This document shows, piece by piece, positions 1 through 64,000 of a DNA stretch of 64,000 nucleotides. Below the pieces are notes generated by a model. The model saw only the letters and a program-made list of their open reading frames with translations. It was not told where the DNA came from and did not search any database. The stretch is from an uncultured Chromatiales bacterium (lineage in GTDB: Bacteria; Pseudomonadota; Gammaproteobacteria; Poriferisulfidales; Poriferisulfidaceae). The stretch is from contig CAZGIH010000020.1 of the NCBI GenBank assembly GCA_964526195.1, positions 12,803 through 76,802 on the forward strand, given 5' to 3'. Every line of letters starts with the position of its first letter. Positions within the stretch are counted from its first letter, which is position 1. The translations under genes and the position numbers were made by a program.

Positions 1-1
1 C

Positions 2-1939
2 GGTATTGATCTGGGAACCACGAACTCCTGCGTCGCAGTGATGGAGGGTTCGGGTGCGCGCGTCATCGAAAACAGCGAAGGCGATCGGACCACGCCGTCG
101 ATCGTGGCGTTCACCGAGGACGGTGGCGAGGTGCTGGTTGGACAGACTGCCAAGCGTCAGGCGGTGACCAACCCGGAACACACGGTGTTCGCGGTCAAGC
201 GGCTGATTGGCCGGCGCTTCGACGAGGGCGAAGTCCAGAAGGACATCAAGCTCGTTCCGTTCTCCATCGTCAAGGCCGACAACGGCGATGCCTGGGTTGA
301 GGCACATGGAAAGAAGATGGCACCGCCGGAAATCTCCGCGCGGGTGCTCGGCAAGATGAAGCAGACGGCCGAGGAGTACTTGGGCGAGGAAGTGACCGAG
401 GCGGTCATCACCGTGCCGGCGTATTTCAACGATTCGCAGCGTCAGGCGACCAAGGACGCCGGGCGCATCGCCGGACTCGAGGTCCGGCGCATCATCAACG
501 AGCCGACTGCGGCGGCGTTGGCCTATGGCATGGACAAGAAGCACGGCGACACCAAGATCGCGGTATACGATCTCGGTGGCGGAACCTTCGACATCTCGAT
601 CATCGAGATTGCCGAGGTCGACGGCGAACACCAGTTCGAGGTGCTGGCAACCAATGGCAACACCTTCCTGGGTGGCGAAGATTTCGACCTGCGCCTGATC
701 GATTTCCTGTCGGACGGCTTCCAGAAAGAGTACGGGGTCGACCTGCACAATGATCCGATTGCCCTCCAGCGCCTGAAAGAGGCTGCCGAGAAGGCCAAGG
801 TGGAATTGTCCACTGCACAGCAGACCGAAGTGAACCTGCCGTACATCACGGCGGACTCCAGCGGGCCGAAGCACTTGAACGCGAAGATCACGCGTGCCAA
901 GTTCGAATCCCTGGTCGAAGACCTGGTCGAGGGCACCCTGGAACCGTGCCGGATCGCGATGAAGGATGCCGGAGTGTCGGCCGGAGATATTTCCGGAGTG
1001 ATCTTGGTCGGTGGCCAGACCCGGATGCCGAAGGTTCAGGAAGCGGTCGAGGGCCTGTTTGGCAAGGCGCCGCGCAAGGACGTCAACCCCGACGAGGCGG
1101 TGGCGATTGGTGCGGCTATTCAGGGTGGCGTGCTTGGCGGCGACGTCAAGGACGTCCTGTTGCTGGATGTGACCCCGCTGTCGCTTGGCATCGAAACCCT
1201 GGGTGGGGTGATGACCAAGCTGATCGAGAAGAACACCACCATTCCGACCACTCAGACCCAGGTATTCTCGACGGCGGCGGACAACCAGCCGGCGGTCACG
1301 GTGCATGTACTGCAAGGCGAGCGGGAGCGTGCCGATGCCAACAAGTCGCTGGGTCGTTTCGACCTGACCGACTTGCCGCCCGCTCCGCGCGGCGTGCCGC
1401 AGATCGAGGTGTCCTTCGACATCGACGCCAACGGAATTCTCAGCGTCTCGGCCAAGGACAAGGCTACCGGCAAGGAACAGTCGATCGTCATCAAGGCGTC
1501 CAGCGGACTGACGGACGATGAGATCGACCGGATGGTCAAGGATGCCGAAGCGCATGCCGAGGAAGACCGCAAGTTCCAGGAACTGGTGCAGGCGCGCAAT
1601 ACCGCGGATGCCTTGATCCATGCCACGACCAAGGCGATGGAGGACCTGGGCGACAAGGTTTCGGGTGAAGAGCGCGCGCAGGTGGAAAGTGCCGCAAACG
1701 ACCTGAAGGAAGCACTGAAGGGTGACGACTTGGCGGTCATCGAGGCGAAGACGAAGGCCCTGTCCGATGCTAGCGGTGACATTGCCCAACGTGCCTATCA
1801 GGAGGCGCAGCAGGAGGCAAGTGCCGGCGAGCAGGCTCCGCCCGACTCCGAAAAAAGCGATGATGGCGTAGTGGATGCCGACTTCGACGAAGTCGACGAG
1901 GCGGGCAAGTCCGGGTCGGGCAACGGCAAGTCTTCCTGA
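2..1939 (+). CDS. dnaK: Molecular chaperone DnaK (Hsp70), 5'-truncated by window edge
   Basis: The frame is open from the first bases and reads [14 protein letters not shown]...; Hsp70 signature stretches ([19 protein letters not shown]) and the acidic C-terminus are present; dnaJ follows. Confidence 0.97.
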
Positions 1940-1969
1940 TCCTGGAGGGGGCTCGATGCCGCATGCCCG

Positions 1970-3100
1970 ATGGCCAAACGCGACTACTATGAAGTACTAG
2001 GCGTCGACCGAAAGGTCAGCGAGGCGGACCTCAAGAAGGCGTATCGCCGGTTGGCCATGAAGCACCACCCGGACCGCAACAAGGACGACGCTGACGCCGA
2101 CCGCAAGTTCCGGGAGATCCAGGAAGCCTACGGCGTCCTGTCCGATTCCGAGAAACGTTCCCTGTACGACCGCTTCGGGCACGATGCGGTCGGGGCTTCG
2201 GGTGCATCCGGTGCCGCAGGGGCGGCCAGCGGGTTCGAAGATATATTCGGTGACATGTTCGGCGACATGTTCGGTCGGGCGAGCCGGGGCCGCACGGAAG
2301 TACGCGGCGCAGACCTGGCCTACCGGGCTGAGTTGGATCTGGAAGAAGCGGTATTCGGGGTAACCCGCGAGATCGATGTCGAGATGGCGATGCAGTGCGA
2401 AACCTGCGATGGCACCGGTTGCGCACCCGGCACCCAGCCGGAAACCTGTTCGACTTGCCAGGGCCGCGGCGAGGTGGTGGTCCAACAGGGCTTCTTCACC
2501 CTGCGCCAGACCTGCCCGAAATGCCATGGCGAGGGCCGCACCATTCGCGTGCCCTGCCACGATTGCCATGGTGCGGGACGCGTGCGCAAGACGCGCACGC
2601 TGCGAGTCAAGATCCCGGCGGGCGTGGATCAGGGAGACCGGGTTCGCCTGACCGGAGAAGGCGAGGCCGGCATGCGCGGTGGTGCGCCGGGGGATCTGTA
2701 CGTAGAGGTGAGGGTGCGCAAGCACCGCCTGTTCCGCCGCAAGGGGAACGACCTGCATTGCGATGTGCCGATTAGCTTTGCCATGGCGGCGTTGGGCGGG
2801 GCTGTCGAGATCCCGACGCTGGACGGCCACGTGAACCTGAAGATCCCTCCGGAGACGCAAACGGGCGTGTCGCTGCGCCTGCGCGGCAAGGGTGTTAGTT
2901 CGGTCCGCAACTCGTCTCCGGGCGACATGATCTGTACCATGGTCGTCGAGACCCCAGTCAGTCTGAATGCGGGACAGCGCAGGCTTCTCGAAGAATTGGA
3001 AGAGTCCCTGACCGGAAATGAGGTACACTCCCCCCGTGCCGATTCCTGGCTGAAGCGGGGGCGGCATTTCGTGGACAACCTGAAGTCTTGGTTGCACTAG
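1970..3100 (+). CDS. dnaJ: Co-chaperone DnaJ
   Basis: N-terminal J-domain (YYEVLGV...HPDRN), G/F-rich linker ([10 protein letters not shown]), four CxxCxG zinc-finger repeats; sits directly after dnaK. Confidence 0.97.
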
Positions 3101-3116
3101 AAAAAAGGATTTTCAA

Positions 3117-3932
3117 ATGGGAAAAGTTCGAGTAGGGATTGCTGGTGTTACCGGCCGAATGGGCAGCACCCTGGTTCGGGTGGCGCTGGAGACTCCCGGC
3201 ATTGCGCTGGGCGCGGCCAGCTCGCACAGCCAAGACGAGTTAGTGGTTGGGCGGGACGCCGGGCTGTTCTCGGGAGGGGAAGAGTCGGGTGTGGCGATTT
3301 CCGGGTCGCTCGAATACTGCCATGGAGATTTCGACGTTGCGATCGACTTCACGTGCCCCGAATACACGGTGGAACTGGCCCGGTTCTGTGTGGAACAGGA
3401 AAAGGGCATGGTGATCGGTACGACTGCGCACAGCAAAGAGCAGTTGGAAGCCGTTGCCGAGGCGGCGAAAAAAATCCCGATCGTGATGGCGCCGAACATG
3501 AGTATTGGCGTCAACCTGATGTTGAACCTGATCACCGAGGCCGCCAAGTCGCTTGGCGACGAGACGGATACGGACATCGTGGAATTGCATCATCGCAAGA
3601 AGCACGACGCCCCGTCCGGTACCGCGCTGGCTTTGGGCAAGGCGGTGGCGAAAGGAAGGAAACAGGCATTCCCGGACTGTGCTTCGTTCAGGGCCCTGTC
3701 GACGGGCGACGAAAGAGATGCGGACAAGATCCAATATCACATCATGCGGATGGCGAACGTTGTCGGCGAGCACCGGGTGGTTTTCGCCTGGAACAACGAA
3801 CGGTTGGAGTTAGTGCACCGGGCGGGCAGCCGGGAGATTTTCGCTGGCGGTGCCTTGCGCGCGGCGGCTTGGGTTTCTGGCCGGTCACCCGGGCTGTATT
3901 CGATGCAGGACGTACTCGCGATGTTAGACTAA
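3117..3932 (+). CDS. dapB: 4-hydroxy-tetrahydrodipicolinate reductase
   Basis: 271 aa; N-terminal Rossmann motif [11 protein letters not shown]; conserved dnaKJ-dapB neighbourhood. Confidence 0.92.
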
Positions 3933-3966
3933 CCCGCCACGGCTGCTAGCCGCCGGGACGTCATGC

Positions 3967-4053
3967 GGAGAGGTGGCAGAGTGGTCGAATGCGGCGGTCT
4001 TGAAAACCGTTGAACCGAAAGGTTCCGGGGGTTCGAATCCCTCCCTCTCCGCC
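3967..4053 (+). tRNA. tRNA-Ser (anticodon UGA)
   Basis: The acceptor stem GGAGAGG pairs with CCTCTCC, followed by discriminator G and CCA. The anticodon stem GCGGT pairs with ACCGT around the loop CTTGAAA (anticodon TGA). A long variable arm is characteristic of type II (Ser) tRNAs, and the T-loop is GTTCGAATC. Confidence 0.9.
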
Positions 4054-4078
4054 ACACGGACGTTGATGGACTACTCGC

Positions 4079-5638
4079 ATGGGGTTTTGGGAACTCGTCG
4101 TCGGCTTGTCGGAAAACCTGTTCTACGCATGGGGCTGGCCTTGGCTCGGCCTGCCAGGCGGAATCCTCCTTGTTCTCGGTCTGCTGCGGGCTCCGCGGGT
4201 GCTCGGCCTGCTGATGCTGATGCTGTCCGCCGCGACCGTGCTGGTGGTCTTGGCTCCGCACGTGACGGGGGCGGGCCGTCCAGACTGGCATGTCTTGCTG
4301 TTCGTCGGGGAATTCCTGCTTGGAGCAGCGGTGGCCGCCTTCGCGGCACGCGGGACGACCAACCTGCTTGAGCGTTGGCGCGGGCGCTGGATGCAGCGCA
4401 GCCCGCTGGCTCGCGATGCGCGGACCGATATCCGCACGGTCGGGGATTTGCTGCCGAAAGCTCGTGATGCCTATGATCCGCTGCCTCATTGCGAGTCGCT
4501 GGAGCAAATCTTCTTGGGCCTGGGTCCGGACGGCGATGCCGTTCATGTTGATCAAGCCTTATGGCGGAACTCCCATGTCGACATTGTCGGCATGACCGGC
4601 AGCGGCAAAGGGATTTTGGCCGGAGTACTGCTGACCCAAGCTGTGCGGCAGGGTGAGGCGGTGGTAGTGGTCGATCCCAAGGACGACGAATACGCACCGC
4701 GCGTGATGGCTCGTGCCGCCCGAGAGGCGGGCGTGCCGTTCTACCGCTTGGATCTCATGGACGAGACGGCGCAGTGGAATCCTCTTCGGGGCAAGACGGC
4801 CGACGAGATCGAAGAACTCCTGGTGGCGAGTCTGGGTTTGGGAGAGCGGGGCACCGAGGCGGATTTCTATCGCCTCAACGACCGCCGTGCCGCGCGGGAA
4901 TTCGCGCAACTGTACGACGATGAACCTTTGCCGATCCTGCTGGAGACGTTCCGCGGCCAGCCCGCAGCCCGCAAGGCGACGAAATTCATCGACGATATGG
5001 AAGAAATTGTCGCGACTCCTTCAGCGCGAGCCGAGGAAGGATTGGATATTGCCGGGGCGATTTCCGAAGGTGCGGTGATTTACGTGCGTGGTTCCGTGCG
5101 CCACTCTCGCATCCTCAAGCTGCAGAAGATGTTCGTGCTGTCGGTGATTCAGTACTGTGAACGGCGCGCTCGCGAGGAAGCCCGTCAGGTTTGCTTATTC
5201 TTGGATGAATTCCGCTATCTGGTCAGCGCACCCGTGCTGGAAGCGCTTGCTTCCATCCGCGACAAGCGAGCACACTTGGTTCTGGCGCATCAGACGGTGA
5301 ACGATTTGCGGAATGTCCCCGACGACCTAGATCCGGAGCAGGTGGTGTCCTCAGTGACTGAAAACTGTGGCCTGAAATTCTCCTACCGGGTCAACGATCC
5401 GGACACCGCGTTATGGTTGGCGCGCATGAGCGGAAATATCCTGGTCGACGACGAGGTGCGAAGCCTTGAGACCAATACGGTGCTCGCTGAACGGGAGCGA
5501 GATTTTCGCAGTTTGCGCCAGTCGGAACGCTATCTAGTGGATACTAATATGCTGCAATCCCTGCCGCCGCGTTGCGCGGTCAACTACGGCAACGGGCTCG
5601 CCCGATTTGTGTTTACGTCTCCGGTACCAGTTGAGTAG
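4079..5638 (+). CDS. Membrane-anchored P-loop ATPase resembling TraD/VirD4-type (type IV coupling protein-like) family; function unknown
   Basis: Two or three N-terminal hydrophobic helices; Walker A-like GMTGSGKG (the Ser/Thr after Lys is replaced by Gly); Walker B-like LFLDEF; LVLAHQTVNDL resembles the conserved Q-motif of TraG/TrwB coupling proteins. The start codon is uncertain. The gene lies 25 nt downstream of tRNA-Ser. Confidence 0.45.
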   Translation: MGFWELVVGLSENLFYAWGWPWLGLPGGILLVLGLLRAPRVLGLLMLMLSAATVLVVLAPHVTGAGRPDWHVLLFVGEFLLGAAVAAFAARGTTNLLERWRGRWMQRSPLARDARTDIRTVGDLLPKARDAYDPLPHCESLEQIFLGLGPDGDAVHVDQALWRNSHVDIVGMTGSGKGILAGVLLTQAVRQGEAVVVVDPKDDEYAPRVMARAAREAGVPFYRLDLMDETAQWNPLRGKTADEIEELLVASLGLGERGTEADFYRLNDRRAAREFAQLYDDEPLPILLETFRGQPAARKATKFIDDMEEIVATPSARAEEGLDIAGAISEGAVIYVRGSVRHSRILKLQKMFVLSVIQYCERRAREEARQVCLFLDEFRYLVSAPVLEALASIRDKRAHLVLAHQTVNDLRNVPDDLDPEQVVSSVTENCGLKFSYRVNDPDTALWLARMSGNILVDDEVRSLETNTVLAERERDFRSLRQSERYLVDTNMLQSLPPRCAVNYGNGLARFVFTSPVPVE

Positions 5639-5654
5639 GGTGTAACAGGTGCTG

Positions 5655-5942
5655 TCAGGTTGCAGGTGAAAGTCGCTTAGTGAGTTGGCTTGCTTTTTTC
5701 ATAGCTTGAGCCAGATCGCAGGATGCCTGAATTCGATACCAGGTTTCGGCCCCGCCTCCGAACACCTTGTCAAGGCGAATAGCCATCTCGGGGGAGATTC
5801 TTGAGCGGCAGTTCACTATGTTCGACAGTTGCTTACGGCTAACTCCAAGCTTTTGGGCAGCTTCTGTTACGCTCAGACCTAAGGGCTCCAGACAATCATG
5901 GCGCACGGATAGCCCCGGGTGGGGTGGACTTTTCATGGGCAT
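5655..5942 (-). CDS. HigA-family (XRE HTH) antitoxin-like protein, apparently orphan
   Basis: [65 protein letters not shown] matches the HigA antidote HTH pattern. The start was chosen at Met20 of the track ORF (5655..5999). No RelE/HigB-like ORF lies upstream on the same strand. Confidence 0.7.
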
Positions 5943-5986
5943 GCTGTAATCTTCCTGCTGGAATGTTGGACGGGTTAGAAGGAAAT

Positions 5987-6127
5987 CATGGCCAAACATA
6001 GTAAACCACTTACGCCTGAACAGATCGCGGAGATTGAAGACGAGGATATCGATTTCAGTGATATTCCCGAACTGGATGAATCTTTTTGGGAAGAAGCAGA
6101 AATCGTTGAGCCAGACCTAGCCGAATA
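5987..6127 (+). CDS. Small ORF (46 aa) with BrnA/DUF4415-like antitoxin signature; absent from the ORF track
   Basis: Reads [51 protein letters not shown] lies 4-5 nt upstream of the ATG. The [11 protein letters not shown] pattern is typical of DUF4415 proteins. Coordinates +/-1. Confidence 0.4.
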
Positions 6128-6239
6128 GACTCTCTTTACTTGACGTTTTTTCGCTATTTGACCCCTCTGCTGTAAAATAGTCTCCCGGCATAATTTTTAC
6201 GGCTCGCCAAGCCCAAAGCCGGACTTTCAGGAGACATTC

Positions 6240-7376
6240 TTGGCCAAACGCGCGTTGCTCGCTCTCGAAAACGGCGCGTTGTTTTTCGGAGATTCTATTG
6301 GGGCGGACGCCACCGCCGTTGGCGAAGTCGTTTTCAATACCGCCATCACCGGCTACCAGGAAATCCTGACCGACCCGTCGTATTGCCGGCAACTGATTAC
6401 GCTGACGCATCCGCACATCGGGAACGTCGGCACCAATGACGAGGACAACGAATCAAGCCCCCGGGTGCATGCCGCCGGGCTGATTGTCCGCGACGTGCCC
6501 GCGCGCATGAGCAACTGGCGCGGGGAACGGCCTCTGGGTGATTTTCTCGAAAGCCATGAGCTCCCCGGCATTGCCGGCATCGACACGCGCCGTCTAACCC
6601 GAATTCTGCGCGATCAAGGCGCCCAGTCGGGCTGCCTCACGACGGACGTCTCTGACTCGGATCGGGCGGTCGAGCAGGCTCGCGCATTTGCTGGGCTTGC
6701 GGGGATGGATTTAGCGCGGGAAGTCACCACAGAGACGGCCTACGACTGGGACGAGGGGGCTTGGGAAACAGAGTCCAACGAGTTGCCGCCCGTGCAATAC
6801 CGAGTGGTGGCCTACGACTACGGAATCAAACAAAATATCCTGCGTCTGCTGCGCGAACGGGGCTGCGCGGTCACGGTGGTGCCAGCCATGACTCCGGCCT
6901 CGGAAGTGCGCGCCCAGGATCCGGACGGTGTCTTCCTGTCCAACGGGCCGGGAGACCCTGAGCCATGCACCTACGCCCAAGAGGCGATTCAGGAACTGCT
7001 CGACGCCAAAATCCCGATGTTCGGCATATGTTTGGGCTGCCAACTGCTGGGTCTGGCCAGTGGCGCGCGCACGGTCAAGATGAAGACCGGTCACCATGGC
7101 GCCAACCACCCGGTGCTGGAACTGGACACGGGGCGGGTCCTGATCAGCAGCCAGAACCACGGGTTCGCGGTGGACGAGGGGTCACTGCCGGATCATTTGC
7201 GCCTCACTCATCGCTCGCTGTTCGACGGTACCGTACAAGGGATCAGTCACACCGAGGCGCCGGCGTTTGCCTTCCAAGGGCACCCGGAGGCCAGTCCCGG
7301 ACCGCATGACGTGGCCAGCCTGTTCGATCATTTCACCGACCTGATGCAGCAGCATCGCGCTGGGCAGTCCGGCTGA
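6240..7376 (+). CDS. carA: Carbamoyl-phosphate synthase small (glutaminase) subunit
   Basis: 378 aa; [19 protein letters not shown] and the class-I amidotransferase Cys motif GICLGCQ. Apparent TTG start with AGGAGA 7 nt upstream. Confidence 0.95.
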
Positions 7377-7381
7377 GCACC

Positions 7382-10300
7382 ATGCCTAAGCGGACCAACA
7401 TCGAAAGCATCCTCGTGATCGGGGCCGGGCCGATCGTGATCGGCCAGGCCTGTGAGTTCGACTACTCCGGGGCGCAGGCCTGCAAGGCGCTGCGCGAGGA
7501 AGGCTACCGCGTCATCCTGGTTAACTCCAATCCCGCCACCATCATGACCGACCCGCAGATGGCACAGTCCATCTACATTGAGCCGGTCGAATGGCAGACC
7601 CTGTCGCGTATCATCGAGCGCGAGAAGCCGGACGTGCTGCTGCCGACCATGGGTGGGCAAACCGCCCTGAACTGCGCGCTGGACCTGCATCGCGAAGGGG
7701 TGCTGGAGGCTCACGGCGTGGAATTGATCGGTGCGTCGCTGGAGGCCATCGCCATGGCCGAGGACCGGCAACTGTTCCGCGAGGCTATGGGGGAGATCGG
7801 ACTGGAGCAGGCCCGGTCCCAAGTGGTGCGCAGCGTAGAGGAAGCGCTGGATTTCCAGCCCCAGATCGGTTATCCCGTGATTGTGCGGCCTTCGTTCACT
7901 TTGGGTGGAACCGGGGGAGGCATAGCCCGGGACGAGGAGGAATTACGGCGCGTCGTCGCGCACGGCTTGGACCTGTCACCCGCCCATGAGGTTTTGTTGG
8001 AGGAGTCGCTTCTGGGCTGGAAGGAATTCGAGATGGAGGTGGTGCGCGACGCCAATGACAACTGCATCATCGTCTGCTCGATCGAGAACCTCGATCCAAT
8101 GGGGGTGCACACCGGGGACTCGATCACGGTAGCACCGGCACAGACCCTGACGGATAAGGAGTACCAGCGAATGCGCGATGCTTCCATTGCGGTGTTGCGC
8201 AAGATCGGTGTGGATACCGGAGGCTCCAACGTGCAGTTCGCGGTTCATCCGGACAACGGGCGGCTGGTGATCATCGAAATGAACCCGCGTGTTTCGCGCT
8301 CCTCGGCACTCGCCTCCAAGGCCACCGGCTTTCCGATCGCCAAAGTGGCGGCCCGCTTGGCCATTGGCTACACGCTGGACGAACTCCGCAACGACATCAC
8401 GGACGGTGCGACGCCATGCTCGTTCGAGCCGACCCTCGACTACATTGTGACGAAGATTCCTCGATTCACGTTCGAGAAATTCCCGCAGGCCGAGCCGCTC
8501 CTGACCACCCAGATGAAGTCGGTCGGGGAGGCGATGGCGATTGGGCGCACTTTCCAGGAATCCCTGCAGAAGGCGTTGCGTAGCTTGGAGACCGGGCAAT
8601 GCGGGCTGGATCCGGTCGGACCGATGGACCGGGATGAGCGGAAGCATCGGCTGATGTATCCGGATCCGCATCGGCTGAGGCACGTTGCCGACGCCTTGCG
8701 CGAGGGTTGGAGCCCGGAAGAGATCTACGAGTTGACGGGCATCGATCCGTGGTTTGTCGCGGAGATTGCGGACCTGGTGGCGCAGGAGCAGTCGCTGTCG
8801 GGCCGGGCTCTGGAGGAATTGTCGAAAGACGAGATGTTTGCTCTCAAGCGTGCCGGCTTTTCGGACCAGCGCTTGGGGCAACTGCTTGAGACGACCGAAG
8901 AAGCGGTGCGCGCGCATCGCCATGAGCAGGGGTTGCGCCCGGTGTACAAGCGGGTCGACACCTGCGCAGCGGAATTCCCGACTTCCACGGCCTACCTCTA
9001 TTCGACCTACGAAGAGGAATGCGAGGCGCGGCCGACGCAGGCGCGTAAGGTGGTGGTGCTCGGTGGCGGGCCAAACCGGATCGGGCAGGGGATTGAATTC
9101 GACTACTGTTGCGTGCATGCCGCCCAGGGTGCGCGCGAACTGGGTTTCGAGACCCTCATGATTAACTGCAATCCCGAGACGGTCTCCACCGACTACGACA
9201 CTTCCGATCGCCTGTATTTCGAGCCGCTGGTGCTGGAGGACGTGCTGGAAATCCTGCATGTCGAGCAGCCGTATGGCGTGATCGTCCAGTTCGGGGGGCA
9301 GACGCCGTTGAAACTCGCCCAGGGACTGGCCCGTGCGGGAGTTCCGATCCTGGGCACCTCGCCAGACGCGATCGACGCGTCCGAAGACCGGGAGCGTTTC
9401 ACCGGGGTACTGAAGAGCCTGGGGCTGCACCAGCCGCCGGGAGGCACGGCCCGCGACCGCGACGGGGCATTGAACCTGGCGCGCCGGCTAGGCTACCCCT
9501 TGGTGGTGCGGCCATCCTACGTACTGGGCGGACGGGCCATGGAAATCGTATTCGATGAGGCGGAGCTTGAACAATACATCGAGGATGCGGTGCAGGTGTC
9601 CGACCAGACCCCGGTATTGCTTGACCGTTATCTGGAAGACGCGGTGGAGGTAGATGTCGACGTCGTGTGCGATGGCGTGGACGTGCTGATTGGCGGCATC
9701 ATGCAGCACATCGAGCAGGCGGGCATCCATTCCGGGGATTCGGCCTGTTCGCTGCCGGCCTATTCGATTGAAGAGCCGGTGATCGCAGCCCTGCGCAGCC
9801 AGGCCGAGGCGCTGGCACGCGCACTTGAAGTAGTGGGACTGATGAATGTCCAGTTCGCCGTGCAGGGGGAGGCGATCTACGTGATCGAGGCCAACCCCCG
9901 TGCTTCGCGGACAGTGCCGTTCGTCTCCAAGGTGACCGGCCGGTCACTGGCGCGGATCGCGACCGCATGCATGCTGGGCCGGTCCTTGCGTGACCAAGGT
10001 TGTGAGCAAGAAGTGCAACTGGAATATTTCTCGGTCAAGGAGGCAGTGTTCCCCTTCATCAAGTTCCCGGGCGTCGATCCGATTCTGGGCCCAGAGATGA
10101 AGTCGACCGGCGAGGTCATGGGCGTGGGAGCCCGCTTCGAGGAAGCGTTCGCCAAGTCGCAGCGCGCCGCCGGGGTGAACATCCCGACCAGTGGGTGCGC
10201 CCTGATCAGCGTGCGGGACCCGGACAAGTCCCGAAGCGTCGAATTGGCGCGTGACCTGATCGAAGCAGGATTCGAACTGGTGGCAACCCACGGAACGGCG

Positions 10301-10591
10301 GAATTTCTAAGGCAGGCAGGTTTGGCCTGCGCGGGAATCAACAAGGTGGCGCAAGGCTCGCCTCACGTGGTCGACATGATCCAGGACGGGCAGATCGACC
10401 TGATCATCAACACGACTCAGGACAAGCAGGCCATCCGCGATTCGCTGACCATTCGGCGAGAAGCACTGCAGCATCAGGTCTGCTATACCACCACTTTGAC
10501 GGGTGCCAGCGCCTTGGTGCGCGTGTTAAAATGCGGCACACCTGAAGAGGTTTATCGACTACAGACTTTGCACAGCGAGCGTGTGCACTGA
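7382..10591 (+). CDS. carB: Carbamoyl-phosphate synthase large subunit
   Basis: 1069 aa with duplicated ATP-grasp halves and a C-terminal MGS-like domain; directly follows carA. Confidence 0.97.
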
Positions 10592-10633
10592 GCATGCGCG
10601 CAGGGTGCGTTTTCCAGTCCGATTGGGGGACCG

Positions 10634-11110
10634 ATGAGCAAAGTGCCAATGACCGTGCGGGGGGCCACCCTGCTGCGCGAAGAACTTGACCGTCTCAAGC
10701 GGGTAGAACGCCCGGCCGTGATCCAGGCGATCGCCGAGGCGCGTGCGCATGGAGACCTGCGCGAGAATTTCGAGTACAAGGCGGCGCGGGATCAGCAGGG
10801 ATTCGTGGAAGGGCGCATCAAGGAAATCGAATCCAAGTTGTCGCACGCACAGGTTATTGATGTCTCCGAACTTCAGATCAACGGCAAGGTAGTGTTCGGC
10901 ACCACGGTGGAACTGGTGGACATGGAATCCGGCGAGCACGTGTGCTACCAGATCGTCGGCGAGGACGAGGCGGATCTCGAGACGGATCGGATTTCGGTCC
11001 ACTCGCCCATTGCCCGGGCACTGATCGGTTGCCTGGAGGGCGACGAGGTTTCGGTTGAAACCCCTGGCGGGAAACGAGTGTTCGAGATCATGGCGGTGCG
11101 CGGCGAATAG
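10634..11110 (+). CDS. greA: Transcription elongation factor GreA
   Basis: 158 aa; conserved carAB-greA order; N-terminal coiled-coil and C-terminal FKBP-like domains. Confidence 0.94.
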
Positions 11111-11240
11111 CAGATTTCGCCACAAAGCAAATTCACGGTGCCGTCTGGCGCCGAAGCCCGCGTCAGTCCATTTGAGAAAAGCGCGGAACCTAATTTTCTA
11201 TAATTGTTGACAGCGGCGAAGCCTGGGACGCCGCCTTGTT

Positions 11241-14051
11241 ATGTCTCAAAAAACTGCCACCCCGGCTTTCTACACCCCTTGGCATGGGCGTTTTCCCCTT
11301 GTTGCGTTGGCGCTGATCCTGGCCGCTTCCGGGGTCTTGGCCGAAGATGTTCCGGAACCGTCCGAGGAACTTGAGCAGGTGACGGTGACCGGCTCCCGCA
11401 TCAAGCGGACACAGCAACAGGACGTTGCTACGCCGCTGACCAGCTACGATTTCGAAGAACTTCGGAATTTGGGTGTCGATGATCCCCGGGATCTGATGCA
11501 GTTGTTGCCCAGCAATGTCGGTGCCCAGAACAACGCCGATTCCCTGTCGCAGAACTATACGGTTGGTACCTCCAACATCAACCTTCGCGGGTTGGGTGTT
11601 TCCTCGACCTTGGTGCTGCTCAATGGCCGTCGTCAGGTGACCTCGGCCATCCCTACCATTGATGGGTCCAGTTTCGTGGACTTGTCGGCACTGGTGCCCA
11701 CGCTCGCGTTGGAACAAGTCGAAATCCTGAAAGATGGCGCGGCCGCGGTCTACGGTTCGGATGCCATTGCCGGAGTCGCCAATTTCGTCACCCGCTCCGA
11801 CTATGAAGGCTTCGAGGTATCCGTCGGACACCGTGAACGTACCAATAATGGATCCCAGTCGGACGATCGCGTGGAAGTCGTATACGGCCGTAACTTTCTG
11901 GAATCCGGCAACCTGCTACTTGCGCTGAGTTATCTGGATCGGACCCAGTTGGTGATGGGCGAGGTCGACTGGAGGGCTCCGGCATGGAGCTCCGCGGCCA
12001 ACCCCGGCAATTTCATCGTGCTGGCCGACACGGTGCTGGCAGATGGCACTGAACTAGCCACCGGCACGACAACGGCCGCACCTCACTGCACTCAGCACGT
12101 TCCGCCTGCCAGCTACATCCCGCCACAGGCACTTGCAGCCAACCCCAGTACGCACAGCGTCTGCCGATTCGACTTCGCTCCGCAAATTACGGTCGGTCCG
12201 GAAGAAGAACGCATCCAGGCCTTCGCCCAGCTCGGCTTCGACCTTGGCGAGCAGACTCGCTTGACGGCAGAATTAGGCTACACGCACAACAATATCCGTC
12301 GCACCATCTCTCCCAGCCTTCCCGCTATTAGCCCTAGGTTGCCTACTATTCCGGCCGCGCATCCAGGCAACCCGTTTCGGGACAGCAACGACGATCCGGT
12401 GGCATTGCGCTACATCGGCCGCATCTATGGCGTCGATGAACCGTCCGAAACCAACGACTTCAACAGCGAGACGAAGCGAATCGCGCTGATCGCCGAGGGC
12501 GACGTAACCGACCACTTGTCATGGGAAATGTCGTTCCTTCATGCCCGTAGCGACATCGACTGGCGAATTCCCGATACCCTGCATCGCCACCTGCAGAATG
12601 CCATGGGTGCCAACGAGGACGATACCGGGTTGCTTGGTGTCGGTCCGGATTGCCCGGGCCATCGCGACGACCTCCAGGATGGCGATGTCTGCCTGTTCTA
12701 CAACCCGTTCAGCGTCGCCAACAAGGTGTTGGCCATGACTTGGGATGGCGGCACGTTTGGCGGCACACGCTCTGGCACGACTGCCGAACAGGCCTTCATG
12801 CGCAACTACCTGCTTGCGGATGCGATGGCCGCGACCGAATCCGAGCTGGATGTCCTTGAGGCGGTCTTGACCGGTGATGTCCTGTCCTTGTCGGATGGCA
12901 GCCTGATCGGCTATGCCTTCGGCGTCCAATACCGCGACGAATCCATTCGTGGCGACTTCAACCAGTTATTCAACGATTTCGAATTCTCATTTGCCGGCGG
13001 CAACCCGGACTATTCCGGCTCGCGGGATGCCATTGCCGTCTTCGGCGAAGTGTTGTTGCCCCTGAGTCCGGACTTAGAAGCGACGATTGGCGTGCGCCAC
13101 GAGGATTATGGTGGCAGCATCGGCAGCACCACCGACCCGAAACTGTCCCTGCTCTGGACGCCAGCGGATATCCTCTCGCTACGTGCCTCGGCAAGCACTT
13201 CATTCCGCGCCCCCTCATTGCATCAGACGCAGGGCGTGCAGGCGACCTACTCCGACGTCCAGGAAAACGAGCGCCAATTCTTCGTGCCCAACCTGACTTA
13301 CGGCAACAGAAACCTGAAGCCAGAGACCGCTACCTCGTTGAATTTGGGCGGTTCCGTGGCCATGGAGAATTGGGAACTGAATCTGGATTACTGGAGCTTC
13401 CGTTTCGAGGATGCCCTCGCTCGCGAGAACCCGCAGGAAGTCGTCGATACCGATGCGGAGCGCGTTGCTGCCGGCGAAGAAAGCCGCGTTGTTCGCGCCG
13501 CCGGTGGCACCATCGCCCGCGTCAACACCCGCTACATCAACACCGACGAGATCCGAACCTCCGGCCTCGATTTCTCGATTCGGGGACAATTTCAAACGCC
13601 CTCTGGCCGTTTCCTCACCGGCCTGCATGCGACGCACATCCTCGAATACGACATTACCCGTCCGGGCGGGCAAAAGATCGACGGTGCCGGCTACCTGAAC
13701 TTCGCCAACATCGGCAGCCCCACGCCGGCATGGCGCGGCACCCTGAATCTGACCTGGCAGCGCAGCAATCATCAGGCGGTCCTGACGCTCAACTACACGG
13801 ACGACTACCGGTACCGCCGCACGGCCACAGTAATCGACCGAATCGACTCCTTTACGACTGTTGACCTGCAGTACCGTCTGGAACTCGCCGGGCTTATCGG
13901 CCCGGACGCCGACACCTCCCTGACGGCTGGAGTCCTCAATGTTACGGATGAAGATCCACCCTCCGTGAACATCAGCGGTGGCTACGACCCGCGTACTGCC
14001 GACCCGCGTGGGCGCCGGGCGTACGTGTTGCTCAGTTCCCGCTTCGAATAA
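11241..14051 (+). CDS. TonB-dependent outer-membrane receptor
   Basis: 936 aa; signal peptide; plug-domain motifs (QVTVTGSR, INLRGLG); C-terminal beta-barrel ending in an aromatic-rich terminus. Substrate unknown. Confidence 0.85.
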   Translation: MSQKTATPAFYTPWHGRFPLVALALILAASGVLAEDVPEPSEELEQVTVTGSRIKRTQQQDVATPLTSYDFEELRNLGVDDPRDLMQLLPSNVGAQNNADSLSQNYTVGTSNINLRGLGVSSTLVLLNGRRQVTSAIPTIDGSSFVDLSALVPTLALEQVEILKDGAAAVYGSDAIAGVANFVTRSDYEGFEVSVGHRERTNNGSQSDDRVEVVYGRNFLESGNLLLALSYLDRTQLVMGEVDWRAPAWSSAANPGNFIVLADTVLADGTELATGTTTAAPHCTQHVPPASYIPPQALAANPSTHSVCRFDFAPQITVGPEEERIQAFAQLGFDLGEQTRLTAELGYTHNNIRRTISPSLPAISPRLPTIPAAHPGNPFRDSNDDPVALRYIGRIYGVDEPSETNDFNSETKRIALIAEGDVTDHLSWEMSFLHARSDIDWRIPDTLHRHLQNAMGANEDDTGLLGVGPDCPGHRDDLQDGDVCLFYNPFSVANKVLAMTWDGGTFGGTRSGTTAEQAFMRNYLLADAMAATESELDVLEAVLTGDVLSLSDGSLIGYAFGVQYRDESIRGDFNQLFNDFEFSFAGGNPDYSGSRDAIAVFGEVLLPLSPDLEATIGVRHEDYGGSIGSTTDPKLSLLWTPADILSLRASASTSFRAPSLHQTQGVQATYSDVQENERQFFVPNLTYGNRNLKPETATSLNLGGSVAMENWELNLDYWSFRFEDALARENPQEVVDTDAERVAAGEESRVVRAAGGTIARVNTRYINTDEIRTSGLDFSIRGQFQTPSGRFLTGLHATHILEYDITRPGGQKIDGAGYLNFANIGSPTPAWRGTLNLTWQRSNHQAVLTLNYTDDYRYRRTATVIDRIDSFTTVDLQYRLELAGLIGPDADTSLTAGVLNVTDEDPPSVNISGGYDPRTADPRGRRAYVLLSSRFE

Positions 14052-14101
14052 GGCTGAAATCTGCCGAGGGTCTGTCTAGAACGGCTTTCATCCTCAATAT
14101 C

Positions 14102-14137
14102 GTTTGATATGAAGTAGACTGTCTCCCGCTATCAAAC
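14102..14137. promoter_or_regulatory. Nested inverted repeats (possible operator) upstream of a small ribbon-helix-helix-like gene
   Basis: GTTTGATA (14102-14109) and TATCAAAC (14130-14137) form an 8-bp perfect inverted repeat 20 bp apart. It encloses the palindrome AGACtGTCT. Confidence 0.3.
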
Positions 14138-14157
14138 ATTGCACGCACAGGGATTGA

Positions 14158-14361
14158 ATGATGACAACTAAACGACTGAGTTCGCGAATTGATGCAGATC
14201 TCAAGAAGAGCCATAAGCACGTGGCGATTCGCGAGGCTGTAGCAGAGGCGGAGAGGGGGGTCTTCATCTCGCAGGAAAAAATGGATGCTTGGGTCTCTTC
14301 TTGGGGCATGGACTCGGAACTCCCACCTCCCGAACCGGATATATTTCCCAGCCCCAAGTAA
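14158..14361 (+). CDS. Small ribbon-helix-helix-like protein (antitoxin- or regulator-like), orphan
   Basis: 67 aa. TKRLSSRIDADLKK resembles a ribbon-helix-helix beta-strand. The C-terminal ...RGVFISQEKMDAWVSSWG resembles RHH antitoxin tails. It lies in a lower-GC intergenic stretch with no toxin-like partner. Confidence 0.4.
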   Translation: MMTTKRLSSRIDADLKKSHKHVAIREAVAEAERGVFISQEKMDAWVSSWGMDSELPPPEPDIFPSPK

Positions 14362-14454
14362 TAGGAATACGCCGAATTTTTGCGTTCAATACCGGGCAAA
14401 TACGCTTGAACCGTGTATAATTGAGCGCAGGACGCAACCTGGGTTCCCATAGAA

Positions 14455-14477
14455 GCCCCCGAAAGGGGGTTTCTGTT
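14455..14477 (+). promoter_or_regulatory. GC hairpin plus U-tract in the rimP-nusA-infB leader (attenuator or terminator-like)
   Basis: GCCCCC-GAAA-GGGGGT followed by TTCTGTT, 14 nt before the rimP RBS AGGAGGA. A perfect TATAAT (14416-14421) lies upstream. Confidence 0.45.
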
Positions 14478-14490
14478 AGGTTCAGGAGGA

Positions 14491-14961
14491 ATGTTGATGA
14501 AGGCCGATGGCACGACTCAAACATTAAAGTCCCTGATCGCACCCCAAATCGAGAGAATGGGCTACGAGCTGTGGGGGCTTGTATGCCAGTTGGGCGTGCG
14601 CCAAGGTCGAGTGTGCGTGTACATCGACCACCCGGACGGCATCAGCCACGCCGACTGCGCGGCCGTCAGCGACCAGGTGAGCGGGCTGCTGGACGTGGCG
14701 GACCCGATCCGGACCGCCTACCGGCTGGAAGTATCCTCGCCGGGGCTGGACCGGCTGCTGCTGTGCCCGGAGCATTTCCAGCGCTACCGGGATTCGCAGG
14801 TGTCCATACGCCTGCGCTGGCCGCTGGAAGGACGCCGTCGCCTGTTCGGAACGATCGAGGCGGCGAACGGCAATGCCGTGGAAATCCGGGAAGACGAACA
14901 GACGTTCGTGGTTCCCTACAACGTAATCGCCCAGGCGCGATTGCATTATGAGGAGGAATGA
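14491..14961 (+). CDS. rimP: Ribosome maturation factor RimP
   Basis: 156 aa; conserved position before nusA; RBS AGGAGGA. Confidence 0.92.
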   Translation: MLMKADGTTQTLKSLIAPQIERMGYELWGLVCQLGVRQGRVCVYIDHPDGISHADCAAVSDQVSGLLDVADPIRTAYRLEVSSPGLDRLLLCPEHFQRYRDSQVSIRLRWPLEGRRRLFGTIEAANGNAVEIREDEQTFVVPYNVIAQARLHYEEE

Positions 14962-14967
14962 CTGGCG

Positions 14968-16455
14968 ATGAGTGATGCCGGTATAGACATTCTGGCCGTG
15001 GTCGAGACCGTCTCTACGGAGAAGGGGATCGGGCGCGAAATTATTTTCGATGCGCTGGAAGTGGCTCTGGCGGCGGCGACCCGCAAGAACCTGGGCGGCG
15101 ATGCCGACGTGCGCATTGCCATCGACCGGGATACGGGCGCCTACGACACGTTCCAGCGTTGGCTGGTGATGGCCGACGACGACCCCGAGTTCCAGTCGCC
15201 CGACGGGCAGATCCTGTTGAGCACTGCGCAGCAGCGGGACCCGAACCTTGAAATCGGCGACTACATCGAGGAGCCGATCGATTCTGTGGACATTGGGCGG
15301 ATTTCCGCGCACACCGCCAAACAGGTCATCGTGCAGAAAGTGCGCGAGGCTGAACGGGCGCAGATCGCGGAAGCTTACGAAGACAAGGTTGGCGACCTGC
15401 TGATCGGCATCGTCAAGCGGGTTGAGCATGCTGGCGCTTACATCGACCTGGGCGGGAACACGGAAGGGTTCATTCCGCGCGAGGACACCATCCAGCGCGA
15501 AATCATCCGTACCGGCGACCGGCTTCGCGCCTACCTGCGCGAAGTGCGCCAGGAAACACGCGGCCCGCAGTTGATCCTGTCCCGGACAGTGCCGGAGTTC
15601 CTGATTCAACTGTTCCACCTGGAAGTCCCGGAGATCGAGCAGGGGCTGATCGAGATCGTGGGTGCTGCGCGGGACCCTGGAATCCGCGCCAAAATCGCGG
15701 TGCGCACCAACGACTCCCGGCTGGATCCAGTGGGCGCCTGCGTGGGTATGCGCGGTTCCCGGGTACAGGCAGTCTCCAACGAGTTGTCCGGCGAACGCAT
15801 CGACATCATTACCTGGCACGAGAATTCGGCGCAGTACGTGATCAACGCCATGTCGCTCCCTTCGGTCGACGAGATCGTCCAGGACGAAGAGAACAAGGTC
15901 ATGGATATTGCGGTCGAGGAGGACCGCCTGTCGCAGGCGATCGGCCGGAATGGGCAGAACGTCCGCCTGGCGAGCCAGTTGACCGGCTGGACGCTGAACG
16001 TCATGACGGCGCAGGAGCTGCGCGAAAAGAGTGATCAGGAGCAGCGGGTGCTCGAAGAAAAATTCCAGGAAGAGCTGGATGTCGACGAGCATATTGCAGG
16101 AATCCTGGTGGAAAACGGCTTCCGCGAAGTCCAGGAACTTGCGTACGTGCCGGATCAAGACCTGCTGCTGATCGACGAATTCAACGAGCAGGTAGTGGCC
16201 GAACTGAAGGAACGGGCACAGGACAGCTTGGCACAGAGAGCGGAGATGGCAGAGGATGAGGATATCCTCAATGTGGAGGGAATGGATCCCGACTTGGCCA
16301 TGCAGTTGGCCTTGCACGGCATTACCACGCGGCGGCAACTGGCGGAACTGGCCCTGGACGAGTTACCCGAGATCGAGTCACTGGACGAAGAGCGGGCAGG
16401 TACCCTGATCATGAAGGCGCGCGAAAACCTGGTAATGCAGTTGCCGGAGGCCTGA
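14968..16455 (+). CDS. nusA: Transcription termination/antitermination factor NusA
   Basis: 495 aa; N-terminal domain, S1 and KH domains, acidic C-terminal repeats; rimP-nusA-infB synteny. Confidence 0.97.
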   Translation: MSDAGIDILAVVETVSTEKGIGREIIFDALEVALAAATRKNLGGDADVRIAIDRDTGAYDTFQRWLVMADDDPEFQSPDGQILLSTAQQRDPNLEIGDYIEEPIDSVDIGRISAHTAKQVIVQKVREAERAQIAEAYEDKVGDLLIGIVKRVEHAGAYIDLGGNTEGFIPREDTIQREIIRTGDRLRAYLREVRQETRGPQLILSRTVPEFLIQLFHLEVPEIEQGLIEIVGAARDPGIRAKIAVRTNDSRLDPVGACVGMRGSRVQAVSNELSGERIDIITWHENSAQYVINAMSLPSVDEIVQDEENKVMDIAVEEDRLSQAIGRNGQNVRLASQLTGWTLNVMTAQELREKSDQEQRVLEEKFQEELDVDEHIAGILVENGFREVQELAYVPDQDLLLIDEFNEQVVAELKERAQDSLAQRAEMAEDEDILNVEGMDPDLAMQLALHGITTRRQLAELALDELPEIESLDEERAGTLIMKARENLVMQLPEA

Positions 16456-16470
16456 TCAGGATCAATCAAA

Positions 16471-18876
16471 ATGGCCACGATCGCTGAATACGCTCCTTCC
16501 CTGCGCATGTCGCCTGAGCAGTTGCTCGCGATGTGCCAGCATGCCGGGTTGGCCAAAAAGGACGAGCAGGACACGCTCAGCGACGACGACAAGAAACAAC
16601 TGGTGCGTTACATGCGCAATGGCGGACCCACGGGCGCGACCTTGGTGCAGTCCCGGCCGTCGGCGGGCCAAGTGGAGATTCCGCGAACCGGCGGGCCTGG
16701 GCGCAATCGGGTCAAGGTCAAGGTCAAGGGCAAATATCGCCTGGTGCGGCCCAAGATCGAGGCTCCCGAGAAGGTGCCGGAGCCGGAACCGGCTCCCGAG
16801 TCTCCGCCGGACGCTCCGGCCGAGGTTCCAGCCGAGGCCCAACAGGAGGAACCGCAAGCACAGAAGGCGAAACCTGCAGCCAAGGCTGGAGAAGAAAAGC
16901 GCAAGCCCGCAGCCAGTGCCGCACCCCGTGGCGGACGAAAGGCGAAGCCGCGCGCCAAGCCTCGGGAAGACCGGGAACCCCGCGGCAAACCCGCTCAGAG
17001 CCGGGAACGACATCGCGGCCAGTTACATATTGACGACCAGCGCCGGACGCGCAAGCCGCGCACGAAGAAACAAGCCCGGGTGGTGGTCGACAACAAGCAT
17101 CAATTCACGGAACCGATGGCACAGATCGTCCGGGAAGTTGCCTTGGCCGGGCCGATGACGGTGGCGGAACTGGCGATGGCGATGGCGGTCAAGGCCTCGG
17201 CGGTAATCAAGACGCTGATGGATCTGGGTGAGACGGCAACCATCAACGATTCGCTGGACCCCGATACCGCGGAGCTGGTGGTCGAGAACATGGGCCACAA
17301 AGTACAGCGGATGCATGTCGAGGACGTGGAAGCCGACCTGCTGGTGGACTGCGCGCCAACCGGCGACCCCGTGCAACGACCGCCTGTGGTGACGGTCATG
17401 GGCCATGTCGACCACGGCAAGACCTCGTTGCTGGACTACCTGAGAAAAACCCGGGTGGCCGCTGGCGAAGCGGGCGGGATTACCCAGCATATCGGAGCCT
17501 ACCAGTTGGAGACCCCGAACGGCAAGATCACATTCCTGGACACGCCGGGGCATGCCGCGTTTACCGCCATGCGCGGGCGGGGCGCGCGGTGCACGGACCT
17601 CATCGTGCTGGTGGTGGCTGCCGACGATGGTGTGAAGCCACAAACCGAAGAGGCGATCCAGCATGCCCGCGACGCGGAAGTCCCGATCATCGTGGCGATC
17701 AACAAAATCGATCGCGACAATGCGGATCCCGAAAAGGTGCGGACCGGGCTTTCGGCGCTCGGTGTGCAGCCTGAAGACTGGGGGGGCGACACCATGTTCG
17801 TCCAGGTTTCAGCCAAAACCGGAGAGGGGATGGATTCGCTGCTGGAGGCGATTACCCTGCAGGCGGAAGTACTGGACCTGAAGGCGCCGGCCGAGGGAAT
17901 GGCCCGCGGCGTGGTCATCGAATCCAGCCTGGATCGTGGCCGGGGCGCGACCGTGACGGTCCTGGTCCAGGAAGGCTGCCTGAACCAGCGTGATTTGTTG
18001 CTGTGCGGCCAGGAATACGGACGAGTCAAGGGAATGTTCGACGACAGCGGGCAGAAGATTGAACAGGCGGGACCGGCGTTCCCGGTCCTAGTGCTGGGCC
18101 TGTCGGGCGTACCTCAAGCGGGCGACCCGATGCATGTGGTGGCCGACGAACAGAAGGCGCGCGAAATCACGGATCACCGCAAGGAATCTGTACGACACCT
18201 GCAGACGGACGAGCCCCGCGAGGCCAGTCTGGCTTGGGCGGCGCAGATGGACGAAGAGCAGAAGACGGCCCTCAACCTGATCATCAAGACGGATGTGCGG
18301 GGCAGTGGTGAAGCCTTGCGCGAGTCGCTGGAGAAACTTTCCACCGATGAGGCACAGATCAAGATCGTGCTCTCGGGGATCGGCGGCATTAACGAATCGG
18401 ACGCCCTGTTGGCGGATGCTTCCGGATCCATCCTGCTGGGCTTCAATGTCCGCGCCGACAGTGCGGCGCGACGCACCATCGCGGATCGAAACCTTGATTT
18501 GCGTTACTACAACGTAATCTACGAACTGATCGATGACGTCAAGTTGTTGCTCGAGAAGCAGTTGGCACCGGAGGTTCGCGAAGAAATCATGGGCTTGGCA
18601 GAGGTGTTGGAAGTATTCCGCTCCAGCAAGATGGGGCCGGTGGCCGGGTGCCGGGTCGCCGAAGGCATGGTCCAGCGAGGCTATCCGATCCGGGTGTTGC
18701 GCGAGAACGTGGTCATTTACGAGGGGGAACTCGAGTCCTTGCGTCGCCACAAGGACGACGTCGCGGAAGTGCAGGTCGGGACCGAGTGCGGCATCGCCGT
18801 GGCGAACTACAACGATGTCCAGGTGGGCGACCAGATCGAGGTCTACCGACGCGTGGAGACTGCTCGCACGCTCTAG
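16471..18876 (+). CDS. infB: Translation initiation factor IF-2
   Basis: 801 aa; low-complexity N-terminal region; G-domain motifs ([18 protein letters not shown]). Confidence 0.97.
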
Positions 18877-18885
18877 GAGAACGCA

Positions 18886-19251
18886 ATGATCCCCGGACAG
18901 CGCCCGGTGGCGGTGGGCGAACAGGTTCGCAGGCTTATCGGCCCGGCCTTGCTGCATGAAGTCAACGACCCGCGCCTTCGGCGGCTGACGGTTTCCGAGG
19001 TCGTCATGAGCCGGGATCTGAAGCATGCCACCGTGTACGTAATCAGCGCGGAAACGCCGGATTCGCGCCGGCGTGCGGAAATCGAAGCTGGATTCGAGCG
19101 CAGCACACCGTTCTTTCGCCGGTTGATTGGCGAGCGTGGTGGTCTGCGCTATGTGCCGAAGCTGCGCTTCATCCTGGACGATACCGAGGACCGGGCAGAG
19201 CGGATCGAAAGTCTTCTGGAGACATCTACCCGCGCCAAGACCACTCCGTGA
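18886..19251 (+). CDS. rbfA: Ribosome-binding factor A
   Basis: 121 aa; conserved position after infB. Confidence 0.92.
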   Translation: MIPGQRPVAVGEQVRRLIGPALLHEVNDPRLRRLTVSEVVMSRDLKHATVYVISAETPDSRRRAEIEAGFERSTPFFRRLIGERGGLRYVPKLRFILDDTEDRAERIESLLETSTRAKTTP

Positions 19252-20141
19252 CTCCACTTGTGCCTTGCGGCTGGTTGCTGCTGGACAAGCCGGTCGGACT
19301 GAGTTCGACCCGTGCCGTATCCCGAGTCAAGCGCCTCTTTCAGGCGAAGCGTGCCGGACATGCGGGCACTCTCGATCCATTGGCGAGCGGACTCCTCGCC
19401 ATCGCCCTGGGCCCGGCCACCCGCTGGTGCGCCTACCTGCTGGATGCCCCGAAATCCTACCGGTTCACAATCCGGCTGGGCCGAGAGACAGACAGCCATG
19501 ATGCGGAAAGCTTGGAGCAAGCGGCTCCGCCTCGTGCCGAAATCCCCTCGCTGGAGCGCGCTGAAATCGACGACCTGCTGTCCCGCTTTACCGGGGAAAT
19601 CCAACAGGTCCCGCCCATGTATTCCGCGCTCCACAGCGAAGGGCGACGCCTGTACGAACTGGCTCGCGAGGGCAAGGTGGTTGATCGGCCTCCCCGCGAA
19701 GTAAGGATCGACCGGCTGGAGCTGCTTGCGGATCGCCGGGAGGAGTGGGAACTTGAGGTTTCCTGCGGCAAGGGCACGTATGTGCGCTCGCTGGGGCACG
19801 ATATCGGCCAGGCGTTGGGTTGCGGAGCATACGTGAGCCAGTTGCGGCGCACGGAGCTCGGGGTTTTTGACGAAGCCCAGGCAGTCAGCCTGGAACAGGT
19901 CGAGGCCGATTCCGAGGAAGCACGCTTGGCGCGATTGCTTCCCCCAGATGCAGTGCTACCCGAGTGGCCGGTTCATTCCTGCACGGCGAGTGAGGAGGCC
20001 GCGTTGCGCAAAGGGCAGCAGATCGTTCACGAGGGATCTGCGGGATTTTGGAAATTACAGGATGCGCAGGGCCAGTTTTTCGGTGTGGCCGAGGTGCTGG
20101 AGACGGGACGGCTCCAACCGCGGCGCCTGATGGATAGATAA
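19248..20141 (+). CDS. truB: tRNA pseudouridine(55) synthase
   Basis: 297 aa; GHAGTLDPLASG catalytic-Asp motif; C-terminal PUA domain; conserved position after rbfA. Confidence 0.95.
   Translation: MTPLVPCGWLLLDKPVGLSSTRAVSRVKRLFQAKRAGHAGTLDPLASGLLAIALGPATRWCAYLLDAPKSYRFTIRLGRETDSHDAESLEQAAPPRAEIPSLERAEIDDLLSRFTGEIQQVPPMYSALHSEGRRLYELAREGKVVDRPPREVRIDRLELLADRREEWELEVSCGKGTYVRSLGHDIGQALGCGAYVSQLRRTELGVFDEAQAVSLEQVEADSEEARLARLLPPDAVLPEWPVHSCTASEEAALRKGQQIVHEGSAGFWKLQDAQGQFFGVAEVLETGRLQPRRLMDR
20124..20133. repeat. Left copy of a 10-bp direct repeat CGCCTGATGG (last codons of truB) flanking the low-GC islet
   Basis: An exact 10-mer also occurs at 21338-21347; the two copies bracket about 1.2 kb of markedly AT-rich DNA. 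Confidence 0.5.
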
Positions 20142-20250
20142 CTTGATAGAGATTGTGGTGCCCTCTAATCCTACAGACATCGAATGGTTGCAGTAACGGA
20201 TAAAATTTTTTTATTTTCAATCATTTATAGAAACGAATCGTCTAAACATC

Positions 20251-20279
20251 AAAACACAGAGAAACTTAGGACTATAATG
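20251..20279 (+). promoter_or_regulatory. Candidate sigma70-like promoter for the islet gene
   Basis: Consensus -10 TATAAT at 20274-20279; weak -35 AAAACA at 17-nt spacing; AT-rich upstream region. Confidence 0.3.
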
Positions 20280-20329
20280 ACGACTCAAATGAAATTACAG
20301 ATTATTTGGATTTTTTAGGAGAAAAAATA

Positions 20330-20767
20330 ATGGGCGTACAGGCGATTGATGTGGCCGCCTACATTCTTAAAGAGCTTGGCACAATGCCCGCCATGAAGCT
20401 CCATAAGCTTGTCTATTATTCTCAAGCATGGTCTCTTGTGTGGGACGACAAGCCCATTTTCCATGACCGGATTGAGGCATGGGCAAATGGCCCAGTCATC
20501 CGGAATTTGTATAACAAACACAAAGGAAGGTTTCGTGTGGGCAGCATTAAGGGCGCCGAACGGACATTGCTGAACTCCGAACAGTGTGAAACCATAGATG
20601 CTGTTCTTGATTACTATGGTGACAAGTCTTCGCAATGGCTCAGTGATTTGACCCACATGGAGGCTCCGTGGCAAGAAGCACGAGCAAAAGCGGGTCTTGC
20701 CAGTGGACAACGCGGAAACGCATGTATCACTCATGCATCTATGGCTGAATACTACTCTGGTTTGTAA
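20330..20767 (+). CDS. Panacea-domain (DUF4065 / GepA-SocA-like) protein, antitoxin-type domain
   Basis: 145 aa from the ATG with AGGAGA 8 nt upstream; KLHKLVYYSQAWSLVWDDKPIFHDRIEAWANGPVIRNLYNKHK matches the DUF4065 core. About 40% GC against about 65% in the flanks. Ends at TAA 20765-20767. Confidence 0.7.
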   Translation: MGVQAIDVAAYILKELGTMPAMKLHKLVYYSQAWSLVWDDKPIFHDRIEAWANGPVIRNLYNKHKGRFRVGSIKGAERTLLNSEQCETIDAVLDYYGDKSSQWLSDLTHMEAPWQEARAKAGLASGQRGNACITHASMAEYYSGL

Positions 20768-20773
20768 AGCAAC

Positions 20774-21217
20774 TTGGGCAGGAAGCCAGCCAGAAAATTA
20801 TCCAAATCATCCGAACTCCCCCGTCCCACTAAAAAAGCAAAGAGTGGCGGGGATTCGGGCAAAGACGGTCATTTGTCCTGGAGGTTCAGTGCGTGTGACA
20901 AGAACGGTCCTTGGCCTTGGTTGGGGCTATCAGATCCCGAAACACATCAACGTGTAATAGAGAAATTATCAGGTTTTGAACAACTGAACCCAGAGCAAAT
21001 TAAAAAAACAGGGAGTCATCCTATAGAGGTTGGTAAACTTGTAAAAGACGCTAGAGACCGCCTTCAGCAACTTCATAAAGATGATGTGGATGAACTTTAT
21101 TCGTTCCGCATTTCTAGCAGAGAAAGAGTTTGGTGCATAAGGAAACAGAATGTTATGGAAGTCTTGTGGTGGGATCCAGAACACCATGTCTATCCAACAC
21201 AGCCTAGTAATACCTAA
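20774..21217 (+). CDS. 147-codon ORF in the same frame as the Panacea gene, separated from it by one TAA and two codons; no ATG or RBS; possible C-terminal portion or readthrough product
   Basis: A long open frame in AT-rich DNA. The only in-frame starts are TTG. The C-terminal stretch DELYSFRISSRERVWCIRKQNVMEVLWWDPEHHVY loosely resembles the final strands of RelE/ParE-fold toxins. Confidence 0.4.
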   Translation: MGRKPARKLSKSSELPRPTKKAKSGGDSGKDGHLSWRFSACDKNGPWPWLGLSDPETHQRVIEKLSGFEQLNPEQIKKTGSHPIEVGKLVKDARDRLQQLHKDDVDELYSFRISSRERVWCIRKQNVMEVLWWDPEHHVYPTQPSNT

Positions 21218-21337
21218 ACTACTTTTCCGACTTCAAAAAACTAGAATCATTCAGATGGCTTGGCTGGAAACCGCCTTTATGGGCATTTGCCGCTCGGCAT
21301 GCTCGGTCGCACTTGGCAAGTTATCCATACAATCCCT

Positions 21338-21347
21338 CGCCTGATGG
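21338..21347. repeat. Right copy of the 10-bp direct repeat CGCCTGATGG
   Basis: Exact match to 20124-20133; lies where high GC resumes, upstream of sppA. Confidence 0.5.
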
Positions 21348-21394
21348 CCGACCCCGAGAGTCCAGTACAATCGGCAATCTAGAGGAAAGCCGCC

Positions 21395-22318
21395 ATGGAT
21401 GAAAAAGAATCCGCTCTCGTCGTTGCGGTCCGCGAACTGACCGCCGAGACCCGCCGTGCCCGACGTTGGCGAACCGCGTTCGCCACGATTCCGTTTCTTA
21501 TCCTGCTGCTGATCCTGCTCGCGATGCTCGGAGGAGAGTCCTCGTTGCCGAGGCAGGATGCGCACACTGCCCGGATCGACGTGTTCGGCCCGATCGTGCC
21601 CCAGGCCCCGGCAAGTGCGGAATTCATCAACCAGTCGCTGCGCGAGGCATTCGAGGAAGAACAGGCAAAAGGGGTGGTGTTGCGCATCAACAGCCCCGGC
21701 GGATCGCCCGTCCAGGCGGATCGCATTAGTTCGGAGATCCAGAGGCTGAAGGCGGAATACCCGGAAAAGAAAATCTATGCGGTGGTCGAGGACCTGTGCG
21801 CGTCTGCCGCGTACTACATTGCTGTCGAGGCAGACGAGATCTACGTCAACGGTTCCAGCCTGGTCGGCTCGATCGGTGTGATCGCCAGCGGGTTCGGTTT
21901 CGCCGAACTGATCGAAGAGTGGGGCATCGAGCGGCGCGTAACGGCTTCCGGGCGGCATAAGGCGATGCTCGATCCGTTTCTGCCGCAGGATCCGGAGGCT
22001 GAGGCACATCTTCAGAATCTGGTGGATCGGATCCACCAACAGTTCGAGAACGCTGTCAAGGATGCCCGGGGAGAGCGTTTGACGGCCTCGGACGAAGAGG
22101 TGTTCGACGGGCGGATCTGGACCGGCGACCAGGCGCAGGAGATGGGGCTGGTGGACGGATTTTCGGATGTTGCGCAGGTTGCGCGCGACCAGGTCGGGGC
22201 CGAATCAGTGGTGAATTACACCTATGAGCCGGATTTCCTGGAGCGCGTGGCGGACCGGGTTGGTGCCCGGCTGGCCCAGATGGCAGAATCTTGGTTGCGC
22301 AGCCCGGTGCGGTTCTAG
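21395..22318 (+). CDS. sppA: Signal peptide peptidase SppA (36K type, S49 family)
   Basis: 307 aa; N-terminal membrane anchor; LRINSPGGS active-site Ser motif; RBS GAGGAAAG. Confidence 0.9.
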   Translation: MDEKESALVVAVRELTAETRRARRWRTAFATIPFLILLLILLAMLGGESSLPRQDAHTARIDVFGPIVPQAPASAEFINQSLREAFEEEQAKGVVLRINSPGGSPVQADRISSEIQRLKAEYPEKKIYAVVEDLCASAAYYIAVEADEIYVNGSSLVGSIGVIASGFGFAELIEEWGIERRVTASGRHKAMLDPFLPQDPEAEAHLQNLVDRIHQQFENAVKDARGERLTASDEEVFDGRIWTGDQAQEMGLVDGFSDVAQVARDQVGAESVVNYTYEPDFLERVADRVGARLAQMAESWLRSPVRF

Positions 22319-22902
22319 TCCGCGCCCGGGATATCAAGACCCGCTTCCCGCAGCATTTCAATCAAACGGATCATCGGCAGGCCGATCAGGGCCGTCGGGT
22401 CGTCACCGCTGACATGGTGCACCAGGCTGATGCCGAGCCCTTCGGATTTGAAACTCGCCGTGCAGTTGTAGGGCTGTTCGCTCTGCAGGTAGTGCTCGAT
22501 CGCATCCTCGCTCAATTCTTTGTAGTACACCGTGTGGGGGGATTCGGAGTAGCGGCACGTACCGTTCCCGGTGTCGAGCAGGCATAGCCCAGTCAGGAAG
22601 GTTGCTTCCTGTCCGCTCAACTGGCGTAGCTGCTCCACGGCCGCATTGTGTGTGCCGGGTTTGCCGAGCAGTTGCCCGTTCAACTCCGCGCACTGGTCGC
22701 TGCTGATGATCAGGGCGTCCTGATGCCGGTTTCCGACTTCCTCGGCCTTCTCGTGAGCAAGCCGTCGCACGTAATCCGATGCGATTTCGCCGGGCTGGGG
22801 TGTTTCGTCAATATCGGGGGCATCCACCGTAAAGTCCAGATGCAGGCGTTCGAGGAGTTCCCGGCGATAAGGGGAGCTGCTGCCAAGGATAAGAGTGCGC
22901 AT
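22315..22902 (-). CDS. maf: Maf-like nucleoside triphosphate pyrophosphatase
   Basis: 195 aa; MRTLILGSSSPYRRELLERL is the typical Maf/YhdE N-terminus. Confidence 0.9.
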   Translation of the reverse strand: MRTLILGSSSPYRRELLERLHLDFTVDAPDIDETPQPGEIASDYVRRLAHEKAEEVGNRHQDALIISSDQCAELNGQLLGKPGTHNAAVEQLRQLSGQEATFLTGLCLLDTGNGTCRYSESPHTVYYKELSEDAIEHYLQSEQPYNCTASFKSEGLGISLVHHVSGDDPTALIGLPMIRLIEMLREAGLDIPGAD

Positions 22903-23027
22903 GGAGTTTGGGTGGAGAGGATGTAGACCTAAAAGTGTGGCGTCAACACTTGATATTCCTCATTATAAAAGGCTTGGCGAGGCAGTTGCGCGGGGCTTCG
23001 ACTGCTATAATTGCATAAATTACCGCT

Positions 23028-23696
23028 GTGAGACCGATAGTGACGAACATTGCATCGCTACGTTTGTCCGGGGGCGCATTTGCGCTTGCCGTCCTATTGC
23101 TGTGGGCGGGCATTGGGGTCACGGCGGAATCCCCGCAGGCCCGGCTGCAGAGCGTCAGCGATGAGTTGCTGGAGCAAATCCGCCTGAGAATGGACGAATT
23201 CGAGCGCGATGACGAGGCGCTGTACACTTTCGTGGACGCCACGCTGGGCGGCGTGCTGGACTACGACCAGATCCTGAAGATCATCCTCGGCAAGAAGATC
23301 TATCAGGAGGCGACACCGACGCAACGCGACGAGTTCATTGTTTCACTCAAGCGGCAGTTGCTCGAACTGTACGCGAAAGTCATACTCAAGTACGCCGACG
23401 GCAAAGTGCAGTACCTGCCGTTCGAGCTCAAGCCCGACAAAGCCTATCAAGTGGTTCGCACGGAATTCCTGATGTCCGGCAAGGCTCCGGTCGACCTGAC
23501 CTACCTGATGCGCGAAATCGAAGGCGAATGGTACGTGTTCGAGATCCGCGCCGACGGGATTTTCCTGATCAAGAGCCTGAAGGACAGCCTGCGCCCCGAA
23601 ATCAAACAGAATGGCCTGGATGCCGTGATTGAGCGTCTGCGTGGCGAAACGCCTGGGAAGACTTCCCGGCGATTTACGCTGCACGCGCACGCCTGA
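23028..23696 (+). CDS. MlaC/Ttg2D-family periplasmic phospholipid-binding protein
   Basis: 222 aa; signal peptide; MlaC-like core (ATPTQRDEF..., LKYADGKVQY...); followed by murA as in mla-murA neighbourhoods. Confidence 0.75.
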   Translation: MRPIVTNIASLRLSGGAFALAVLLLWAGIGVTAESPQARLQSVSDELLEQIRLRMDEFERDDEALYTFVDATLGGVLDYDQILKIILGKKIYQEATPTQRDEFIVSLKRQLLELYAKVILKYADGKVQYLPFELKPDKAYQVVRTEFLMSGKAPVDLTYLMREIEGEWYVFEIRADGIFLIKSLKDSLRPEIKQNGLDAVIERLRGETPGKTSRRFTLHAHA

Positions 23697-23714
23697 GCAG
23701 CGTCCAGTTTTCCA

Positions 23715-24971
23715 ATGGACAGGCTGCTGATTCAAGGCGGAACGCCGCTGTGTGGCGAGGTGTCAATCTCCGGCGCCAAGAACTCGGTGTTGCCCGTGCT
23801 GGCCGCCTCGCTGATGAGCGAGGAGCCCCTGCTGATCCAGAACGCCCCGCATTTGCAGGACGTGGCCTCGACCATGCGGTTGTTGGGCAGCATGGGGGCG
23901 ACGGTGACGTTGGGCGAAGACAATAGCCTGCGCGTCGACACCTCCGGGGTCAACCGCTGCTACGCCTCGTACGACATCGTGCGGACCATGCGGGCGTCCA
24001 TCCTCGTGCTGGGGCCGTTGCTGGCACGTTACGGCCAAGCGGAAGTCTCGTTGCCGGGAGGATGCGCGATCGGGACCCGGCCGATCGACCTGCATCTGCA
24101 TGGGTTGACCGCGATGGGAGCGGCCATCGACGTGAACAACGGCTATATCCGGGCGCGGGCCAAGCGCCTCAAGGGGGCTCTTTTGGCCTTGGACCAGATC
24201 ACGGTGACCGGGACCGAGAACCTGATGATGGCCGCGACGCTGGCCGACGGCACGACCGTGATCGAGAATGCCGCCCGCGAGCCGGAAGTCGAGGACTTGG
24301 CATCTTGCCTGATGGCGATGGGTGCGCGTATTCGCGGGGCCGGGACCAGCCGCATCGAGATCGAAGGTGTTCGTGAATTGAAGGGTGCGACGCACCAGGT
24401 GCTGCCCGATCGAATCGAGGCCTCAACCTATCTGGCTGCAGCATGCATGACCGGCGGGAAAGTCCGGGTCAACCAGGTGCGGCCGGACACGATGGAAGCC
24501 GTTCTGGTCAAGCTTGGCGAGTACGGTGCAAGTGTCGAATTGGGCGAGGATTACGTGGAGATTGACATGCAAGACCGCCGCCCCCGGGCCGCCGACGTCT
24601 ATACGGCGGCTTACCCGGGGTTTCCGACCGACATGCAGGCGCAGATGACAGCGGTCAGCACGGTGGCGGAGGGAACCAGCACCATCACCGAGACGATTTT
24701 CGAGAACCGCTTCATGCACATTCAGGAACTGGTCCGGATGGGCGCGAACATCGAGGTGCACGGCAGTGCCGCCGTAATCCAAGGCGTGGAGAAGCTGTCC
24801 GGCGCGCCGGTGATGGCTACGGACCTGCGGGCCTCGGCCAGCCTGATCCTGGCCGGCCTTGCGGCGGAAGGGGAGTCGGTCGTGGATCGGGTCTATCACA
24901 TTGATCGAGGCTACGAGTGCGTGGAAGAGAAATTCCAGCGCCTCGGCGCCAGCATCCAGCGCTTGAGCTGA
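23715..24971 (+). CDS. murA: UDP-N-acetylglucosamine 1-carboxyvinyltransferase
   Basis: 418 aa; [31 protein letters not shown] is the canonical MurA N-terminus. Confidence 0.97.
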
Positions 24972-24982
24972 GGAGGATCCCG

Positions 24983-25624
24983 ATGAGAATCGCTGTTTCC
25001 AAGGGACGCATCATGAGCGAAGCGCTTGAGGTGTTCGCGCGCGCCGATATCGTGCCGAAAGAAGACCCTGCGAAGAGTCGGCAATTGATCCTGCCGTGTA
25101 CTGAGCCGGGCCTCGAGTTGGTGGTGTTGCGGGCCGCGGATGTGCCGACTTACGTGGCATTGGGCGCGGCGGAACTCGGAATTACCGGGCGAGATGTGCT
25201 GATGGAGAACCAGGTTCCCGGCCTGTACGAGCCGTTGGATCTCGGCATCGCGCGTTGCCGGATGGTGGTGGCCGGACCGAAGGGTGGTGAAGCCTGCCTG
25301 GAACAGCCCCGGGTTCGGGTGGCGACCAAGTACGTGCGCCTCGCCCGAGAGTTTTTTGCTGCGCGTGGCAGGCAGGCCGTTACGATAAAATTGTACGGCT
25401 CAATGGAGCTGGCGCCACTGGCAGGGCTGTCGGATTGCATCGTGGATTTGGTGGAGACCGGCCGGACCTTGGCCGCCAATGGATTGGAACCGTATGCCAC
25501 GCTCGCTGAAATCAGCGCGCGTGTGGTGGTCAACAAGGGTGCATGGAAGATGCGGCATGACCAGATCATGCCGATTCTGGCACGCCTTCAGGAAGCCGCG
25601 GAGGCGGCAGGGATAGACGCATGA
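24983..25624 (+). CDS. hisG: ATP phosphoribosyltransferase (short form)
   Basis: The ATG has GAGGAGGA upstream; MRIAVSKGRIMSEALEVF... is the HisG N-terminus; about 213 aa. Confidence 0.93.
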   Translation: MRIAVSKGRIMSEALEVFARADIVPKEDPAKSRQLILPCTEPGLELVVLRAADVPTYVALGAAELGITGRDVLMENQVPGLYEPLDLGIARCRMVVAGPKGGEACLEQPRVRVATKYVRLAREFFAARGRQAVTIKLYGSMELAPLAGLSDCIVDLVETGRTLAANGLEPYATLAEISARVVVNKGAWKMRHDQIMPILARLQEAAEAAGIDA

Positions 25625-26691
25625 AATACCCAACGGACGACCTGCGGATTACCGACTTACAAAACGTCAGTGCTCCGAAAGAGATCTTGGAAGAATTCCC
25701 GCTGACGGAAGCGGGCGCGCGTACGGTGTTCGAGGCGCGGGCGCAGATTCGCGAAATTCTGCAGCAATCGGACGATCGCCTGATGGTGATCGTCGGCCCG
25801 TGCTCCATTCACGACGTGGAGGCGGCGCACGAGTACGCGCAGCGCCTGCAGCCGGTCCGGGACCGGCTGGCGGAAGACCTCCTGATCGTAATGCGGGTGT
25901 ATTTCGAGAAGCCACGCACCACGGTCGGCTGGAAGGGTTTAATCAACGATCCGGACCTGGACGACAGCTATCACATCAACCAAGGTCTGCGTTTGGCTCG
26001 CGGGTTACTTGTATGGTTGGGCGAACAGGGGCTTCCGACCGGAACCGAGTTTCTGGACCTGATTACGCCGCAGTACATTGCCGACAGCGTCAGTTGGGGG
26101 GCGATCGGCGCCCGCACCACTGAAAGCCAGTGCCACCGGGAACTGGCCTCCGGGCTGTCCTGCCCGGTGGGCTTCAAGAACGGGACCAGCGGCGATATTC
26201 AGGTGGCGGTGGACGCATTGCGTTCGTCTACCCAGCCGCACTGCTTCCTGTCGCTCACCAAGGAGGGGCGGAGTGCGATTTTTCACACGACTGGTAACCA
26301 GGACTCCCACGTCATCATGCGGGGCGGGCAGCAGCCGAACTTCGAGGCCAATGCGGTCGAGGAGGTTTGTGCACGCCTGGAACAGGCGAAACTGCCGGTT
26401 CGCGTCATGATCGACTGCAGCCACGCGAACAGCCGGAAGGTTCCCGAACAGCAGATGCGGGTGGCCGACAATATCGGCGAGCAGATTTGCGCGGGAGACC
26501 GGCGGATCGTCGGGGTCATGGTGGAAAGCCACTTGGTCGGCGGCAACCAGAAGCTGGTTCCTGGTGAGCCGTTGCAATACGGCCAGAGCATTACGGACGC
26601 CTGTCTCGGATTCGAGCAGACGGAACAGTTGCTCGAAGGCTTGGCCGAGGCGGTTCGGACGCGACGGCAGCGCGCCAGCCGGGCTGCATGA
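25621..26691 (+). CDS. 3-deoxy-7-phosphoheptulonate (DAHP) synthase, class I (AroG/F/H type)
   Basis: 356 aa; near-collinear with the E. coli AroG pattern (DDRLMVIVGPCSIHD, VMRVYFEKPRTTVGWKGLINDP, GAIGARTTESQ, SGLSCPVGFKNGT). Confidence 0.96.
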   Translation: MKYPTDDLRITDLQNVSAPKEILEEFPLTEAGARTVFEARAQIREILQQSDDRLMVIVGPCSIHDVEAAHEYAQRLQPVRDRLAEDLLIVMRVYFEKPRTTVGWKGLINDPDLDDSYHINQGLRLARGLLVWLGEQGLPTGTEFLDLITPQYIADSVSWGAIGARTTESQCHRELASGLSCPVGFKNGTSGDIQVAVDALRSSTQPHCFLSLTKEGRSAIFHTTGNQDSHVIMRGGQQPNFEANAVEEVCARLEQAKLPVRVMIDCSHANSRKVPEQQMRVADNIGEQICAGDRRIVGVMVESHLVGGNQKLVPGEPLQYGQSITDACLGFEQTEQLLEGLAEAVRTRRQRASRAA

Positions 26692-28001
26692 GCACTTCTT
26701 TTCCGCGCATTCTGTCGACCGGAACGCCGGAATTTGAGGGTGAATTTCAGGCACTGATCGACGGCAGGGCACAGGATTCGCGCCCGGAACAAGCCGAAGC
26801 AGTCGCGGCCATCATCGAAGAGGTCCGCACACGCGGCGATAACGCCCTGCTCGAATACACCCGGCGATACGACGGGCACGAAGCCGACTCGGTGGCGTCA
26901 CTGCTTTGGCAGGCAGCCGATTTTCAGGCCGCATTCGAGGCGTTGGATGAACCCTTGCGCGATGCACTGCAGGCCGCGGCCGATCGAATCCGGGATTATG
27001 CGCAGCGGCAGAAACTGGAATCGTTCGAGTTCGAGGACGAACACGGTTCCCGGCTCGGGCAACGGGTCAATGCCCTGCAGCGTGTCGGCGTCTATGTTCC
27101 CGGAGGAACCGCAGCGTATCCGTCTTCGGTGCTGATGAACGCGATCCCGGCGAGAGTCGCCGGGGTAGAAGAGATCCTGATGGTCAGCCCAACGCCGGAC
27201 GGGCAGGCCAATCCGGTCGTATTGGCGGCAGCGCATGTGGCTGGCATTGACCGTGGATGGGCACTGGGAGGTGCCCAGGCCGTTGCCGCACTGGCGCTGG
27301 GGACGGAAACCATCCCGGCAGTCGACAAGATCGTCGGTCCCGGGAACCTCTGGGTAGCCGAGGCCAAGCGGCAGGTGTTTGGCAGGGTCGGAATCGACAT
27401 GATGGCCGGGCCATCGGAAGTGGTGGTCGTAAGCGACGGCAGCGCGGACCCGCGATGGCTGGCGGCCGACCTGATGGCTCAGGCAGAGCACGACGAACAG
27501 GCGCAGGCGATTCTCCTGAGTCCGGATTTGGAACACATCAACGCGGTGGCGGATGCGTTGGCTGCGCAATTGGAAGAACTGCCGCGCGCGAAAATCATCC
27601 GCGAATCCTTGGTAACCAACGGCGCACTGATCCAGACCGATGATCTGGAGCAGGCTGCAGAACTGGTTGACCGGTTGGCGCCCGAACACTTGCAACTGGC
27701 CTTGAAGGAGCCGGATGCAGTGATGGATCGAATCCATCATGCTGGCGCGATCTTCTTGGGCGTACACAGCCCGGAGGTGATGGGCGATTACTGCGCCGGA
27801 CCTAACCACGTGCTGCCGACCATGCGGGCTTCCCGCTTCACGTCGCCACTGGGGGTCTACGACTTCCAGAAGCGCAGCAGCACCATTCGCCTGTCGCAGG
27901 CCGGCGCTGCGGATCTCGCCGGCTTGGCCGAGTGTTTGGCAAAGGCGGAGGGTTTGGGTGCGCACGCCGCTTCGGCCCGTTGGCGAAGCGACTCGAAGTA
28001 A
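26688..28001 (+). CDS. hisD: Histidinol dehydrogenase
   Basis: 437 aa; canonical HisD domains; overlaps the next gene by TAATG. Confidence 0.96.
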   Translation: MSTSFPRILSTGTPEFEGEFQALIDGRAQDSRPEQAEAVAAIIEEVRTRGDNALLEYTRRYDGHEADSVASLLWQAADFQAAFEALDEPLRDALQAAADRIRDYAQRQKLESFEFEDEHGSRLGQRVNALQRVGVYVPGGTAAYPSSVLMNAIPARVAGVEEILMVSPTPDGQANPVVLAAAHVAGIDRGWALGGAQAVAALALGTETIPAVDKIVGPGNLWVAEAKRQVFGRVGIDMMAGPSEVVVVSDGSADPRWLAADLMAQAEHDEQAQAILLSPDLEHINAVADALAAQLEELPRAKIIRESLVTNGALIQTDDLEQAAELVDRLAPEHLQLALKEPDAVMDRIHHAGAIFLGVHSPEVMGDYCAGPNHVLPTMRASRFTSPLGVYDFQKRSSTIRLSQAGAADLAGLAECLAKAEGLGAHAASARWRSDSK

Positions 28002-28759
28002 TGGTTGAGCGAACGGAGCTTTCTGCTTATCTGGACGAATTGCTCCAGCCTTCAGAATTCTCGGACTATTGCCCCAACGGGTTGCAGGTCGAGGGCCGAG
28101 ACCGGATCGAAACGCTGATCTCGGGCGTGACTGCAAGCCAGGCGCTGATCGAAGCCGCTCAGGAACAGGATGCCGATGCTTTGCTCGTGCATCACGGGTA
28201 TTTCTGGCGTAACGAGGATGCGAGGGTCACCGGAATGAAAGCGCGGCGGCTTCGCGCACTGTTGGCTTCGGACATCAACCTGTTCGCCTACCATCTGCCG
28301 CTGGATGCGCATGAAAAGTTCGGAAATAACGTCCAGTTGGCGGAATGCTTGGATCTGGATGTCACCGGTCTTCTGGAGCCCGGCGCCCCGGAGACCGGAA
28401 GGGTCGGACGGCTGAAAGAACCGCAACCAGCGCAGGAATTCGCGAGCAGGCTGGAGGAGCGGTTGCAGCACCCGGTGGTGTGGGCCGGCCCTGAGGCGGA
28501 AGATCCGATTGCTACGGTTGGATGGTGTACCGGTGCCGGACAGCAGTTCATTGAACAGGCAGCCCGCCTGGGGCTGGACGCCTTCATCAGTGGGGAGATT
28601 TCCGAGCAGACCGTGCATACGGCCCGCGAATGCGGGGTGCATTACTTTGCCTGCGGCCATCACGCGACCGAGCGTTACGGCGTGCAGGCCGTCGGTCGGC
28701 ATCTTGAAGAAAAATTCGGGTTGCACCACCAGTTCATCGATATTTCAAACCCGGCTTGA
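28001..28759 (+). CDS. Nif3-family (YbgI-like) metal-binding protein
   Basis: Starts at MVERTEL; NIF3 motifs (LLVHHGYFW, GHHATE). Confidence 0.85.
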   Translation: MVERTELSAYLDELLQPSEFSDYCPNGLQVEGRDRIETLISGVTASQALIEAAQEQDADALLVHHGYFWRNEDARVTGMKARRLRALLASDINLFAYHLPLDAHEKFGNNVQLAECLDLDVTGLLEPGAPETGRVGRLKEPQPAQEFASRLEERLQHPVVWAGPEAEDPIATVGWCTGAGQQFIEQAARLGLDAFISGEISEQTVHTARECGVHYFACGHHATERYGVQAVGRHLEEKFGLHHQFIDISNPA

Positions 28760-28875
28760 GAGAGGTGCCGTATTTCGCTATATGTTAAAATTTGCCGCCG
28801 CAAATGGAACGGACACGACCGACACGCAAGATGGGTGACGGCTGTGTTTTTTGATCGCCTAGAAATTCCCGACAC

Positions 28876-29475
28876 ATGCCAGACGACACAGTTGATGTGG
28901 GCCGCCGCCGGTTTTTAACCGGCAGCACGGCTCTAGTGGGTGGAACGGGTGCTGCAGTGGCCATGTGGCCGTTCATCGCATCCATGTCGCCGAGCGCTCG
29001 CGCCCGTACGGCAGGTGCCCCGATTGAAGTGGATATCGGGCAGATGGAATGGGGCCAGAAGATCGACCTGATCTGGCGCAAGCAGCCAATTTGGATCATT
29101 CGCCGCACGCCCGAGATGGTGACGGCGCTGGAGGCCGAAGCCAGTTACCTCCGGGATCCGCACTCCGAGCAAGAACAACAGCCGGAATTCGCGCGGAATT
29201 CCCACCGCTCGCTGAATCCGGAATTCCTGGTGCTGGTCGGCATCTGCACGCACCTCGGTTGCAACCCGACCTACCGTCCCGATACTGCTCCGGAGGACCT
29301 GGGCCCCGAGTGGCAAGGTGGATTTTTCTGCGCCTGCCACGGTTCCCGATTCGACTTGTCGGGCCGCGTGTACGACCACGTGCCGGCCAACGCCAACCTG
29401 CGGGTACCGCCGTACCGTTTCGTCAGCGATACGCGAATCCTGATCGGTGAGATGCCCGAGGACGCTCCCGCATGA
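28876..29475 (+). CDS. petA: Ubiquinol-cytochrome c reductase Rieske iron-sulfur subunit
   Basis: 199 aa; Tat-like signal (RRRFL); Rieske boxes CTHLGC and CPCHGS. Confidence 0.93.
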   Translation: MPDDTVDVGRRRFLTGSTALVGGTGAAVAMWPFIASMSPSARARTAGAPIEVDIGQMEWGQKIDLIWRKQPIWIIRRTPEMVTALEAEASYLRDPHSEQEQQPEFARNSHRSLNPEFLVLVGICTHLGCNPTYRPDTAPEDLGPEWQGGFFCACHGSRFDLSGRVYDHVPANANLRVPPYRFVSDTRILIGEMPEDAPA

Positions 29476-30863
29476 AATCCCTTTTCGAGGGCCTGATTGG
29501 CTGGATCGACGCCCGTTTCCCGCTGATGCAGCTGTGGAACGATCATCTGGCGAAATACTACGCGCCCAAGAACTTCAACTTCTGGTACTTTTTCGGTTCG
29601 CTGGCGTTGCTGGTGCTGGTCATCCAGATCGTCACCGGCATCTTCCTGACTATGCACTACAAGCCGGACGCGGAACTCGCGTTCGCCTCTCTTGAATACA
29701 TTCGCCGCGATGTTCCTCTCGGTTGGCTGATCCAGTACATGCACTCCACGGGTGCGTCGTTCTTCTTCATCGTGGTGTACCTACACATGTTCCGGGGAAT
29801 CATGTACGGTTCCTTCAAGGCGCCCCGCGAGTTGATCTGGCTGCTCGGCATGTTCCTGTACATGACGCTGATGGCGGAAGCTTTCATGGGTTACCTGCTG
29901 CCTTGGGGCAACATGTCGTACTGGGGGGCGCAGGTCATCGTCAACCTGTTCAGTACCATTCCTTGGGTCGGCCCGGATATCGCCATCTGGTTGCGTGGCG
30001 ATTTCGCGATATCCGATGCAACCCTGACCCGATTCTTCGCATTGCACGTGTCGGCCATCCCGCTGGCACTATTGGCGCTGGTGGCATTGCATCTCATGGC
30101 ACTGCATGAAGTGGGATCAAACAATCCCGACGGCATCGAGATCAAGGAACACAAGGACGCGGACGGCAAGCCGCTGGACGGCGTCCCGTTCCACCCGTAC
30201 TACACCGTCAAGGACATCTGGGGATCGGTCGCGTTCCTGTTCCTGTTTGCGCTGGTGGTGTTCTTCGCTCCCGAAATGGGCGGTTATTTCTTGGAGCCAG
30301 ACAACTTCACGCCGGCCAACCCGCTGTTGACCCCGGAGCACATCGTTCCGGTGTGGTACTTCACGCCGTTCTATTCGGTTCTCCGAGCGATCCCGGATCC
30401 GCAGTTCGGGGCGCTGGCCATGCTGTTGTCCATTCTGGTTCTGTTCTTCCTGCCATGGATCGACCGCAATCCGGTGCGTTCCGTGCGCTATCGCAGCCTG
30501 CTGTACAAGATCAACCTGGGCGTATTCGTGGTCACGTTCGCGGCATTGGGCTATCTGGGCTTCAACCCGCCGACCCCGCTGTACAGCGAACTCGCGCTGC
30601 GCTTCAGCGAATGGTACTTCCTGTTCTTTATTGCGCTGTGGTTCTTCAGCCGCCCGCGCCGCAACTTCGAACGCTTGCTGACCTTGGTGGTGGTCCTGGG
30701 TCTGATCAGTCTCTACGACGTTGTGAGGGTAGAACCCGGACACGGAATGTTGGTCTTCCTGGGCTGGCTGATGCCGGCCGTGTTTGTGGCCGTCATGGTT
30801 TTTGGCAGCGGCATCGAGAAACTGGGACGTGACCTTCCAGTACCGGACCGGTTGACCGGATGA
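29472..30863 (+). CDS. petB: Cytochrome b of the bc1 complex
   Basis: 463 aa polytopic membrane protein with conserved heme-ligand His spacing; follows petA. Confidence 0.95.
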   Translation: MKSLFEGLIGWIDARFPLMQLWNDHLAKYYAPKNFNFWYFFGSLALLVLVIQIVTGIFLTMHYKPDAELAFASLEYIRRDVPLGWLIQYMHSTGASFFFIVVYLHMFRGIMYGSFKAPRELIWLLGMFLYMTLMAEAFMGYLLPWGNMSYWGAQVIVNLFSTIPWVGPDIAIWLRGDFAISDATLTRFFALHVSAIPLALLALVALHLMALHEVGSNNPDGIEIKEHKDADGKPLDGVPFHPYYTVKDIWGSVAFLFLFALVVFFAPEMGGYFLEPDNFTPANPLLTPEHIVPVWYFTPFYSVLRAIPDPQFGALAMLLSILVLFFLPWIDRNPVRSVRYRSLLYKINLGVFVVTFAALGYLGFNPPTPLYSELALRFSEWYFLFFIALWFFSRPRRNFERLLTLVVVLGLISLYDVVRVEPGHGMLVFLGWLMPAVFVAVMVFGSGIEKLGRDLPVPDRLTG

Positions 30864-31603
30864 AACGCGCACTTTTTCTGTCGGTCTTGTGCCTGGGTTC
30901 GGCCGGGCCCGCATTCGCTGCGGTCGGAGCCGAACTGCCCGGCTACCAGGTGGTGATCGATCTCAACAACCGGGCTTCCCTGCAGCGGGGCGCGAAGTAT
31001 TTCGTCAACTACTGCATGGGTTGCCATTCGCTGCAATACAGTCGCTACAGCCGGGTCGGAGAGGACTTGGGGCTGGACATGCAGATGGTGGCGGACAACC
31101 TGATCTTCAACGGTCGGCGCGTCAGCGAAAGAATGGAAATCTCCATGTCTCAGGACGATGCCGAGCGGTGGTTCGGGGCGAAGCCCCCGGATCTGAGCAT
31201 GCTTGCCCGGCGCAAGGGCCCCACCTACATCTACCAGTACCTGATGACGTTCTACATCGACGAAAACCGCCCGTGGGGCGTCAACAACTGGCGTTTCCCG
31301 TTCACGACCATGCCGCATGTGCTGTGGCAGGAACAGGGTCTGCAACGCGCGGAATGGGAGGAAGTCGACAATGGAAACGGGAGCAAGCCGGTCATCACGG
31401 GATTGACGCTGGAGACCCCGGGGCTGAAGACCCCCGAAGAATATGAACAACTCGTAGTCGATCTCACTTCATTTCTGGTTTATGTTTCAGAGCCGGCGCG
31501 GCTGACGCGCGAGAGCGTAGGGACGTGGGTGCTGCTGTTCCTCCTGGTGCTGGGAGGATTCGCCTATTTCCTCAAGCGCGAATACTGGGAAGACGTCCAC
31601 TAA
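30860..31603 (+). CDS. petC: Cytochrome c1
   Basis: 247 aa; signal peptide; heme motif CMGCHS; C-terminal membrane anchor. Confidence 0.9.
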   Translation: MKRALFLSVLCLGSAGPAFAAVGAELPGYQVVIDLNNRASLQRGAKYFVNYCMGCHSLQYSRYSRVGEDLGLDMQMVADNLIFNGRRVSERMEISMSQDDAERWFGAKPPDLSMLARRKGPTYIYQYLMTFYIDENRPWGVNNWRFPFTTMPHVLWQEQGLQRAEWEEVDNGNGSKPVITGLTLETPGLKTPEEYEQLVVDLTSFLVYVSEPARLTRESVGTWVLLFLLVLGGFAYFLKREYWEDVH

Positions 31604-31609
31604 AACGCC

Positions 31610-32218
31610 ATGCAGCTGTTTTCCTCTCCCCAGTGCCCGCAGTGTCACCGGGTCCGCATGGTTCTGGCCGAGAAGGAAACGCAGGCCCGCTACGCATACA
31701 CGGACGATCCGCAACACCGCGAGGATCTGGCCGTCATCAATCCCGAAGGCACGACACCGACTTTCAACGATCGGGGAATGACGCTAACGGAACCTCGAAT
31801 CATCATGGAATATCTGGATGATCGGTTCCCGCATCCGCCCCTGATGCCGGTCGATCCGGTCGGCAAGGCGAAGGCACGGGTCTGGCTGCTCGAAATCGAA
31901 CGTCGCCTGTACGGCCAGCTGGACGACCTGCACTCGCCGGGGGCAAAAAAGTCCGCCGCTGCCCGGGAGACCATGCGGAGTTTCCTGATTCGGGTGACAG
32001 CGGAACTCAAGCAGCGGGAAAACAAGAAATTCTTCACCAGCGACAGCTTCACCTTGCTGGATGCCTCGCTGGCGCCGATCCTGTGGCGCCTGAAAAGCTA
32101 CAAGATCGAAATGCCGCGCAGCTCCGGACCGCTTTGGAAATACGCCCGCGAGGTCTATTCGCGTCCGTGCTTCCAGCGCAGCCTGACCGAAGTCGAACGG
32201 GACCTGCACCTGTCCTGA
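31610..32218 (+). CDS. sspA: Stringent starvation protein A (GST-like)
   Basis: 202 aa; GST fold; conserved petABC-sspAB arrangement of gammaproteobacteria. Confidence 0.9.
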   Translation: MQLFSSPQCPQCHRVRMVLAEKETQARYAYTDDPQHREDLAVINPEGTTPTFNDRGMTLTEPRIIMEYLDDRFPHPPLMPVDPVGKAKARVWLLEIERRLYGQLDDLHSPGAKKSAAARETMRSFLIRVTAELKQRENKKFFTSDSFTLLDASLAPILWRLKSYKIEMPRSSGPLWKYAREVYSRPCFQRSLTEVERDLHLS

Positions 32219-32244
32219 CGGGCTGATTCCATGCCGATTCGGCG

Positions 32245-32616
32245 ATGACCTCCAATCGCCCCTACCTGATTCGCGCCATCTACGAATGGGTGGTCGACAA
32301 TGACCTGACCCCGATGCTGGTGGTCCGGAATGGGGGCACCGAGCTCGGAACGGCATTGGAGGACGACCAGCTCACCGTCTACAACATTTCTCCGCGGGCG
32401 GTGCGCGACCTTGTGATCGACGAAGAAAGCATCCGCTTCCATGCCCGATTCCAGGGCGTCTCGAAGCACATCGTCCTGGATGTGGAGAAGGTGGCGCGCA
32501 TCTTTTGCAAGGAAAACGATGAGGGACTGATATTTCCCTGGAACAACAAAGAATCGTCATCGGATGAGGACCCGACCCCGCCGAAAGGGCCGCCTCACCT
32601 GAAAGTCGTCAAGTGA
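32245..32616 (+). CDS. sspB: ClpXP adaptor SspB
   Basis: 123 aa; MTSNRPYLIRAIYEWVVDNDLTPMLVV is the conserved SspB N-terminus. Confidence 0.9.
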   Translation: MTSNRPYLIRAIYEWVVDNDLTPMLVVRNGGTELGTALEDDQLTVYNISPRAVRDLVIDEESIRFHARFQGVSKHIVLDVEKVARIFCKENDEGLIFPWNNKESSSDEDPTPPKGPPHLKVVK

Positions 32617-32632
32617 TGAAGGCGAAGCCAAC

Positions 32633-33133
32633 ATGATCGAAGTCGTCGTCGGAGACATCACCGGCTTGGAGGTCGATGCAATCGTCAATGCCGCCAACGC
32701 CAGCCTGATGCCAGGCGGAGGCGTGGATGGTGCCATCCACCGCGCGGCAGGTCCGGAACTGGCCCGATTCACCGCCACCTTGGGAGGCTGTGAGACGGGG
32801 GAGGCGAAGATCGCACCCGGTTTCGACCTGAAAGCTCGCCATGTGATTCTCACGGTGGGGCCGATCTGGAAAGGGGGCCAGGGAGGCGAGGAAGCGTTGC
32901 TTGCATCCTGCTATCACAACAGTTGCCGGTTGGCGGAGCAGGAAAAACTCAGGTCGCTGGCGTTCCCGGCGATCAGCACCGGGGTCTATGGCTACCCGAA
33001 AGCCGAAGCGGCGAGGGTCGCGCTGGAAGCGTTGCGCCAGCACGAAACTGACTTCAACCGCTTGATTTGCTGCTGTTTTTCAGAACAGGATGCGGAATTG
33101 TATTGGCAGAAACTTTCTGAAACAGGGACCTGA
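32633..33133 (+). CDS. Macro-domain protein (O-acetyl-ADP-ribose deacetylase, YmdB-like)
   Basis: 166 aa; GDITGLEVDAIVNAANASLMPGGGVDGAIHRAAG is the macro-domain signature. Confidence 0.88.
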   Translation: MIEVVVGDITGLEVDAIVNAANASLMPGGGVDGAIHRAAGPELARFTATLGGCETGEAKIAPGFDLKARHVILTVGPIWKGGQGGEEALLASCYHNSCRLAEQEKLRSLAFPAISTGVYGYPKAEAARVALEALRQHETDFNRLICCCFSEQDAELYWQKLSETGT

Positions 33134-33139
33134 AACTAC

Positions 33140-34528
33140 CTAGTCCTCAGCCAGATCCGGCAGGTTCTTCCCCGGATTGAGGATGCCGTCCGGATCGAAG
33201 TCGCGCTTGATCGCGTGCATCATCTTCAGTGAAGCGGGATCCAACTCGCGGGCGATGTGCTCTCGTTTTGCTATGCCTACGCCGTGTTCGCCCGACAGGG
33301 TGCCGCCGAGGCGCAGGACTGCTCCGAAAACTTCGTCCAGGCAGCGGTAGGCGATTTCCCGCTGTTCATCCGAGCCATCCGGCATCAGGTTGACGTGGAT
33401 GTTTCCGGATCCTGCATGCCCAAAGCAGACGATGGGGACGGCATAACGCCCACGAATCCCGTCCAGTTCTTTCAACAGTTCCGCAAGCCGACTGACCGGA
33501 ACCACGACATCCTCGTTGATTTTCTCGGGAGCGATGCGACGCAGCGCGGGTGAAAGCGTGCGCCGAGCCTGCCACAAGGTCTCGCGTTCCTCGTCCCCGA
33601 AAGCAATCTGAAAATCCAGACATTTTTCGGTGGAAGCCGCTTGGGCGATGGGCGCGGAGGTCTGTGGCAGTTGGTCGGCATTGCCATCAATGTCGATCAA
33701 GAGGAGGGCGCGAGCATCTTCCAGAAGCTCTACCTGTCCGTCGTCGCGGATCAGGTCCAGGCAGGCAGCGTCCATGAATTCCAGCGCACACGGCAGGTTG
33801 GGTTGGGCGAGGACGGCCTCGATGGCTTCCATAGCATGTTGGGGATCGGCATAAACGGCGCGCGCGGTCGCGAGCGCCTGCGGGCGCGGGCGCAGCAGCA
33901 GGGTCGCCTCGGTGAAAATCGCCAGCGTTCCTTCCGAGCCGATCAGCAGGCGCATCAAATCAAGCCCGACCACGCCCTTGCGGGTCAGGGTGCCAGCGCT
34001 CAGAGACTCGCCAGCGCCGGTGATGGCCCGAATCTGGAGCGTGTTGTCGCGGGTGGTGCCGTACTTGAGTGCCCGGGGCCCGGCCGCATTGCAGGCCAGG
34101 TTGCCGCCGATGGTACAAAACGGGGAACTGGACGGGTCTGGTGCCCAGAACAACTGGTACTCGCCCGCGGCATCCTGGAGTTGCTGGTTGATGAGCCCGG
34201 GTTCAACCCGCGCGGTCTGTTCACGCGGGTCAATGTCCAGGAGCCGGTTCATGCGCTCGGTGGAGAGGACGATGCCATGCTGCAGGGGGACTGCGGCGCC
34301 TGTGGTGTTGGTGCCGAGACCCCGGGTAGTCAGGGCGATGCGATGGGTCCGACAGAACTGGACCAGATCCTGGATTTGGCTTGCCTCGCGGGCGAAAACT
34401 ACGGCCTGCGGGGCACTGTGCTGTCGGCTGTTGTCGTAGCCGTAGGTCCAGCAGTCGGCCGGGTCGTCGAGCAAGTCCTCGGGATCGACCAGGTCGCGAA
34501 GCGCGGCCAGCCAGCCCGGATCACTCAT
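33140..34528 (-). CDS. FAD-linked oxidase (GlcD / D-lactate dehydrogenase family)
   Basis: 462 aa; FAD-binding PCMH domain plus C-terminal oxidase domain. Confidence 0.85.
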   Translation of the reverse strand: MSDPGWLAALRDLVDPEDLLDDPADCWTYGYDNSRQHSAPQAVVFAREASQIQDLVQFCRTHRIALTTRGLGTNTTGAAVPLQHGIVLSTERMNRLLDIDPREQTARVEPGLINQQLQDAAGEYQLFWAPDPSSSPFCTIGGNLACNAAGPRALKYGTTRDNTLQIRAITGAGESLSAGTLTRKGVVGLDLMRLLIGSEGTLAIFTEATLLLRPRPQALATARAVYADPQHAMEAIEAVLAQPNLPCALEFMDAACLDLIRDDGQVELLEDARALLLIDIDGNADQLPQTSAPIAQAASTEKCLDFQIAFGDEERETLWQARRTLSPALRRIAPEKINEDVVVPVSRLAELLKELDGIRGRYAVPIVCFGHAGSGNIHVNLMPDGSDEQREIAYRCLDEVFGAVLRLGGTLSGEHGVGIAKREHIARELDPASLKMMHAIKRDFDPDGILNPGKNLPDLAED

Positions 34529-35111
34529 GCACGAGCTGATCGGTCAGGTCGCACAGGCAGTGCAGGATCAGGATATGGACTTCCTGGACCCGGGCCGTGG
34601 AATCGGACGGAACGCACAGTTCAATGTCACTCTCGCGCATCTGGCCGCGAATGGCGCCGCCGTCCCGGCCGGTAAGGGCGATCACCCGCATTTGCCTGGA
34701 TTGTGCTGCCTCGATGGCCTGCACGACGTTGGGGGAATTGCCGCTGGTGCTGATCGCGACAAGAATGTCGCCTTCCCGTCCAAGCCCTTCGACCTGGCGG
34801 CTGAAAACCCGTTCAAATCCGTAGTCGTTACCGATGGCGGTGAGCGCCGAGGTATCGGTGGAGAGGGCAACGGCGGGCAGGGCCTCCCGTTCCTTTTCAA
34901 AGCGGCCGATCAGTTCGGCGGCAAAATGTTGTGCGTCTGCCGCTGAGCCGCCATTACCGCAACTCAATACCCGACGGTCGTCCGACAAGGCCTGTGCCAG
35001 CAAGGCCCCGGCCTGGGAGATCGGTTCGACAAGCCGTTCCTGAGAGTCCCGATGGGTCGCAAGGCTGTCTTCAAACAGTTGCCGGACCCGTTGCTCGTAT
35101 GCCGCACTCAT
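34521..35111 (-). CDS. gmhA: Phosphoheptose isomerase / DiaA-type SIS-domain protein
   Basis: Start taken at the internal Met (MSAAYEQRVRQ...); SIS motifs VLSCGNGGSAADAQHFAAEL and VAISTSGNSPNV; about 196 aa; ATGA overlap with the upstream gene. Confidence 0.85.
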   Translation of the reverse strand: MSAAYEQRVRQLFEDSLATHRDSQERLVEPISQAGALLAQALSDDRRVLSCGNGGSAADAQHFAAELIGRFEKEREALPAVALSTDTSALTAIGNDYGFERVFSRQVEGLGREGDILVAISTSGNSPNVVQAIEAAQSRQMRVIALTGRDGGAIRGQMRESDIELCVPSDSTARVQEVHILILHCLCDLTDQLVHE

Positions 35112-35968
35112 GTCGGGCCCTGGAAGTGGAGCAACAGCAGCCAGAACCCTGAACTGGCCAGCAATAACCCGGTTATCGTTCGGAATAGCCGCGCAGGGCT
35201 TGGAAGGGCCTTTTCGACGATCACGAAAAGCGCGATAGCCGCGACCCACAGCATGTTCATCATGCCGACGGCGAACAGGACCAGCATCAGCGCCCAGCAG
35301 CACCCGATGCAATACAGTCCGTGTTCAAAAGACATCTGCAGGGCGCCAGCCCGGCCGTCTTTCCAGCGGGCAAGCAGGAACTGCATGGGTGTTCGGCACA
35401 GGGTGAGGCAGACATCTTTCCATGGCGTCCACTGGTACAGGCCCGCCACGATCAGCAAAATGCCGCTGAACAACTGGCTTCGACTGTCCATCATGGGGTC
35501 GAGCAGCCCCCATTCGTGCAGGGGCCACTGCACGACCGAGATCACTGCGGAAAACGCGGCCCAAGAGGCGAGATAACCGACCAGAAAGATCATCCAGGGG
35601 ACGATTTTCAAGGTCTGCCGGCTCCGGTTCCGTTGTACGACCCGGTACATCCGCAGCATCGGCACGGCACTGGGCGTCATCATCGCGACCATCATGATCG
35701 ACCACATGGCGAACAGCATCCAGAAGTCGTATCCGCTCCAGCCGCCGACTCCGGCGGGCGGAGGCATCCACGCGATAGAGGGCCCGCCCCGCATCATGTC
35801 GCGCATCATCCATTCCATGTACAGCATCCAGCCCCACCCGCTGGCGGTGACGGCGATGACGGCGCCGATGAGGGTCCAGCGTTCAGCCGTCGGCAGGGGC
35901 GCGAATTCAGGAGTGGAGGCGGTGGCAGGCATGAGCGAAGCTCCCGCGGCCATTTTAACAGGTGGCAT
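35108..35968 (-). CDS. DUF2182-family polytopic membrane protein (predicted metal-binding)
   Basis: Multiple TM helices; HGLYCIGCCW motif; start codon ambiguous. Confidence 0.6.
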   Translation of the reverse strand: MPPVKMAAGASLMPATASTPEFAPLPTAERWTLIGAVIAVTASGWGWMLYMEWMMRDMMRGGPSIAWMPPPAGVGGWSGYDFWMLFAMWSIMMVAMMTPSAVPMLRMYRVVQRNRSRQTLKIVPWMIFLVGYLASWAAFSAVISVVQWPLHEWGLLDPMMDSRSQLFSGILLIVAGLYQWTPWKDVCLTLCRTPMQFLLARWKDGRAGALQMSFEHGLYCIGCCWALMLVLFAVGMMNMLWVAAIALFVIVEKALPSPARLFRTITGLLLASSGFWLLLLHFQGPT

Positions 35969-35997
35969 ATGTTGGAAGATGGGGATATAGTGGCCTA

Positions 35998-36963
35998 ATG
36001 AAAGCGGTAAATCGAGACAAGCCGGACCAATGGAAAGAAGACATTATCCGGTCAGTCGACATGTACAACAAGTGGTTTATCAGATTTGCGCCAAAAGCGT
36101 ATCGGGATGTTCGAGAGCAGACAGCCGAGGATGTCAAAAAGATGTTAAAAGCGACGGGCAATTTCAGAAAAATTGATGTAGCATTGCTCAAGGCATTTCC
36201 TGCTGTGTTGCCGACACTTCGGATGACCACTTCTCCACCGCTTGCAATAGATCGCTTGGTAGGACTCTCGGGCGCTTCAGCCAACCTTGTCAAAGTGATG
36301 GAAAAACAAGGCAAGCTTCCCTCTCGGATGTCACCGAGGGAATTGGATGCCAACCTTAGGAAAATCAGCAAAACGATCCAGAAAATGATTGATCCGGACA
36401 TTTTTGGCTGGTTGAAGAACGACAGAAAACCATCTCGACAGGACTTGTACCGGGCCGCGACAATTGTGGCTGACCGGTTATGCGGTGCTGTTGCAAACCC
36501 GATTATTCGCAATGCTCAGGAAAGAAGACAGCTTGCTACCATCGGGAAGTGGCTAAAGAATCGTGGCTATTTGAAGATTTCACCAGGAGAGGGAGCAAAA
36601 TATGATGAAATGCAGCCGGGAACATATTCGTTCCGACTGAATGTGCCAGCCGAGCAGGATCAAACTGGTAAATCAGTTAATATTCCTATGGATGTTGCCG
36701 TGATGCCTAAAAATGCGAAAGTGAGGAATTTGCCGCTTCTCATAGAGGCAAAATCTGCGGGTGACTTTACAAATGTCAACAAGCGCCGAAAGGAAGAAGC
36801 CACAAAAATGAGTCAATTGCGGCGAACCTATGGCAACAACGTGCGGTTTATTTTGTTTCTATGTGGATATTTCGACAGTGGCTATCTCGGCTATGAAGCA
36901 GCAGAAGGTATCGACTGGGTGTGGGAGCACCGTGTCGATGATCTCGAAAAATTTGGGATTTAG
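35998..36963 (+). CDS. Putative type II restriction endonuclease (PD-(D/E)xK), partner of the downstream methyltransferase
   Basis: IPMDVAVMPKNAKVRNLPLLIEAK gives a D...EAK nuclease motif. Its TAG stop abuts the methyltransferase ATG. About 47% GC against about 65% for the host. An alternative GTG start lies at 35962. Confidence 0.55.
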   Translation: MKAVNRDKPDQWKEDIIRSVDMYNKWFIRFAPKAYRDVREQTAEDVKKMLKATGNFRKIDVALLKAFPAVLPTLRMTTSPPLAIDRLVGLSGASANLVKVMEKQGKLPSRMSPRELDANLRKISKTIQKMIDPDIFGWLKNDRKPSRQDLYRAATIVADRLCGAVANPIIRNAQERRQLATIGKWLKNRGYLKISPGEGAKYDEMQPGTYSFRLNVPAEQDQTGKSVNIPMDVAVMPKNAKVRNLPLLIEAKSAGDFTNVNKRRKEEATKMSQLRRTYGNNVRFILFLCGYFDSGYLGYEAAEGIDWVWEHRVDDLEKFGI

Positions 36964-38550
36964 ATGGCTAGAAGTGAAATTGCGACGCTGGAGAAGCATC
37001 GTTTGATGCTTCAGGGGCAACTGGACTCAAAAAAGCATCAAGTTGAACGGAATCGGATGGGGCAATTCGCCACGCCTCCAGAATTGGCAGTGGACATTCT
37101 CCGTTATGCTGAAACCCATAGCGGGATCAACGAAAGAGTCCGTTTCCTTGACCCAAGCTTGGGAACCGGGTCGTTTTATTCAGCTTTGCTCAAAGTGTTT
37201 CCACAAAACCGCATTGATTCTGCTGTAGGCTACGAAATCGATTCCCATTATGGAATTCCTGCGGCAAATTTGTGGGAAAAGACAGGCTTGGATGTCCGTT
37301 TGAGTGATTTTACGCGGGCTGAAGCGCCACCAGATTCTGAAAAGTTTAACCTGCTTGTTTGTAACCCACCTTACGTTCGGCACCATCATATTGACAGTGG
37401 AGAAAAACAGCGCCTGAAGGCCTGTTTGCAGAAAGCGTGCAGCATGCGGCTCAGTGGATTGGCCGGATTGTACTGTTATTTTCTTGGGTTAAGCCATAAG
37501 TGGCTGGCCGAGGGAGGGCTTGCGGGCTGGTTGGTGCCAAGCGAATTTATGGATGTGAATTATGGTGCTGCAGTAAGGAATTACCTGCTAAATAACGTGA
37601 CGCTGCTGCATCTGCATCGATTTGATCCAGACGATGTGCAGTTTGAAGACGCCTTGGTGTCTTCGGTTGTGGTCTGGTTCCGCAAAGCGAAACCGCCGCT
37701 AGAACACCACGTCAGGTTCACATACGGTGGATCGCTTGGCAGCCCAAGGCTGGAACGTTTGGTGCCCGCCGAGACGCTGTGTCGTAGCTCTAAGTGGACA
37801 GGCTATCCGGCAAAAGAGGACGGTGATAAAGCAAATGTGCCAGTTTTGGGTGATTTCTTCAGCATTAAGCGGGGACTGGTGACCGGGGGCAACCGGTATT
37901 TCATCTTGACACTTGAGGAAATCAAGTACCGTGGATTACCTCGAGAAGCATTTCGGCCCATATTGCCGAGCCCGCGTTATTTGCGAGAGAACGAAGTAGT
38001 AGCCGACGGGGATGGAAACCCGGTGCTGGGCCGTCGTTTATTCTTGCTTGATTGCCGACTGGGAGAGGCGCAGATAAGGAAGAAATATCCAGCCTTGTGG
38101 AAATATCTTGAAGAAGGGGAAGCACTGGGTATAGCCAAACGCTACCTCTGTCGGCATCGGACACCTTGGTATACACAGGAAGAACGGCCGCCAGCGCCAT
38201 TCGTATGCACTTACCTTGGAAGAAAGGGAACAAAAAACGGGCGGCCGTTTCGCTTCATACTGAACCACTCTCGGGCGACTGCCGCAAATGTCTACCTCAT
38301 GCTCTACCCTAAAGGACCGATTGCCCGAGCCTTAGAGGAAGATCCGGACTTGAAAAAGAAACTCTGGAAGTTTCTCAATGCAATTCGTCCCCAGACAATG
38401 CTGGATGAGGGACGAGTCTATGGTGGGGGGTTGCATAAGCTTGAGCCAAGAGAATTGAGTAATGTACCGGTTGCGGAATTTGCGGAACTATTGCCGGAAC
38501 CAGCACGATTGCAGTCCGAAAAGCAAGGAGAATTATTTGTGGCAGTTTGA
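36964..38550 (+). CDS. Gamma-class N6-adenine DNA methyltransferase (Eco57I/TaqI-like) with C-terminal target-recognition domain
   Basis: 528 aa. Motif I FLDPSLGTGSF precedes motif IV LLVCNPPYVRHH, the gamma-class order. The low-GC composition is shared with the upstream nuclease. Confidence 0.85.
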   Translation: MARSEIATLEKHRLMLQGQLDSKKHQVERNRMGQFATPPELAVDILRYAETHSGINERVRFLDPSLGTGSFYSALLKVFPQNRIDSAVGYEIDSHYGIPAANLWEKTGLDVRLSDFTRAEAPPDSEKFNLLVCNPPYVRHHHIDSGEKQRLKACLQKACSMRLSGLAGLYCYFLGLSHKWLAEGGLAGWLVPSEFMDVNYGAAVRNYLLNNVTLLHLHRFDPDDVQFEDALVSSVVVWFRKAKPPLEHHVRFTYGGSLGSPRLERLVPAETLCRSSKWTGYPAKEDGDKANVPVLGDFFSIKRGLVTGGNRYFILTLEEIKYRGLPREAFRPILPSPRYLRENEVVADGDGNPVLGRRLFLLDCRLGEAQIRKKYPALWKYLEEGEALGIAKRYLCRHRTPWYTQEERPPAPFVCTYLGRKGTKNGRPFRFILNHSRATAANVYLMLYPKGPIARALEEDPDLKKKLWKFLNAIRPQTMLDEGRVYGGGLHKLEPRELSNVPVAEFAELLPEPARLQSEKQGELFVAV

Positions 38551-38640
38551 CGCTTGGCCTTGGCGCAATAGCCTGCGGGCCGTGTTATACTCCCCACCCG
38601 AACAACGCGCCGCGTACTCTAATAAAAAGGAGGAACAGCC

Positions 38641-39252
38641 ATGGCATCAGATAATTGGAGCATCAAAGGCAATTACTTTGAATCCTGCACGTGCGACCTC
38701 ATCTGCCCGTGCATCACGCTGAAACCCCCCACCACTGGAACCTGTACTGCACTGCTGGGATGGCATATCGACGAAGGCCATCTGGACGACCTGGAAATCA
38801 ACGATCTCAATGTCGCAATGTTTCTTGAAGCCCCCGGTCTTCTGACCGAAGGCGGCTTCAAGGTAGCCCTGTACGTCGATGAGCGTGCCAGCGAAGCGCA
38901 GTTCGATGCCATCACCCAGATGTACTCAGGCCAACTCGGCGGCCATTTAGCGGTCGTGTGCAGCTTGGTTGGCGAGGTGGTCAGCGTCAAGCAGACCTCG
39001 ATCGAGTACTCCGTGGATGGCAAGACCCGTCGCCTGAAAGTCGGTGACGGCATCGGAGAGAGCGAAGTCGTGGAAGTCGAAGGTGCCGACGGAGGCCCGG
39101 TCATCGTTTCCAACCCACCCCTGGCCATTGCCCCGGGCAATGACATCACGATCAGTGATACCGTCAAGGTGGCGTACAGCGATAACGGAGTCACCCATGA
39201 GCATTCAGGTACCGTAAGTTTGGCTTCGAACTTCACCTATGGCCCGGACTGA
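38641..39252 (+). CDS. DUF1326-like Cys-rich protein of unknown function
   Basis: 203 aa; N-terminal FESCTCDLICPC cluster; strong RBS AAAGGAGGA; terminator downstream. Confidence 0.55.
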   Translation: MASDNWSIKGNYFESCTCDLICPCITLKPPTTGTCTALLGWHIDEGHLDDLEINDLNVAMFLEAPGLLTEGGFKVALYVDERASEAQFDAITQMYSGQLGGHLAVVCSLVGEVVSVKQTSIEYSVDGKTRRLKVGDGIGESEVVEVEGADGGPVIVSNPPLAIAPGNDITISDTVKVAYSDNGVTHEHSGTVSLASNFTYGPD

Positions 39253-39311
39253 TCAGGATTTGACCGGTCAGGGTTCGCAGACAACAATAATAACTATTAC
39301 CTCCAAAACTC

Positions 39312-39337
39312 AGGCCGCCGCAAGGCGGCCTTGTTTT
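39312..39337 (+). terminator. Rho-independent terminator
   Basis: AGGCCGCC-GCAA-GGCGGCCT hairpin with an 8-bp GC-rich stem, followed by TTGTTTT; lies between the DUF1326 gene and msrA. Confidence 0.7.
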
Positions 39338-39351
39338 ATGGGGCGACGGCA

Positions 39352-39957
39352 ATGACAGATGCTGGCTTGATGGAAGAGACGAGAGAGTTGCATCTGTTCA
39401 CGCGCAACCCTCTGACGCCGCCGTATCCGGTGCAGTTGCAAATCGCGGAATTCGCGTTGGGGTGCTTCTGGGGGGCGGAGCAGCGCTTCTGGCAATTGAA
39501 GGGCGTATGGACTACTGCGGTGGGCTATACCGGTGGAAAAACTCTGGATCCCACTTACGAGGAAGTCTGCTCCGGACAGACCGGGCACGCCGAAGCGGTA
39601 CGCGTTGTCTATGATCCCGGCCTGATTACCTACCCGGAGTTGCTGGCCTGTTTCTGGGAGGGCCACGACCCAACCCAGGGAATGCGCCAGGGGAACGACA
39701 TTGGCACCCAGTACCGTTCTGCCGTGTACTGTGCCGACCGCGAACAAGAGGAACTGGCCAAGCGGAGCCTAGAGTTGTATCAGGCGACACTTTCCGCAAA
39801 AGGGGGCGACCCGATCACAACCGAAATCGTCCCGTCCGAAACGTTCCACTTTGCCGAGTCTTATCACCAGCAATACCTGGGCAAGAACCCGGGAGGCTAC
39901 TGCGGCCACGGCGGCACCGGTGTGCCGTTTCCGCTTAAAGCGTTATGCAAAGAATGA
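39352..39957 (+). CDS. msrA: Peptide methionine sulfoxide reductase A
   Basis: Starts at the ATG reading MTDAGLMEE; GCFWGAE catalytic Cys motif. The track ORF begins earlier at a TTG inside the terminator. Confidence 0.93.
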
Positions 39958-40421
39958 TGGCAGCGGGAACCGGTTCGGTTCTGCGACGAAGGGAGGGCCG
40001 TTGGATCGTTTGCGGGTTGATCGGCATCCTGCTCGGCGCCTCAGCGACGCTGTCGCACGCACGCGACGTGAACCAGCAGTACAAGGCACAGGGGCTGGGC
40101 CTGGATACCTGCACCAGTTTTCTGGACGTTTCGGTGGAGGGACGTGGCCTGTACTACAGTTGGCTGGCCGGTTACCTCACCGCATACAATTATCTCGTGC
40201 GCGACACGTACAGCATCGCGGAATACTCCGGGCTCACCCGCACCAACGAATGGCTTGAGAAGTATTGCAATGAACACCCCAACCACCTGATGCACGAGGC
40301 GGCACGGAGGTTCGTGACGGAACGCTACCGGATCCGGCTCAAGCAGAAACCTGAACGTGAGGACATGCTACGATTTCAGGAACGAATTCCTCGTGAACCG
40401 GTCCAAAACCGGCCACGTTGA
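39945..40421 (+). CDS. Hypothetical exported protein
   Basis: 158 aa; signal peptide; no recognisable family. Confidence 0.45.
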
Positions 40422-40435
40422 TCTTGCGAGAAACT

Positions 40436-41263
40436 ATGGACAGGGTTGCTGCGGTACAAATGGCTTCCGGCCCTAACTTGGATGCCAATCTGCTGGAGGC
40501 CGGGCGTCTGATCAAAACAGCGGTCGAGGACGACGCGCGGCTGGTAGTCCTGCCCGAAAACTTTGCCATGATGGGCCTGCAGGACAAGGATATCCTGCAA
40601 TATCGGGAGTTGCCGGGAGATGGGCCGATCCAGGCATTCATCCGCAAGCAGTGCCGCCGACACCAGATCTGGATCGTGGGGGGCACCATCCCGTTACATT
40701 GCGGGGTCGATAGCAAGACGGCGGCCGCGTGTATGCTGTTCGACGACCAGGGAGAAATCCGGGCACGCTACGACAAAATCCACCTGTTCGATGTGACGCT
40801 GGTCGCCAGCGGTGAGAGCTACAACGAGTCTGCGACCATTCGCAGCGGAAACGAGGTGGTCGTCGCGGATTCCCCGTTCGGACGCATCGGGCTGACCGTT
40901 TGCTACGACCTGCGCTTCCCGGAACTGTTCCGCGCGCTCTTGGATCAGGGGGCGGAGATCATCACGTTGCCTGCCGCGTTCACGGCACTGACGGGCAAGG
41001 CGCATTGGGAGAGCCTGCTGCGCGCCCGCGCGATCGAGAACTTGGTCTACCTGGTTGCCAGCGCACAGGGAGGCTACCACTTGAACGGGCGCGAGACCCA
41101 CGGGCATTCCATGATCATTGATCCTTGGGGTTCGATCAAGGGGGAACGGGCTCACGGGGCGGGCGTGGTCGTCGCGGATATCGATCGGCAGCGGCTCGAG
41201 GAGATTCGGAAAAACTTCCCCAGCATCCACAATCGGAGGCTGACATGCCAGATGAGCGCGTAA
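40436..41263 (+). CDS. Carbon-nitrogen hydrolase (nitrilase superfamily)
   Basis: E-K-C triad context (VVLPENF..., VCYDLRFPELF). Start taken at the ATG reading MDRVAAVQM. Confidence 0.88.
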   Translation: MDRVAAVQMASGPNLDANLLEAGRLIKTAVEDDARLVVLPENFAMMGLQDKDILQYRELPGDGPIQAFIRKQCRRHQIWIVGGTIPLHCGVDSKTAAACMLFDDQGEIRARYDKIHLFDVTLVASGESYNESATIRSGNEVVVADSPFGRIGLTVCYDLRFPELFRALLDQGAEIITLPAAFTALTGKAHWESLLRARAIENLVYLVASAQGGYHLNGRETHGHSMIIDPWGSIKGERAHGAGVVVADIDRQRLEEIRKNFPSIHNRRLTCQMSA

Positions 41264-42705
41264 CCGACGGCGCGGTCCGGCGTTACCTCCTGGATCCGGG
41301 AGATCTGACGCCGCAAACGCTGGAGCAGACCCTTGCGCATGCCTGGTCGCGGGCCTGCGATTATGCGGACGTGTACCTGCAGCATTCACAGCACGAATCA
41401 CTGACGATCGAGAATGGAGTGGTCAAGGATGCAGCTTTTACCCTGGAACAGGGCGCTGGTGTCCGTGCGGCATTGGGCGAAAAGACCGGGTTTGCGTATT
41501 CCGAGGAACTGAGTCCCGACCAATTGCTGGAGGCGGCCCGGGCCGCGCGTTCCATCGCGCATGGCGACCGGCAGGCCCGCCTGCCGCAGTCGTCTTCGAC
41601 TCCGCCGCCCGCCGTTTGTGCCTACGACAATCCGCTGCAGGACTTGGACATGGAGAAGAAGATCGCCCTGTTGCGCGAAGTGGACGAAACCGCCCGCGGA
41701 TTGGCTCCCGAGATCAAGAAGGTGACGGCCACCTTGGCGTCCACTTATGAGGTAATACTGATTGCCTCGACGGAAGGCGTATACCAGACCGATATCCGCC
41801 CGCTGGTGCGCCTGAGCGTCAGCGTTATTGCCGAACGGGATGGGCGGCGTGAAATCGGCGGACATGGCGGAGGCGGGCGCTACGGATACAGCCGGCTCCT
41901 GGAGACCGGGGCGCCGGCTCGATTTGCGCAGGAAGCCGTGCGCGTGGCTTTGCTCAACCTGGAATCCCAGGAAGCCCCGGCCGGCACCATGACCGTGGTG
42001 CTCGGGCACGGCTGGCCCGGCGTGCTGTTGCACGAGGCCATAGGACACGGTCTGGAGGGCGATGCGATTCGCAAGGGCACTTCGGCGTTCACCCACCTGA
42101 TGGGCCAGCGCGTGGCCAGCCCTGAAGTTACCGTGGTGGACAATGGCACCCTGCCGGACCGCCGTGGTTCCCTGTGCATGGACGATGAGGGCACCCCAAC
42201 CCAGAACACAGTGTTGATCGAGGACGGCATCATCCGCGGTTTCCTCTACGACCGGCTCAACGCGCGGCTGTGCAAGACTGAATCGACTGGTAACGGCCGC
42301 CGCGAATCCTACGCACACCAGCCGATGCCGCGCATGACCAATACCTACATGCAGGCGGGCGCCCATTCACCGGAAGAAATCCTGGCATCGGTCGACCATG
42401 GGCTGTATGCGGTCGGGTTCAATGGCGGACAGGTCGACATCACGTCCGGCAAATTCGTGTTTTCTGCCTCCGAGGCCTATCTGATCAAGGATGGGAAGAT
42501 TGCTCATCCCGTGAAGGGAGCGACCCTGGTCGGAGACGGCCCCAGCGTGCTGCGGCGCGTCAGCATGGTCGGCGACGATCTGGAACTCGACGATGGAATT
42601 GGCACCTGCGGCAAGGATGGACAGCAGGTCCCGGTGGGCGTTGGCCAGCCGACGTTGCGGGTCGACGAACTGACAGTCGGGGGGACCCGGATGCATGACG
42701 GCTGA
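41245..42705 (+). CDS. tldD: Metalloprotease TldD
   Basis: Start at MPDERVTD; HEAIGHGLEGD motif; followed by pmbA. Confidence 0.93.
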   Translation: MPDERVTDGAVRRYLLDPGDLTPQTLEQTLAHAWSRACDYADVYLQHSQHESLTIENGVVKDAAFTLEQGAGVRAALGEKTGFAYSEELSPDQLLEAARAARSIAHGDRQARLPQSSSTPPPAVCAYDNPLQDLDMEKKIALLREVDETARGLAPEIKKVTATLASTYEVILIASTEGVYQTDIRPLVRLSVSVIAERDGRREIGGHGGGGRYGYSRLLETGAPARFAQEAVRVALLNLESQEAPAGTMTVVLGHGWPGVLLHEAIGHGLEGDAIRKGTSAFTHLMGQRVASPEVTVVDNGTLPDRRGSLCMDDEGTPTQNTVLIEDGIIRGFLYDRLNARLCKTESTGNGRRESYAHQPMPRMTNTYMQAGAHSPEEILASVDHGLYAVGFNGGQVDITSGKFVFSASEAYLIKDGKIAHPVKGATLVGDGPSVLRRVSMVGDDLELDDGIGTCGKDGQQVPVGVGQPTLRVDELTVGGTRMHDG

Positions 42706-44035
42706 ATCCGCCTCGGCGCAGGACCTGCGCACGTGCGTTCAGCAAGCATTGGACCAGGCCCGTGGGCAAGGGGCCACCGCTGCGGCGGTTTCTCTGGATC
42801 GCGGTGAGGGTCTGACGGTCTCGGTGCGGCTTGGCGAGCTTGAGACCATCGAACGCGAGCAGGATCAAGGCCTGTCGATTACCGCCTACTTTGGCCAGCG
42901 GCGCGGTAATGCCTCCAGCACGGACCTGCGTGAAGATTCGGTCGAACGCACAGTCGAAGCGGCCTGCCAGATCGCCCGCAGTACCGAAGAAGATACCTGC
43001 CACGGCCTGCCGGACGAAGACCGACTGGCCTTCGAATACCCAGAGTTGGACCTTCATCATCCTTGGGATCTCGATAACGACGAAGCCATCCGGCTTGCAC
43101 TTGAGTGCGAAGATGCCGCGCGTGCCGATGCCCGCATCGCAAACTCGGAAGGGGCGGAAGTCCGCCGCTACGACGGCATCCGGGTGCTTGGCAACAGCTT
43201 GGGTTTCATGGGCGCCTACCGGCGCAGCAGCCACGATCTCAGTTGCTGTGTCGTGGCGGCAGACGAGGCTGGAGCGCAGGAGCGGGACTACTGGCACAGC
43301 ACTCACTGCGACTGGCGCAAGATGCAGGATCCCGGAACGGTGGGGCGCATTGCGGCAGAGCGAACCGTACGCCGCTTGGGAGCCCGACCGCTTGCCAGTT
43401 GTACCGCACCGGTATTGTTCGAGGCTCCGGTCGCGCGATCGCTACTCGGACATTTCGTGGGCGCGGCCAGCGGCCGGGCCCTCTACCATGAGGCGTCTTT
43501 TCTGCTGGGTCGGAAGGATGAACAGGTTTGGGCGGAGGAGGTCACCCTGACCGAACATCCACATGAGGTCGGAGGGGCAGCCAGCGCGCCGTTTGATGCG
43601 GAAGGCGTGGCGACGCAGGAGCGGACCGTGGTGGATAACGGCATCCTGCGCGAGTGGTTTCTGAGCAGCTATTCCGCACGCAGGCTCGGCCTGGCCTCTA
43701 CCGGCAATGCCGGCGGAGTACGGAATCTCGTATTGGAATCCCGGGAGCCTGCGTTGTCCTGGGATGAATTGTTGCAGCGCCTCGGGCGGGGATTGGTGGT
43801 GACGGAGCTGATGGGGCAGGGCGTCAACCAGGTGACCGGCGATTACTCCCGCGGTGCGGCGGGATTCTGGGTCGAGAATGGTGCCGTGGCGCACCCCGTG
43901 CACGAAATCACCATCGCTGGTTCCCTACCGGACATGTACCGTGGGATTGTCGCGGTCGGAGCGGAGCAGGACCGCCGCGGTTCTCTTCAGACCGGAGCGT
44001 TACTGGTCGACCGGATGCAGATCGCTGGCGTCTGA
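42695..44035 (+). CDS. pmbA: Metalloprotease PmbA (TldE)
   Basis: 446 aa; paralogous to TldD with its typical C-terminal domain; overlaps the tldD stop. Confidence 0.93.
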   Translation: MTAESASAQDLRTCVQQALDQARGQGATAAAVSLDRGEGLTVSVRLGELETIEREQDQGLSITAYFGQRRGNASSTDLREDSVERTVEAACQIARSTEEDTCHGLPDEDRLAFEYPELDLHHPWDLDNDEAIRLALECEDAARADARIANSEGAEVRRYDGIRVLGNSLGFMGAYRRSSHDLSCCVVAADEAGAQERDYWHSTHCDWRKMQDPGTVGRIAAERTVRRLGARPLASCTAPVLFEAPVARSLLGHFVGAASGRALYHEASFLLGRKDEQVWAEEVTLTEHPHEVGGAASAPFDAEGVATQERTVVDNGILREWFLSSYSARRLGLASTGNAGGVRNLVLESREPALSWDELLQRLGRGLVVTELMGQGVNQVTGDYSRGAAGFWVENGAVAHPVHEITIAGSLPDMYRGIVAVGAEQDRRGSLQTGALLVDRMQIAGV

Positions 44036-44710
44036 CTGATCCAGGCTGGCCAATTCAAGCCGAACCTTTTCGTCGCCGTCCTCCATGCGCACGGTGCGAA
44101 CCATCCACTGGCCGCGCTTGGGATCGTGCCAGGTGATGATGCGTGAGTCCTCGGCGCTTCCGCGAATGCGGATCACCTTCCAGACCAGCCGCTCTTGACC
44201 CAGCACTTCGAGGGGTTCCAACACCGGAGTCTCGAAACGATATACCTTGAGCAGGCCCTTGGAGAGGACACTGTAGTTGGGCGAGGGGCTGGGCAGGTCA
44301 CGAAGCAGACGTACGGCCATGGCGGCAGGATCCAGTGTGCTGTCCCCGAGTGGTTCGGTGGATTCGTTTTCATGGGTTGTGATGAGAACTTGGCCGTGAG
44401 ACCAGTCGTAGACGTATCGGTAGTGGCGTTCCCGGCCTGAATCGTGATAGAAGTACTCTTGGGGCTGCAGATTTTCGCTGCTCATGGTGCCGCGCTCGAT
44501 GATGGTGCCTTGGCCGAACAGGCGGGCCAGCCAGTTCGGTTTTGCAATGGCCTTGTAGTAGGTGTGGGCCGTTTCGCGCGTGAGAGTGACGGTGACCGTC
44601 CCGGTCCGCGCGCCTTGGTAGTAAAGGTCGTAGGTGGCTTGGGTGGTGTCCGCAGCGGCAGCGGATAAGCCAAAAAATAAAAGGCCGCAGAGGCTAGGGG
44701 CCAGCCTCAT
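44000..44710 (-). CDS. DUF3108-family exported protein
   Basis: 236 aa; signal peptide; sits beside purN as in other gammaproteobacteria. Confidence 0.55.
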   Translation of the reverse strand: MRLAPSLCGLLFFGLSAAAADTTQATYDLYYQGARTGTVTVTLTRETAHTYYKAIAKPNWLARLFGQGTIIERGTMSSENLQPQEYFYHDSGRERHYRYVYDWSHGQVLITTHENESTEPLGDSTLDPAAMAVRLLRDLPSPSPNYSVLSKGLLKVYRFETPVLEPLEVLGQERLVWKVIRIRGSAEDSRIITWHDPKRGQWMVRTVRMEDGDEKVRLELASLDQSDASDLHPVDQ

Positions 44711-45329
44711 AAATCAACGGTTCGTCGAGCCGTTCTCCGCGAAGATGGACAGCCCCGTCATGCAAGCGCAGGAGGCCGTCGCAGTACCACTGGACCGCCA
44801 GCGGCAGGATCAGGTGTTCTTGTTCCAGCACGCGAAGGGCCAGTGCTCTTTCGGTATCGTCCAGATGTACGGGCACGCTCGCCTGGATAATCAGCGGGCC
44901 TTCATCCAGATCCACGGTCACGAAGTGTACGCTGCACCCGTGGTGTTTTTCGCCAGCTTCCAAGACTCGGCGATGAGTGTTTGCGCCGCGGTAGGCCGGA
45001 AGCAGGGAGGGGTGGATGTTGAGTATGCGCCCGAGATAGGGCCCGACTATGATTTCGGACAAGACGCGCATGTAGCCGGCTAGGCAGACCAACTCGACGC
45101 CGTGTCCCTGCAGGGCCGCGAGCGTTTTTTCTTCCCGAGCTGTCCGGTCGGTGTCGCCAATGACCAGCGTCTCGATGCCGGCCGCTCTCGCGCGGTCCAG
45201 CCCGTGCGCTTGTGGTTTGTTGCTGATAACGCAGCGAATTTCAGCATAGATACGGCGCTGGTGCACCGCATCGATCAGGGCTTGCAGATTTGTTCCCTCA
45301 CCGGAGAACAAGATCGCCATCGGGATCAT
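44694..45329 (-). CDS. purN: Phosphoribosylglycinamide formyltransferase
   Basis: 211 aa; ILFSGEGTNL and NIHPSLLP motifs. Confidence 0.93.
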   Translation of the reverse strand: MIPMAILFSGEGTNLQALIDAVHQRRIYAEIRCVISNKPQAHGLDRARAAGIETLVIGDTDRTAREEKTLAALQGHGVELVCLAGYMRVLSEIIVGPYLGRILNIHPSLLPAYRGANTHRRVLEAGEKHHGCSVHFVTVDLDEGPLIIQASVPVHLDDTERALALRVLEQEHLILPLAVQWYCDGLLRLHDGAVHLRGERLDEPLIYEAGP

Positions 45330-46378
45330 GGCTGCGTATTATATGCCGTTTGAGCGGGGCCTTCCCGGGCGATGATTTCGCCGATGATTCGGGCGCCCAA
45401 TCCAGTGGATTGAATGTTCTGCGTCACGGTTTCTGCGTCTTCCGAACGGATCAACGCGACCATGCCGATTCCGCAGTTGAAAATGCGCCGCATCTCTTCT
45501 TCATCAACGTTGCCCTCCGACTGTATCCAGTCGAACAACTCCGGGCGTGTCCAGCTTTCTAGGTCGATTTGTGCGGACAGGCCTTCCGGCAGGACGCGCG
45601 GAACGTTTTCGGTCAAGCCGCCACCCGTAATGTGGGCCAGTGCGAGAGCCTTTCCGGAATCGATGACTTCCCGCAAGTGCGGTTCGTAAATCGTGGTGGG
45701 TTGCAGCAGCGCTTCCAGTCGGTTTGGATCTTCCGGTGCCGTCTCCAGCAGGCGGTTGACGAGCGAGAAGCCGTTGGCGTGCACGCCGCTGGAGTCCATC
45801 CCGATCAAAACGTCTCCCGGCTGGATGTCCGGACGGGGGAGCAGGCGGTCGCGTTCAGCAAGACCGACGCAGAACCCAGCGAGGTCGTAGTCGCCGGGGC
45901 GGTAGAGCTTGGGCATCTCGGCTGTTTCCCCGCCAAGCAGGACGCAACCGGCCTGTTGGCATCCCGCCGCGATCCCGCGAACTACATCTTCCGCTTCTTC
46001 CACGTTCAGCGTCCCGCAGGCGTAATAGTCGAGGAACAGCAGGGCGCGTGCGCCGTGCGTCAGGACATCGTTCGCGCACATGGCCACGAGGTCGATGCCA
46101 ATGGTTTCGTGTTGCTGGAGCTTTTGAGCCAGGAGCAGCTTGGTGCCGACCCCGTCTGTTCCGCAGACCAGCACGGGTTGCGTATAGTCCTGCGCTAGCT
46201 GGTAAAGTCCGCCGAATCCACCAAGGTCACCGAGGACTTGTTCGTTGAAGGTTTGCCGCGCGAGCGGCGCAAGGCGTTTCACCAAGCGATTGCCGGCGTC
46301 GATATCGACCCCGGCCTCCCGGTAGGCGGAAGCAGAAGATTTTTTCTCTGGCACGGAACCGCTCGGTACGCGCGCCAT
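45326..46378 (-). CDS. purM: Phosphoribosylformylglycinamidine cyclo-ligase (AIR synthetase)
   Basis: 350 aa; VCGTDGVGTKLLLA and PurM C-terminal domain. Confidence 0.96.
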   Translation of the reverse strand: MARVPSGSVPEKKSSASAYREAGVDIDAGNRLVKRLAPLARQTFNEQVLGDLGGFGGLYQLAQDYTQPVLVCGTDGVGTKLLLAQKLQQHETIGIDLVAMCANDVLTHGARALLFLDYYACGTLNVEEAEDVVRGIAAGCQQAGCVLLGGETAEMPKLYRPGDYDLAGFCVGLAERDRLLPRPDIQPGDVLIGMDSSGVHANGFSLVNRLLETAPEDPNRLEALLQPTTIYEPHLREVIDSGKALALAHITGGGLTENVPRVLPEGLSAQIDLESWTRPELFDWIQSEGNVDEEEMRRIFNCGIGMVALIRSEDAETVTQNIQSTGLGARIIGEIIAREGPAQTAYNTQP

Positions 46379-46412
46379 TTTACTCCTGCATTAAAATATC
46401 TGTGGAAAGCCC

Positions 46413-46964
46413 ATGATCCAGCACATTCCTAATCTGATCAGCGTCCTGCGCCTGCTTTTGGTGCCATGGTTTGCCATGCTGCTGCTGGAACAGCAGTTCG
46501 GTTTGGCACTGATCCTGTTCATCGTGATGGGCATCTCGGATGGCCTGGATGGCTTCCTGGCCCGTTATTTGAAAGCTACGAGCGCTCTGGGGGCCGGGTT
46601 GGATCCGCTTGCGGACAAGGTGATGCTGGTGGCCGCTTTCGTGGTGCTGGGGCACCTGGAATTGCTGCCAGTGTGGCTGGTAGCGTTGGTGGTGGGGCGC
46701 GATGTCATGGTCATCGGGGGAACCCTGATGAACTACCTGCTCCATCCCGGCCAAAAAACCGCAGTTCTGAAAGTCGGGAAAATTAATACTTTCGTGCAAA
46801 TCATCACGGTGTTCGCCTTCATGGGAAACCAGTTGGCCGTTCTGCCGCCGATGTTGCTTGATGTCCTGCTGTGGGCGACCGTGCTCGCAACGTTCGTCAG
46901 CGGGATCGGGTACATACTGGTCTGGGGTGGATTGCTGGCGGATCCTGGGGACGCTTCCCAATGA
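46413..46964 (+). CDS. CDP-alcohol phosphatidyltransferase-family membrane protein
   Basis: 183 aa; DG..AR...G...D...D motif (SDGLDGFLAR...GAGLDPLADK); multiple TM helices. Confidence 0.8.
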   Translation: MIQHIPNLISVLRLLLVPWFAMLLLEQQFGLALILFIVMGISDGLDGFLARYLKATSALGAGLDPLADKVMLVAAFVVLGHLELLPVWLVALVVGRDVMVIGGTLMNYLLHPGQKTAVLKVGKINTFVQIITVFAFMGNQLAVLPPMLLDVLLWATVLATFVSGIGYILVWGGLLADPGDASQ

Positions 46965-47668
46965 GCCAATTGATTCTGCCGCTCGGCTCCAATCCGCGGC
47001 ATACCTTTGCCAATTTCTGCACGGACGGCAACGAGGGAATTCTCGATGCGCTGGAATCCTTGCCGCGACAGGGCGGGTCCTTGTGGCTGCATGGCCCTCA
47101 GGACAGCGGGAAGACGCACCTGCTGCAAGCGGTCTGCCATCAGGCGAAGGCTCGGGAAGAGTCCGCGGCCTATCTGCCGCTGAAGCAAATGCGGGAACTG
47201 GGTCCGGAAACTCTGGACGGCCTGGAGCAGTGCCTGTGGATTTGCCTGGATGACGTGGATGCCGTGCTGGAACAAGGGGATTGGGAACAACGGCTGTTCG
47301 GCTTGGTCAATCAGGCGATGGATCATGGTGCCAGCCTGATGATGGCAGCGCGTCAGCCTGCGGAAAGTGTGTCGGTGGAATTGCCCGATCTGCGTTCCCG
47401 ACTCCGCGGTGCCGTGTCGTTTCCACTGCAGCCCCTAGATGACGAACGGCAATCCGAAGCATTGCGTCGCCGCGCGCGCAGCCAAGGGTACGACCTGCCG
47501 GAGGATGCGGTGCGCTACATGCAGCGCCATGTGGTCCGCGGTTTAGGACAACTCTGTCAGTTGCTGGATCAGTTGGAGCAGGCCTCGCTAAGCCAGCAGC
47601 GGCGAATTACCGTGCCGTTCGTGCGTGAGGTGTTGGCCCAGTCGCCGACTTCGGAGAGCCGGCTCTGA
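46961..47668 (+). CDS. hda: DnaA regulatory inactivator Hda
   Basis: Start at MSQLILPLG (ATGA overlap with the previous gene); AAA+ P-loop LWLHGPQDSGKTHLLQA; about 235 aa. Confidence 0.85.
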   Translation: MSQLILPLGSNPRHTFANFCTDGNEGILDALESLPRQGGSLWLHGPQDSGKTHLLQAVCHQAKAREESAAYLPLKQMRELGPETLDGLEQCLWICLDDVDAVLEQGDWEQRLFGLVNQAMDHGASLMMAARQPAESVSVELPDLRSRLRGAVSFPLQPLDDERQSEALRRRARSQGYDLPEDAVRYMQRHVVRGLGQLCQLLDQLEQASLSQQRRITVPFVREVLAQSPTSESRL

Positions 47669-47670
47669 AT

Positions 47671-48629
<959 letters not shown>

Positions 48630-48642
48630 GCGCGTGGGAGAC

Positions 48643-49380
48643 TTAGGGGATAGGCAGCATGATGACGGCACCCATCGTCTTCACCGCGGCCTGGTGGGCA
48701 CGGTCCCGCCAACCGCTCGTGATGCTCGCCAGCACTCGCTGGTGCCCGACGAGTCGATCCAGGATCTGCTCGGGAGTCGGCTTAGGAAGCCCCGATTCCA
48801 GGAGCTGGTCATCGCCCTCGTGCCGTATGATCGGCTGGCCATCCGATCCAGTCCGACGTTCCAGGCTGACGCGAACGATTTCCAGGTTGTTGGCGAAGTT
48901 TTCGAGATTCTCGGAATCCAACCGGTTCAGGGCGAAAAATTCCAGCTTGTCGTTGTACGCAATCCGCATCTGGCTGACGAGGCCGACCATCAGCGCGAAG
49001 ATCCGGTCGCCGATGAAGCGGGGCTCGAATGCCAACTGCATCGCCTCGGTGCCGCGGTGGCTGTTCAGTTCTCCGAATCGCAACTCGTCGTAAGTGCGGT
49101 CCGGCAGTACCAGGGCGACCCGCTCGTCGACCGTGGCGGTCGGCATTTTCTCCAGTTCTTCGGGGTTGAGCCGGTACAACTCCCGCATCAGTTCTTCGAG
49201 CCCCTCGGTGGTCGCGTTCAGGTGTGCGTCCAAGGCGTAGTCCACGCTGGTTTTGGCGATTCCCTTGACCTCTTCGGGGATGTCCTGGGTGCTGAAGAGG
49301 TCGGTTTTGCAGCCGGTCAGCGCCAGCACCAGTGTCAGTGCCAAGCCGATGCGGATTCCATGGGGGTAAATAGTGTTCAT
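48643..49380 (-). CDS. Hypothetical lipoprotein
   Basis: 245 aa; lipobox LALTGC after the signal peptide. Confidence 0.5.
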   Translation of the reverse strand: MNTIYPHGIRIGLALTLVLALTGCKTDLFSTQDIPEEVKGIAKTSVDYALDAHLNATTEGLEELMRELYRLNPEELEKMPTATVDERVALVLPDRTYDELRFGELNSHRGTEAMQLAFEPRFIGDRIFALMVGLVSQMRIAYNDKLEFFALNRLDSENLENFANNLEIVRVSLERRTGSDGQPIIRHEGDDQLLESGLPKPTPEQILDRLVGHQRVLASITSGWRDRAHQAAVKTMGAVIMLPIP

Positions 49381-51611
49381 AGGGTGATGCGGCGGTAGAT
49401 GTCGGACACCTTGGTCGGGAGTTTCTCGATGTGGCTGACCACGGCGAAGTTAGAGGCTCCGTACATGTGCGGAAGGTACTCCATGCCCTCTTTGTCTATG
49501 GTAATGCAATACGAGTGGATTCCCAAATGTCGGGCCTCATTCAGCGCTTGGCGGGTATCCTCGATGCCGTAAGTGCCCCGGTAGCCGTCCTGGTCGTCCG
49601 GCTTGCCGTCAGACAGCGTGATCAGCAAGCGGGTGCGGGCTTCCGTGTCTTTCAGCAGTTGCGTGAGATGGCGGATCATCACGCCCATGCGGGTGTAGTT
49701 CCGGGGCGTAATGCCGCTGATGCGGCGGCGAACGTCGCTGCCGTAGGCCTCGTCCAGGTTCTTGATCGGGTACAACTCGCAATTGCGATGGGTGCGCCCG
49801 GAAAATCCATAGATCGCATAGCGATCCCCCAACGCTTCCAATGCACCGCACAGCAGCACCAGCGCCTCGCGCATCAGATCGTTGATCCAGCCGGACGTGG
49901 AGCTGCTCATGTCGATCAGGAACATCACGGCGATGTCGCGGTCTAGCTTCTTCATCCGGGTGAATAAACGTTCATCCAGTTCCGAGCCGTTGACATAGTC
50001 GCTGTAGGCGTTGATGAAACTGTCCAGGTCTACCTCGTCGCCGTGCATCTCCCGACGAACGCGCTTTTCCTCGTCGCGCAGGGCTTCGAACGTGCGCCGG
50101 AGCCCGGCGAGCAGGCGGCGGTGCCGATCCATCGTGTCCAGTGCGAACTGTTCGCTGGTGCCGGTGATCGGGCGTTCGTACAACTGGCACCAGTCGGTCC
50201 GGTACTTCTGGCGGGAATGATCCCACTCCGGGTAAACGTAGTCAGCGTCTCCGTTCGCGGGTGAAGAAGCATCCTCCAGTTCTTCCGAAGCCGGGGGATA
50301 GGCGCCGGTGCTGGCCGGCTCGAGATATTCATCGGGGATTTCCCCGAGGTCCTGAATGATGGACTCCAGCAGTTGCTGGACATCTTCGGACGGAATGACG
50401 GTTTCGTCGCCGAGTTCCAGGGAAAACGCAAACTCGTCGGCCACTTGATTTTGATCCCTGCGCACGGTGAAGCGTTCGTTTTGTTCTTTCTCGGACTGGA
50501 AAGGAGACAGTTCCTTCTTCAGGCTGAGCAGAGCATTCGCCAGTTGATGTTGCTCTTCGTCCACCCGTCTGACTAGGATTTCGGATGCAAGCTCCGGGCG
50601 CAGTACGCCTTGGTACGGAACCTCCGGAAGCGTTACTGCGGTCGGGTAGAGCCCTTCGAGCAGGCGGAGAGAGTCTTCGACCGTGGCTTTCGGATCCGAG
50701 ATTTCCGCGACGGCGGCCGTCCATGCGTCGGGCAATTCCGTCCACGCATCGGGCGGGTTATGGCGCTTGAGGATGCGGCCGATGCCGGGCATGTCGCGCC
50801 GGATCCGGGCATCCAAACGGAGCATTTCCAGTGCGTGGAAGTAGTGGCGGGCGCGGGCACGATCCGAATAGCTGGCAAAGGCGTCAGTGGGTGCCCGATA
50901 TGTCCCGCACCGGATTTGCGCCCACAGGTACGCGGCGGTAGCCTTGAGCAGGTCGAAGTTTTCTTCCCGGGTGCCGCAGGCGTCTATCAGTTCGGGCAGG
51001 TAGACGGTTTCCGTGTCGGTGTAGGGTTCTGCAGCGGTTCCCACTTTGAGCGGCCGTCCACCGAAGCCGACCAGTAGTGATTCGACCAGCCGCTCCACAT
51101 CGCTGAGACGGACGCTACGGGTGCCACCGAGGATTTTCTGCAGGTAGCCTTCGACTTCCTGCATGGCTTGTACGGCGGCGTCGACCCCGATCTGGTCGTA
51201 GCAGGCGCGCAGATGGTCGAGCCAGCCATCCCAGTGCTCCTCGTCGATCAGCCGAAGCGATGGGATGCCGAAGTGGAAGAATTGATAGGCCAGTTCGACG
51301 TCGCGATCAGCCAGGGCTTGCCCGGAATTCAGGAAGCGGCGTTGCTCGAAGTGGTTGAAGGGAGCCAGTTGCTTTGCGGGTTCGTGCACGCGGCGCCGAG
51401 TGGAAAGGATGCGCTCGATGATCTGCTCCATGCGCAGTTCCAACTCGCGTTCTCCCATCCCGCCGTATTGGGCACTGGCTTGGATGCGGGGGCCTTGTTC
51501 AATTAGTTCTTCCGGTAGCCGGGCCGAGCCTTGACGGACGTTTCGGTACAACTGGACCCACGGTGCGGCGAGCTTGCCGAGAACCAATTTCAGGAATGAC
51601 CGAGCCGGCAT
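49377..51611 (-). CDS. Large VWA-domain protein of the NorD/CbbO type (cognate MoxR-type AAA+ partner not adjacent)
   Basis: 744 aa; C-terminal VWA domain (DMSSS MIDAS motif; ...LLITLSDGKPDD...); long alpha-helical N-terminal region. Confidence 0.7.
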   Translation of the reverse strand: MPARSFLKLVLGKLAAPWVQLYRNVRQGSARLPEELIEQGPRIQASAQYGGMGERELELRMEQIIERILSTRRRVHEPAKQLAPFNHFEQRRFLNSGQALADRDVELAYQFFHFGIPSLRLIDEEHWDGWLDHLRACYDQIGVDAAVQAMQEVEGYLQKILGGTRSVRLSDVERLVESLLVGFGGRPLKVGTAAEPYTDTETVYLPELIDACGTREENFDLLKATAAYLWAQIRCGTYRAPTDAFASYSDRARARHYFHALEMLRLDARIRRDMPGIGRILKRHNPPDAWTELPDAWTAAVAEISDPKATVEDSLRLLEGLYPTAVTLPEVPYQGVLRPELASEILVRRVDEEQHQLANALLSLKKELSPFQSEKEQNERFTVRRDQNQVADEFAFSLELGDETVIPSEDVQQLLESIIQDLGEIPDEYLEPASTGAYPPASEELEDASSPANGDADYVYPEWDHSRQKYRTDWCQLYERPITGTSEQFALDTMDRHRRLLAGLRRTFEALRDEEKRVRREMHGDEVDLDSFINAYSDYVNGSELDERLFTRMKKLDRDIAVMFLIDMSSSTSGWINDLMREALVLLCGALEALGDRYAIYGFSGRTHRNCELYPIKNLDEAYGSDVRRRISGITPRNYTRMGVMIRHLTQLLKDTEARTRLLITLSDGKPDDQDGYRGTYGIEDTRQALNEARHLGIHSYCITIDKEGMEYLPHMYGASNFAVVSHIEKLPTKVSDIYRRITL

Positions 51612-51645
51612 CGCGATCTATCCGCAGGCGTCGGATTCGGCGGAG

Positions 51646-54249
51646 TCAATCATCATCCGCGGGAGAATCCAGTTTCTGCAATTCATAAATCAGGTCCAGA
51701 GCCTCCTTCGGCGACAGCTGGTCGGGCTTCACCTGTCGGAGACGTTCCAGGGCGGCCGGGATGGATGGAGGATCGGAAGGTGGCACGAACAGGTCTTTTT
51801 GCGGATTGCTGCGCGCCCAACGCTGAGTGCTGTCATCCTCGAGTTCCAGCAGGTATGCCTGGGCCCGTTCCAGCACCGGCGCAGGAATGCCCGCGAGACG
51901 TGCGACCTGCAGGCCGTAGCTTTGGCTGGCAGGTCCTTCCTTGACGGCGTGCAGGAAGACGATTTTCTGGCCATGCATCGTGGCGTCCAGGTGAAGGTTG
52001 ACGATCCCGGGATGGATTTCGGCCAGCTGGGTCAGCTCGAAGTAGTGGGTGGAGAAAAGGGTGAATGCCCGATTTCGGGTGGCCAGGTATTCGGCGCAGC
52101 CCAGTGCCAGTGCCATCCCGTCGAAAGTGCTGGTGCCGCGACCGATCTCGTCCATCAGCACCAGACTGTATTCGGAGGCGTGGTGCAGGATGTTGGCGGC
52201 TTCCGTCATCTCGACCATGAACGTGGAACGACCCGAAGTCAGGTCGTCGGAGGCCCCGATTCGGGTGAAGATGCGGTCGATGGGGCCAATCCTGGCCTGC
52301 TTGGCCGGCACGTGGCTGCCGATGCAGGCCATCAGCACGATCAGTGCGGTCTGCCTCATATAGGTGGATTTGCCGCCCATGTTCGGACCGGTGACGAGGA
52401 GCAGGCGGCGTTGCTCGGAGAGCAGCGTGTCGTTCGGCACGAATGGTTCGTTCCAGGTCAGCTCGATTACCGGGTGGCGACCGGCTTCGATCTCGACGCC
52501 GGGTTCGTCGACCAGTTCGGGGCAGCAGTAGTGGTGTGCCTTGGCCTGCTCGGCGAAGCTGCAGAGCACGTCCAGTTCGGACAGCGCATCTGCACATCGC
52601 TTGAAGTGGTTCAGGTGTGGCGTCAGGCTTTCCAAGAGATCTTGGTAGACCTGTTTTTCCCGCTCCAGCGCCCGGCTGCGCGCGCTCAGAACGCGGTCCT
52701 CGAATTCCTTCAGCTCCGATGTCAGGTAACGCTCGTAGTTCTTGAGCGTCTGCCGCCGCCGGTAGTGATCGGGCACCCGCGCGGCTTGGCTGCGCGGGAC
52801 CTCGATGTAGTAGCCGTGAACCCGGTTGTAGGCGACTTTGAGCTGGGCGATGCCGGTACTCTCCCGTTCGGTTGCTTCCATCTCCAAAAGAAAATCGTCG
52901 GCTCCGCGCGACAGTTCGCGTAGCTCATCCAGCTCGGGATCGAATCCTGCCGCAATGGCGCCGCCCTCGCGAATGGTCGGAGGGGGATTTTCCGCGAGCG
53001 CTGAAGCCAGATGTGCAGCCAGTTCCGGGTCCGATTGCAGATGGGCACGATAGGAGTCGAATTCTGCCGCGTCGATATCCTCCAGCAGGCGGCGCAGGTC
53101 TGGCAGGCGCTGCAGGGTTTGGGCCAGGCCGCACAAGTCCCGAGGGGAAGCGGTATGCAGGGCAAGGCGGGCGATGACGCGCTCGATGTCGGAGACTTTC
53201 CTCAACTGTTCGCGAATCGGGGCGCGGTGCGTGTTGTCCAACAGGTGAGAAACGATTTGGTGGCGTGTCGCCAGTGTTTCCCGGTCGCGAAGGGGAGATT
53301 GGATCCATCGACCGAGACAACGGTGGCCCATGGCCGTGACGGTTTTGTCCAATACACCCAGCAAGCTGTGGCGGGAATCGCCGGAGATAGTCTGCTCCAG
53401 CTCGAGATTGCGTCGGCTGGTGGCATCTAGGTAGATATGAGTATCGCGCCGTTCCCTTTGCAGGCTCGTAATGTGTGGCAGGGCCGCCCGTTGTGTCTCT
53501 TGGGCGTAGTAGAGCAGGGCTCCGGCGGCTCCGGTGGCGGAGGGCGCGTCTTGGCAGTCGAAGGCAGACAGGTCATAAACCCCGAGTTGCTGGCACAAGA
53601 GCCGGGAAGCGGTTTCGGCATCAAAATGCCAGTCCGAAAGAGGCTGCCAGTGCGTGTCTTCCCAGTCCGGAGGGGTGTTCGATTCCGGGTACAGGATTTC
53701 CGCTGGACGGAGACGTTCCAGTTCCGCGTACAGGTCTTCGATGGATGGGAGATCCATCACGTTGAAGCGGCCCGAGCTCAGGTTCAGGCTGGCCAGCCCG
53801 ATCGGATCCCCCGGCCACAGTGCAAGCAGCAGGGCGTCGCGCCCGGCGTCCAGCAGTTCATCCTCGATCAGGGTTCCGGGTGTGACGATGCGCGAAATCT
53901 GGCGTTCCATCGGCCCCCGGCCGGGCGGGCTGTCACCGACCTGCTCGCAAACCACCGCGGATTCTCCGAGGTCGACGAGTTTTGCGAGATAGGAATCAAG
54001 CGAAACCACCGGGATGCCCGCCATCGGGATAGGCTGGCCCTTGGAGCGTCCGCGCTCGGTCAGTACGATATCCAGCAATTCGGAGCCGCGCTTGGCGTCC
54101 TCGAAGAACAACTCGTAGAAGTCTCCCATTCTGTAGAGCAGCAGGTGCTGGGGGTATTGCGCCTTGAACTCAAGGTACTGGCGCATGCTGGGAGTGTGCT
54201 GCTGCTGTGGCGAGGGTGACGTCAACAGTGGAGCCGGTTGCAGTGCCAT
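51646..54249 (-). CDS. mutS: DNA mismatch repair protein MutS
   Basis: 867 aa; [28 protein letters not shown]-terminus; Walker [10 protein letters not shown]. Confidence 0.97.
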
Positions 54250-54349
54250 CCGGCTATTTTGTCAAATTTCTAAAATCCCCTGAAACGGCTGCCGGAAGGA
54301 GCCCGCGACGGAGCAGATGGTTGCAGGGAACTCGGGTCGAAAAAGCCCT

Positions 54350-55384
54350 TTACTCAGTTCCCGAATGCTTGGGTTTACGGGCCAAGAAGAAAAACGCCGG
54401 GGTAAAGAGACCGGATTCGCCTCCCGCGACCAGTGCGTCCGCTCCCCTGTTCAGCATTGTGCTGACCATGGTGGAGCCCTTCGGAATGATCCGCAGCGTC
54501 TCCCCGACTCTTAAGGTCAAATTGGTCAGGGCGCGCCCGATGGGCGTGCGAGGAATGCTCGCGAGACTGAGGTCGCGACCCTGCAGGGCGCGATACCAGG
54601 GCATACCCGGATCCGCTTCAGGGGCGAGGTCGCGGGCTTCCAAAAACTCGAACCCGGCCGCACTCAATGCGGGACCGATTTCAGACGTGACGGCGATATC
54701 CGGTAGCCCGTTCCCTTTCTCGATGTCTTTCTTGATCCGAAGGTGCTCGGCATTCTCCGGATCGAAGTCCTCGGTGAGACACCACTCGTAACCCGCGAAG
54801 CAGGCTCCCGGGCACAGGATGCGGAAGACCTCCCGGAACGCTGCGGTCTTGTCCGGCGCATGGGGCATGGACTCGATCGCGATGGCGGCGTCGTAGGAGT
54901 TGTCGTCCTCGGGAATCTGCATGAAGTCGCCGTGGATGAAGCGGCACAACGACTGGATGTCTTGGCTTTGTGCTTCGGCGCGCCTGATCTGGTAGGCGTT
55001 GTTGTTAAGCCCGACGAAACTGGCCCCGGAGTAACGGGCCAGCGTGCGCATTGGTCCGCCGATCCCGCAACCCAAGTCGATAACCTGCATCCCGGGTTTC
55101 AGGGACAGTTGGTCGGCTAGGAAATGCTCGTGCCTGAGCAGCGACTCCTTGAAGCTTTCGCCGCGGAGCCGGGGCGCGAAGTGAAAGGACTGGCCCCAGC
55201 CAAATTCGTAGAAATCGGTCGCTAGGTCGTAGTAGTGATTGACGAGTGTCTGATAGTCCTCTTTCCTGTTCTCCAGGTCGTCGTCGTGGAGCCCGGTGTA
55301 TTGATCGACCGCTTGGGTTACTTCATCCGGAGTGAGGTCCGAAAAAGAACGGGAACTCGATTGCTTGGTGGAAGTGCTGCTCAT
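54350..55384 (-). CDS. Sterol C-24 methyltransferase (ERG6/SMT family), SAM-dependent
   Basis: Start at the internal Met (MSSTSTK...). YYDLATDFYEFGWGQSFHF matches the SMT region-I hallmark (YEYGWG..FHF). SAM motif VIDLGCGIGGP. About 344 aa. Confidence 0.85.
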   Translation of the reverse strand: MSSTSTKQSSSRSFSDLTPDEVTQAVDQYTGLHDDDLENRKEDYQTLVNHYYDLATDFYEFGWGQSFHFAPRLRGESFKESLLRHEHFLADQLSLKPGMQVIDLGCGIGGPMRTLARYSGASFVGLNNNAYQIRRAEAQSQDIQSLCRFIHGDFMQIPEDDNSYDAAIAIESMPHAPDKTAAFREVFRILCPGACFAGYEWCLTEDFDPENAEHLRIKKDIEKGNGLPDIAVTSEIGPALSAAGFEFLEARDLAPEADPGMPWYRALQGRDLSLASIPRTPIGRALTNLTLRVGETLRIIPKGSTMVSTMLNRGADALVAGGESGLFTPAFFFLARKPKHSGTE

Positions 55385-55413
55385 TCGATTATCCTGCCAG
55401 TTCGCGTTCTTCT

Positions 55414-58400
55414 TCAAGAAGGAGCAGGCGCGTTGGGCTGCTCTTCCAAAGCCGCTGCCGCCAAAGGCACCGCGTCGCTCGCAATTGCGCCGGTGGCAAG
55501 GGAATCGGCGGTTGCCAGTTCCAGCCGGGCCCGGCGCCGCTGCTCGTAGAGGCCGAGGGCGCGCAGGGGGAAATACTGCCGATACAGGACGTAGTCCAGC
55601 AGGGCCGTACGGAAAAAGACTCCGGCCATGTCTTGCTTGGGCCATGCGCCATCCGCATCCTGGGTGTTGAGCAGGAACCGGACGCCCTGCGAGATCGCGG
55701 CCCAGTTGGGGTCCTCCGCCTCAAGGAGCGCAATCAATGCCCATGCGGTCTGGATGACCTGGCTTTCATCGTGCGCAATGTACTGGCCGGTGAAGCAACC
55801 GCTGTGGTGCTCACCCCATCCCCCGTCTCCGCGCTGACGGTCCAGCAACCACCGGCAGGCCAAGCGTAGCGCCGTATCACCCGGACGGGCTCCGGCCGCA
55901 AGCAGGCCCCTGATCCCGAAGGAAGTGCCGTAGATGAACTGAACTCCCCATACGCCGCGCCACGACCCATCGCTTGCCTGGGTTCGGCGAAGCCAGGCGC
56001 CGGCTCGCGACATGGCATCCGTCACTGCCTGGTCCGTGATGTCTGAAAAGTGCTTCTTGCAGGCGGCGAATGCCGCGAGGCAAGAAGCGGTGCACTCGAC
56101 ATAGGAATGTTCAGTCATCGACTCGCCGAACATTTCGGCTGGATTCAGCCATTCGAGCCCGATTACGGAACGCTGTGCTTCATAGCTGCCAAAGCCGCCA
56201 TCGCGGTTCTGACCTCGCAGCATGAACTGGATCGCATCCTTGAGCATGGCCGTGTTCGTCGTCCCGCGGTGGACGGCGATAATCCCGAGCACCGCTTCCG
56301 CGGTGCAGTCGGTGACTGGCCAGCCATGCCACTGTCCGGCAAAGCACCAGCCACCCTTGGGGTCGTTTCGAAAAGCCTCACGAAATCCTTCGAAACTGGT
56401 CTTGATTTGTTGCGTTTCCAGGAAATCGGCTCCACGCTGGAGGGAATTTTGAACTTCAGGGGCCAGATCGAGTCCGGACATTGTGTCCAATGCCTGCAGG
56501 GCGAAGCCGGTATCCCACGAAATGCTTCTCGCCCCGGTGACTCGTGCCCCGTATTCCTCGTCTTCCCAGATCCAGTCGTCCGACTTCGCGAGTGCCTGGC
56601 GACTGTCGGGATCGTTTGGGTCGCGCAGCCATAAGGCCAAGATGTTGAGGAGCCCGCTGACCGGGGAGATACTCGTGTGATTGGTCGTTCGAAGTTCCCA
56701 TTGGATGCGCTCGGTGATCGCGTCCATGCATCGAGCACGCAGGTATTGACTATGGAATCGTTCAAACAATTGCGAAAACCCGTACCCGATCCGGAGCCAT
56801 ACACTGGGCCGCGCATGGAGGTCGGCGCTTCGCAGGCGATTGCGGCCCGCGGAAAAGCCGACATTGGCAAAGCCCTCGGGGTACAGTTCTTCTCGCAGTG
56901 ACGCGATCAAAGGCGTGACGGGTGCCTGAAACCGATGTGAGTAGACGGCCGCCATCGCCATGTAGATGAGCCGGGTATGGCAATACCAGTTGGAAGGGTG
57001 CAGCGGAATCCAACGCGGCAGACTCCACAGTTCTGGCAGGATGGCGTTGATTCCGCGCCAGTCGTATAGATTGAGGAGCGCCAGCCAGAATTTCCCCCAG
57101 CTCGGAATGCCGAGAACTCCTTCGGTTTGCAGGAATTCCTGGGCAGGTTTAAGCAGCGGGTCATCCCGCTCGATGCCGAGCAGTCTTGCCGCGACGTAAA
57201 CCAGCGTGGTAACAAACAAGTTGGGGGGCGGGTACTCGTGCAGGCCCCATGCGCCTCCTTCTAGGCGAGTCTGTTCGAAAGACCGCAGCACGCGTCGGCG
57301 CCGATCGGGATCGAGCGACTGCCCCATGACGTAGTGCAGCAGTACGTACTGCGCGGTGAGCATGGGGCACCAGACCATCTCGCCTTCCCAGGCGCCATCC
57401 CCACCCTGGAGACTCAGCAGGCGCTCGCTCGCGCTCTTCAACGCCGGACCAGCATCAGGCGATTCGACCGTCCATGGGCGGGCAGGTTGAGAGTCGTTGG
57501 TCTTCGACGGGATGGAGACCAGGAATGTGCGGGACCAGGTGTCCCGAATTTGCTCGTCCTCTCCTTCGCCCGTGCTTCTCACCCGATGCAACATCCGGGC
57601 ACCCCGCAGCAGCCATTTGATTCGGCCCGAGAGTGAATTAAAGGTGTCTCGGGCACGTCGCCAGGCAAGTTTGTCGAGAGATCGCGGCATTTCTCCGGCA
57701 ACCGCCCGGGCCATCGTCGTAAAAAATGCAGAACTCAGGTGAATGACCGATGTGTCTTCGCAGGCGAGTAAACGCATGGTCCGGTCGCGCATCGTAGAAC
57801 TTGCCCGCCAGCCTCGGTAGGCTGCATGCCGGAGAGCCGCCACCTCGGTCCGATGATCAGCAAAGACCTCGTAGAGTCCTATGGCAAGGAATTCCGGGGC
57901 CCGGATCGCCCGGAAGCGCTTCTTGGTGAAGTCGCGAAAGTCCCCGTTTTCGGCGAGTGCAAGTGCATCACCGAAACCAAGGGTGATTCCGACCGCCGAC
58001 ATGGGGTGGTAGTGCCCGGCCGCATCGCCGATCAGTACTCGATGCGGGCTCCCGTAGCTAACGCGCGGCCTTAGTTTATTGCTGGCAGTGCGAAACTGCC
58101 CCGCCCGCAGCGCTTCAACAAATGCGGGCCTGACTGATTCCGGCAACCAACCGGTGTACGAGTCCAACAGGAACCCAATCCGATCCCGGGGTATCCAGCG
58201 ATCCGCCGGGACATCAACGACGATGCGCACGCCGCGCTCTCCGAGGCGGTACATGAGGATCGGCCCGGGTCCACCTCCCAACACGTACCCATAACCCTCC
58301 AACGGCAACGTCACGTCGTCGACCAGGACTCCCACCATCCACGAGCAAGTTTTGTGGTTCGTCGGCAAGCCCAGCGATCGACGCACGACCGAACCCCGGC

Positions 58401-58875
58401 CATCGGCGCCGACGATCCGCGTGGTCGCGACGGACTCATCGGTCCCGTTTCGAGTAAAAGTGATTCGTCCGTCTACAACCTCACGGACTTGTGCATTGAA
58501 AATGAAATCAATGCTCGATTCGTTCTCGATCGCTTCGTGCAGATGCGAGACGAGTGCCGAATGCTCACAGGCCAATCCGTGAGCACCGTCCGGATAGGGA
58601 AGTATGATCGGTTCCGAGTCGTCTTCCGGGTACACCACGAACCCATTGCCTGCACCGATGGGAGGCTGCGTGTCGATCCCGACCCCGATCTCGCGCAGGA
58701 TCTGCACGGCGGGGGGGTGCAGCCATTCTCCCGCCAGTCGCTTGGAAGCTTCGGGGCTCGCTTCGAGCAGGACAACCCGGGCACCTTTTCGCGCGTGGGC
58801 GAGCGCACACACACTGCCGACTGGTCCCCCGCCGACAATCGCGACGTCGTAATGCCGGGAGGGGGGGATGCTCAC
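55414..58875 (-). CDS. Single ORF encoding squalene monooxygenase (N-terminal) fused in frame to oxidosqualene cyclase (C-terminal)
   Basis: N-terminus: FAD Rossmann DVAIVGGGPVGS and the squalene-epoxidase motif GDAAGHYHPMSAVGITLGFGD. C-terminus: terpene-cyclase QW repeats (RDGGFGSY, GDGGWGEH) and the oxidosqualene-cyclase catalytic motif VTDCTAEA. No stop separates the two domains. Probable GTG start overlaps the CYP51 stop (GTGA). Confidence 0.85.
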   Translation of the reverse strand: MSIPPSRHYDVAIVGGGPVGSVCALAHARKGARVVLLEASPEASKRLAGEWLHPPAVQILREIGVGIDTQPPIGAGNGFVVYPEDDSEPIILPYPDGAHGLACEHSALVSHLHEAIENESSIDFIFNAQVREVVDGRITFTRNGTDESVATTRIVGADGRGSVVRRSLGLPTNHKTCSWMVGVLVDDVTLPLEGYGYVLGGGPGPILMYRLGERGVRIVVDVPADRWIPRDRIGFLLDSYTGWLPESVRPAFVEALRAGQFRTASNKLRPRVSYGSPHRVLIGDAAGHYHPMSAVGITLGFGDALALAENGDFRDFTKKRFRAIRAPEFLAIGLYEVFADHRTEVAALRHAAYRGWRASSTMRDRTMRLLACEDTSVIHLSSAFFTTMARAVAGEMPRSLDKLAWRRARDTFNSLSGRIKWLLRGARMLHRVRSTGEGEDEQIRDTWSRTFLVSIPSKTNDSQPARPWTVESPDAGPALKSASERLLSLQGGDGAWEGEMVWCPMLTAQYVLLHYVMGQSLDPDRRRRVLRSFEQTRLEGGAWGLHEYPPPNLFVTTLVYVAARLLGIERDDPLLKPAQEFLQTEGVLGIPSWGKFWLALLNLYDWRGINAILPELWSLPRWIPLHPSNWYCHTRLIYMAMAAVYSHRFQAPVTPLIASLREELYPEGFANVGFSAGRNRLRSADLHARPSVWLRIGYGFSQLFERFHSQYLRARCMDAITERIQWELRTTNHTSISPVSGLLNILALWLRDPNDPDSRQALAKSDDWIWEDEEYGARVTGARSISWDTGFALQALDTMSGLDLAPEVQNSLQRGADFLETQQIKTSFEGFREAFRNDPKGGWCFAGQWHGWPVTDCTAEAVLGIIAVHRGTTNTAMLKDAIQFMLRGQNRDGGFGSYEAQRSVIGLEWLNPAEMFGESMTEHSYVECTASCLAAFAACKKHFSDITDQAVTDAMSRAGAWLRRTQASDGSWRGVWGVQFIYGTSFGIRGLLAAGARPGDTALRLACRWLLDRQRGDGGWGEHHSGCFTGQYIAHDESQVIQTAWALIALLEAEDPNWAAISQGVRFLLNTQDADGAWPKQDMAGVFFRTALLDYVLYRQYFPLRALGLYEQRRRARLELATADSLATGAIASDAVPLAAAALEEQPNAPAPS

Positions 58876-60260
58876 TGGAAAATGCTGGCCTGTGGGCGGC
58901 GGCGGTAACGGACCCAGCAGGGTTCCCTGGGGCCTGTCACCCAACTGCCGTAATTCGGTTCGGGAAACTCGGTGATGGGCTCAAAATCGAAACAATCAAA
59001 CAGCACGGTCCAGATTGCTTTCAACTGCATGTAAGCAAAATGTTCACCGATGCATCGATGTTTGCCGCCGCCGAAACTGATCAAGGCGTAGTGGTGCTGT
59101 TTGCCCTCGGATGCAGGTGGAGCGAACCGGTCCGGATTGAAGCGGTTCGGATCGGCAAACAGGTGCGGCAACCGTTGAGAGACCGCCGGCGACACCATGG
59201 CCAGGGCGCCGGCCGGCACGACATGGTCCTTGTAGTGCAAGGGTCTGAGCACCTTGCGGATCAGCATGATCAACGGCGGGTGCATCCGCTCGCATTCACG
59301 GATGGCATGCTCCAGTATTACTTGGTGCCTGAGGTTCTCGTAGCTCACGGTTCCCGCCTCGCGGTAGGTGTCTTGCACCTCGTCTTTCACCCGCGCCAGG
59401 TATGACGGTGCCCTCATGAGTTCCAGAAGAGTCCAGGTTGCGAGCACTGCGCTGGTGTGCTGGCCCGCGAACAACACCGTCAGCAGGATTCCGGTAATCT
59501 CGTCGTCGCTCGGGGCGTGGCCATCCTTGTAGCGAGCATTCATGAGGGTCTGCATGAAATCGTCAGGCTGGGCTTCGGTCCGCCGGCGTTCCGCCATGAT
59601 CTGGCCGAAGAGTTTGGCGACTTTTCGCCGGGCCCGGTCGCGGCTCCGATGTGCCGGAATCGGGAGATAGGGAAAAAAGAACCCCAAGGTGTTGATGCCG
59701 TTTTGCAGTTCGTGGTAAGCCTCGGCGAATCCTGCGTCCAGCTGGGTCCGGACCTCTTCTCCAATGAGGCAGCGACTGGCGATTTTGACGGTGAGTTCGT
59801 TCATTGCGTGGGGCAGATCGACTTCCCCACGCTCGCCGAGGTCCTCGGCGAACTGCCAGGTTTCCTTGAACATGATGCGGGCGAACCGGCGCATCGCGGC
59901 TTCGTTGAGTGCCGGATACAAAAATCCCAATTGCTCGAGCATCAGTTCAGGCGTAGTGTCGTAAGCTACGCCGCGCCCGAAGATGGGCACCGTGAACTGG
60001 TAGACCTCTTTGGCGCTGAGTTGGTCTTCGGGTGCGTGGAAGTAGAAATCGTGAGCTTCGGGCCCGGTGAAGAGGAAGAACTCGCGCGGGCCGAGCCGGA
60101 ACCGGATGAGTTCGCCTTGCTCGCGCCAGCCGCGCTGCAGCATCGCGATCGGGTCTTTCTGGAAATCCAGCAGATGGCCGATCAGCGGCCACTTGCCCGC
60201 GATCTCGGGAATGGCCCGGGCCTCCTGCGGCGAAAGTGGGGTGGAACGTACGGTGGTCAT
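58872..60260 (-). CDS. Sterol 14-alpha demethylase (CYP51), stand-alone P450 without ferredoxin fusion
   Basis: Start at the internal Met (MTTVRST...); I-helix FAGQHTS; heme loop FGGGKHRCIGEHFA; about 463 aa. Confidence 0.88.
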   Translation of the reverse strand: MTTVRSTPLSPQEARAIPEIAGKWPLIGHLLDFQKDPIAMLQRGWREQGELIRFRLGPREFFLFTGPEAHDFYFHAPEDQLSAKEVYQFTVPIFGRGVAYDTTPELMLEQLGFLYPALNEAAMRRFARIMFKETWQFAEDLGERGEVDLPHAMNELTVKIASRCLIGEEVRTQLDAGFAEAYHELQNGINTLGFFFPYLPIPAHRSRDRARRKVAKLFGQIMAERRRTEAQPDDFMQTLMNARYKDGHAPSDDEITGILLTVLFAGQHTSAVLATWTLLELMRAPSYLARVKDEVQDTYREAGTVSYENLRHQVILEHAIRECERMHPPLIMLIRKVLRPLHYKDHVVPAGALAMVSPAVSQRLPHLFADPNRFNPDRFAPPASEGKQHHYALISFGGGKHRCIGEHFAYMQLKAIWTVLFDCFDFEPITEFPEPNYGSWVTGPREPCWVRYRRRPQASIFQ

Positions 60261-60274
60261 GTCGTCAGGTCGCC

Positions 60275-61381
60275 TCAATAGACGAACGGCAGCATCGCGA
60301 AACGCACTCGCTTCGTGTACCGCTCCCAGAGTTCGCCGTACTTGGCGCGGCAGCGGCGATCGTCGCGTCTTGAGCGATGCGACAACAGCCCCGCCAACCA
60401 CGCGGGCAACAGGTAAGGCACCCAGGATGCGAATCCGGTGGTCAGGGCGAACGAAAGGTAGATGCAGATCTCGCCGGTATAGTTGAGATGCCGCCCGATT
60501 CCCCAAAATCCGGAGACCAGCAGGTGCCCGTCCAGGGACTCGGCGGGTTTCCCCCAGATCGTGGCGTGAGAGTCACGCTTGAAACGGTGCTTCTGCCCGT
60601 TGGCGCCGCGGAAGACCCAGAAGCCGAAGACGAACAGCAGGGTGATTGCGACGGCAGCGACGGGGGGCAGGGGATCGGTTGCGTGAACCAGCCACCAGCC
60701 GGCGAGGCAATAGAAAAACGGGACCAGTACATAGTCTCCCCAAACCAGCATCCACCCGAAGCGTTCGCTGACGATGTCCCAGGTGTGGACCATTCCGTAT
60801 TCGAAGTGGAAGTAGTTGAGGACGTACAGGAAAGTGAAGGTCTGGTAAAGCATCATCGCCAAGGTCAACTCGCCGTAGGTTTCGTACTGCACGGCGGCGA
60901 ACGAGACGTTGAACAACGCGAGGCCGATGAGGGAAGGGCGGTAGCTGAAAAACTTCAAGTCCACCCCGAACCAGGTCGGATGGCCTTCCACGCCATAGAA
61001 GAAACCTTCCAATCCCTTCGGGGAATCGCCCTGGGTCCGGGTGCCTTGGTAGTACAGCAAGGCGGAAAAAGCAAACGCGAATATGTTCGCTACCACGAAC
61101 AGGGCGAGAAAGTGGGTATACAGCACCGAAAGAGAGAACCAACCGGAGACTTGGGCAAGTCCTCCCACGATCATGGTCAGCAGGAACAGGGCGAGGCCGT
61201 TGCTCCTGTAGATCCTTGATTTTCCATTGTAATCCGGTCCCGTAACCCGGCGTCCGGGCAACAGCATCGAACCCAGGAACAGGAAGCCGAAGAATGCCAG
61301 CATCATGGCTGCCGCGTCGAGCAGGGTGCTGCCGGACAGCGCAGTCAGCGAGAAGGGCAGGTCAGGCATAAGCGTTGCCAT
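60275..61381 (-). CDS. ERG4/ERG24-family sterol reductase (C-14 or C-24(28) reductase type)
   Basis: 368 aa polytopic membrane protein; family signature LLVSGFWGIGRHLNYTGE. Confidence 0.8.
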   Translation of the reverse strand: MATLMPDLPFSLTALSGSTLLDAAAMMLAFFGFLFLGSMLLPGRRVTGPDYNGKSRIYRSNGLALFLLTMIVGGLAQVSGWFSLSVLYTHFLALFVVANIFAFAFSALLYYQGTRTQGDSPKGLEGFFYGVEGHPTWFGVDLKFFSYRPSLIGLALFNVSFAAVQYETYGELTLAMMLYQTFTFLYVLNYFHFEYGMVHTWDIVSERFGWMLVWGDYVLVPFFYCLAGWWLVHATDPLPPVAAVAITLLFVFGFWVFRGANGQKHRFKRDSHATIWGKPAESLDGHLLVSGFWGIGRHLNYTGEICIYLSFALTTGFASWVPYLLPAWLAGLLSHRSRRDDRRCRAKYGELWERYTKRVRFAMLPFVY

Positions 61382-62459
61382 TCTCCGCTTTGCGTGTCAG
61401 GTATTCGCGCCACTTGCGCACGGTCACGTCCTGGAAAGCCTCCACCACGGGATTGAACTCGACGGTCGGGGCGTCCCAATGTTTCTCGTAACCCTCCTGT
61501 TCTCCTTCGAGTGCGTATTGATCCTGAGAAAGCAACGGGCCGATGAGGATGCGGTTCGAGATCTTTAGAACGAAGGTCATGGCGAAACGGGGAATGTGCA
61601 CCGGCAGCAAGGGTATCTTCAGCGACTTGAAGTAGAACAAAAAGAAGGTCCGGGTTGTCCGCTCGTCGATGGGCAGCACGAAAAGCCAGTGTTTGATCCA
61701 GTCATCGGTGTTCGACCACTGGTAAGGGTATTGGTAGCAGAGATCCATGTGATTGGTGTCGAGCCGTTTGTGGTCGACGAACAGCCCGGAGATACGCCCG
61801 CGTCCGACCTGCGTGTCGTAGGAGAGGTGCACATCATCACCGATAGTCTCGCAGCGGGTGAGGGCAGCGCCGACGAAAGGCCGGTATTGACGGTGCAGGT
61901 GGGCATGAGAGAAGTCGCTCACGTTGTCGATCACCATCGAGTGGTGGGCCAACCAGGTGAAAGTGAGCGGGACGCAGGCCCATCGGTCGGGTCCCTCGAG
62001 TTCAGGAATGTCCGGGATCTGCCGTGACTCCGCTTTCTCCGGATCCCCAGGGAACAACCAGACCAGGCCGTATCGGACCTTCACGGGATAGGATCGAATC
62101 GAGACATTCTGACAACTTTCTCCGAGGTGCTCGCGAGGCCCCCCGGCACGTTGCCCCCCTCCGTCGTATTGCCAGCCATGGTAGGCGCAGACGAGCCGGC
62201 AGCCCTCAACATGGCCGAGAGAAAGCTTGAGTTGGCGATGGGCGCAGCGATCCTCGACCGCATGGAACGAACCATCCTTTGCTCGGAACAATGCGATGGC
62301 GTGTTTCCAGAAAACAACCTCGGTCACGGTTCCCGGCTTGACGCGGCGTACTTCTTCGACCGCGTACCAATAATCCGGGTCCATGCCCGCGGCGCGCGCT
62401 TTCTGTCGCAAATTGCTGGCTTCATCGAAGCCAGGAGGCGGGCTTGTCATTGAGTCCAT
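61362..62459 (-). CDS. Rieske [2Fe-2S] non-heme iron oxygenase, SdmA-like (sterol C-4 demethylation type)
   Basis: 365 aa; Rieske box CAHRQLKLS...CAYHGW; C-terminal catalytic domain; paired with a 3beta-HSD-like gene. Confidence 0.7.
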   Translation of the reverse strand: MDSMTSPPPGFDEASNLRQKARAAGMDPDYWYAVEEVRRVKPGTVTEVVFWKHAIALFRAKDGSFHAVEDRCAHRQLKLSLGHVEGCRLVCAYHGWQYDGGGQRAGGPREHLGESCQNVSIRSYPVKVRYGLVWLFPGDPEKAESRQIPDIPELEGPDRWACVPLTFTWLAHHSMVIDNVSDFSHAHLHRQYRPFVGAALTRCETIGDDVHLSYDTQVGRGRISGLFVDHKRLDTNHMDLCYQYPYQWSNTDDWIKHWLFVLPIDERTTRTFFLFYFKSLKIPLLPVHIPRFAMTFVLKISNRILIGPLLSQDQYALEGEQEGYEKHWDAPTVEFNPVVEAFQDVTVRKWREYLTRKAENGNAYA

Positions 62460-62460
62460 T

Positions 62461-63648
62461 TCAGCCTCCGTCTGAAGTGATGGGTGTGCCTTGATCCGGC
62501 ATGAGTTCTTCTACTTGTCCTGTGCCGTCCATGCACGGGGGTTTCGCGTCCGGGTTCGTGATCGCCTTGCGCTGGTGGTAGTGAAAGGCGTAGGCTTCGT
62601 GAACCGCGGCGCGGATGCTGGTCGGACGATAACCGAGATCTTCTTTCGCCTTGCTGTTGTTGGCGTGGCGGCACTTTTGCAGCAGGCGAATGGCGCCGGG
62701 AGTGAAACGCTGAGGGAAACTTGGATGAAACCGGCTCAGGTAAAAACTGGCCACTTCTGAGAAAGCAAGCATTGCACGGACCGGAATCCGTCGGTTGGGT
62801 CGCGGGATGCCGGAGACTTCCTCGTACAGGTCGATGATGTCGGAGATGGTTTTGTATTCGGAACTGAAGATGTATTTCTCGCCTGTGCGCCCGCGGCCCA
62901 TGCACAACCGGTGTCCTTCAACAATGTCCCGTGCCGCGACGAACTCGAAGCCGCCATCGACGTAGGCATGGAGCTTGCCGTTTGTGTAATCGCACAAGGT
63001 TCTACCCAATCGTGAAGGGAAGAAATCGCTGCCCCCCACAACCGCGCAACACGTTGCGACGATGACATCCTGTCCGGCCGCCGCGGCGCGCCAGCACACC
63101 TGTTCGACGAGCGTCTTGCTGCGCTCGTAGGGCATCGTGCGTTCCATGGGATAGAACAGCATCGTCTCGTCGCTGGGGGCGGAGGGGTCATCCAGGTTGT
63201 ACCCGACCGCGCTGAAAGAGCCCGTCACGACCACCCGGCCGGCTTCCGTCTCCCGTGCCGCCTGCAGCATGTTGCGGGTGCCGAGAACGTTGCACTCGTA
63301 TATTTCCCGACGATGGGCGTGGTTTCCTTCGATGGTTGAAACCTTGGCCGCGCAGTGATAGACGCCTTGGCAGCCCTCGACCGCACGCCTGACGGAATTC
63401 AAGTCCCGCAGGTCGCCGAACACGCGTTCGACCTCAAGGCCTTCCAGCGCCTCGTTGTTCTCTTCGTGTCTTAGCAGCACCCGGACCCGGGTGCCTTCGT
63501 TGAGTAGCCGACGCACGAGATTGGCACCCACGTGCCCGGCCGCGCCGGTGACGAAAACGGGTGCAGCCGATGAATTGTCGGGTGTGCTCGATCCTGAAGT
63601 CATCTTGTGCCCTGATTCCGAAACTTTTTCATCCATGTTTGACGGCAT
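62461..63648 (-). CDS. NAD(P)-dependent 3beta-hydroxysteroid dehydrogenase/decarboxylase-family enzyme, SdmB/ERG26-like
   Basis: Extended-SDR motifs VFVTGAAGHVGANL and Y-E-R-S-K; an alternative start at Met16 lies at 63603. Confidence 0.72.
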   Translation of the reverse strand: MPSNMDEKVSESGHKMTSGSSTPDNSSAAPVFVTGAAGHVGANLVRRLLNEGTRVRVLLRHEENNEALEGLEVERVFGDLRDLNSVRRAVEGCQGVYHCAAKVSTIEGNHAHRREIYECNVLGTRNMLQAARETEAGRVVVTGSFSAVGYNLDDPSAPSDETMLFYPMERTMPYERSKTLVEQVCWRAAAAGQDVIVATCCAVVGGSDFFPSRLGRTLCDYTNGKLHAYVDGGFEFVAARDIVEGHRLCMGRGRTGEKYIFSSEYKTISDIIDLYEEVSGIPRPNRRIPVRAMLAFSEVASFYLSRFHPSFPQRFTPGAIRLLQKCRHANNSKAKEDLGYRPTSIRAAVHEAYAFHYHQRKAITNPDAKPPCMDGTGQVEELMPDQGTPITSDGG

Positions 63649-63925
63649 CGAGGGTACGCAGGCAGAACGCTCAACAACGGCCAGGATATGCCAGCGTCCG
63701 CCGCTTCATAGCCGCCTTGTTTCAAGCCAATCAAGCTACCGCAATCACCGATCTGCATCCAGCCATCCCTCGCAATATGACTGATGGCATAATTCTAACA
63801 AACTTCATAAAACTGAAGCGTCAAGGATTTTTGAGGCCGTTGCAGGCTTCCGTCAGGTGTCTTGACTATGCTGGAGTGTGTCTGGAAACGGATAGATGGT
63901 CGCGAAAGTCTGCAAGCCGCCTTCA

Positions 63926-64000
63926 CTTGGCAAGAGTGATGGCAAGAGTGATTACGACGCTGAGAATGGTGGTCATGACGCCTCCGCCGATGAGCAGGAA
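63926..64000 (-). CDS. C-terminal end of an unidentified hydrophobic protein, truncated by the window edge
   Basis: The frame is open to the window end and reads ...FLLIGGGVMTTILSVVITLAITLAK*. Confidence 0.25.

Follow-up and report, generated by a model that had tools for sequence, protein, structure and literature searches.

A probable sterol biosynthesis gene cluster next to mutS in a Candidatus Porisulfidus-like gammaproteobacterium

Introduction

Clusters of sterol genes have been described from several bacterial symbionts of sponges. The closest described system is that of Candidatus Porisulfidus sp. TsSOB, a member of the Chromatiales from Theonella swinhoei (IMG genes 2690455927-2690455920; Brown 2023, Nat Commun 14:1859; PMC10070321). 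According to these authors, a squalene synthase homolog is encoded elsewhere in its genome; its orthologs of SdmA and SdmB, the proteins for C-4 demethylation, are 43-45% identical to MCA1016 and MCA1017; and its SdmB is more similar to SdmB from Calothrix (54% identity) than to SdmB from Methylococcus capsulatus (43%). The same report describes in vitro testing of its sterol C-24 methyltransferase (SMT; IMG gene 2690455922, "Chromatiales sp. 1 of 2") and a cluster with a functional SMT. The msb locus, from a gammaproteobacterial symbiont of Melophlus sarasinorum, has six genes (msbA-F), which encode an NAD(P) oxidoreductase, a Rieske oxygenase, a sterol reductase, a 14-demethylase, a bifunctional epoxidase/cyclase, and a SAM-dependent sterol methyltransferase; in that organism, the squalene synthase gene lies outside the locus (Mohanty 2020, Mar Drugs 18:124; PMC7074536). 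Clusters of steroid genes (CSGs) were found in 115 metagenome-assembled genomes (MAGs) from Ircinia sponges, representing 10 phyla, and show purifying selection and signs of horizontal gene transfer (Kelly 2022, Microbiome 10:164; PMC9531527). Sterol genes have also been studied in Calothrix sp. NIES-4105 and Enhygromyxa salina, and the SdmAB pair of Calothrix strips both C-4 methyl groups (Lee 2023, Nat Commun 14:2904; PMC10202945).

Here, we analyze a six-gene cluster in a 64,000-nucleotide stretch of DNA, which we call the window. We consider it very likely that these genes serve sterol biosynthesis in a Candidatus Porisulfidus-like gammaproteobacterium, a sulfur-oxidizing sponge symbiont, and that the pathway runs as proposed below. 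An earlier reading of the sequence only had considered it unusual to find these steps together in one operon. However, the arrangement is common and was already published for sponge-symbiont bacteria, including the closest relative (PMC7074536, PMC9531527, PMC10070321). Thus, the cluster is a further example and not a discovery.

Results

The cluster comprises six intact, tightly packed open reading frames (ORFs) on the minus strand (54350-63648), as seen in the ORF listing and the translations. As the sequence-only reading had described, the layout is compact: the overlap between sdmA and the gene for the sterol reductase is 20 nt, or 8 nt when the reductase starts at its second ATG, as in the gene call for the related locus L081; the CYP51 gene and the gene for the fused squalene epoxidase/oxidosqualene cyclase (SE-OSC) overlap at GTGA; and the exception is the 29-nt gap before the SMT gene. 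The ATGA overlap that it also listed is instead a 1-nt gap between sdmB and sdmA (TGAAATG). A 14-nt gap separates the reductase gene from the CYP51 gene.

The cluster lies in a housekeeping setting, with mutS 100 nt downstream on the same strand. Its GC content at third codon positions (GC3) is 0.736, as compared to 0.751 ± 0.037 in 19 housekeeping genes of the window. All six genes are under purifying selection (dN/dS of 0.06-0.14), and their dS values are about the same as that of mutS. We rejected a recent genomic island because GC3 and dS both agree with the host, which is also what had been claimed from the sequence. The cluster is old and was inherited vertically within the genus.

We also considered whether eukaryotic DNA, from the sponge host, might have been misbinned or misassembled into a bacterial contig, as homologs of ERG24, CYP51, ERG1/7, and ERG6 are typical eukaryotic enzymes. 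However, the genes are free of introns, overlap each other, and are flanked by bacterial housekeeping genes of equal GC3; SdmA and SdmB are of the bacterial type; and a matching arrangement is found on closed bacterial chromosomes of 1.5-7 Mb. In addition, Brown et al. placed the oxidosqualene cyclases from sponge metagenomes in a clade of bacteria only (PMC10070321). We rejected this explanation, whose probability we consider negligible.

Upstream of sdmB, a conserved non-coding region (63649..63805, minus strand) is presumed to be the promoter region of the cluster: its homology to the DNA of five related loci (L001, L004, L005, L006, and L081) ends at about 63802-63810. A consensus scan called no sigma-70 site in this region. 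We found one promoter-like site in the 29-nt gap between the SE-OSC and SMT genes, which is no commoner than chance (2.3 expected); if it is active, SMT could be transcribed separately. Similarly, terminator-like sites were not in excess (9 found versus 9.4 expected). Because the scans for promoters and terminators gave nothing above chance, the boundaries of the operon are putative. The sole Rfam match in the window is a tRNA-Ser at 3967; no riboswitch or other RNA element turned up close to the cluster.

Pfam and NCBIfam agreed with the product that the sequence-only reading had assigned to each of the six minus-strand genes, and the peptides that it quoted are all in the translations: LLVSGFWGIGRHLNYTGE in the sterol reductase, AGQHTS (I-helix) and FGGGKHRCIGE (heme cysteine loop) in CYP51, GDAAGHYHP and VTDCTAE in the SE-OSC fusion, and YEFGWGQSFHF (sterol-binding region I) in SMT.

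The first gene (62461..63648, minus strand) encodes an SdmB-like NAD(P)-dependent short-chain dehydrogenase/reductase, with a predicted role as C-4 decarboxylase and 3-ketoreductase. Its top match is NF052578 (299 bits, positions 4-322 of 328 in the profile), it matches the Epimerase and 3Beta_HSD families in Pfam, and it contains a Rossmann GxxGxxG motif (GAAGHVG) and a catalytic YxxxK motif (YERSK). The true start may be an internal ATG at 63603; the gene call for its ortholog in L081 gives 379 amino acids. The second gene (61362..62459, minus strand) encodes an SdmA-like Rieske oxygenase, a putative C-4 methyl oxidase. It matches NF052579 (4β-methylsterol monooxygenase; 406 bits, positions 4-349 of 351) as well as Rieske and VanA_C in Pfam, and the ligands of the Rieske 2Fe-2S cluster are present (CAH-x16-CAYH). 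NF052578 and NF052579 are equivalog models that were built on proteins from the Methylococcales, and both have cutoffs of 600 bits. SdmA and SdmB score below these cutoffs, yet these models are their best matches over nearly the full length of the profiles, and the two genes are adjacent. On these scores, we would class the two proteins as homologs that probably work like SdmAB rather than as strict equivalogs.

The third gene (60275..61381, or from an alternative start at 61369; minus strand) encodes a sterol reductase of the ERG4/ERG24 family, predicted to be a Δ14-reductase. It matches PF01222 at 239 bits (cutoff of 27), and the protein, which carries LLVSGFWGIGRHLNYTGE, also matches the C-terminal motif LLxSGxWGxxRHxNYxG(D/E). 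The closest solved structure is 4QUV, a Δ(14)-sterol reductase (E = 2.8e-74); we infer the Δ14 regiospecificity from this best match only. The fourth gene (58872..60260, minus strand) encodes CYP51, or sterol 14α-demethylase, without a fused ferredoxin domain. We set its start at MTTVRS (462 amino acids), as in the gene call for L081. The top 56 matches in PDB are all CYP51s, the best being 6MCW (P450 51; E = 4.8e-102), and the B'/C region contains YQFTVPIFGRGVAYD.

The fifth gene (55414..58875, minus strand) starts with GTG and encodes the 1,153-amino-acid SE-OSC fusion. The N-terminal part, with the epoxidase at about 57631-58848, matches PF08491 (SE) and FAD_binding_3 and is similar to human squalene monooxygenase (6C6N; E = 2e-22). 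The C-terminal part, with the cyclase at about 55537-57438, matches SQHop_cyclase_N and SQHop_cyclase_C. The best 120 homologs have lengths of 1,107-1,181 amino acids, with both parts fused. The sixth gene (54350..55384, minus strand) encodes a 344-amino-acid SMT of the ERG6 type. It has a methyltransferase domain and matches PF08498 (Sterol_MT_C) at 75 bits (cutoff of 21.7), and it contains VIDLGCGIGGP and YEWCLT. The SMT of the related locus L003, which is IMG gene 2690455922, shares 96% identity with it.

Could these genes instead form a hopanoid cluster, with a squalene-hopene cyclase, an HpnA-like epimerase, and a methyltransferase that does not act on sterols? The first gene does match the HpnA model (TIGR03466) at 234 bits, and the methyltransferase has weak matches to CMAS and UbiE in Pfam. 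However, the SdmB model gives the first gene the higher score (see above), and the methyltransferase has the Sterol_MT_C domain and is nearly the same as one that was tested as an SMT (PMC10070321). For the cyclase, the oxidosqualene cyclase model TIGR03463 (720 bits) far outscores the hopene cyclase model TIGR01507 (267 bits); the cutoff for TIGR03463 is 851, which the protein misses, but it passes the general model TIGR01787 (509 bits versus a cutoff of 322.7). Human lanosterol synthase (1W6K; E = 2.3e-132) is a much better match than a squalene-hopene cyclase (1GSZ; E = 2.1e-50). Also, DCTAE, which is not of the hopene cyclase type, is invariant in 82 homologs. By these matches, the cyclase is an oxidosqualene cyclase and not a hopene cyclase, and we rejected the hopanoid explanation as scarcely credible. 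Because the cyclase is of this type and the methyltransferase has a sterol-specific C-terminal domain, the hopene cyclase and non-sterol methyltransferase affiliations that the sequence-only reading had named as grounds for abandoning its proposal were not what we found.

At the positions that correspond to 381, 449, and 453 of the human enzyme, the cyclase has A/H/V, and this triad is invariant across all 82 fused proteins. The pattern for lanosterol is T at 381, C or Q at 449, and V at 453, while cycloartenol synthases have Y/H/I. A/H/V does not fit either pattern as a whole, and only V453 fits lanosterol. This hybrid and invariant triad suggests that the product might be cycloartenol, parkeol, or an arborane-type triterpenol instead of lanosterol, in which case the downstream products would differ from the fecosterol-like prediction given below. 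Also, we did not come across a biochemical assay of a fused enzyme in PMC10070321, PMC9531527, or PMC7074536. On the other hand, Mohanty et al. called an ortholog a lanosterol synthase because of V453 (PMC7074536); the CYP51, ERG24-type, and SdmAB partners suit a substrate of either the lanosterol type or the cycloartenol type; and the oxidosqualene cyclase of Calothrix, from a similar cluster, makes lanosterol (PMC10202945). Overall, we consider a product other than lanosterol to be unlikely.

Given lanosterol as the most likely product, the pathway would run as follows. The cluster is probably one transcription unit, with a promoter upstream of sdmB. Squalene would be made elsewhere in the genome and epoxidized by the N-terminal FAD domain of the fusion, and the C-terminal domain would convert 2,3-oxidosqualene to a protosterol. 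CYP51 would remove the 14α-methyl group, and the ERG24-type enzyme would reduce the Δ14 bond that this step leaves. SdmA would oxidize one or both of the C-4 methyl groups, which SdmB would remove by decarboxylation and keto-reduction. SMT would add one or more methyl groups at C-24. If the bacterium makes sterols in this way, the expected product resembles fecosterol or 4-methylfecosterol: a Δ8 sterol that retains at most one methyl group at C-4 and whose side chain bears a 24-methylene or 24-alkyl group.

The sequence-only reading had described the pathway as near complete and eukaryote-like, which overstates it in two ways. C-4 demethylation involves the bacterial SdmA and SdmB, not ERG25/26/27. 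Also, when we scanned the 36 larger ORFs of the window with Pfam, we did not find squalene synthase, a Δ8-Δ7 isomerase, a C-5 desaturase, a Δ7 or Δ24 reductase, or a ferredoxin or other redox partner for CYP51 or SdmA. Similarly, tblastn found no paralogs of the six genes in the window.

The lack of squalene synthase in the ORFs scanned would also be expected if the cluster mainly tailors sterols from the sponge host, by C-4 demethylation and C-24 alkylation, without de novo synthesis. Brown et al. discussed sterol synthesis that is shared between host and symbiont (PMC10070321), and in the loci that we compared, the core is stable, whereas the SMT and the tailoring slot next to it (see below) differ from strain to strain. 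However, the SE-OSC fusion is intact and under selection (dN/dS of 0.12-0.13), with catalytic residues that are invariant in 82 homologs, which makes sense only if squalene is cyclized. Moreover, the genome of the closest relative encodes a squalene synthase homolog outside the cluster (PMC10070321). We therefore regard tailoring of host sterols as quite improbable, and we favor de novo synthesis.

We compared the cluster to 81 related loci. The order sdmB-sdmA-ERG24-CYP51-SE/OSC on one strand is kept in 65 of them, and SMT lies within 10 kb in 54 of those 65. This recurrence implies that the compact arrangement is far beyond chance. Roughly 400 genomes have the SE-OSC fusion, and full-length fusions are present in at least 80 species-level genomes. 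The proteins of the cluster have counterparts with 63-81% identity in Binatia, Nitrospirales, Acidimicrobiales, Alphaproteobacteria, and others: this family of clusters spread across many phyla by horizontal transfer. Look-ups with the exact sequences of MutS, SdmA, and SMT had no match. The nearest relatives (92-93% nucleotide identity) belong to Candidatus Porisulfidus or are MAGs from sponges. They include the Porisulfidus loci L001, L003 (the 444,506-bp scaffold that was analyzed by Brown et al. 2023), and L081, where mutS is likewise adjacent.

The SMT end of the cluster is more variable. In relatives, the spacer between SMT and mutS (54250..54349, minus strand) is a slot for variable cargo, as judged by comparison of the loci. 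In L002, L003, L004, and L081, the slot holds FA_desaturase and FAD_binding_4 (DHCR24-like) genes; in L006, it holds two small ORFs that resemble a toxin-antitoxin pair; and in L001, as in the window, it is empty, with only about 100 nt. By tblastn, we found neither the DHCR24-like gene nor the desaturase gene of these relatives in the window. The module with the DHCR24-like reductase and the FA_desaturase-family protein may come and go in this slot next to mutS. In addition, recombination may have exchanged two divergent alleles of SMT (about 80% amino acid identity) between genomes that share 94-98% identity elsewhere. The window and TsSOB have the "A" allele, and L001, L005, and L006 have the "B" allele; the window may thus be a mosaic, with the "A" allele of SMT and an empty slot. 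As for the cyclase, the invariant A/H/V triad might mean that the whole family of fused enzymes makes something besides plain lanosterol. We consider this reading as a whole, with the side-chain end as an exchangeable cassette in Candidatus Porisulfidus and with a product of the fused enzymes that is not plain lanosterol, to be less likely than not. If cassettes are swapped, then closely related symbiont strains would differ in the side chains of their sterols.

Discussion

C-24-alkylated sterols from bacteria bear on the use of 24-alkyl steranes in ancient rocks as biomarkers for sponges or algae, and on which partner in the sponge holobiont makes unusual sterols. These questions were already raised, and partly tested, by others on an almost identical cluster. 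The window opens no new question; it adds one example at the level of the genome, from a distinct lineage of Porisulfidus, along with comparative detail on stable vertical inheritance beside mutS, purifying selection, and the variable methyltransferase end. The possible swapping of SMT cassettes among relatives and the variable content of the slot on the mutS side may be new, as minor points.

Among the known systems, Methylococcus capsulatus and other methanotrophs have the same families of enzymes (squalene monooxygenase, oxidosqualene cyclase, CYP51, ERG24-type reductase, and SdmAB), with C-4 demethylation by the same SdmAB system, and 6MCW and 4QUV, the best structural matches for CYP51 and the reductase, are presumably methanotroph proteins. 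However, the sterol genes of methanotrophs are dispersed, their epoxidase and cyclase are separate proteins, and their CYP51 has a ferredoxin domain. We know of no SMT in the methanotroph pathway. The SdmA and SdmB of the window also differ from those of the Methylococcales in falling below the equivalog cutoffs. Calothrix and Enhygromyxa resemble the window in having bacterial clusters that combine oxidosqualene cyclase, C-14 demethylation, and SdmAB, but they are free-living, their clusters include extra steps, among them a C-8 isomerase, and neither is reported to have an SE-OSC fusion.

The clusters from sponges are more similar. In the CSGs, the ERG24-CYP51-LSS core comes after two genes, one named "DFR" and one hypothetical, which correspond to sdmB and sdmA, and SMT lies alongside; the loci that we compared to the window show the same spread and the same purifying selection. 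However, in most CSGs SMT or FDFT1 runs in the opposite direction, whereas SMT in the window and in the other Porisulfidus genomes is codirectional and only 29 nt downstream. Judging from its published description, the msb locus is identical to the window's cluster in the content and order of its six genes. It differs in its proposed role, the synthesis of the sarasinoside aglycone in one particular sponge (PMC7074536).

Finally, the TsSOB cluster shares with the window all six genes, their order and orientation, and the mutS neighbor; the proteins are 94-97% identical and the DNA is about 93% identical. In contrast to the window, TsSOB has two convergent genes between SMT and mutS, which encode an FA_desaturase-family protein and a DHCR24-like FAD oxidase, and its upstream flank is unlike that of the window. 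At about 92-93% nucleotide identity, the window appears to represent a species-level lineage that is separate from TsSOB.

Gene identities and arrangement

A survey of open reading frames in the window identified six long ORFs at 54350-63648, all on the minus strand; we picked start codons to fit the lengths of homologs and the gene calls of a close relative. In comparisons with Pfam and NCBIfam, the first two proteins, SdmB (62461-63648) and SdmA (61362-62459), best matched NF052578 (299 bits) and NF052579 (406 bits), each over nearly the full profile and both below the 600-bit equivalog cut-offs. The ERG24-like protein (60275-61381) matched Pfam's ERG4_ERG24 at 239 bits, and its top PDB match was a delta14-sterol reductase (4QUV, 2.8e-74). 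For the P450 (58872-60260), the first 56 PDB matches were CYP51s throughout (top match 6MCW, 4.8e-102). The fifth gene (55414-58875) encodes a fusion of squalene epoxidase and oxidosqualene cyclase (SE-OSC), whose N terminus is of the squalene epoxidase/FAD type and matched the structure of human squalene monooxygenase at 2.1e-22. The last gene (54350-55384) encodes the sterol C-24 methyltransferase (SMT).

We considered whether the cyclase might be of the hopene type, and rejected this: the protein scored 720 bits with the OSC model and 267 bits with the hopene cyclase model, and human lanosterol synthase was a better structural match (E = 2.3e-132) than squalene-hopene cyclase (2.1e-50). Similarly, a CFA- or UbiE-type methyltransferase was rejected given the Sterol_MT_C domain in the SMT (75 bits, cut-off 21.7). 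Therefore, both proteins are of the sterol type. The gene functions proposed in the sequence-only reading were largely right, and every peptide motif that it quoted was found in the translations.

As read from the sequence, sdmB and sdmA are separated by 1 nt; sdmA and the ERG24-like gene overlap by 20 nt (8 nt if the second ATG is taken); ERG24 and CYP51 are separated by 14 nt; CYP51 and SE-OSC overlap at GTGA; and a 29-nt gap precedes the SMT gene. The earlier description of the layout is right apart from a claimed ATGA overlap. From spacing alone, we infer that the six genes would be co-transcribed. A scan of the cluster for promoters and terminators gave no signal above chance. The sole sigma-70-like hexamer pair in the cluster (TTGAAG-18-GATAAT, 55388-55417; 2.3 such sites are expected, so one is not above chance) lies inside the 29-nt gap, at the border of the putative exchangeable SMT cassette discussed below.

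Predicted pathway

The N-terminal FAD domain of the fusion, in which GGGPVG and GDAAGH are conserved among fused homologs, would convert squalene to 2,3-oxidosqualene, which would then be cyclised by the C-terminal half, in which DCTAE is invariant. Three residues that bear on the product, 782, 850, and 854 (window ~56314-56532), align with positions 381, 449, and 453 of human OSC and are A/H/V. This triad is nearly invariant across the 82 fused epoxidase-cyclases examined; one has N at 449. Lanosterol synthases have T, C or Q, and V at these positions, while cycloartenol synthases have Y/H/I, so as aligned, A/H/V is neither canonical pattern. Mohanty et al. argued for lanosterol from the valine (PMC7074536). 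Lanosterol is the likely product.

CYP51 would then remove the 14alpha-methyl group, followed by reduction of the delta14 bond; SdmA and SdmB would carry out C-4 demethylation, and the SMT would methylate C-24. In methanotrophs, SdmAB pairs take off a single C-4 methyl group; in Calothrix, they take off both (PMC10202945).

The pathway had been described as near-complete and eukaryote-like. Of the 36 larger ORFs of the window that we scanned, none matched a squalene synthase, an isomerase, a C-5 desaturase, a reductase of the delta7 or delta24 type, or a ferredoxin, and a tblastn search of the window for the DHCR24-like gene of its relatives was negative. Thus, "near-complete" overstates what is encoded.

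Distribution of the cluster

Scanning a single genome for each species, we identified 410 loci with relatives of SE-OSC. In all of the best 80 of these, nearly the entire 1153-residue fusion was covered. The nearest relatives are from Candidatus Porisulfidus and gammaproteobacterial MAGs (81-93% identity of the fusion protein), and the closest of these show 92-93% DNA identity with the window over both the cluster and mutS. The remaining loci have 63-76% identity and are labelled as Binatia, Nitrospirales, Acidimicrobiales, Bryobacterales, Alphaproteobacteria, Nitrospinaceae, Opitutales, Rhodothermales, Longimicrobiales, Gemmatimonadetes, and others. Judging by isolate names, many of these appear to be sponge-metagenome bins.

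When the six window proteins were compared to 81 loci by tblastn, 65 kept the gene order of the five-gene core, and in 54 of those 65, an SMT lies within 10 kb of the core, in many loci outside Porisulfidus on the opposite strand. The cluster is widespread and conserved, which contradicts the earlier suggestion that it is unusual to have these steps in one operon.

Inheritance of the cluster

The cluster's GC3 (0.736) is similar to the value for housekeeping genes of the window (0.751 +/- 0.037). Compared with three Porisulfidus relatives, the six genes show dN/dS of 0.06-0.14, with dS in a range like that of mutS; adjacency to mutS is kept across the genus. Cluster GC follows flank GC in a comparison of 61 loci that span many taxa (r = 0.83). 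Therefore, the cluster is an old, ameliorated, vertically inherited resident of this genus, which bears out the view that it is no recent island. On a deeper scale, the 78-88% protein identity between loci labelled as Binatia, Nitrospirales, and Gammaproteobacteria indicates that the cluster has spread horizontally, a conclusion already reached by Kelly et al. (PMC9531527).

Elsewhere in the window, a low-GC restriction-modification pair (35962-38550; XamI-type endonuclease and Eco57I-type methylase; GC 0.47-0.51) has a GC3 of 0.48-0.50, versus about 0.75 in the rest of the window, and is probably a recently acquired island. At 3967-5638, a tRNA-Ser(TGA) is directly followed by a gene with type IV secretion coupling-protein domains (T4SS-DNA_transf and TrwB); this may be what remains of a tRNA-associated integrative element. 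A second GC dip (20001-22000; 0.512 versus about 0.61) coincides with a small ORF and a Peptidase_S49/NfeD-like gene.

Variation at the ends of the cluster

Along the cluster and mutS, the window and the related locus L001 are 88-97% identical in DNA (mostly 92-95%), but identity falls to 76-82% exactly across the SMT gene. The same drop (window 54250-55700) is seen against L005 and L006, and similar drops over SMT occur between L081 and L001 and between L004 and L005. Protein matrices separate two SMT allele classes, which cut across genome relationships: class A (the window, L081, L003, L002, and L004) and class B (L001, L005, and L006).

The slot between SMT and mutS carries variable cargo. 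L002, L003 (14608-17572), L004, and L081 (11048-13895) have an FA_desaturase-family gene and a DHCR24-like FAD_binding_4 oxidase. L006 (14717-15627) has two small ORFs that resemble a toxin-antitoxin pair, by analogy with the NTP_transf_2 and HEPN genes that are annotated in L081 on the upstream side of sdmB. The slot is only about 100 nt in L001 and the window (54250-54349). The window thus combines a class-A SMT with an empty L001-like spacer, which suggests that the tailoring end of the cluster has recombined, with exchange of an SMT cassette. This is a modest detail, and we found no prior mention of it in the papers that we consulted.

At the other end, similarity to every Porisulfidus relative breaks off some 157 nt upstream of sdmB. 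Beyond the break (window 63806-64000) is the 3' end of another gene (C terminus ...ITLAK); the relatives share a different flank, which in L081 comprises CinA and the nucleotidyltransferase/HEPN pair.

Comparison with published clusters

Mohanty et al. (2020) described a locus, msb, with an identical six-gene layout (PMC7074536). Of 537 MAGs from Ircinia sponges, Kelly et al. (2022) reported that 115, spanning 10 phyla, have an ERG24-CYP51-LSS core that follows a "DFR" gene and a hypothetical gene; the genes were under purifying selection, and their trees pointed to horizontal transfer (PMC9531527). Brown et al. (2023) studied the cluster of a "T. swinhoei Chromatiales MAG," on a 444,506-bp scaffold, and assayed its SMT in vitro (PMC10070321); a figure legend in their preprint describes a functional SMT in every displayed cluster, T. 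swinhoei included. The gene order of L003 (MRSX01000003.1), from the Theonella swinhoei symbiont, agrees with their numbering (2690455927 to 2690455920). Our literature search found no later work on the topic. The cluster is therefore not novel: its family is published, and a near-identical cluster was already analysed and partly tested. The window's cluster is another member of this family, and its SMT is 96% identical to that of the T. swinhoei Chromatiales bacterium.

Follow-up and report, generated by a model that had tools for sequence, protein, structure and literature searches.

The window (the whole 64-kb stretch of DNA analysed) carries a sterol biosynthesis operon flanked by the housekeeping genes dnaK, carAB, nusA, infB, purMN and mutS. 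The operon genes are all co-directional, in the order SdmB, SdmA, ERG24-like, CYP51, fused squalene monooxygenase-oxidosqualene cyclase (SQMO-OSC) and, in the last position, a sterol methyltransferase (SMT); every coordinate given here refers to the minus strand. Co-directional genes 5' of the SMT, counted as six with five of them named, either overlap or lie at most 29 nt apart. The first operon gene within the window (62461..63648) encodes an SdmB-like SDR/3-beta-HSD protein of C-4 demethylation with Pfam Epimerase and 3Beta_HSD domains. It is followed by an SdmA-like Rieske oxygenase (61362..62459; Pfam Rieske and VanA_C), likewise assigned to C-4 demethylation. The corresponding NCBIfam models, NF052578 (SdmB; 298.7 bits) and NF052579 (4beta-methylsterol monooxygenase; 405.9 bits), match under their 600-bit cut-offs, which for NF052579 is an equivalog cut-off. 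Next comes an ERG4/ERG24-family sterol reductase (60275..61381; Pfam ERG4_ERG24, 238.9 bits), most likely a C-14 reductase. The CYP51-like sterol 14-alpha-demethylase P450 (58872..60260; Pfam p450, 196 bits) comprises 462 aa from the ATG at 60260; its longest ORF extends to 60506, and the ortholog at locus L081 was called at 462 aa. Supplementary Data 1 of Brown et al. 2023 lists the reductase as an ERG24 homolog and the CYP51 ortholog of Candidatus Porisulfidus sp. TsSOB as an ERG11 homolog.

The fused SQMO-OSC (55414..58944) combines Pfam SE, FAD_binding_3 and SQHop_cyclase_N/C domains and scores 719.9 bits with the NCBIfam model osq_cycl. It can be read as a 1176-aa ORF or as 1153 aa from the GTG at 58875, the length of the L081 gene call, and 63 of 64 related loci encode the fusion in a single uninterrupted ORF. 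In its motif WPVTDCTAE, a Val stands two residues before the Asp of DCTAE; Val at the cyclase 'V453' position correlates with lanosterol production in bacteria. No squalene synthase was found among the window ORFs scanned. At the other end, the cluster is bounded by mutS (51646..54249; TIGR01070, 1081 bits), which lies 100 nt downstream of the SMT stop and, together with the co-directional genes preceding the SMT, places the latter at the distal end of the operon, as the earlier note had it.

The longest SMT ORF (54350..55645) starts with ATG, encodes 431 aa and overlaps the cyclase, whose stop codon lies at 55414..55416, by 232 nt. The earlier note had already remarked on the 87-codon N-terminal extension of this ORF across the cyclase stop and had pointed to an internal Met (MSSTSTK) as the true start, and we arrive at the same gene model. 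The ATG of this internal Met, at 55384, is found 29 nt past the cyclase stop, and an AGGA ribosome-binding site (55392..55395), read directly from the sequence, precedes it by 8 nt. The same ATG with an upstream GGAG or AGGA is kept in seven related loci (eight counting the window). In the closest relative, L001, the longest SMT ORF begins just 11 codons upstream of the conserved ATG, so the extension is not conserved. The 87 codons (55385..55645) are thus spurious, made up of the 29-nt spacer and the 3' end of the cyclase read in the wrong frame. The real gene, defined by its Pfam matches, its identity to ERG6 and the conserved start, occupies 54350..55384 and encodes 344 aa followed by a TAA stop; SMT homologs are 338-358 aa long.

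The ERG6-type identity claimed earlier, including an SMT-specific Region I upstream of the SAM motif, stood up to alignment with ERG6 and bacterial SMTs. Pfam Sterol_MT_C (PF08498) covers residues 279-338 (54371..54550) with 75.8 bits against a gathering cut-off of 21.7 (E=2.9e-21), and Methyltransf_11 scores 61.1 bits (E=1.7e-16). Identity to yeast ERG6 is 40-42% over the full length (41.5% over 337 aligned residues), with a BLASTP E of 4e-90; the SMT match is thus beyond chance. Conserved residues are numbered below by yeast positions, after Brown & Welander 2025. Region I, the sterol-binding aromatic motif YYDLATDFYEFGWGQSFHF (aa 51-69; 55178..55234, from the ERG6 alignment), was tested against the consensus Y..T..Y.[YF]GWGxxFHF and keeps the equivalents of Y74, T78, Y81, G84, W85, G86, F89, H90 and F91, with Tyr at position 81 and Phe at position 83. 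The Region II SAM motif VIDLGCGIGGP (DxGxGxxGP; aa 101-111; 55052..55084) was located by the same alignment. [quoted passage not shown]

Regions I-IV, Sterol_MT_C and the 25 functional-SMT residues are thus common to the window SMT and Saccharomyces cerevisiae ERG6. Unlike ERG6, the window enzyme is bacterial and operon-encoded; it is also shorter (344 aa versus 383 aa, with a shorter N-terminus) and has F83, I192, A218, C219 and N249 where ERG6 has Y, Y, G, T and D. A further peculiarity is Cys191 (TGC; 54812..54814), which corresponds to yeast Lys215 and lies two residues before Gly217 of Region IV. It is unique to the window SMT, 78 of 81 orthologs having Arg at this position and none Cys. 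The gene is under purifying selection, with a dN/dS of 0.06-0.11 (0.07 against L001) compared with 0.05-0.18 for the other cluster genes. An AlphaFold2 model built from a 27-sequence alignment was unusable (mean pLDDT 43).

The window is about 92-93% identical at the DNA level to Ca. Porisulfidus sp. TsSOB across the region, and L001 is the SMT of this organism (contig MRSX01000003.1). The window protein is 96% identical to it (97% to P0001), differing at about 13 of 344 residues, Cys191 among them. Both proteins have the same length and start and the residues Y, F, I and N at positions 81, 83, 192 and 249, and both loci share the operon order with mutS next in order. However, a gene for a DHCR24-like FAD protein and one for an FA_desaturase-like membrane protein lie between SMT and mutS in TsSOB, whereas the corresponding stretch of the window spans just 100 nt. 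We identify L001 as the 'Theonella swinhoei associated Chromatiales sp. 1 of 2' SMT (IMG gene 2690455922) reported by Brown et al. 2023 (Nat Commun 14:1859), since the gene order is the same and its identity to ERG6 (138/332 = 41.57%) is exactly the Supplementary Data 1 value for that gene. The T. swinhoei cluster was described as 'containing a functional sterol methyltransferase', and this ortholog was reported functional in vitro. In the supplementary alignment of Brown & Welander 2025, seen as a machine-converted table with shifted group labels, '1 of 2' stands in the active block after the label '(1)', while the '2 of 2' paralog is placed under 'No activity'. The exact window SMT sequence was absent from the protein collection searched. 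Because the literature already covers this enzyme, its cluster and how widely that cluster is spread among sponge symbionts, novelty falls well short of what the earlier note assumed.

Taken together, we assign to 54350..55384, with a probability of about 0.85, a functional SAM-dependent sterol C-24 methyltransferase (ERG6/SMT1, EC 2.1.1.41) of an uncultured gammaproteobacterial sponge symbiont of the Ca. Porisulfidus lineage. In the pathway that we propose, the operon would be expressed and the fused SQMO-OSC would epoxidise squalene and cyclise the product, most likely to lanosterol. CYP51 and the ERG24-like reductase would then remove the C-14 methyl group, and SdmA and SdmB would carry out C-4 demethylation. 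The SMT would move the methyl group of SAM onto the side-chain delta-24(25) double bond of the sterol, and a hydride shift with proton loss would yield 24-methylene or 24-methyl-delta-25 sterols with a C28 side chain. The likely SMT substrate is a 4-methyl sterol derived from lanosterol and not zymosterol. Unless a reductase is encoded elsewhere in the genome, the side chain would probably remain unsaturated, since the window holds no DHCR24-like reductase. The published SMT assays used desmosterol and 24-methylenecholesterol rather than 4-methyl or 8(14)-ene bacterial intermediates.

As for the product range, we expect the enzyme mainly to methylate once and to form no 24-isopropyl sterols, judging by Asn at position 249, Tyr at position 81 and the place of the 96% ortholog among single-methylating enzymes. 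The propylating SMTs of an Aplysina aerophoba symbiont and of Chlamydiae (Brown et al. 2023; Brown & Welander 2025) belong to the same orthogroup as the window SMT, which shares F83, A152, N318 and F362 with the mutagenesis-tested residue set but has Asn249 and Tyr81 in place of their Gly249 and Phe81. According to Brown & Welander 2025, G249 is necessary, though not sufficient, for propylation, and G249N mutants still gave C28 and C29 sterols. The equivalent residue of the window SMT is Asn225 (54710..54712, from the ERG6 alignment); given the requirement of Gly249 for C30 products, 24-isopropyl sterols are not predicted. Among 82 orthologs, position 249 is D in 45, N in 33, T in three and G in one. 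The other mark of propylating enzymes, Phe at 81 and/or 83, is present in the window SMT through F83 only and does not discriminate, F83 being common to 81 of 82 orthologs. The SMT of L016 (labelled Nitrospira sp. bin75), which is linked to the cluster and shares 74% identity with the window protein, combines F81, F83 and G249.

Plant SMT1/SMT2-like enzymes and some bacterial SMTs methylate twice, and the window enzyme might likewise add a second methyl group to the 24-methylene product, giving 24-ethyl or ethylidene (C29) sterols. Asn249 would be compatible with such bifunctionality in view of the C29 sterols made by the G249N mutants of the propylating SMT, and Phe at position 83 favours sequential methylation. 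Moreover, the 2025 alignment places a 77% identical Nitrospira coral-reef ortholog with N249 (L008, gene 2682229274) in its upper part, among the multi-methylating enzymes and beside the ethylating Sandaracinus 1 of 2. The 96% ortholog, however, stands after the '(1)' label in that same table with its shifted group labels, and only three of eight active sponge-symbiont SMTs gave 24-ethyl sterols, two of these being from A. aerophoba (Brown et al. 2023). Position 192 also argues against a second methylation: in yeast ERG6, Y192F enables it, and Phe is the residue of the Nitrospira ortholog and of 47 of the 82 orthologs, whereas the window SMT has Ile. We therefore regard bifunctionality as rather unlikely and retain the single-methylating enzyme as the preferred reading.

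It is less likely still that this member of the SMT family is inactive, or that it acts at C-4, C-26, C-28 or on a substrate outside those assayed, without methylating C-24. SMT-family enzymes that methylate C-4 are known, and the unique change of Arg to Cys at residue 191 lies beside Region IV. A sizeable minority of the bacterial SMT homologs tested proved inactive, some of them without an obvious sequence defect: Brown & Welander 2025 found 11 homologs inactive on both desmosterol and 24-methylenecholesterol, four of which show no deviation at the conserved residues, so that sequence alone is no guarantee of activity. Against loss or change of function speak the strong purifying selection (dN/dS 0.07), the retention of 25/25 functional-SMT residues and the reported activity of the 96% ortholog on the side chain. 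In addition, the identity of inactive '2 of 2'-type paralogs is no higher than 40-54%, and the M81/I249-type changes seen in them are missing from the window SMT. Two other explanations have hardly any probability left. A class I methyltransferase that acts on something other than sterols (CFA-synthase, UbiE, MitM or sarcosine-MT like) and only happens to adjoin sterol genes might be suspected from the matches of Pfam CMAS (43 bits) and Ubie_methyltran (33 bits), from the best PDB matches, which are MitM and other small-molecule methyltransferases, and from the fact that no NCBIfam model reaches its cut-off (the CFA synthase model scores 39 bits against 400). Yet these generic matches span the Rossmann core only, while Region I and Sterol_MT_C score high and ERG6 identity extends over the full length, which effectively rules this explanation out. 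The lack of a specific match is uninformative, as the PDB copy searched contained no true SMT structure, a lack that Brown & Welander 2025 also state, and the NCBIfam hits are all generic methyltransferase models. Mis-binning of DNA from the host sponge or another eukaryote into a bacterial contig could be imagined on the grounds that SMTs are typical of eukaryotes and that sponges have their own. It is refuted by the genomic context: the SMT gene lacks introns and carries a Shine-Dalgarno site, and within a 64-kb bacterial housekeeping stretch it is separated by 29 nt from the preceding bacterial-type fused SQMO-OSC and by 100 nt from the mutS that follows. Chromosome-scale records of 1.6-5.7 Mb contain this locus as well, and Brown et al. 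2023 assigned the orthologous contig to prokaryotes.

24-alkyl steranes, and 24-isopropylcholestane in particular, serve as fossil evidence for eukaryotes and for the earliest sponges, an inference weakened by bacterial SMTs in complete sponge-symbiont sterol operons. The earlier note called bacterial SMTs rare, which holds for cultured bacteria but not for sponge-symbiont MAGs, as a narrow scan built from the window protein found a relative encoded in 168 species-level genomes. The window adds one more species-level Ca. Porisulfidus lineage with the operon in its core chromosome and under purifying selection, which supports sterol alkylation by symbionts as a stable trait and not an assembly artefact. 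The overall picture is unchanged, given that an ortholog has been assayed, the spread of the cassette is published and the allele lacks the Gly249 needed for an isopropyl side chain.

Two leads are modestly new, namely independent SMT gene exchange and variation in whether the adjacent reductase and desaturase genes are present. On a speculative reading, the site behind the cyclase may serve as an exchangeable slot, where recombination among co-resident sponge symbionts would swap SMT alleles, along with accessory genes for side-chain enzymes (a DHCR24-like reductase and an FA_desaturase-like protein), independently of the remaining cassette and thereby tune the 24-alkyl sterols of each symbiont. 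The window would then be a stripped version of it, single-methylating, with R191C and with neither reductase nor desaturase, stopping at 24-methylene sterols. This idea is tentative, and we think it has a better chance of being wrong than right. Theonella sterols include 4-methylene-24-alkyl-8(14)-ene structures, and if the idea is true, symbiont sterols could feed the host pool of such unusual 24-alkyl sterols.

The same cassette is found at 60-80% amino acid identity in MAGs whose record titles span many phyla, with 86-95% nucleotide identity within subsets of the loci. Roughly 60 of 80 related loci show the window order, an ERG24-CYP51-OSC core with SdmB and SdmA upstream. Kelly et al. 2022 (Microbiome 10:164) reported such clusters (CSGs) in sponge-symbiont MAGs of many phyla, together with purifying selection and horizontal transfer. 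Their CSGs have the same ERG24-CYP51-LSS core after 'DFR' (SdmB) and 'hypothetical' (SdmA), and an SMT at the 3' end; that SMT lies on the opposite strand, however, while the window SMT is co-directional. Among 55 loci with an SMT adjacent to the cyclase, 43 have it on the opposite strand and 12, including the window, on the same strand. The same-strand SMT is a variant of the Porisulfidus lineage, present in the published TsSOB cluster too. Separately, replacement of the SMT allele specifically was seen in a close relative.

The sterol C-24 methyltransferase (SMT) gene closes a run of six co-directional genes on the reverse strand, separated by tiny gaps or overlaps, which agrees with its earlier placement at the distal end of a sterol operon. 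The series opens with genes for the C-4 demethylation proteins, an SdmB-like SDR (62461..63648) and an SdmA-like Rieske oxygenase (61362..62459). They are followed by an ERG4/ERG24-family reductase (60275..61381), a CYP51-like P450 (58872..60260), a fused squalene monooxygenase-oxidosqualene cyclase (SQMO-OSC; 55414..58875, with the ORF extending to 58944; 1176 aa, shortened to 1153 aa when the GTG at 58875 is taken as the start) and the SMT itself (54350..55384). On the same strand, mutS begins 100 nt downstream of the SMT gene.

The longest ATG-started SMT frame encodes 431 aa (54350..55645, reverse strand). The upstream cyclase ORF stops with a TGA at 55414..55416, so that the 87-codon extension of this frame overlaps the cyclase in another frame over 232 nt; the earlier note had pointed out that the extension overlaps the cyclase stop and had proposed the internal Met (MSSTSTK) as the start. 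The corresponding ATG at 55384 lies 29 nt past the cyclase stop, with an AGGA 8 nt on its 5' side; the ATG and an upstream GGAG or AGGA are kept in seven related loci. In the closest relative, the longest SMT ORF begins just 11 codons upstream, and homologs measure 338-358 aa. Taken together, these data indicate that the actual gene occupies 54350..55384 and encodes 344 aa, as proposed. Exact-sequence look-up of both the 344-aa and the 431-aa products gave no match. Scanning 54000-55700 for promoters and terminators returned a lone sigma-70-like match, TTGAAG-18-GATAAT (9/12), at 55388..55417 on the reverse strand, overlapping the cyclase stop just 5' of the SMT ribosome-binding site (RBS), and no terminator between SMT and mutS. 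The strings TTGAAGAA and AATAAT are conserved across Porisulfidus-lineage loci; the match could be an internal promoter or just conserved stop and RBS sequence.

The assignment to the ERG6-type SMTs is well borne out. The Region I motif YYDLATDFYEFGWGQSFHF is present at 55178..55234 (reverse strand) and, as had been noticed, precedes the SAM fold, with the SAM motif VIDLGCGIGGP following at 55052..55084. Pfam Sterol_MT_C matches aa 279-338 with 75.8 bits (cut-off 21.7), next to generic class I methyltransferase domains. Alignment to yeast ERG6, the check that the earlier note had suggested, gave 41.5% identity over 337 aligned residues (BLASTP E=4e-90). The ERG6 sequence used here was accepted only after 32 of 32 residues numbered by Brown and Welander (2025) matched and a published identity value of 41.57% was reproduced. 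The window protein retains 25 of the 25 residues reported by the same authors as conserved in functional SMTs, namely the GWGxxFHF and DxGxGxxGP motifs, Y74, T78, G147, Q154, D189, E195, G217, G268, W286, G333, L341, G352, F357 and P359 (yeast numbering). At specificity-related positions it carries Y81, F83, I192, A218, C219 and N249. The NCBIfam search gave no match reaching a curated cut-off, and a true SMT is absent from the PDB copy searched (entry 6f5z is so named but matches the Rossmann core alone, E=2e-9), so neither resource is usable for or against membership; according to Brown and Welander (2025), structures of SMTs have yet to be reported. An AlphaFold2 model built from a 27-sequence alignment of 70-97% identity had a mean pLDDT of 43, too poor for a fold search. 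One residue stands out: Cys191 of the window SMT (TGC, 54812..54814, reverse strand), two residues before the Region IV Gly217, is Arg in 78 of 81 orthologs and Lys215 in yeast. This may reflect a genuine polymorphism, a change in function or an error in the sequence.

An assay has already been published for the nearest relative of the window enzyme. The window shares 92-93% DNA identity over 16-18 kb with the loci of Candidatus Porisulfidus sp. TsSOB (L001) and of a gammaproteobacterial MAG (L004), a similarity on which the placement of its organism is based, and the TsSOB SMT is 96% identical to the window protein. This TsSOB protein (MRSX01000003.1) is the published 'Theonella swinhoei associated Chromatiales sp. 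1 of 2' enzyme of Brown et al. (2023). The identification follows from its neighbour order, the same as in their Supplementary Data 1 (SMT 2690455922, ERG1+ERG7 2690455923, ERG11, ERG24, sdmA, sdmB), and from its identity to ERG6, 138/332 or 41.57%, which is exactly their value. According to a figure legend of the Brown et al. preprint, the T. swinhoei cluster has a functional SMT. In the supplementary alignment of Brown and Welander (2025), machine-read and with labels apparently shifted by one row, the 'sp. 1 of 2' SMT is placed with the active enzymes, following the '(1)' label, and the '2 of 2' paralog under 'No activity'. Most probably, then, the TsSOB enzyme performs one methylation, the word 'single' deriving from that machine-read table. 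Of eight active SMTs from sponge symbionts, only three made 24-ethyl sterols as well (Brown et al. 2023). Overall, we consider the SMT observation confirmed, and its interpretation as a sterol C-24 methyltransferase supported by sequence-level evidence: family, residues, operon, purifying selection (see below) and the 96% identity shared with an active enzyme.

The neighbouring genes allow us to suggest what the pathway might produce. In the cyclase motif WPVTDCTAE (aa 878 of the fusion ORF; 57474..55489 region), a Val lies two residues before the Asp of DCTAE. In bacteria, Val at this position ('V453') shows a full correlation with lanosterol as opposed to cycloartenol (Wei et al. 2016), so that lanosterol is the predicted product. 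The '449' position is His, as in cycloartenol synthases. Of 64 related loci from many phyla, 63 encode the SQMO-OSC fusion as a continuous ORF, and Brown et al. (2023) list ERG1 and ERG7 under a single gene id in Supplementary Data 1; we did not find the fusion discussed in the literature cited here. The operon would make lanosterol and strip its C-14 methyl and C-4 methyl group(s), after which the SMT, using SAM, would methylate the delta-24 bond to yield 24-methylene or 24-methyl-delta-25 sterols. The side chain would remain unsaturated, as no reductase adjoins the SMT gene. Isopropyl products are argued against by Asn at position 249, since Gly249 was reported to be necessary for them (Brown and Welander 2025). 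A second methylation by the window SMT, leading to C29 sterols, is nevertheless conceivable, because G249N mutants in the same study still produced C29 sterols.

In its surroundings the window gene differs from that of TsSOB. There, and also in L002, L003 and L081, two genes lie between SMT and mutS on the opposite strand (11048..14012 in L001), one for a DHCR24-like FAD_binding_4 protein of about 472-511 aa and one for an FA_desaturase-family membrane protein of about 471-484 aa, whereas L004 and the window (54250..54349) lack this pair. L005 and L006 have a nucleotidyltransferase/HEPN-like pair in its place. A tblastn search of the window found no second SMT, DHCR24-like gene or desaturase-like gene. 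Pfam scans of its larger ORFs found housekeeping genes and no squalene synthase.

When each bacterial species was represented by one genome, a scan found relatives of the SMT encoded in 168 genomes, and the best 80 of these are all MAGs. The cassette SdmB-SdmA-ERG24-CYP51-SQMO/OSC accompanies the SMT in about 60 of the 80 loci at 60-80% aa identity (tblastn with window proteins). The record titles name Gamma- and Alphaproteobacteria, Binatia, Nitrospirales, Thermodesulfobacteriota, Nitrospinaceae, Gemmatimonadetes, Longimicrobiales, Candidatus Palauibacter, Rhodothermales and Candidatus Poriferihabitaceae, as well as the acidobacteriotal Terriglobia, Vicinamibacteraceae and Bryobacterales. Some pairs of loci with unlike phylum labels share 86-95% nucleotide identity in the cluster genes. 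The SMT gene is convergent to the cyclase gene in 43 loci and co-directional in 12, including the whole Porisulfidus lineage. This spread is the pattern of the 'clusters of steroid genes' of Kelly et al. (2022), who found them in 115 sponge MAGs out of 537, representing 10 phyla, and reported both purifying selection and horizontal transfer. The window adds a new species-level copy of an enzyme, a cluster and a distribution that the literature already covers.

In L016 (labelled Nitrospira sp. bin75), the SMT linked to the cluster (10046..11023) combines F81, F83 and G249, which is the signature reported for propylation. Extra SMT paralogs with G249 occur in L020, L021, L026 and L066 (40-54% identity), and M81/I249-type paralogs in L007, L008, L014-L016 and L027; the one in L008 corresponds to an enzyme that is listed as inactive under the name 'Nitrospira sp., coral reef 2 of 2'.

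The dN/dS of SMT (Nei-Gojobori) is 0.06-0.11, indicating that the gene is maintained; other cluster genes range from 0.05 to 0.18. Compared with L004 in 100-nt bins, the window shows 90-97% identity outside a sharp-edged block, comprising SMT and the cyclase tail, in which identity is 61-87% (window 54250-55500, L004 about 9900..11140). Fast SMT protein evolution would be one explanation of this drop of about 20 points, and we reject it, since dS rose as much as dN (dS 0.99 in the block, 0.16-0.37 in its neighbours; block dN/dS unchanged at 0.10) and the edges are sharp. Replacement of the SMT allele fits better. The window allele groups with L001 and L002, like the other window genes, and the L004 allele with L005 and L006, which points to L004, not the window, as the recombinant. 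The same pattern separates L003 and L006 (OSC 97%, SMT 84.8% identity). Across 133 close pairs, SMT identity is usually 3-15 points below that of OSC, CYP51 and SdmA and occasionally above. Judging by these comparisons, SMT has a history partly independent of the rest of the cassette. Modest leads are an SMT slot recombining alone, a reductase-desaturase pair that is lost or gained, and the R191C change.

The other window genes are those of an ordinary chromosome (dnaK, dnaJ, dapB, carAB, nusA, infB, truB, hisGD, bc1 complex, purMN and a murA/aroA-type EPSP-synthase-family gene). Between truB and a peptidase S49 gene lies a low-GC islet (20150..21350; 0.41-0.50 versus about 0.61) with ORFs for a SocA/Panacea-domain antitoxin (20306..20767, forward strand) and an unannotated 147-aa protein (20774..21217, forward strand), a candidate toxin-antitoxin pair. 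At 35962..38550 (forward strand), genes for an XamI-family restriction endonuclease (373 bits) and, after it, a protein with an Eco57I-type methylase domain coincide with the lowest GC of the window (0.486) and probably form an acquired restriction-modification system. Finally, at 3967..5638, tRNA-Ser(TGA) directly precedes an ORF of 519 aa that has TraG/VirD4 coupling-protein domains and may be what is left of an integrated conjugative element.

Follow-up and report, generated by a model that had tools for sequence, protein, structure and literature searches.

A bacterial sterol operon with squalene epoxidase and oxidosqualene cyclase in a single reading frame

Are the two enzymes that open sterol synthesis ever encoded as one protein? 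Squalene monooxygenase (squalene epoxidase, SE) and oxidosqualene cyclase (OSC) are stand-alone enzymes in Methylococcus capsulatus (MCA2872/MCA2873), Gemmata, the myxobacteria and eukaryotes (ERG1/ERG7, SQLE/LSS). Bacterial stand-alone epoxidase and cyclase genes are usually adjacent. The locus described here lies in a 64,000-nucleotide stretch of DNA from an uncultured Chromatiales bacterium, which we call the window. It carries a gene that shares families, catalytic motifs and folds with these systems, but joins what in them are separate polypeptides. We therefore asked if this is a natural fusion or two neighboring genes that only seem to be joined. As set out below, we consider it very probable that the gene is truly bifunctional and has been maintained by evolution.

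The fusion gene occupies 55414..58875 on the minus strand, as do all features given below, and encodes 1153 amino acids plus a stop codon, with both Pfam enzyme families in the same frame. This bears out the original prediction of an epoxidase and a cyclase in one 1154-codon frame starting from the GTG at 58875. The complete stop-free frame in the ORF list is 55414..58944, or 1176 amino acids counted from its first TTG. The GTG at 58875 is the better-supported start because it overlaps the stop codon of the CYP51 gene (a GTGA overlap, sequence CAGTGAGC, at 58872..58875, of the type associated with translational coupling) and because the closest homologs of the protein are exactly 1153 amino acids long, with 100% coverage and collinear alignment. 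Numbered from the TTG, which adds 23 residues, Pfam placed FAD_binding_3 and SE at 32–415, SQHop_cyclase_N at 503–796 and SQHop_cyclase_C at 809–1134. The predicted mass of the full-length protein is ~127 kDa. Its AlphaFold2 (AF2) model has a pLDDT of 78 and a pTM of 0.79, and no solved chain spanning both halves was found among the Foldseek structure matches. No transmembrane helix was called in the protein; the highest 19-residue Kyte-Doolittle mean, 1.41, falls in the disordered C-terminal tail. A tblastn search of the rest of the window found no second epoxidase or cyclase and no squalene synthase.

The N-terminal half (residues 1–450; 57526..58875) matches the Pfam families SE (PF08491; 79.0 bits, cutoff 20.1) and FAD_binding_3 (77.2 bits, cutoff 22), and it matches human SQLE (6C6N) with an E value of 2e-22. 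When its model was compared with 6C6N in Foldseek, the two aligned over 439 columns with a TM(target) of 0.81 and an rmsd of 3.2, including the C-terminal helical membrane-associated domain, which corresponds here to helices 402–435 and 440–450. The N-terminal membrane anchor of eukaryotic SQLE is absent from the fusion protein. In the translation, the Rossmann FAD-binding motif GGGPVG is found at residues 15–20 (58816..58833), and G15, G17, P18 and G20 do not vary among 97 fused proteins. The FAD/substrate motif GD(A)xxxxHPxxGxG is present as GDAAGHYHPMSAVG at residues 283–296, and GDAAGHYHP is likewise without variation in the 97 fused sequences. Tyr195 of human SQLE, which sits beside the flavin, is reportedly important. 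The human NGY195 pairs with NGF79 in the fusion, so that Phe replaces Tyr, and Phe79 is invariant in the fused family. Since the same Phe is present in stand-alone bacterial epoxidases (clusters P0178 and P0200), we regard it as a trait of the bacterial clade and not as a sign of decay.

The C-terminal half (residues 476–1115; 55531..57450) matches SQHop_cyclase_N with 172 bits and SQHop_cyclase_C with 177 bits (cutoffs ~26). Residues 84–722 of human lanosterol synthase (1W6K) match it with an E value of 2e-132 and a fold TM of 0.77 in Foldseek, while the match to Alicyclobacillus SHC is weaker, at 2e-50. Judged by these alignments, the cyclase half is closer to sterol-forming than to hopene cyclases. 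The catalytic DCTAE motif lies at 56296..56310 in the translation, with D856 as the predicted general acid. VTDCTAE at residues 854–860 aligns with VSDCTAEA of the human enzyme (D455-C456) and is of the OSC type, not the DxDD(TA) type of squalene-hopene cyclases; D856, C857, E860 and A861 show no variation among the 97 fused proteins. The canonical residues at positions 381/449/453 are T/C/V in lanosterol-type and Y/H/I in cycloartenol-type enzymes. The equivalent triad of the fusion is A782/H850/V854, in which Val fits the lanosterol type, His the cycloartenol type, and Ala neither of them. Because this triad mixes the two types, the product cannot be called from it; lanosterol or parkeol would be the most likely product, with cycloartenol still a candidate.

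Between the epoxidase, which extends to residue ~450, and the cyclase (~476–1115) lies a connector of 25–40 residues, depending on where its ends are drawn. In its narrowest definition it comprises residues 451–475 (57451..57525), FLVSIPSKTNDSQPARPWTVESPDA, with residue 465 encoded at 57481–57483. The linker text quoted in the original prediction is found at residues 432–471, VRSTGEGEDEQIRDTWSRTFLVSIPSKTNDSQPARPWTVE, or 57463..57582 in the window, in agreement with the region 57430–57580 flagged there. Checking where homology to stand-alone enzymes ends and begins gave a consistent picture: alignments of stand-alone bacterial epoxidases (440–450 amino acids) span residues 4 to ~430 of the fusion, and those of stand-alone cyclases begin at ~465–479. 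In the AF2 model the connector is coil, and residues 459–469, with pLDDT below 50, form the sole low-confidence stretch around the junction. Connector length is nearly constant among relatives, with indels in at most 3–4 of 81 sequences. The connector evolves under purifying selection: its dN/dS is 0.05–0.4 over residues 451–475 and about 0.1–0.5 for the linker, compared to 0.1–0.2 for the enzyme cores and 0.3–1.4 for the variable C-terminal tail. That tail (residues 1116–1153; 55414..55530 including the stop codon) has a column conservation of 0.09–0.27, is mostly gapped in the alignment, and has a pLDDT of ~25–40. Candidate internal promoters and terminators were no more frequent than expected from shuffled sequence, with counts at or below that level. 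An example of a junction-spanning peptide of the fusion is TNDSQPARPWTVESPDAGPALK.

The neighboring genes place the fusion in a sterol pathway. The gene order sdmB, sdmA, ERG24, CYP51, SE::OSC, SMT constitutes a compact, translationally coupled six-gene sterol operon in which the fusion is the fifth cistron. The first gene (62461..63648) encodes a putative sdmB-like protein of the NAD-dependent epimerase / 3-beta-HSD family (Pfam Epimerase and 3Beta_HSD), and the second (61362..62459) a putative sdmA-like Rieske oxygenase of bacterial sterol C-4 demethylation (Pfam Rieske and VanA_C). They are followed by an ERG4/ERG24-family sterol C-14 reductase (60275..61381; PF01222, 239 bits); synteny also entered into these three assignments. 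CYP51, the sterol 14-alpha-demethylase (58872..60260; 462 amino acids from the ATG at 60260; Pfam p450, 196 bits), lies directly upstream of the fusion, and a sterol C-24 methyltransferase (SMT; 54350..55384; 344 amino acids from the ATG at 55384; Pfam Sterol_MT_C and Methyltransf_11) lies downstream. CYP51 directly precedes the fusion in about 68 of 80 related loci, the operon order is also the same in about 68 of the 80, and SMT adjoins the fusion in most of them, on either strand. Several related loci have stop-free frames of 1400–1670 codons extending upstream of the epoxidase, which made a triple fusion with CYP51 a candidate. We rejected it: these long frames are due to high G+C content, and in tblastn searches of related loci the epoxidase start coincides with the end of CYP51 while the two are always in different frames.

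The single-frame arrangement is not peculiar to this assembly. Both halves are in the same frame in all 80 species-level genomes retrieved (65–93% identity), which represent 12 or more phyla, are mostly sponge-derived MAGs and include several chromosome-level assemblies; such recurrence is far beyond chance. At the protein level, more than 120 clusters of 1107–1181 amino acids (68–94% identity) carry both domain sets, and homologs of 1120–1180 amino acids cover 96–100% of the fusion protein. The closest loci (93%) are from Candidatus Porisulfidus sp. TsSOB ('lac_sponge') and sponge MAG bins. With 93–94% identity to the closest deposited proteins, the window copy is a separate species-level variant within the Candidatus Porisulfidus-like gammaproteobacterial group. 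The nearest stand-alone cyclases are only ~49% identical to the fusion, and the nearest stand-alone epoxidases 44–47%.

The SE–OSC fusion is not new: it occurs widely among sponge-associated bacteria, and earlier work has noted it. Brown, Olagunju, Giner and Welander (2023, Nat Commun 14:1859; PMC10070321) mention that they trimmed "fused SMO/OSC homologs", and their cluster from Aplysina aerophoba has one gene ID matching both yeast ERG1 and ERG7, adjoined by ERG11, ERG24, SMTs and sdmA/B. The sponge-metagenome clusters in that study share architecture and operon with the window, whose protein is 68–94% identical to such proteins. However, the subject of that paper was the methyltransferases, and the fusion itself was neither analyzed, expressed nor discussed. 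Kelly et al. (2022, Microbiome 10:164; PMC9531527) described ERG24-CYP51-LSS 'Clusters of steroid genes' in symbionts of Ircinia sponges and reported them from 10 phyla, with purifying selection and horizontal transfer. Their operon and ours have the same three-gene core of ~5.9 kb, with SMT or FDFT1 downstream in theirs, and the dihydroflavonol-reductase-like and 'hypothetical' genes upstream of it are recognizable here as sdmB-like and sdmA-like. The third gene of the core was annotated solely as lanosterol synthase, and the paper lists no epoxidase at all, with squalene epoxidase or monooxygenase never mentioned. Public records similarly name one function only ('FAD-dependent monooxygenase', 'squalene--hopene cyclase' or 'lanosterol synthase'), so that a survey of the pathway can mistakenly score the epoxidase step as absent. 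Full-text literature searches found no biochemical, protein-level or enzymatic work on any member of the fused family. A natural fusion of functionally coupled partners has been described in bacterial sterol synthesis for the CYP51-ferredoxin of Methylococcus capsulatus (Lamb et al., 2021; PMC7947880). That fusion pairs an enzyme with its redox partner, whereas the fusion in the window joins two consecutive pathway enzymes. The CYP51 in the window differs from it in having no ferredoxin domain (p450 was the only family found by Pfam).

One related lineage has the two genes apart. In this locus (L081), the operon reads sdmB, sdmA, CYP51, SE, OSC, without the ERG24 found in the window. Its epoxidase and cyclase, with 58% and 74% identity to the window protein, align to fusion residues 1–465 and 465–1114, respectively, such that the epoxidase retains connector sequence up to residue ~465 and the break falls within the low-pLDDT stretch. 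Here, the epoxidase ends in a stop codon, and after a gap of 5 nt the cyclase starts from a GTG in a different frame. Since the genes are separate in this lineage, the enzymes can work unfused, and fusion is not required for function. In neighbor-joining trees bearing on the order of fusion and fission, the split lineage nested among the fused sequences in 67 of 100 replicates with the cyclase half and in 72 of 100 with the epoxidase half, leaving both orders as candidates. We also considered whether tandem duplication in the linker had produced the split form, and rejected this: in local self-alignment the L081 junction scored 17, no higher than shuffled sequence (mean 17.7).

The split lineage bears directly on an alternative raised by the original prediction, namely that a lost or mis-sequenced stop codon, or a 1-nt indel, made adjacent genes appear joined through sequencing or assembly error; separate genes in orthologs were to count against a fusion. 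Separate genes at the equivalent position, with their stop codon and frame change, are indeed what L081 has, but 80 independent loci, chromosome-level MAG assemblies among them, are all fused. Furthermore, the split and fused junctions differ by ~53 extra nucleotides in L081, not by a single base, and the split form does not show the window gene to be an error. The proteins closest to the window's are 1153 amino acids long and collinear with it, the linker has a low dN/dS, a near-constant length and no frame-breaking indels, and the catalytic motifs are kept. The artefact reading is thus effectively refuted, and we give it almost no credence; of the two readings first proposed, it is the natural fusion that stands.

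A natural fusion gene might still yield two proteins, by an internal start or by cleavage in the disordered junction, in which case fusion would only secure co-expression and co-transfer. The coincidence of the low-confidence residues 459–469 with the natural break of the split lineage fits such a scheme, as does residue 455, the only position there at which Met is frequent, with a Met codon in 64 of the 80 relatives. However, the window has Ile (ATC) at 455, and across the family there is neither a conserved start-capable codon in residues 451–478 nor a conserved ribosome re-initiation site. The connector is also more conserved, and far more constant in length, than the dispensable tail, which would be unexpected for a mere cleavage spacer, and the whole-chain pTM suggests a defined arrangement of the domains in the model. 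We consider two separate products improbable. Less probable again, and in our view very unlikely, is that one half has an altered or lost function, for example a cyclase with a non-sterol (arborane-type) product or an epoxidase that acts as a structural or membrane-anchoring module. In its favor, the A782/H850/V854 triad matches neither of the canonical types, and in P0133, a distantly related fused protein, the cyclase half no longer has its catalytic Asp, so domain decay does occur in the fused architecture. Yet in the window's own family both halves have dN/dS values of ~0.1–0.2 and none of the cofactor or catalytic motifs varies, and the operon is equipped to process a lanosterol-type product, with CYP51, a C-14 reductase and enzymes for C-4 demethylation and C-24 methylation.

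How might a bifunctional SE–OSC protein work? As monotopic membrane proteins, its two parent enzymes draw their lipid substrates from the bilayer. We infer that both activities are retained, that they are expressed as one polypeptide, and that they benefit from proximity or channeling. The N-terminal half would act as an FAD-dependent squalene monooxygenase, using O2 and reducing equivalents to form (3S)-2,3-oxidosqualene, and the C-terminal half as a class II triterpene cyclase, in which Asp856 of VTDCTAE would protonate the epoxide and start cyclization to a protosterol. Tethering could fix the stoichiometry of epoxidase and cyclase at 1:1, oblige them to co-localize on the same membrane face, and shorten the path of oxidosqualene, so that less of it is lost or over-oxidized to dioxidosqualene. 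Horizontal transfer appears to have carried the operon into sponge-symbiont bacteria of many phyla, and two steps in one gene would make a more compact mobile module. A stronger version holds that the connector locks both enzymes into a fixed membrane-facing assembly, with 2,3-oxidosqualene handed directly from site to site without equilibrating with the bilayer, and that the one-gene module allowed the recent spread of the operon across at least 12 phyla in sponges. We find this version possible but rather doubtful, and the model suggests that residues 459–469 might not belong to a fixed conduit but act as a flexible or cleavable tether. If true, a single polypeptide would here form a natural sterol 'metabolon'.

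In these sponge symbionts, the pathway starts with the fused gene. Bacterial sterol synthesis bears on the reading of sterane fossils as biomarkers of eukaryotes or sponges, and sterol operons such as this one, with a side-chain methyltransferase alongside, complicate this reading. For the engineering of bacterial triterpenoids, the fused form offers a convenient single-gene part. Natural fused and natural split forms in one family also provide a system for studying the effects of covalent coupling on flux and side products. On the split side, 12 of the 13 members of the corresponding protein cluster (P0137) are 477 amino acids long and one is a 76-amino-acid fragment, and the cluster contains a record from a Petrosia ficiformis metagenome (prefix LXNJ01).

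The ORF list places the epoxidase and cyclase segments in a single stop-free frame (55414..58944, minus strand), and the joint reading frame originally claimed from GTG 58875 is present and runs for 1153 residues before its stop. The TGA that ends CYP51 lies one base inside this GTG (CAGTGAGC), a classic translational-coupling overlap, and the nearest homologues are exactly 1153 aa long with 100% query coverage; GTG 58875 is therefore a supported start. Pfam matches lay well above curated cutoffs: the first third of the protein carries FAD_binding_3 and SE, and the remaining two thirds carry SQHop_cyclase_N and SQHop_cyclase_C. No 19-residue window of the fusion protein reaches the hydrophobicity of a transmembrane helix, which fits two monotopic, membrane-surface enzymes.

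Comparison with free-standing enzymes, as the original prediction had suggested, delimited the two halves. Human lanosterol synthase (1W6K, residues 84–722) aligned with fusion residues 486–1113 (E 2e-132) and human squalene epoxidase (6C6N) with residues 10–304; the 6C6N fold match extended over 439 columns, the entire catalytic construct including the C-terminal helices. Stand-alone bacterial epoxidases of 440–450 aa (P0178, P0200 and P0206) matched residues 4 to ~430, while matches to stand-alone cyclases (P0131, P0134, P0141 and P0148) began at residues 464–479. An AlphaFold2 model built from a 97-sequence alignment (pLDDT 78.4, pTM 0.79) placed helices at residues 402–435 and 440–450 and the first cyclase helix at 476–488, with residues 451–475 as coil and pLDDT below 50 at 459–469. 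From the alignment limits and the model together, residues ~432–471 have no counterpart in free-standing enzymes and the truly unstructured junction is ~451–475 (57451–57525); the linker quoted in the original prediction maps to 57463–57582. The pTM over the 1153-residue chain suggests that the two modelled domains have a defined mutual orientation.

The best-supported reading is that the fusion (SE::OSC, 55414–58875, minus strand) is a bifunctional enzyme, predicted to epoxidise squalene and then cyclise the product. The tether would ensure equal amounts of epoxidase and cyclase and would co-locate both on the membrane; a strict channel of the tunnel type between them would be a hypothetical further step. 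That a sequencing artefact had joined two genes is hardly credible. A search of 5.8 billion proteins found more than 120 collinear clusters (1107–1181 aa, 68–94% identical), all with both domain sets. A genome scan with one genome per species gave 529 relatives, and in the best 80 of these the matches all span residues 1 to ~1120 with both segments in the same reading frame (80/80), bearing out a natural fusion. The spacing from GEWLHPP to DCTAE is constant at 800–809 residues across the 80 loci, and in an 81-sequence alignment at most 4 sequences have gaps or insertions in the linker, where the majority-residue fraction is 0.60–0.65 (0.8–0.95 in the enzyme cores, 0.09–0.27 in the C-terminal tail). 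By the Nei-Gojobori method, dN/dS was 0.05–0.5 for the junction, 0.1–0.25 for the cores and 0.3–1.4 for the tail, indicating that the junction is translated and constrained. The in-frame loci and the constrained, nearly indel-free linker likewise contradict the earlier alternative of a lost or mis-sequenced stop codon. Separation of the two halves through an internal start or proteolysis is unlikely, and that one half has changed or lost its function is less likely still.

The motifs GGGPVG (residues 15–20), GDAAGHYHP (283–291) and VTDCTAE (854–860) are all present and are invariant in 97 family members. In the alignment D856 corresponds to the human cyclase's catalytic Asp455, and VTDCTAE is of the oxidosqualene type, as opposed to the DxDD of hopene cyclases. 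Human positions 381, 449 and 453, the usual basis for guessing the cyclase product, correspond to A782, H850 and V854 in the fusion. This mixed pattern leaves lanosterol, parkeol and cycloartenol as candidate products. F79 (58639–58641) aligns with Tyr195 of human squalene epoxidase; Phe is invariant here in the fused family and also occurs in stand-alone bacterial epoxidases.

More distant fusions (P0121–P0126, 44–49% identity) have unrelated linkers, and a neighbour-joining tree places them amid stand-alone cyclases. One of them, P0122 (48% identity), lies in an operon ordered sdmB, CYP51, sdmA, fusion, EBP (sterol 8,7-isomerase family) and ERG24 (locus L082, 3653–11884, Logan SRR14366766). 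Linkers, tree position and operon order thus imply that the fused architecture arose more than once or was broken more than once.

A natural split form was also found. At locus L081 (6001–9440; ENA ERZ24894576 ctg49556l), a 477-aa epoxidase is followed after 5 nt by a 666-aa cyclase in another frame, within an operon of sdmB, an 82-aa ORF, sdmA, CYP51, SE and OSC without ERG24. The epoxidase matches fusion residues 1–465 (58%) and the cyclase residues 465–1114 (74%), so that the break point falls in the low-confidence segment of the AlphaFold2 model; split and fused junctions differ by ~53 nt. In its epoxidase cluster, P0137 (n = 13, on many contigs), 12 members are 477 aa long and one is a 76-aa fragment; the epoxidase ends after a retained connector sequence. 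Among the 13 is a sequence with the prefix LXNJ01, which denotes the Petrosia ficiformis sponge metagenome record that Brown et al., 2023 (PMC10070321) used. The split form is nested in the fused clade with bootstrap values of just 67–72%, so it may be either ancestral or a secondary fission. Two-gene orthologues, which the original prediction had named as counting against a fusion, do exist to the letter, but in one lineage only, and reveal no error in the window; the L081 split shows that a genuine boundary between domains lies at the junction.

In P0133, a distant epoxidase-cyclase fusion (1073 aa, 39% identity), the catalytic Asp is lost (PCAKTTAE vs VTDCTAE) and the cyclase half matches cyclase profiles only partially; this domain may be decayed or repurposed. 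Other fusions of consecutive triterpenoid enzymes occur in uncultured bacteria (P0197, P0198, P0211, P0219, P0223, P0226, P0229, P0232, P0241, P0255, P0258, P0260 and P0265), and Pfam confirmed four. In one type, squalene epoxidase is fused with a squalene/phytoene-synthase domain, and some of these proteins have an intervening cyclase-like repeat region; in the P0197 type, a squalene-synthase domain is fused with a cyclase.

Among the best 80 of 529 relatives, the closest loci (93%) belong to Candidatus Porisulfidus sp. TsSOB and to further gammaproteobacterial MAGs from sponges. Further holders include Binatia, Thermodesulfobacteriota, Nitrospirales, Nitrospinaceae, Acidimicrobiia, Bryobacterales, Vicinamibacterales, Alphaproteobacteria, Opitutales, Rhodothermales and Longimicrobiales. 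Copies outside the gammaproteobacterial group are 65–76% identical, and clustering at 50% places the whole fused set in one cluster. The whole operon (54350–63648, compared with L008–L080) retains 65–83% protein identity over at least 12 phyla, and synonymous divergence of the window's gammaproteobacterial fusion gene from the Binatia, Nitrospira and Alphaproteobacteria copies is just ~0.8–0.9. This low cross-phylum divergence points to horizontal spread of the operon between phyla, and horizontal transfer was also the conclusion of Kelly et al., 2022 (PMC9531527).

That study reported the ERG24-CYP51-LSS cluster in 10 phyla and never mentions an epoxidase. Brown et al. (PMC10070321) already note fused SMO/OSC homologues, and in their Supplementary Data 1 one gene ID is the match for both ERG1 and ERG7, beside ERG11 and ERG24. 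Full-text searches of the literature yielded no functional or structural study of an SE::OSC fusion, and the gene described here is one more case of a known, uncharacterised kind. A bacterial-sterol specialist would not be surprised by it; the fusion is real and mechanistically attractive, and the natural fused and split forms permit direct comparison. Database names for P0002, P0028, P0101, P0112, P0115 and P0135 include 'squalene--hopene cyclase', 'FAD-dependent monooxygenase', 'hypothetical protein' and 'lanosterol synthase', and in no case does the name convey both functions.

All operon neighbours are tightly packed on the minus strand: an sdmB-like NAD epimerase/3-beta-HSD (62461–63648), an sdmA-like Rieske oxygenase (61362–62459), an ERG24-type C-14 reductase (60275–61381), CYP51 (58872–60260), the fusion, and a sterol C-24 methyltransferase (SMT, 54350–55384). 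The order from sdmB to the fusion is kept in ~68 of 80 related loci, and in 9 of 80 the fusion lacks these neighbours. The 1-nt gap between sdmB-like and sdmA-like genes, the 20-nt overlap of the called sdmA-like and ERG24 ORFs (61362–61381) and the 4-nt GTGA overlap of CYP51 and the fusion (58872–58875) fit translational coupling throughout the operon. Tblastn detected no squalene synthase, second epoxidase or second cyclase in the window, and the examined part of the window showed neither an integrase nor another mobility gene next to the operon. Housekeeping genes lie directly downstream: a MutS-like ORF (867 aa, 51646–54249, minus strand; assigned from translation only), a VWA-domain protein (49377–51611, minus strand) and an Hda-like protein (46871–47668, plus strand). 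The window and its close relatives have a single SMT, encoded after the fusion in the same orientation; most other lineages carry SMT in the opposite orientation, and two or three SMT paralogues lie beside the operon in L008 (12806–16233), L009 (12268–14375), L016 and L075 (Binatia, Nitrospirales and Alphaproteobacteria).

Follow-up and report, generated by a model that had tools for sequence, protein, structure and literature searches.

The eukaryotic enzymes ERG25 (SMO), ERG26 (3beta-HSD/decarboxylase) and ERG27 (3-ketoreductase) carry out C-4 demethylation of sterols by methyl oxidation, 3-ketone decarboxylation and ketone reduction (PMC10202945). In Methylococcus capsulatus, according to Lee et al. 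2018 as cited in PMC10202945 and PMC10942540, C-4 demethylation is O2-dependent and relies on SdmA and SdmB (MCA1016 and MCA1017), a pair that is non-homologous to ERG25/26/27; in methanotrophs this pair removes one methyl and is encoded together with the bstABC transporter genes. The SdmAB pair of Calothrix sp. NIES-4105 removes both methyls (Lee et al. 2023, PMC10202945); SdmA and SdmB of Enhygromyxa salina alone remove no methyl and yield only the aldehyde, SdmC being required (PMC10202945). Kelly et al. 2022 (PMC9531527) described 'clusters of steroid genes' whose ERG24-CYP51-LSS core follows a 'DFR' and a 'hypothetical protein'. Supplementary Data 1 of Brown et al. 2023 (PMC10070321) scores two genes on a symbiont scaffold from Aplysina aerophoba (JGIcombinedJ30088_10000835, genes 16 to 9) as sdmA, 47% identical to MCA1016, and sdmB, 45% identical to MCA1017 and 52% to Calothrix sdmB. 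Among the enzymes of this cassette, only the methyltransferases have been assayed in the cited literature.

In the 64-kb stretch of DNA analysed here (the window), the interval 60275-63648 is filled by three intact minus-strand ORFs, followed downstream by three further genes (Table 1). We consider it likely that these ORFs, sdmB, sdmA and erg24, head a six-gene bacterial sterol operon combining C-4 demethylation by the SdmA/SdmB route with delta-14 reduction; the demethylation route would be the bacterial one and not that of eukaryotic ERG25/26/27. The order of transcription is sdmB, sdmA, erg24, cyp51, sqmo::osc and smt, which corrects an earlier interpretation of the same DNA (the sequence-only reading), where the Rieske gene had been placed before the SDR gene. 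The cassette spans about 9.3 kb and is tightly packed: sdmB and sdmA are separated by 1 nt, sdmA and erg24 overlap by 8-20 nt (8 nt if erg24 starts at Met5), 14 nt lie between the erg24 stop and the cyp51 start, the cyp51 stop overlaps the GTG start of the fusion gene (GTGA), and the fusion stop is 30 nt from the smt start. The six genes are probably co-transcribed as one operon for sterol synthesis. The cassette adjoins mutS, the remainder of the window consists of housekeeping genes, and the locus is apparently chromosomal. Within the 64-kb window we found no hopanoid genes, no bst genes, no second SDR or SdmC-like gene and no ferredoxin or reductase partner as electron donor for SdmA or CYP51.

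Table 1. Predicted genes of the sterol cassette, in order of transcription (positions in the window).
Feature	Coordinates	Strand	Size and basis
sdmB-like extended SDR (putative NAD(P)-dependent decarboxylating dehydrogenase/3-ketoreductase)	62461..63648	-	ORF 395 aa; NCBIfam SdmB, Pfam Epimerase, motifs
sdmA-like Rieske [2Fe-2S] / mononuclear-iron monooxygenase (putative C-4 methyl oxidase)	61362..62459	-	365 aa; NCBIfam SdmA
ERG4/ERG24-family sterol reductase, putative delta-14	60275..61381	-	ORF 368 aa; Pfam, MaSR1 homology
CYP51 sterol 14alpha-demethylase (context gene)	58872..60260	-	462 aa; all top solved relatives CYP51
squalene monooxygenase::oxidosqualene cyclase fusion (context gene)	55414..58875	-	1153 aa from GTG; Pfam, NCBIfam
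sterol C-24 methyltransferase (context gene, last of the operon)	54350..55384	-	344 aa, start at ORF residue Met88; Pfam

The sdmA product is a Rieske oxygenase, as had been proposed from its CxH...CxxH motif. The cluster ligands are C72-A-H74 and C91-A-Y-H94, all four invariant in 30 homologues, and the protein matches the Pfam families Rieske (72.8 bits, E=2.3e-20) and VanA_C (46.2 bits, E=7.7e-12). A mononuclear iron site of two histidines and a carboxylate is predicted in a VanA/phthalate-type catalytic domain: the segment DFSHAHLH (residues 182-189) holds the iron ligands H185 and H189, D182-x2-H185-x3-H189 aligns with the DxxH...H motif of DdmC (GHA...VHR), and D313, also invariant in the 30 homologues, may provide the carboxylate of this predicted site. 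The best family is NCBIfam SdmA (NF052579, 4beta-methylsterol monooxygenase), matched at 405.9 bits over profile positions 4-349 of 351, against just 38.7 bits for the second-best family. This score lies under the equivalog cut-off of 600 bits, and the name of the model suggests that it was built on Methylococcales sequences. The best solved relatives are DdmC (71.5 bits), SxtT and NdmA, at 66-72 bits, whereas KshA chains reach 32-33 bits only and a Pfam search found no KshA_C domain. By these matches the enzyme is of the VanA/DdmC type and not of the KshA type.

The sdmB product is an extended SDR, also recognised as such previously, with a GxxGxxG dinucleotide fold (GAAGHVG, residues 35-41), the catalytic S...YxxxK (TGS at 142, YERSK at 174-178) and a Pfam Epimerase match of 118.6 bits (E=3.9e-34). 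Like the metal ligands of the Rieske protein, these cofactor motifs are intact and invariant. Its true start is probably the conserved Met16 at 63603, giving 380 aa, as the N-terminus is conserved only from this residue, where the homologues begin. The best curated family is NCBIfam SdmB (NF052578; 298.7 bits, profile 4-322/328), again under an equivalog cut-off of 600 bits, and other non-methanotroph relatives score likewise. The SdmA/SdmB likeness claimed by the sequence-only reading is thus borne out by the best and end-to-end NCBIfam matches of both proteins, though below the equivalog cut-offs. The description of the SDR as 3beta-HSD-like holds at superfamily level but not as a full-length match: Pfam 3Beta_HSD (PF01073) is matched at 73.7 bits over the Rossmann half only, profile positions 2-162 of 280, and so lacks the full-length match expected of ERG26 or a 3beta-HSD decarboxylase. 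The nearest solved structure is 3wj7, followed by cinnamoyl-CoA reductases and dihydroflavonol reductases.

SdmB leads the sister family HpnA (233.6 bits) by only 65 bits, and rough neighbour-joining places the SDR closer to proteins of Nannocystaceae than to those representatives that most resemble the methanotroph model. Together with the sub-cut-off scores of both proteins and the lack of a redox partner nearby, these observations count against an SdmAB function. The SDR and the Rieske protein could instead form an HpnA-like or tailoring pair, acting for example in ring or side-chain hydroxylation or in 3-OH/3-keto interconversion, or be insufficient without a third enzyme encoded elsewhere, given that the E. 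salina pair needs SdmC and the window holds no second SDR. We regard this as very unlikely, as SdmA is the one strongly scoring family for the Rieske protein, at full length, the two genes are adjacent like MCA1016 and MCA1017 (consecutive locus tags), and cassette homologues are 52% identical to the Calothrix SdmB, which needs SdmA alone; the missing hopanoid genes also argue against an HpnA-like role. Furthermore, fusions with squalene synthase, HMG-CoA reductase or polyprenyl synthetase occur among relatives of the SDR in other bacteria and tie the clade of this SDR to the pathway. We therefore favour the assignment as a C-4 demethylating SdmA/SdmB pair.

The third ORF encodes an ERG4/ERG24 reductase, in agreement with the earlier claim (Pfam ERG4_ERG24, PF01222, 238.9 bits, E=1.2e-70; cut-off 27 bits). 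Its length of 368 aa, as then given, is that of the ORF; the protein itself probably starts at Met5 (61369) and has 364 aa, as in called homologues. A search of solved structures matched only two chains, at 253.8 and 135.1 bits, and both bear the name delta(14)-sterol reductase; the closer one is MaSR1 of Methylomicrobium alcaliphilum (4quv), with 42.5% identity across 348 residues. The conserved C-terminal NADPH/catalytic half of PF01222 is present, and its segments FRGANxQKHxF, WGIxRHxNY and HRxxRDxxxCxxKYGxxWxxY align with MaSR1. The predicted model, a short form with nine long helices, superimposes on 4quv with a TM-score of 0.78; the first ~50 residues and first helix of MaSR1 are without counterpart, residue 28 of the reductase aligning to residue 78 of the chain. 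From this homology and from its position directly upstream of a true CYP51, the enzyme that produces the delta-14 bond, the reductase would act on this bond.

C-7, C-14 and C-24(28) reductases all belong to the ERG4/ERG24 family and are inseparable by sequence alone, and we agree with the sequence-only reading that the bond reduced is not deducible in this way. The protein could act on another bond, delta-24(28) (ERG4-like) or delta-7 (DHCR7-like), or yield delta-8(14) sterols, with delta-14 reduction then absent or performed elsewhere. The methyltransferase at the end of the operon, which would make a delta-24(28) bond, fits such a role, and the missing first helix of the short nine-helix form counts against the delta-14 call. 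So does the motif GHPT in place of LNPR, which we take to be the signature of ERG4/ERG24 sterol reductases (PROSITE); this position varies across the cassette clade, LNPR being kept in 1 of 79 cassette homologues. Three loci contain a second ERG4/ERG24 copy, and in two of them the cassette copy is the closer to MaSR1. In L075 the scores against MaSR1 are 237 bits for the cassette copy and 140 for the second copy (244 for the reductase of the window), in L034 the two copies are about equal (212 vs 208 bits), and the second copy of L047 reaches 216 bits, so that paralogues in these last two loci resemble MaSR1 as well. Nevertheless, activity on another bond appears unlikely: the extra copies are merely accessories in a few loci, the only solved matches are delta(14)-sterol reductases, and erg24 directly precedes cyp51 in 68 of 80 loci, among them at least 15 with no methyltransferase within 10 kb. 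Delta-14 reduction is therefore our preferred assignment.

The downstream genes place these three enzymes in a pathway. The best solved relative of the CYP51 is that of Methylococcus (6mcw; 345.6 bits, the alignment covering residues 10-450 of the 551 in 6mcw), and the protein of the window has no ferredoxin domain. The fusion protein contains FAD_binding_3 and SE domains (residues ~30-415) and SQHop_cyclase_N/C domains (residues 503-1134), scores 719.9 bits against the NCBIfam 2,3-oxidosqualene cyclase, and has a DCTAE motif; in 70 of 78 related loci the fusion is likewise encoded in one frame without interruption. The methyltransferase matches Sterol_MT_C (75.1 bits) and methyltransferase domains. 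With these predicted neighbours the locus is biosynthetic. A catabolic locus with a KshA-type hydroxylase had been named beforehand as the opposing outcome; such a locus would serve to take up host steroids and degrade them. A Rieske oxygenase and a dehydrogenase can occur together in steroid degradation, and a related Nitrospira locus does carry a separate KshA_C-type Rieske gene. This explanation is already contradicted and hardly credible: the Rieske protein has VanA_C and not KshA_C, with a weak KshA match (32 bits), the genes of the operon provide for squalene epoxidation and cyclisation as well as for C-14 demethylation and C-24 methylation, and the other genes of the window are housekeeping genes.

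The block is widely conserved and recurs with little alteration in sponge symbionts of many phyla. We compared 80 species genomes spanning many bacterial lineages, of which nearly all are MAGs of uncultured bacteria and several come from sponges; sdmB-sdmA-erg24-cyp51-sqmo-osc is colinear in 68 of the 80. Genomes of 'Candidatus Porisulfidus' resemble the window most, identity to L005 and L006 being 96-97% for protein and about 92% for nucleotides, and the cassette of the window shares 57-97% protein and 74-79% nucleotide identity with cassettes of other phyla. Here a single methyltransferase gene lies on the same strand; in many relatives there are between one and three, frequently encoded on the other strand.

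We propose the following series of steps, the substrates and order of which are deduced from the gene set. The fused squalene monooxygenase/oxidosqualene cyclase would convert squalene to a lanosterol-type tetracycle, from which CYP51 would take off the 14alpha-methyl to leave an 8,14-diene, and the membrane-bound ERG4/ERG24 protein would then reduce C14=C15 with NADPH. SdmA, using O2, would oxidise a C-4 methyl stepwise to the alcohol, aldehyde and acid, and SdmB would oxidise the 3-hydroxyl, thereby driving decarboxylation, and would afterwards itself reduce the 3-ketone back. The methyltransferase would alkylate at C-24. Either one C-4 methyl would be removed, as in methanotrophs, or both, as in Calothrix. 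We tentatively entertain the possibility, somewhat against the odds, that a single SdmA/SdmB pair strips both methyls in the Calothrix manner, and that the short nine-helix reductase and the fusion are adaptations of a compact sterol module that moves horizontally. If so, the pair and the C-24 methyltransferase of the operon would together enable a sulfur-oxidising gammaproteobacterial sponge symbiont to convert squalene to 'eukaryote-type' sterols, alkylated at C-24 and fully 4-demethylated, which bears on bacterial symbionts as a possible source of sponge sterane biomarkers. Bacterial C-4-demethylated, C-24-alkylated sterols matter for the reading of sterane biomarkers such as 24-isopropylcholestane, and are also relevant to why sponge symbionts retain sterols. 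The whole cassette is small enough for heterologous expression.

Compared with ERG25/26/27, the overall chemistry would be the same and the proteins are non-homologous: the oxygenase is a Rieske protein and not a membrane di-iron hydroxylase as ERG25, and one DFR/HpnA-like SDR stands in place of ERG26 and ERG27. As in M. capsulatus, the genes for a Rieske oxygenase and an SDR lie side by side. Cassette homologues reach only about 44-47% identity to MCA1016/MCA1017, however, the pair here stands at the head of an operon that also contains cyclase, CYP51 and SMT genes, and the CYP51 lacks the ferredoxin fusion. Like Calothrix and E. salina, the locus has its SdmAB homologues within a sterol cluster with cyclisation and C-14 demethylation genes, and cassette SdmB homologues are most similar to the enzymes of these organisms (50-53%); unlike E. 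salina, no SdmC-like second SDR occurs in the window. The reductase shares with MaSR1 a strongly conserved C-terminal half, but is about 50 residues shorter N-terminally and has GHPT, not LNPR. The closest likeness is to the sponge-symbiont clusters, in which sdmB ('DFR'), sdmA ('hypothetical protein'), ERG24, CYP51, an ERG1- and ERG7-matching gene and SMT occur in identical order; the differences lie in the host, a gammaproteobacterium near 'Ca. Porisulfidus', in the position beside mutS and in the single same-strand methyltransferase. The locus belongs, as an ordinary representative, to a known kind, namely the steroid gene cluster reported by Kelly et al. 2022 and the sdmAB-containing clusters reported by Brown et al. 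2023; the idea being already published, it is a supporting example and not a discovery. It identifies the 'DFR' and 'hypothetical protein' of Kelly et al. 2022 as sdmB and sdmA, travelling with the cassette across phyla, and adds a clean, complete sponge-symbiont sterol cassette from a lineage near 'Ca. Porisulfidus'.

The three genes at 60275-63648 are intact open reading frames on the minus strand with practically no spacers between them, and all three have Pfam matches far beyond chance (see table). The motifs that the sequence-only reading had named for the short-chain dehydrogenase (SDR) and the Rieske protein were found in the frames: GAAGHVG at residues 35-41 and YERSK at 174-178 in the former, with TGS ahead of it at 142, and CAH at 72-74 and CAYH at 91-94 in the latter, which also has a mononuclear-iron motif, DFSHAHLH, at 182-189. 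The order Rieske then SDR given in that reading was wrong; transcription runs from the SDR through the Rieske gene to the reductase. For the SDR the most probable start is Met16 (63603), the residue from which homologues are conserved. For the reductase it is Met5 (61369), in line with the 364-aa calls for its relatives; read from there, the gene overlaps sdmA, at its stop, by 8 nt. The CYP51 assumed in the sequence-only reading proved to be a true one, as its top solved relatives are all CYP51; the best is the Methylococcus enzyme (345.6 bits), with an alignment that ends before the ferredoxin domain of the latter. The successive junctions of the cassette (1-nt gap, 8-20-nt overlap, 14-nt gap, GTGA overlap and 30-nt gap) indicate, by their spacing, that the six genes form one operon. 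Promoter and terminator scans performed no better than on shuffled sequence, and Rfam gave no match in 54000-64000.

Coordinates of the cassette genes and of other features in the window and in related loci (L numbers)
Feature	Position	Strand	Details
SDR, SdmB-like	63648..62461	-	395 aa; Pfam Epimerase 3.9e-34
Rieske protein, SdmA-like	62459..61362	-	365 aa; Pfam Rieske 2.3e-20, VanA_C 7.7e-12
ERG4/ERG24 protein	61381..60275	-	368 aa; Pfam ERG4_ERG24 1.2e-70
CYP51	60260..58872	-	next downstream of reductase gene
Squalene monooxygenase::oxidosqualene cyclase fusion	58875..55414	-	single gene, 1153 aa
Sterol C-24 methyltransferase	55384..54350	-	Sterol_MT_C; last operon gene; mutS next
T4SS coupling-protein-like ATPase gene	4079-5638	+	lone; T4SS-DNA_transf/TrwB/TraG domains; between dapB and carA
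Second low-GC patch	20001-22000		GC 0.51
ORF in second low-GC patch	20306-20767		153 aa; atypically low third-position GC, 0.48
Low-GC patch	35962-38550	+	GC 0.49 vs ~0.61; XamI-type restriction endonuclease, Eco57I-type methylase
Second ERG4/ERG24 paralogue	L034 18569-19633		adjoins cassette
Second ERG4/ERG24 paralogue	L047 18587-19651		adjoins cassette
Second ERG4/ERG24 paralogue	L075 7094-8203		adjoins cassette
MMPL/Patched/sterol-sensing RND transporter (Nitrospira)	L002 4599-6890; L003 1-1394		upstream of cassette
Second Rieske oxygenase (Nitrospira sp. SB0662_bin_26)	L003/L013 13864-14892		KshA_C; just downstream of cassette, between two sterol methyltransferase genes

The assignment of an SdmA/SdmB-type pair is borne out by the NCBIfam profiles, which are the best matches of both proteins and are covered nearly in full. 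The Rieske protein matched SdmA (NF052579, 4beta-methylsterol monooxygenase; 405.9 bits, profile positions 4-349 of 351), its sole strong match (runner-up family 38.7 bits). For the SDR the top family was SdmB (NF052578; 298.7 bits, profile positions 4-322 of 328), and the next was its sister family HpnA (233.6 bits). Both scores lie below the 600-bit equivalog cut-offs, which makes the pair Sdm-type homologues that fall beyond the methanotroph equivalog. The best solved relatives of the Rieske protein are the O-/N-demethylases and hydroxylases DdmC, SxtT/SxtDIOX and NdmA (58-72 bits), and its H185 and H189 align to the iron-binding histidines of DdmC. The opposing possibility, that the oxygenase groups with KshA and the locus is catabolic, was rejected, as the protein lacks a KshA_C domain and KshA reached just 32-33 bits in the same solved-structure search. 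No steroid-degradation genes and no second Sdm or ERG24 paralogue were found in the window; the locus is biosynthetic. AlphaFold, run on SdmA with 30 close homologues, gave a model too poor to use (mean pLDDT 43).

The description of the SDR as 3beta-HSD-like stood in part: a Pfam 3Beta_HSD match is present and is limited to the Rossmann half. Its nearest solved relatives are 3wj7, cinnamoyl-CoA reductases and dihydroflavonol reductases. In a rough neighbour-joining tree the cassette SDRs form a tight clade with Nannocystaceae proteins nearest, apart from the representatives scoring highest on the methanotroph SdmB model. None of the 50%-identity representatives reached the SdmB equivalog cut-off; the cluster names recovered include Nannocystaceae and Polyangium. 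The closest relatives of the SDR among these representatives include natural fusions with squalene synthase (RefSeq proteins of cultured Polyangium species among them), with HMG-CoA reductase and squalene synthase together (HMGR+SQS+SDR, 1253 aa, at least 13 contigs), with polyprenyl synthetase and squalene synthase, and with a P450 fragment. These fusions are an independent link of this SDR clade to triterpenoid synthesis. The SDR domains of the SdmB-like fusion proteins from outside the window (P0243, P0244, P0246, P0247, P0249, P0263 and P0270) are 41-55% identical.

A solved-structure search with the reductase returned two chains only, both named delta(14)-sterol reductase: MaSR1 of Methylomicrobium alcaliphilum (4quv; 253.8 bits, 42.5% identity across 348 residues by BLASTP) and the 592-residue chain 9l5r (135.1 bits). 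An AlphaFold model built with 34 homologues (pLDDT 75, pTM 0.81) had a TM-score of 0.78 to 4quv. The reductase aligns from MaSR1 residue 78 on and has nine long predicted helices, and therefore the first ~50 residues of MaSR1 have no counterpart. Cassette homologues trimmed to match the window frame measured 366-374 aa in 79/79 cases, which makes the short form the norm for the cassette clade. The position of the LNPR motif of the ERG4/ERG24 family reads GHPT here and is variable across the clade; conservation is high in the C-terminal catalytic half. A homologue search returned only proteins that were close, unnamed or called 'DUF1295'. Second ERG4/ERG24 copies occur in some Alphaproteobacteria and 'Ca. 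Palauibacter', and those in three related loci are 31-33% identical to the window reductase. Against MaSR1, the second and cassette copies scored 140 and 237 bits in L075 and 208 and 212 bits in L034, and the second copy of L047 scored 216 bits. This comparison favours, at best weakly, the cassette copy as the delta-14 enzyme; the second copies are candidate reductases for a different double bond.

From the gene content, motifs, homology and conserved synteny observed here, we propose a pathway whose chemistry is carried over from characterised homologues. The fusion protein would epoxidise squalene and then cyclise it, CYP51 would remove the 14alpha-methyl group to leave an 8,14-diene, and the ERG24-type reductase would saturate C14=C15 with NADPH. 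SdmA, with its Rieske [2Fe-2S] cluster and 2-His-1-carboxylate iron site, would oxidise a C-4 methyl in three O2-dependent steps using electrons supplied by a reductase; Pfam scans of 46 of the ~50 gene-like ORFs of the window revealed no ferredoxin/reductase partner. SdmB would oxidise the 3beta-hydroxyl, trigger decarboxylation and reduce the 3-ketone, and the methyltransferase would alkylate C-24. The sequence-only reading of the locus is supported and its underlying observation confirmed.

Elsewhere the window carries housekeeping genes (dnaKJ, dapB, carAB, nusA-infB-truB, his, aro, cytochrome bc1, purMN, tldD/pmbA). The low-GC patch at 35962-38550 is likely an acquired restriction-modification island.

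An exact-sequence look-up of the Rieske protein gave no identical record, and a homologue search found relatives at 70-94% identity. When one genome per bacterial species was scanned, at least 539 carried a relative. The best 80 of these, which we examined, are almost all uncultured MAGs, and sponges are indicated by several of the record titles or bin names. The 80 comprise Gammaproteobacteria (including 'Ca. Porisulfidus', 84-96%), Nitrospirales, Binatia, Rhodospirillales/Defluviicoccus, other Alphaproteobacteria, Thermodesulfobacteriota, Opitutales, Vicinamibacteraceae, 'Ca. Palauibacter' and 'Ca. Poriferihabitaceae'. The order sdmB-sdmA-erg24-cyp51-sqmo-osc is colinear on a single strand in 68 of the 80, and monooxygenase and cyclase share one unbroken frame in 70 of 78 related loci. 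The entire cassette (9.2-9.5 kb; ~9.3 kb in the window, 54350-63648), compared with loci L005-L084, is ~92% identical in nucleotides to the closest genomes and 74-79% across phyla, with Gammaproteobacteria, Nitrospirales, Binatia, Thermodesulfobacteriota, Alphaproteobacteria, Opitutales and others represented. Identity to other Gammaproteobacteria (75-79%) does not exceed that to Nitrospirales or Binatia (78-80%), and this pattern fits a horizontal spread. No meaningful direct or inverted repeats and no integrase were seen at its flanks. In the closest, 'Ca. Porisulfidus'-like genomes it is flanked by a cinA-recA-recX-alaS block and mutS. Many relatives carry one to three sterol methyltransferases, often on the opposite strand, whereas that of the window is on the same strand; in L001/L007 a 514-aa FAD_binding_4 protein occupies this position. 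The KshA_C oxygenase of the Nitrospira loci may be a sterol tailoring enzyme. The Nitrospira RND transporter resembles BstA/HpnN-type sterol/hopanoid transporters and has no counterpart in the window.

Earlier papers already report this cassette, the assignment of its SdmAB pair, how it is spread among sponge symbionts and what it implies for biomarkers. Kelly et al. (2022, PMC9531527) surveyed 'clusters of steroid genes' (ERG24-CYP51-LSS), present in 115 of 537 genomes of Ircinia symbionts from 10 phyla, under purifying selection and with horizontal transfer. These clusters are preceded by a 'dihydroflavonol-4-reductase', a label that follows from the dihydroflavonol reductases among the nearest solved relatives of the SDR, and by a 'hypothetical protein'; the authors remarked that SdmA/SdmB might hide among the hypotheticals, and our results show that both are indeed present in such clusters. 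Brown et al. (2023, PMC10070321) explicitly labelled sdmA and sdmB in them. Genes 16 to 11 of their Aplysina aerophoba scaffold are sdmB, sdmA, ERG24, ERG11, a single gene that matches both ERG1 and ERG7, and SMT; its sdmA is 47% identical to Methylococcus capsulatus MCA1016, and its sdmB 45% to MCA1017, 52% to Calothrix sdmB and 51-52% to E. salina sdmB/sdmC. The SdmB identities to Methylococcus, Calothrix and Enhygromyxa are the published ones of their Supplementary Data 1. We found no description in the literature of a natural bacterial squalene monooxygenase::oxidosqualene cyclase fusion: Kelly et al. list LSS alone, and the supplement of Brown et al. gives ERG1 and ERG7 the same gene ID without discussion. 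Among characterised systems, methanotroph SdmAB removes one C-4 methyl, Calothrix SdmAB removes both, and E. salina requires SdmA, SdmB and SdmC (Lee et al. 2023, PMC10202945).
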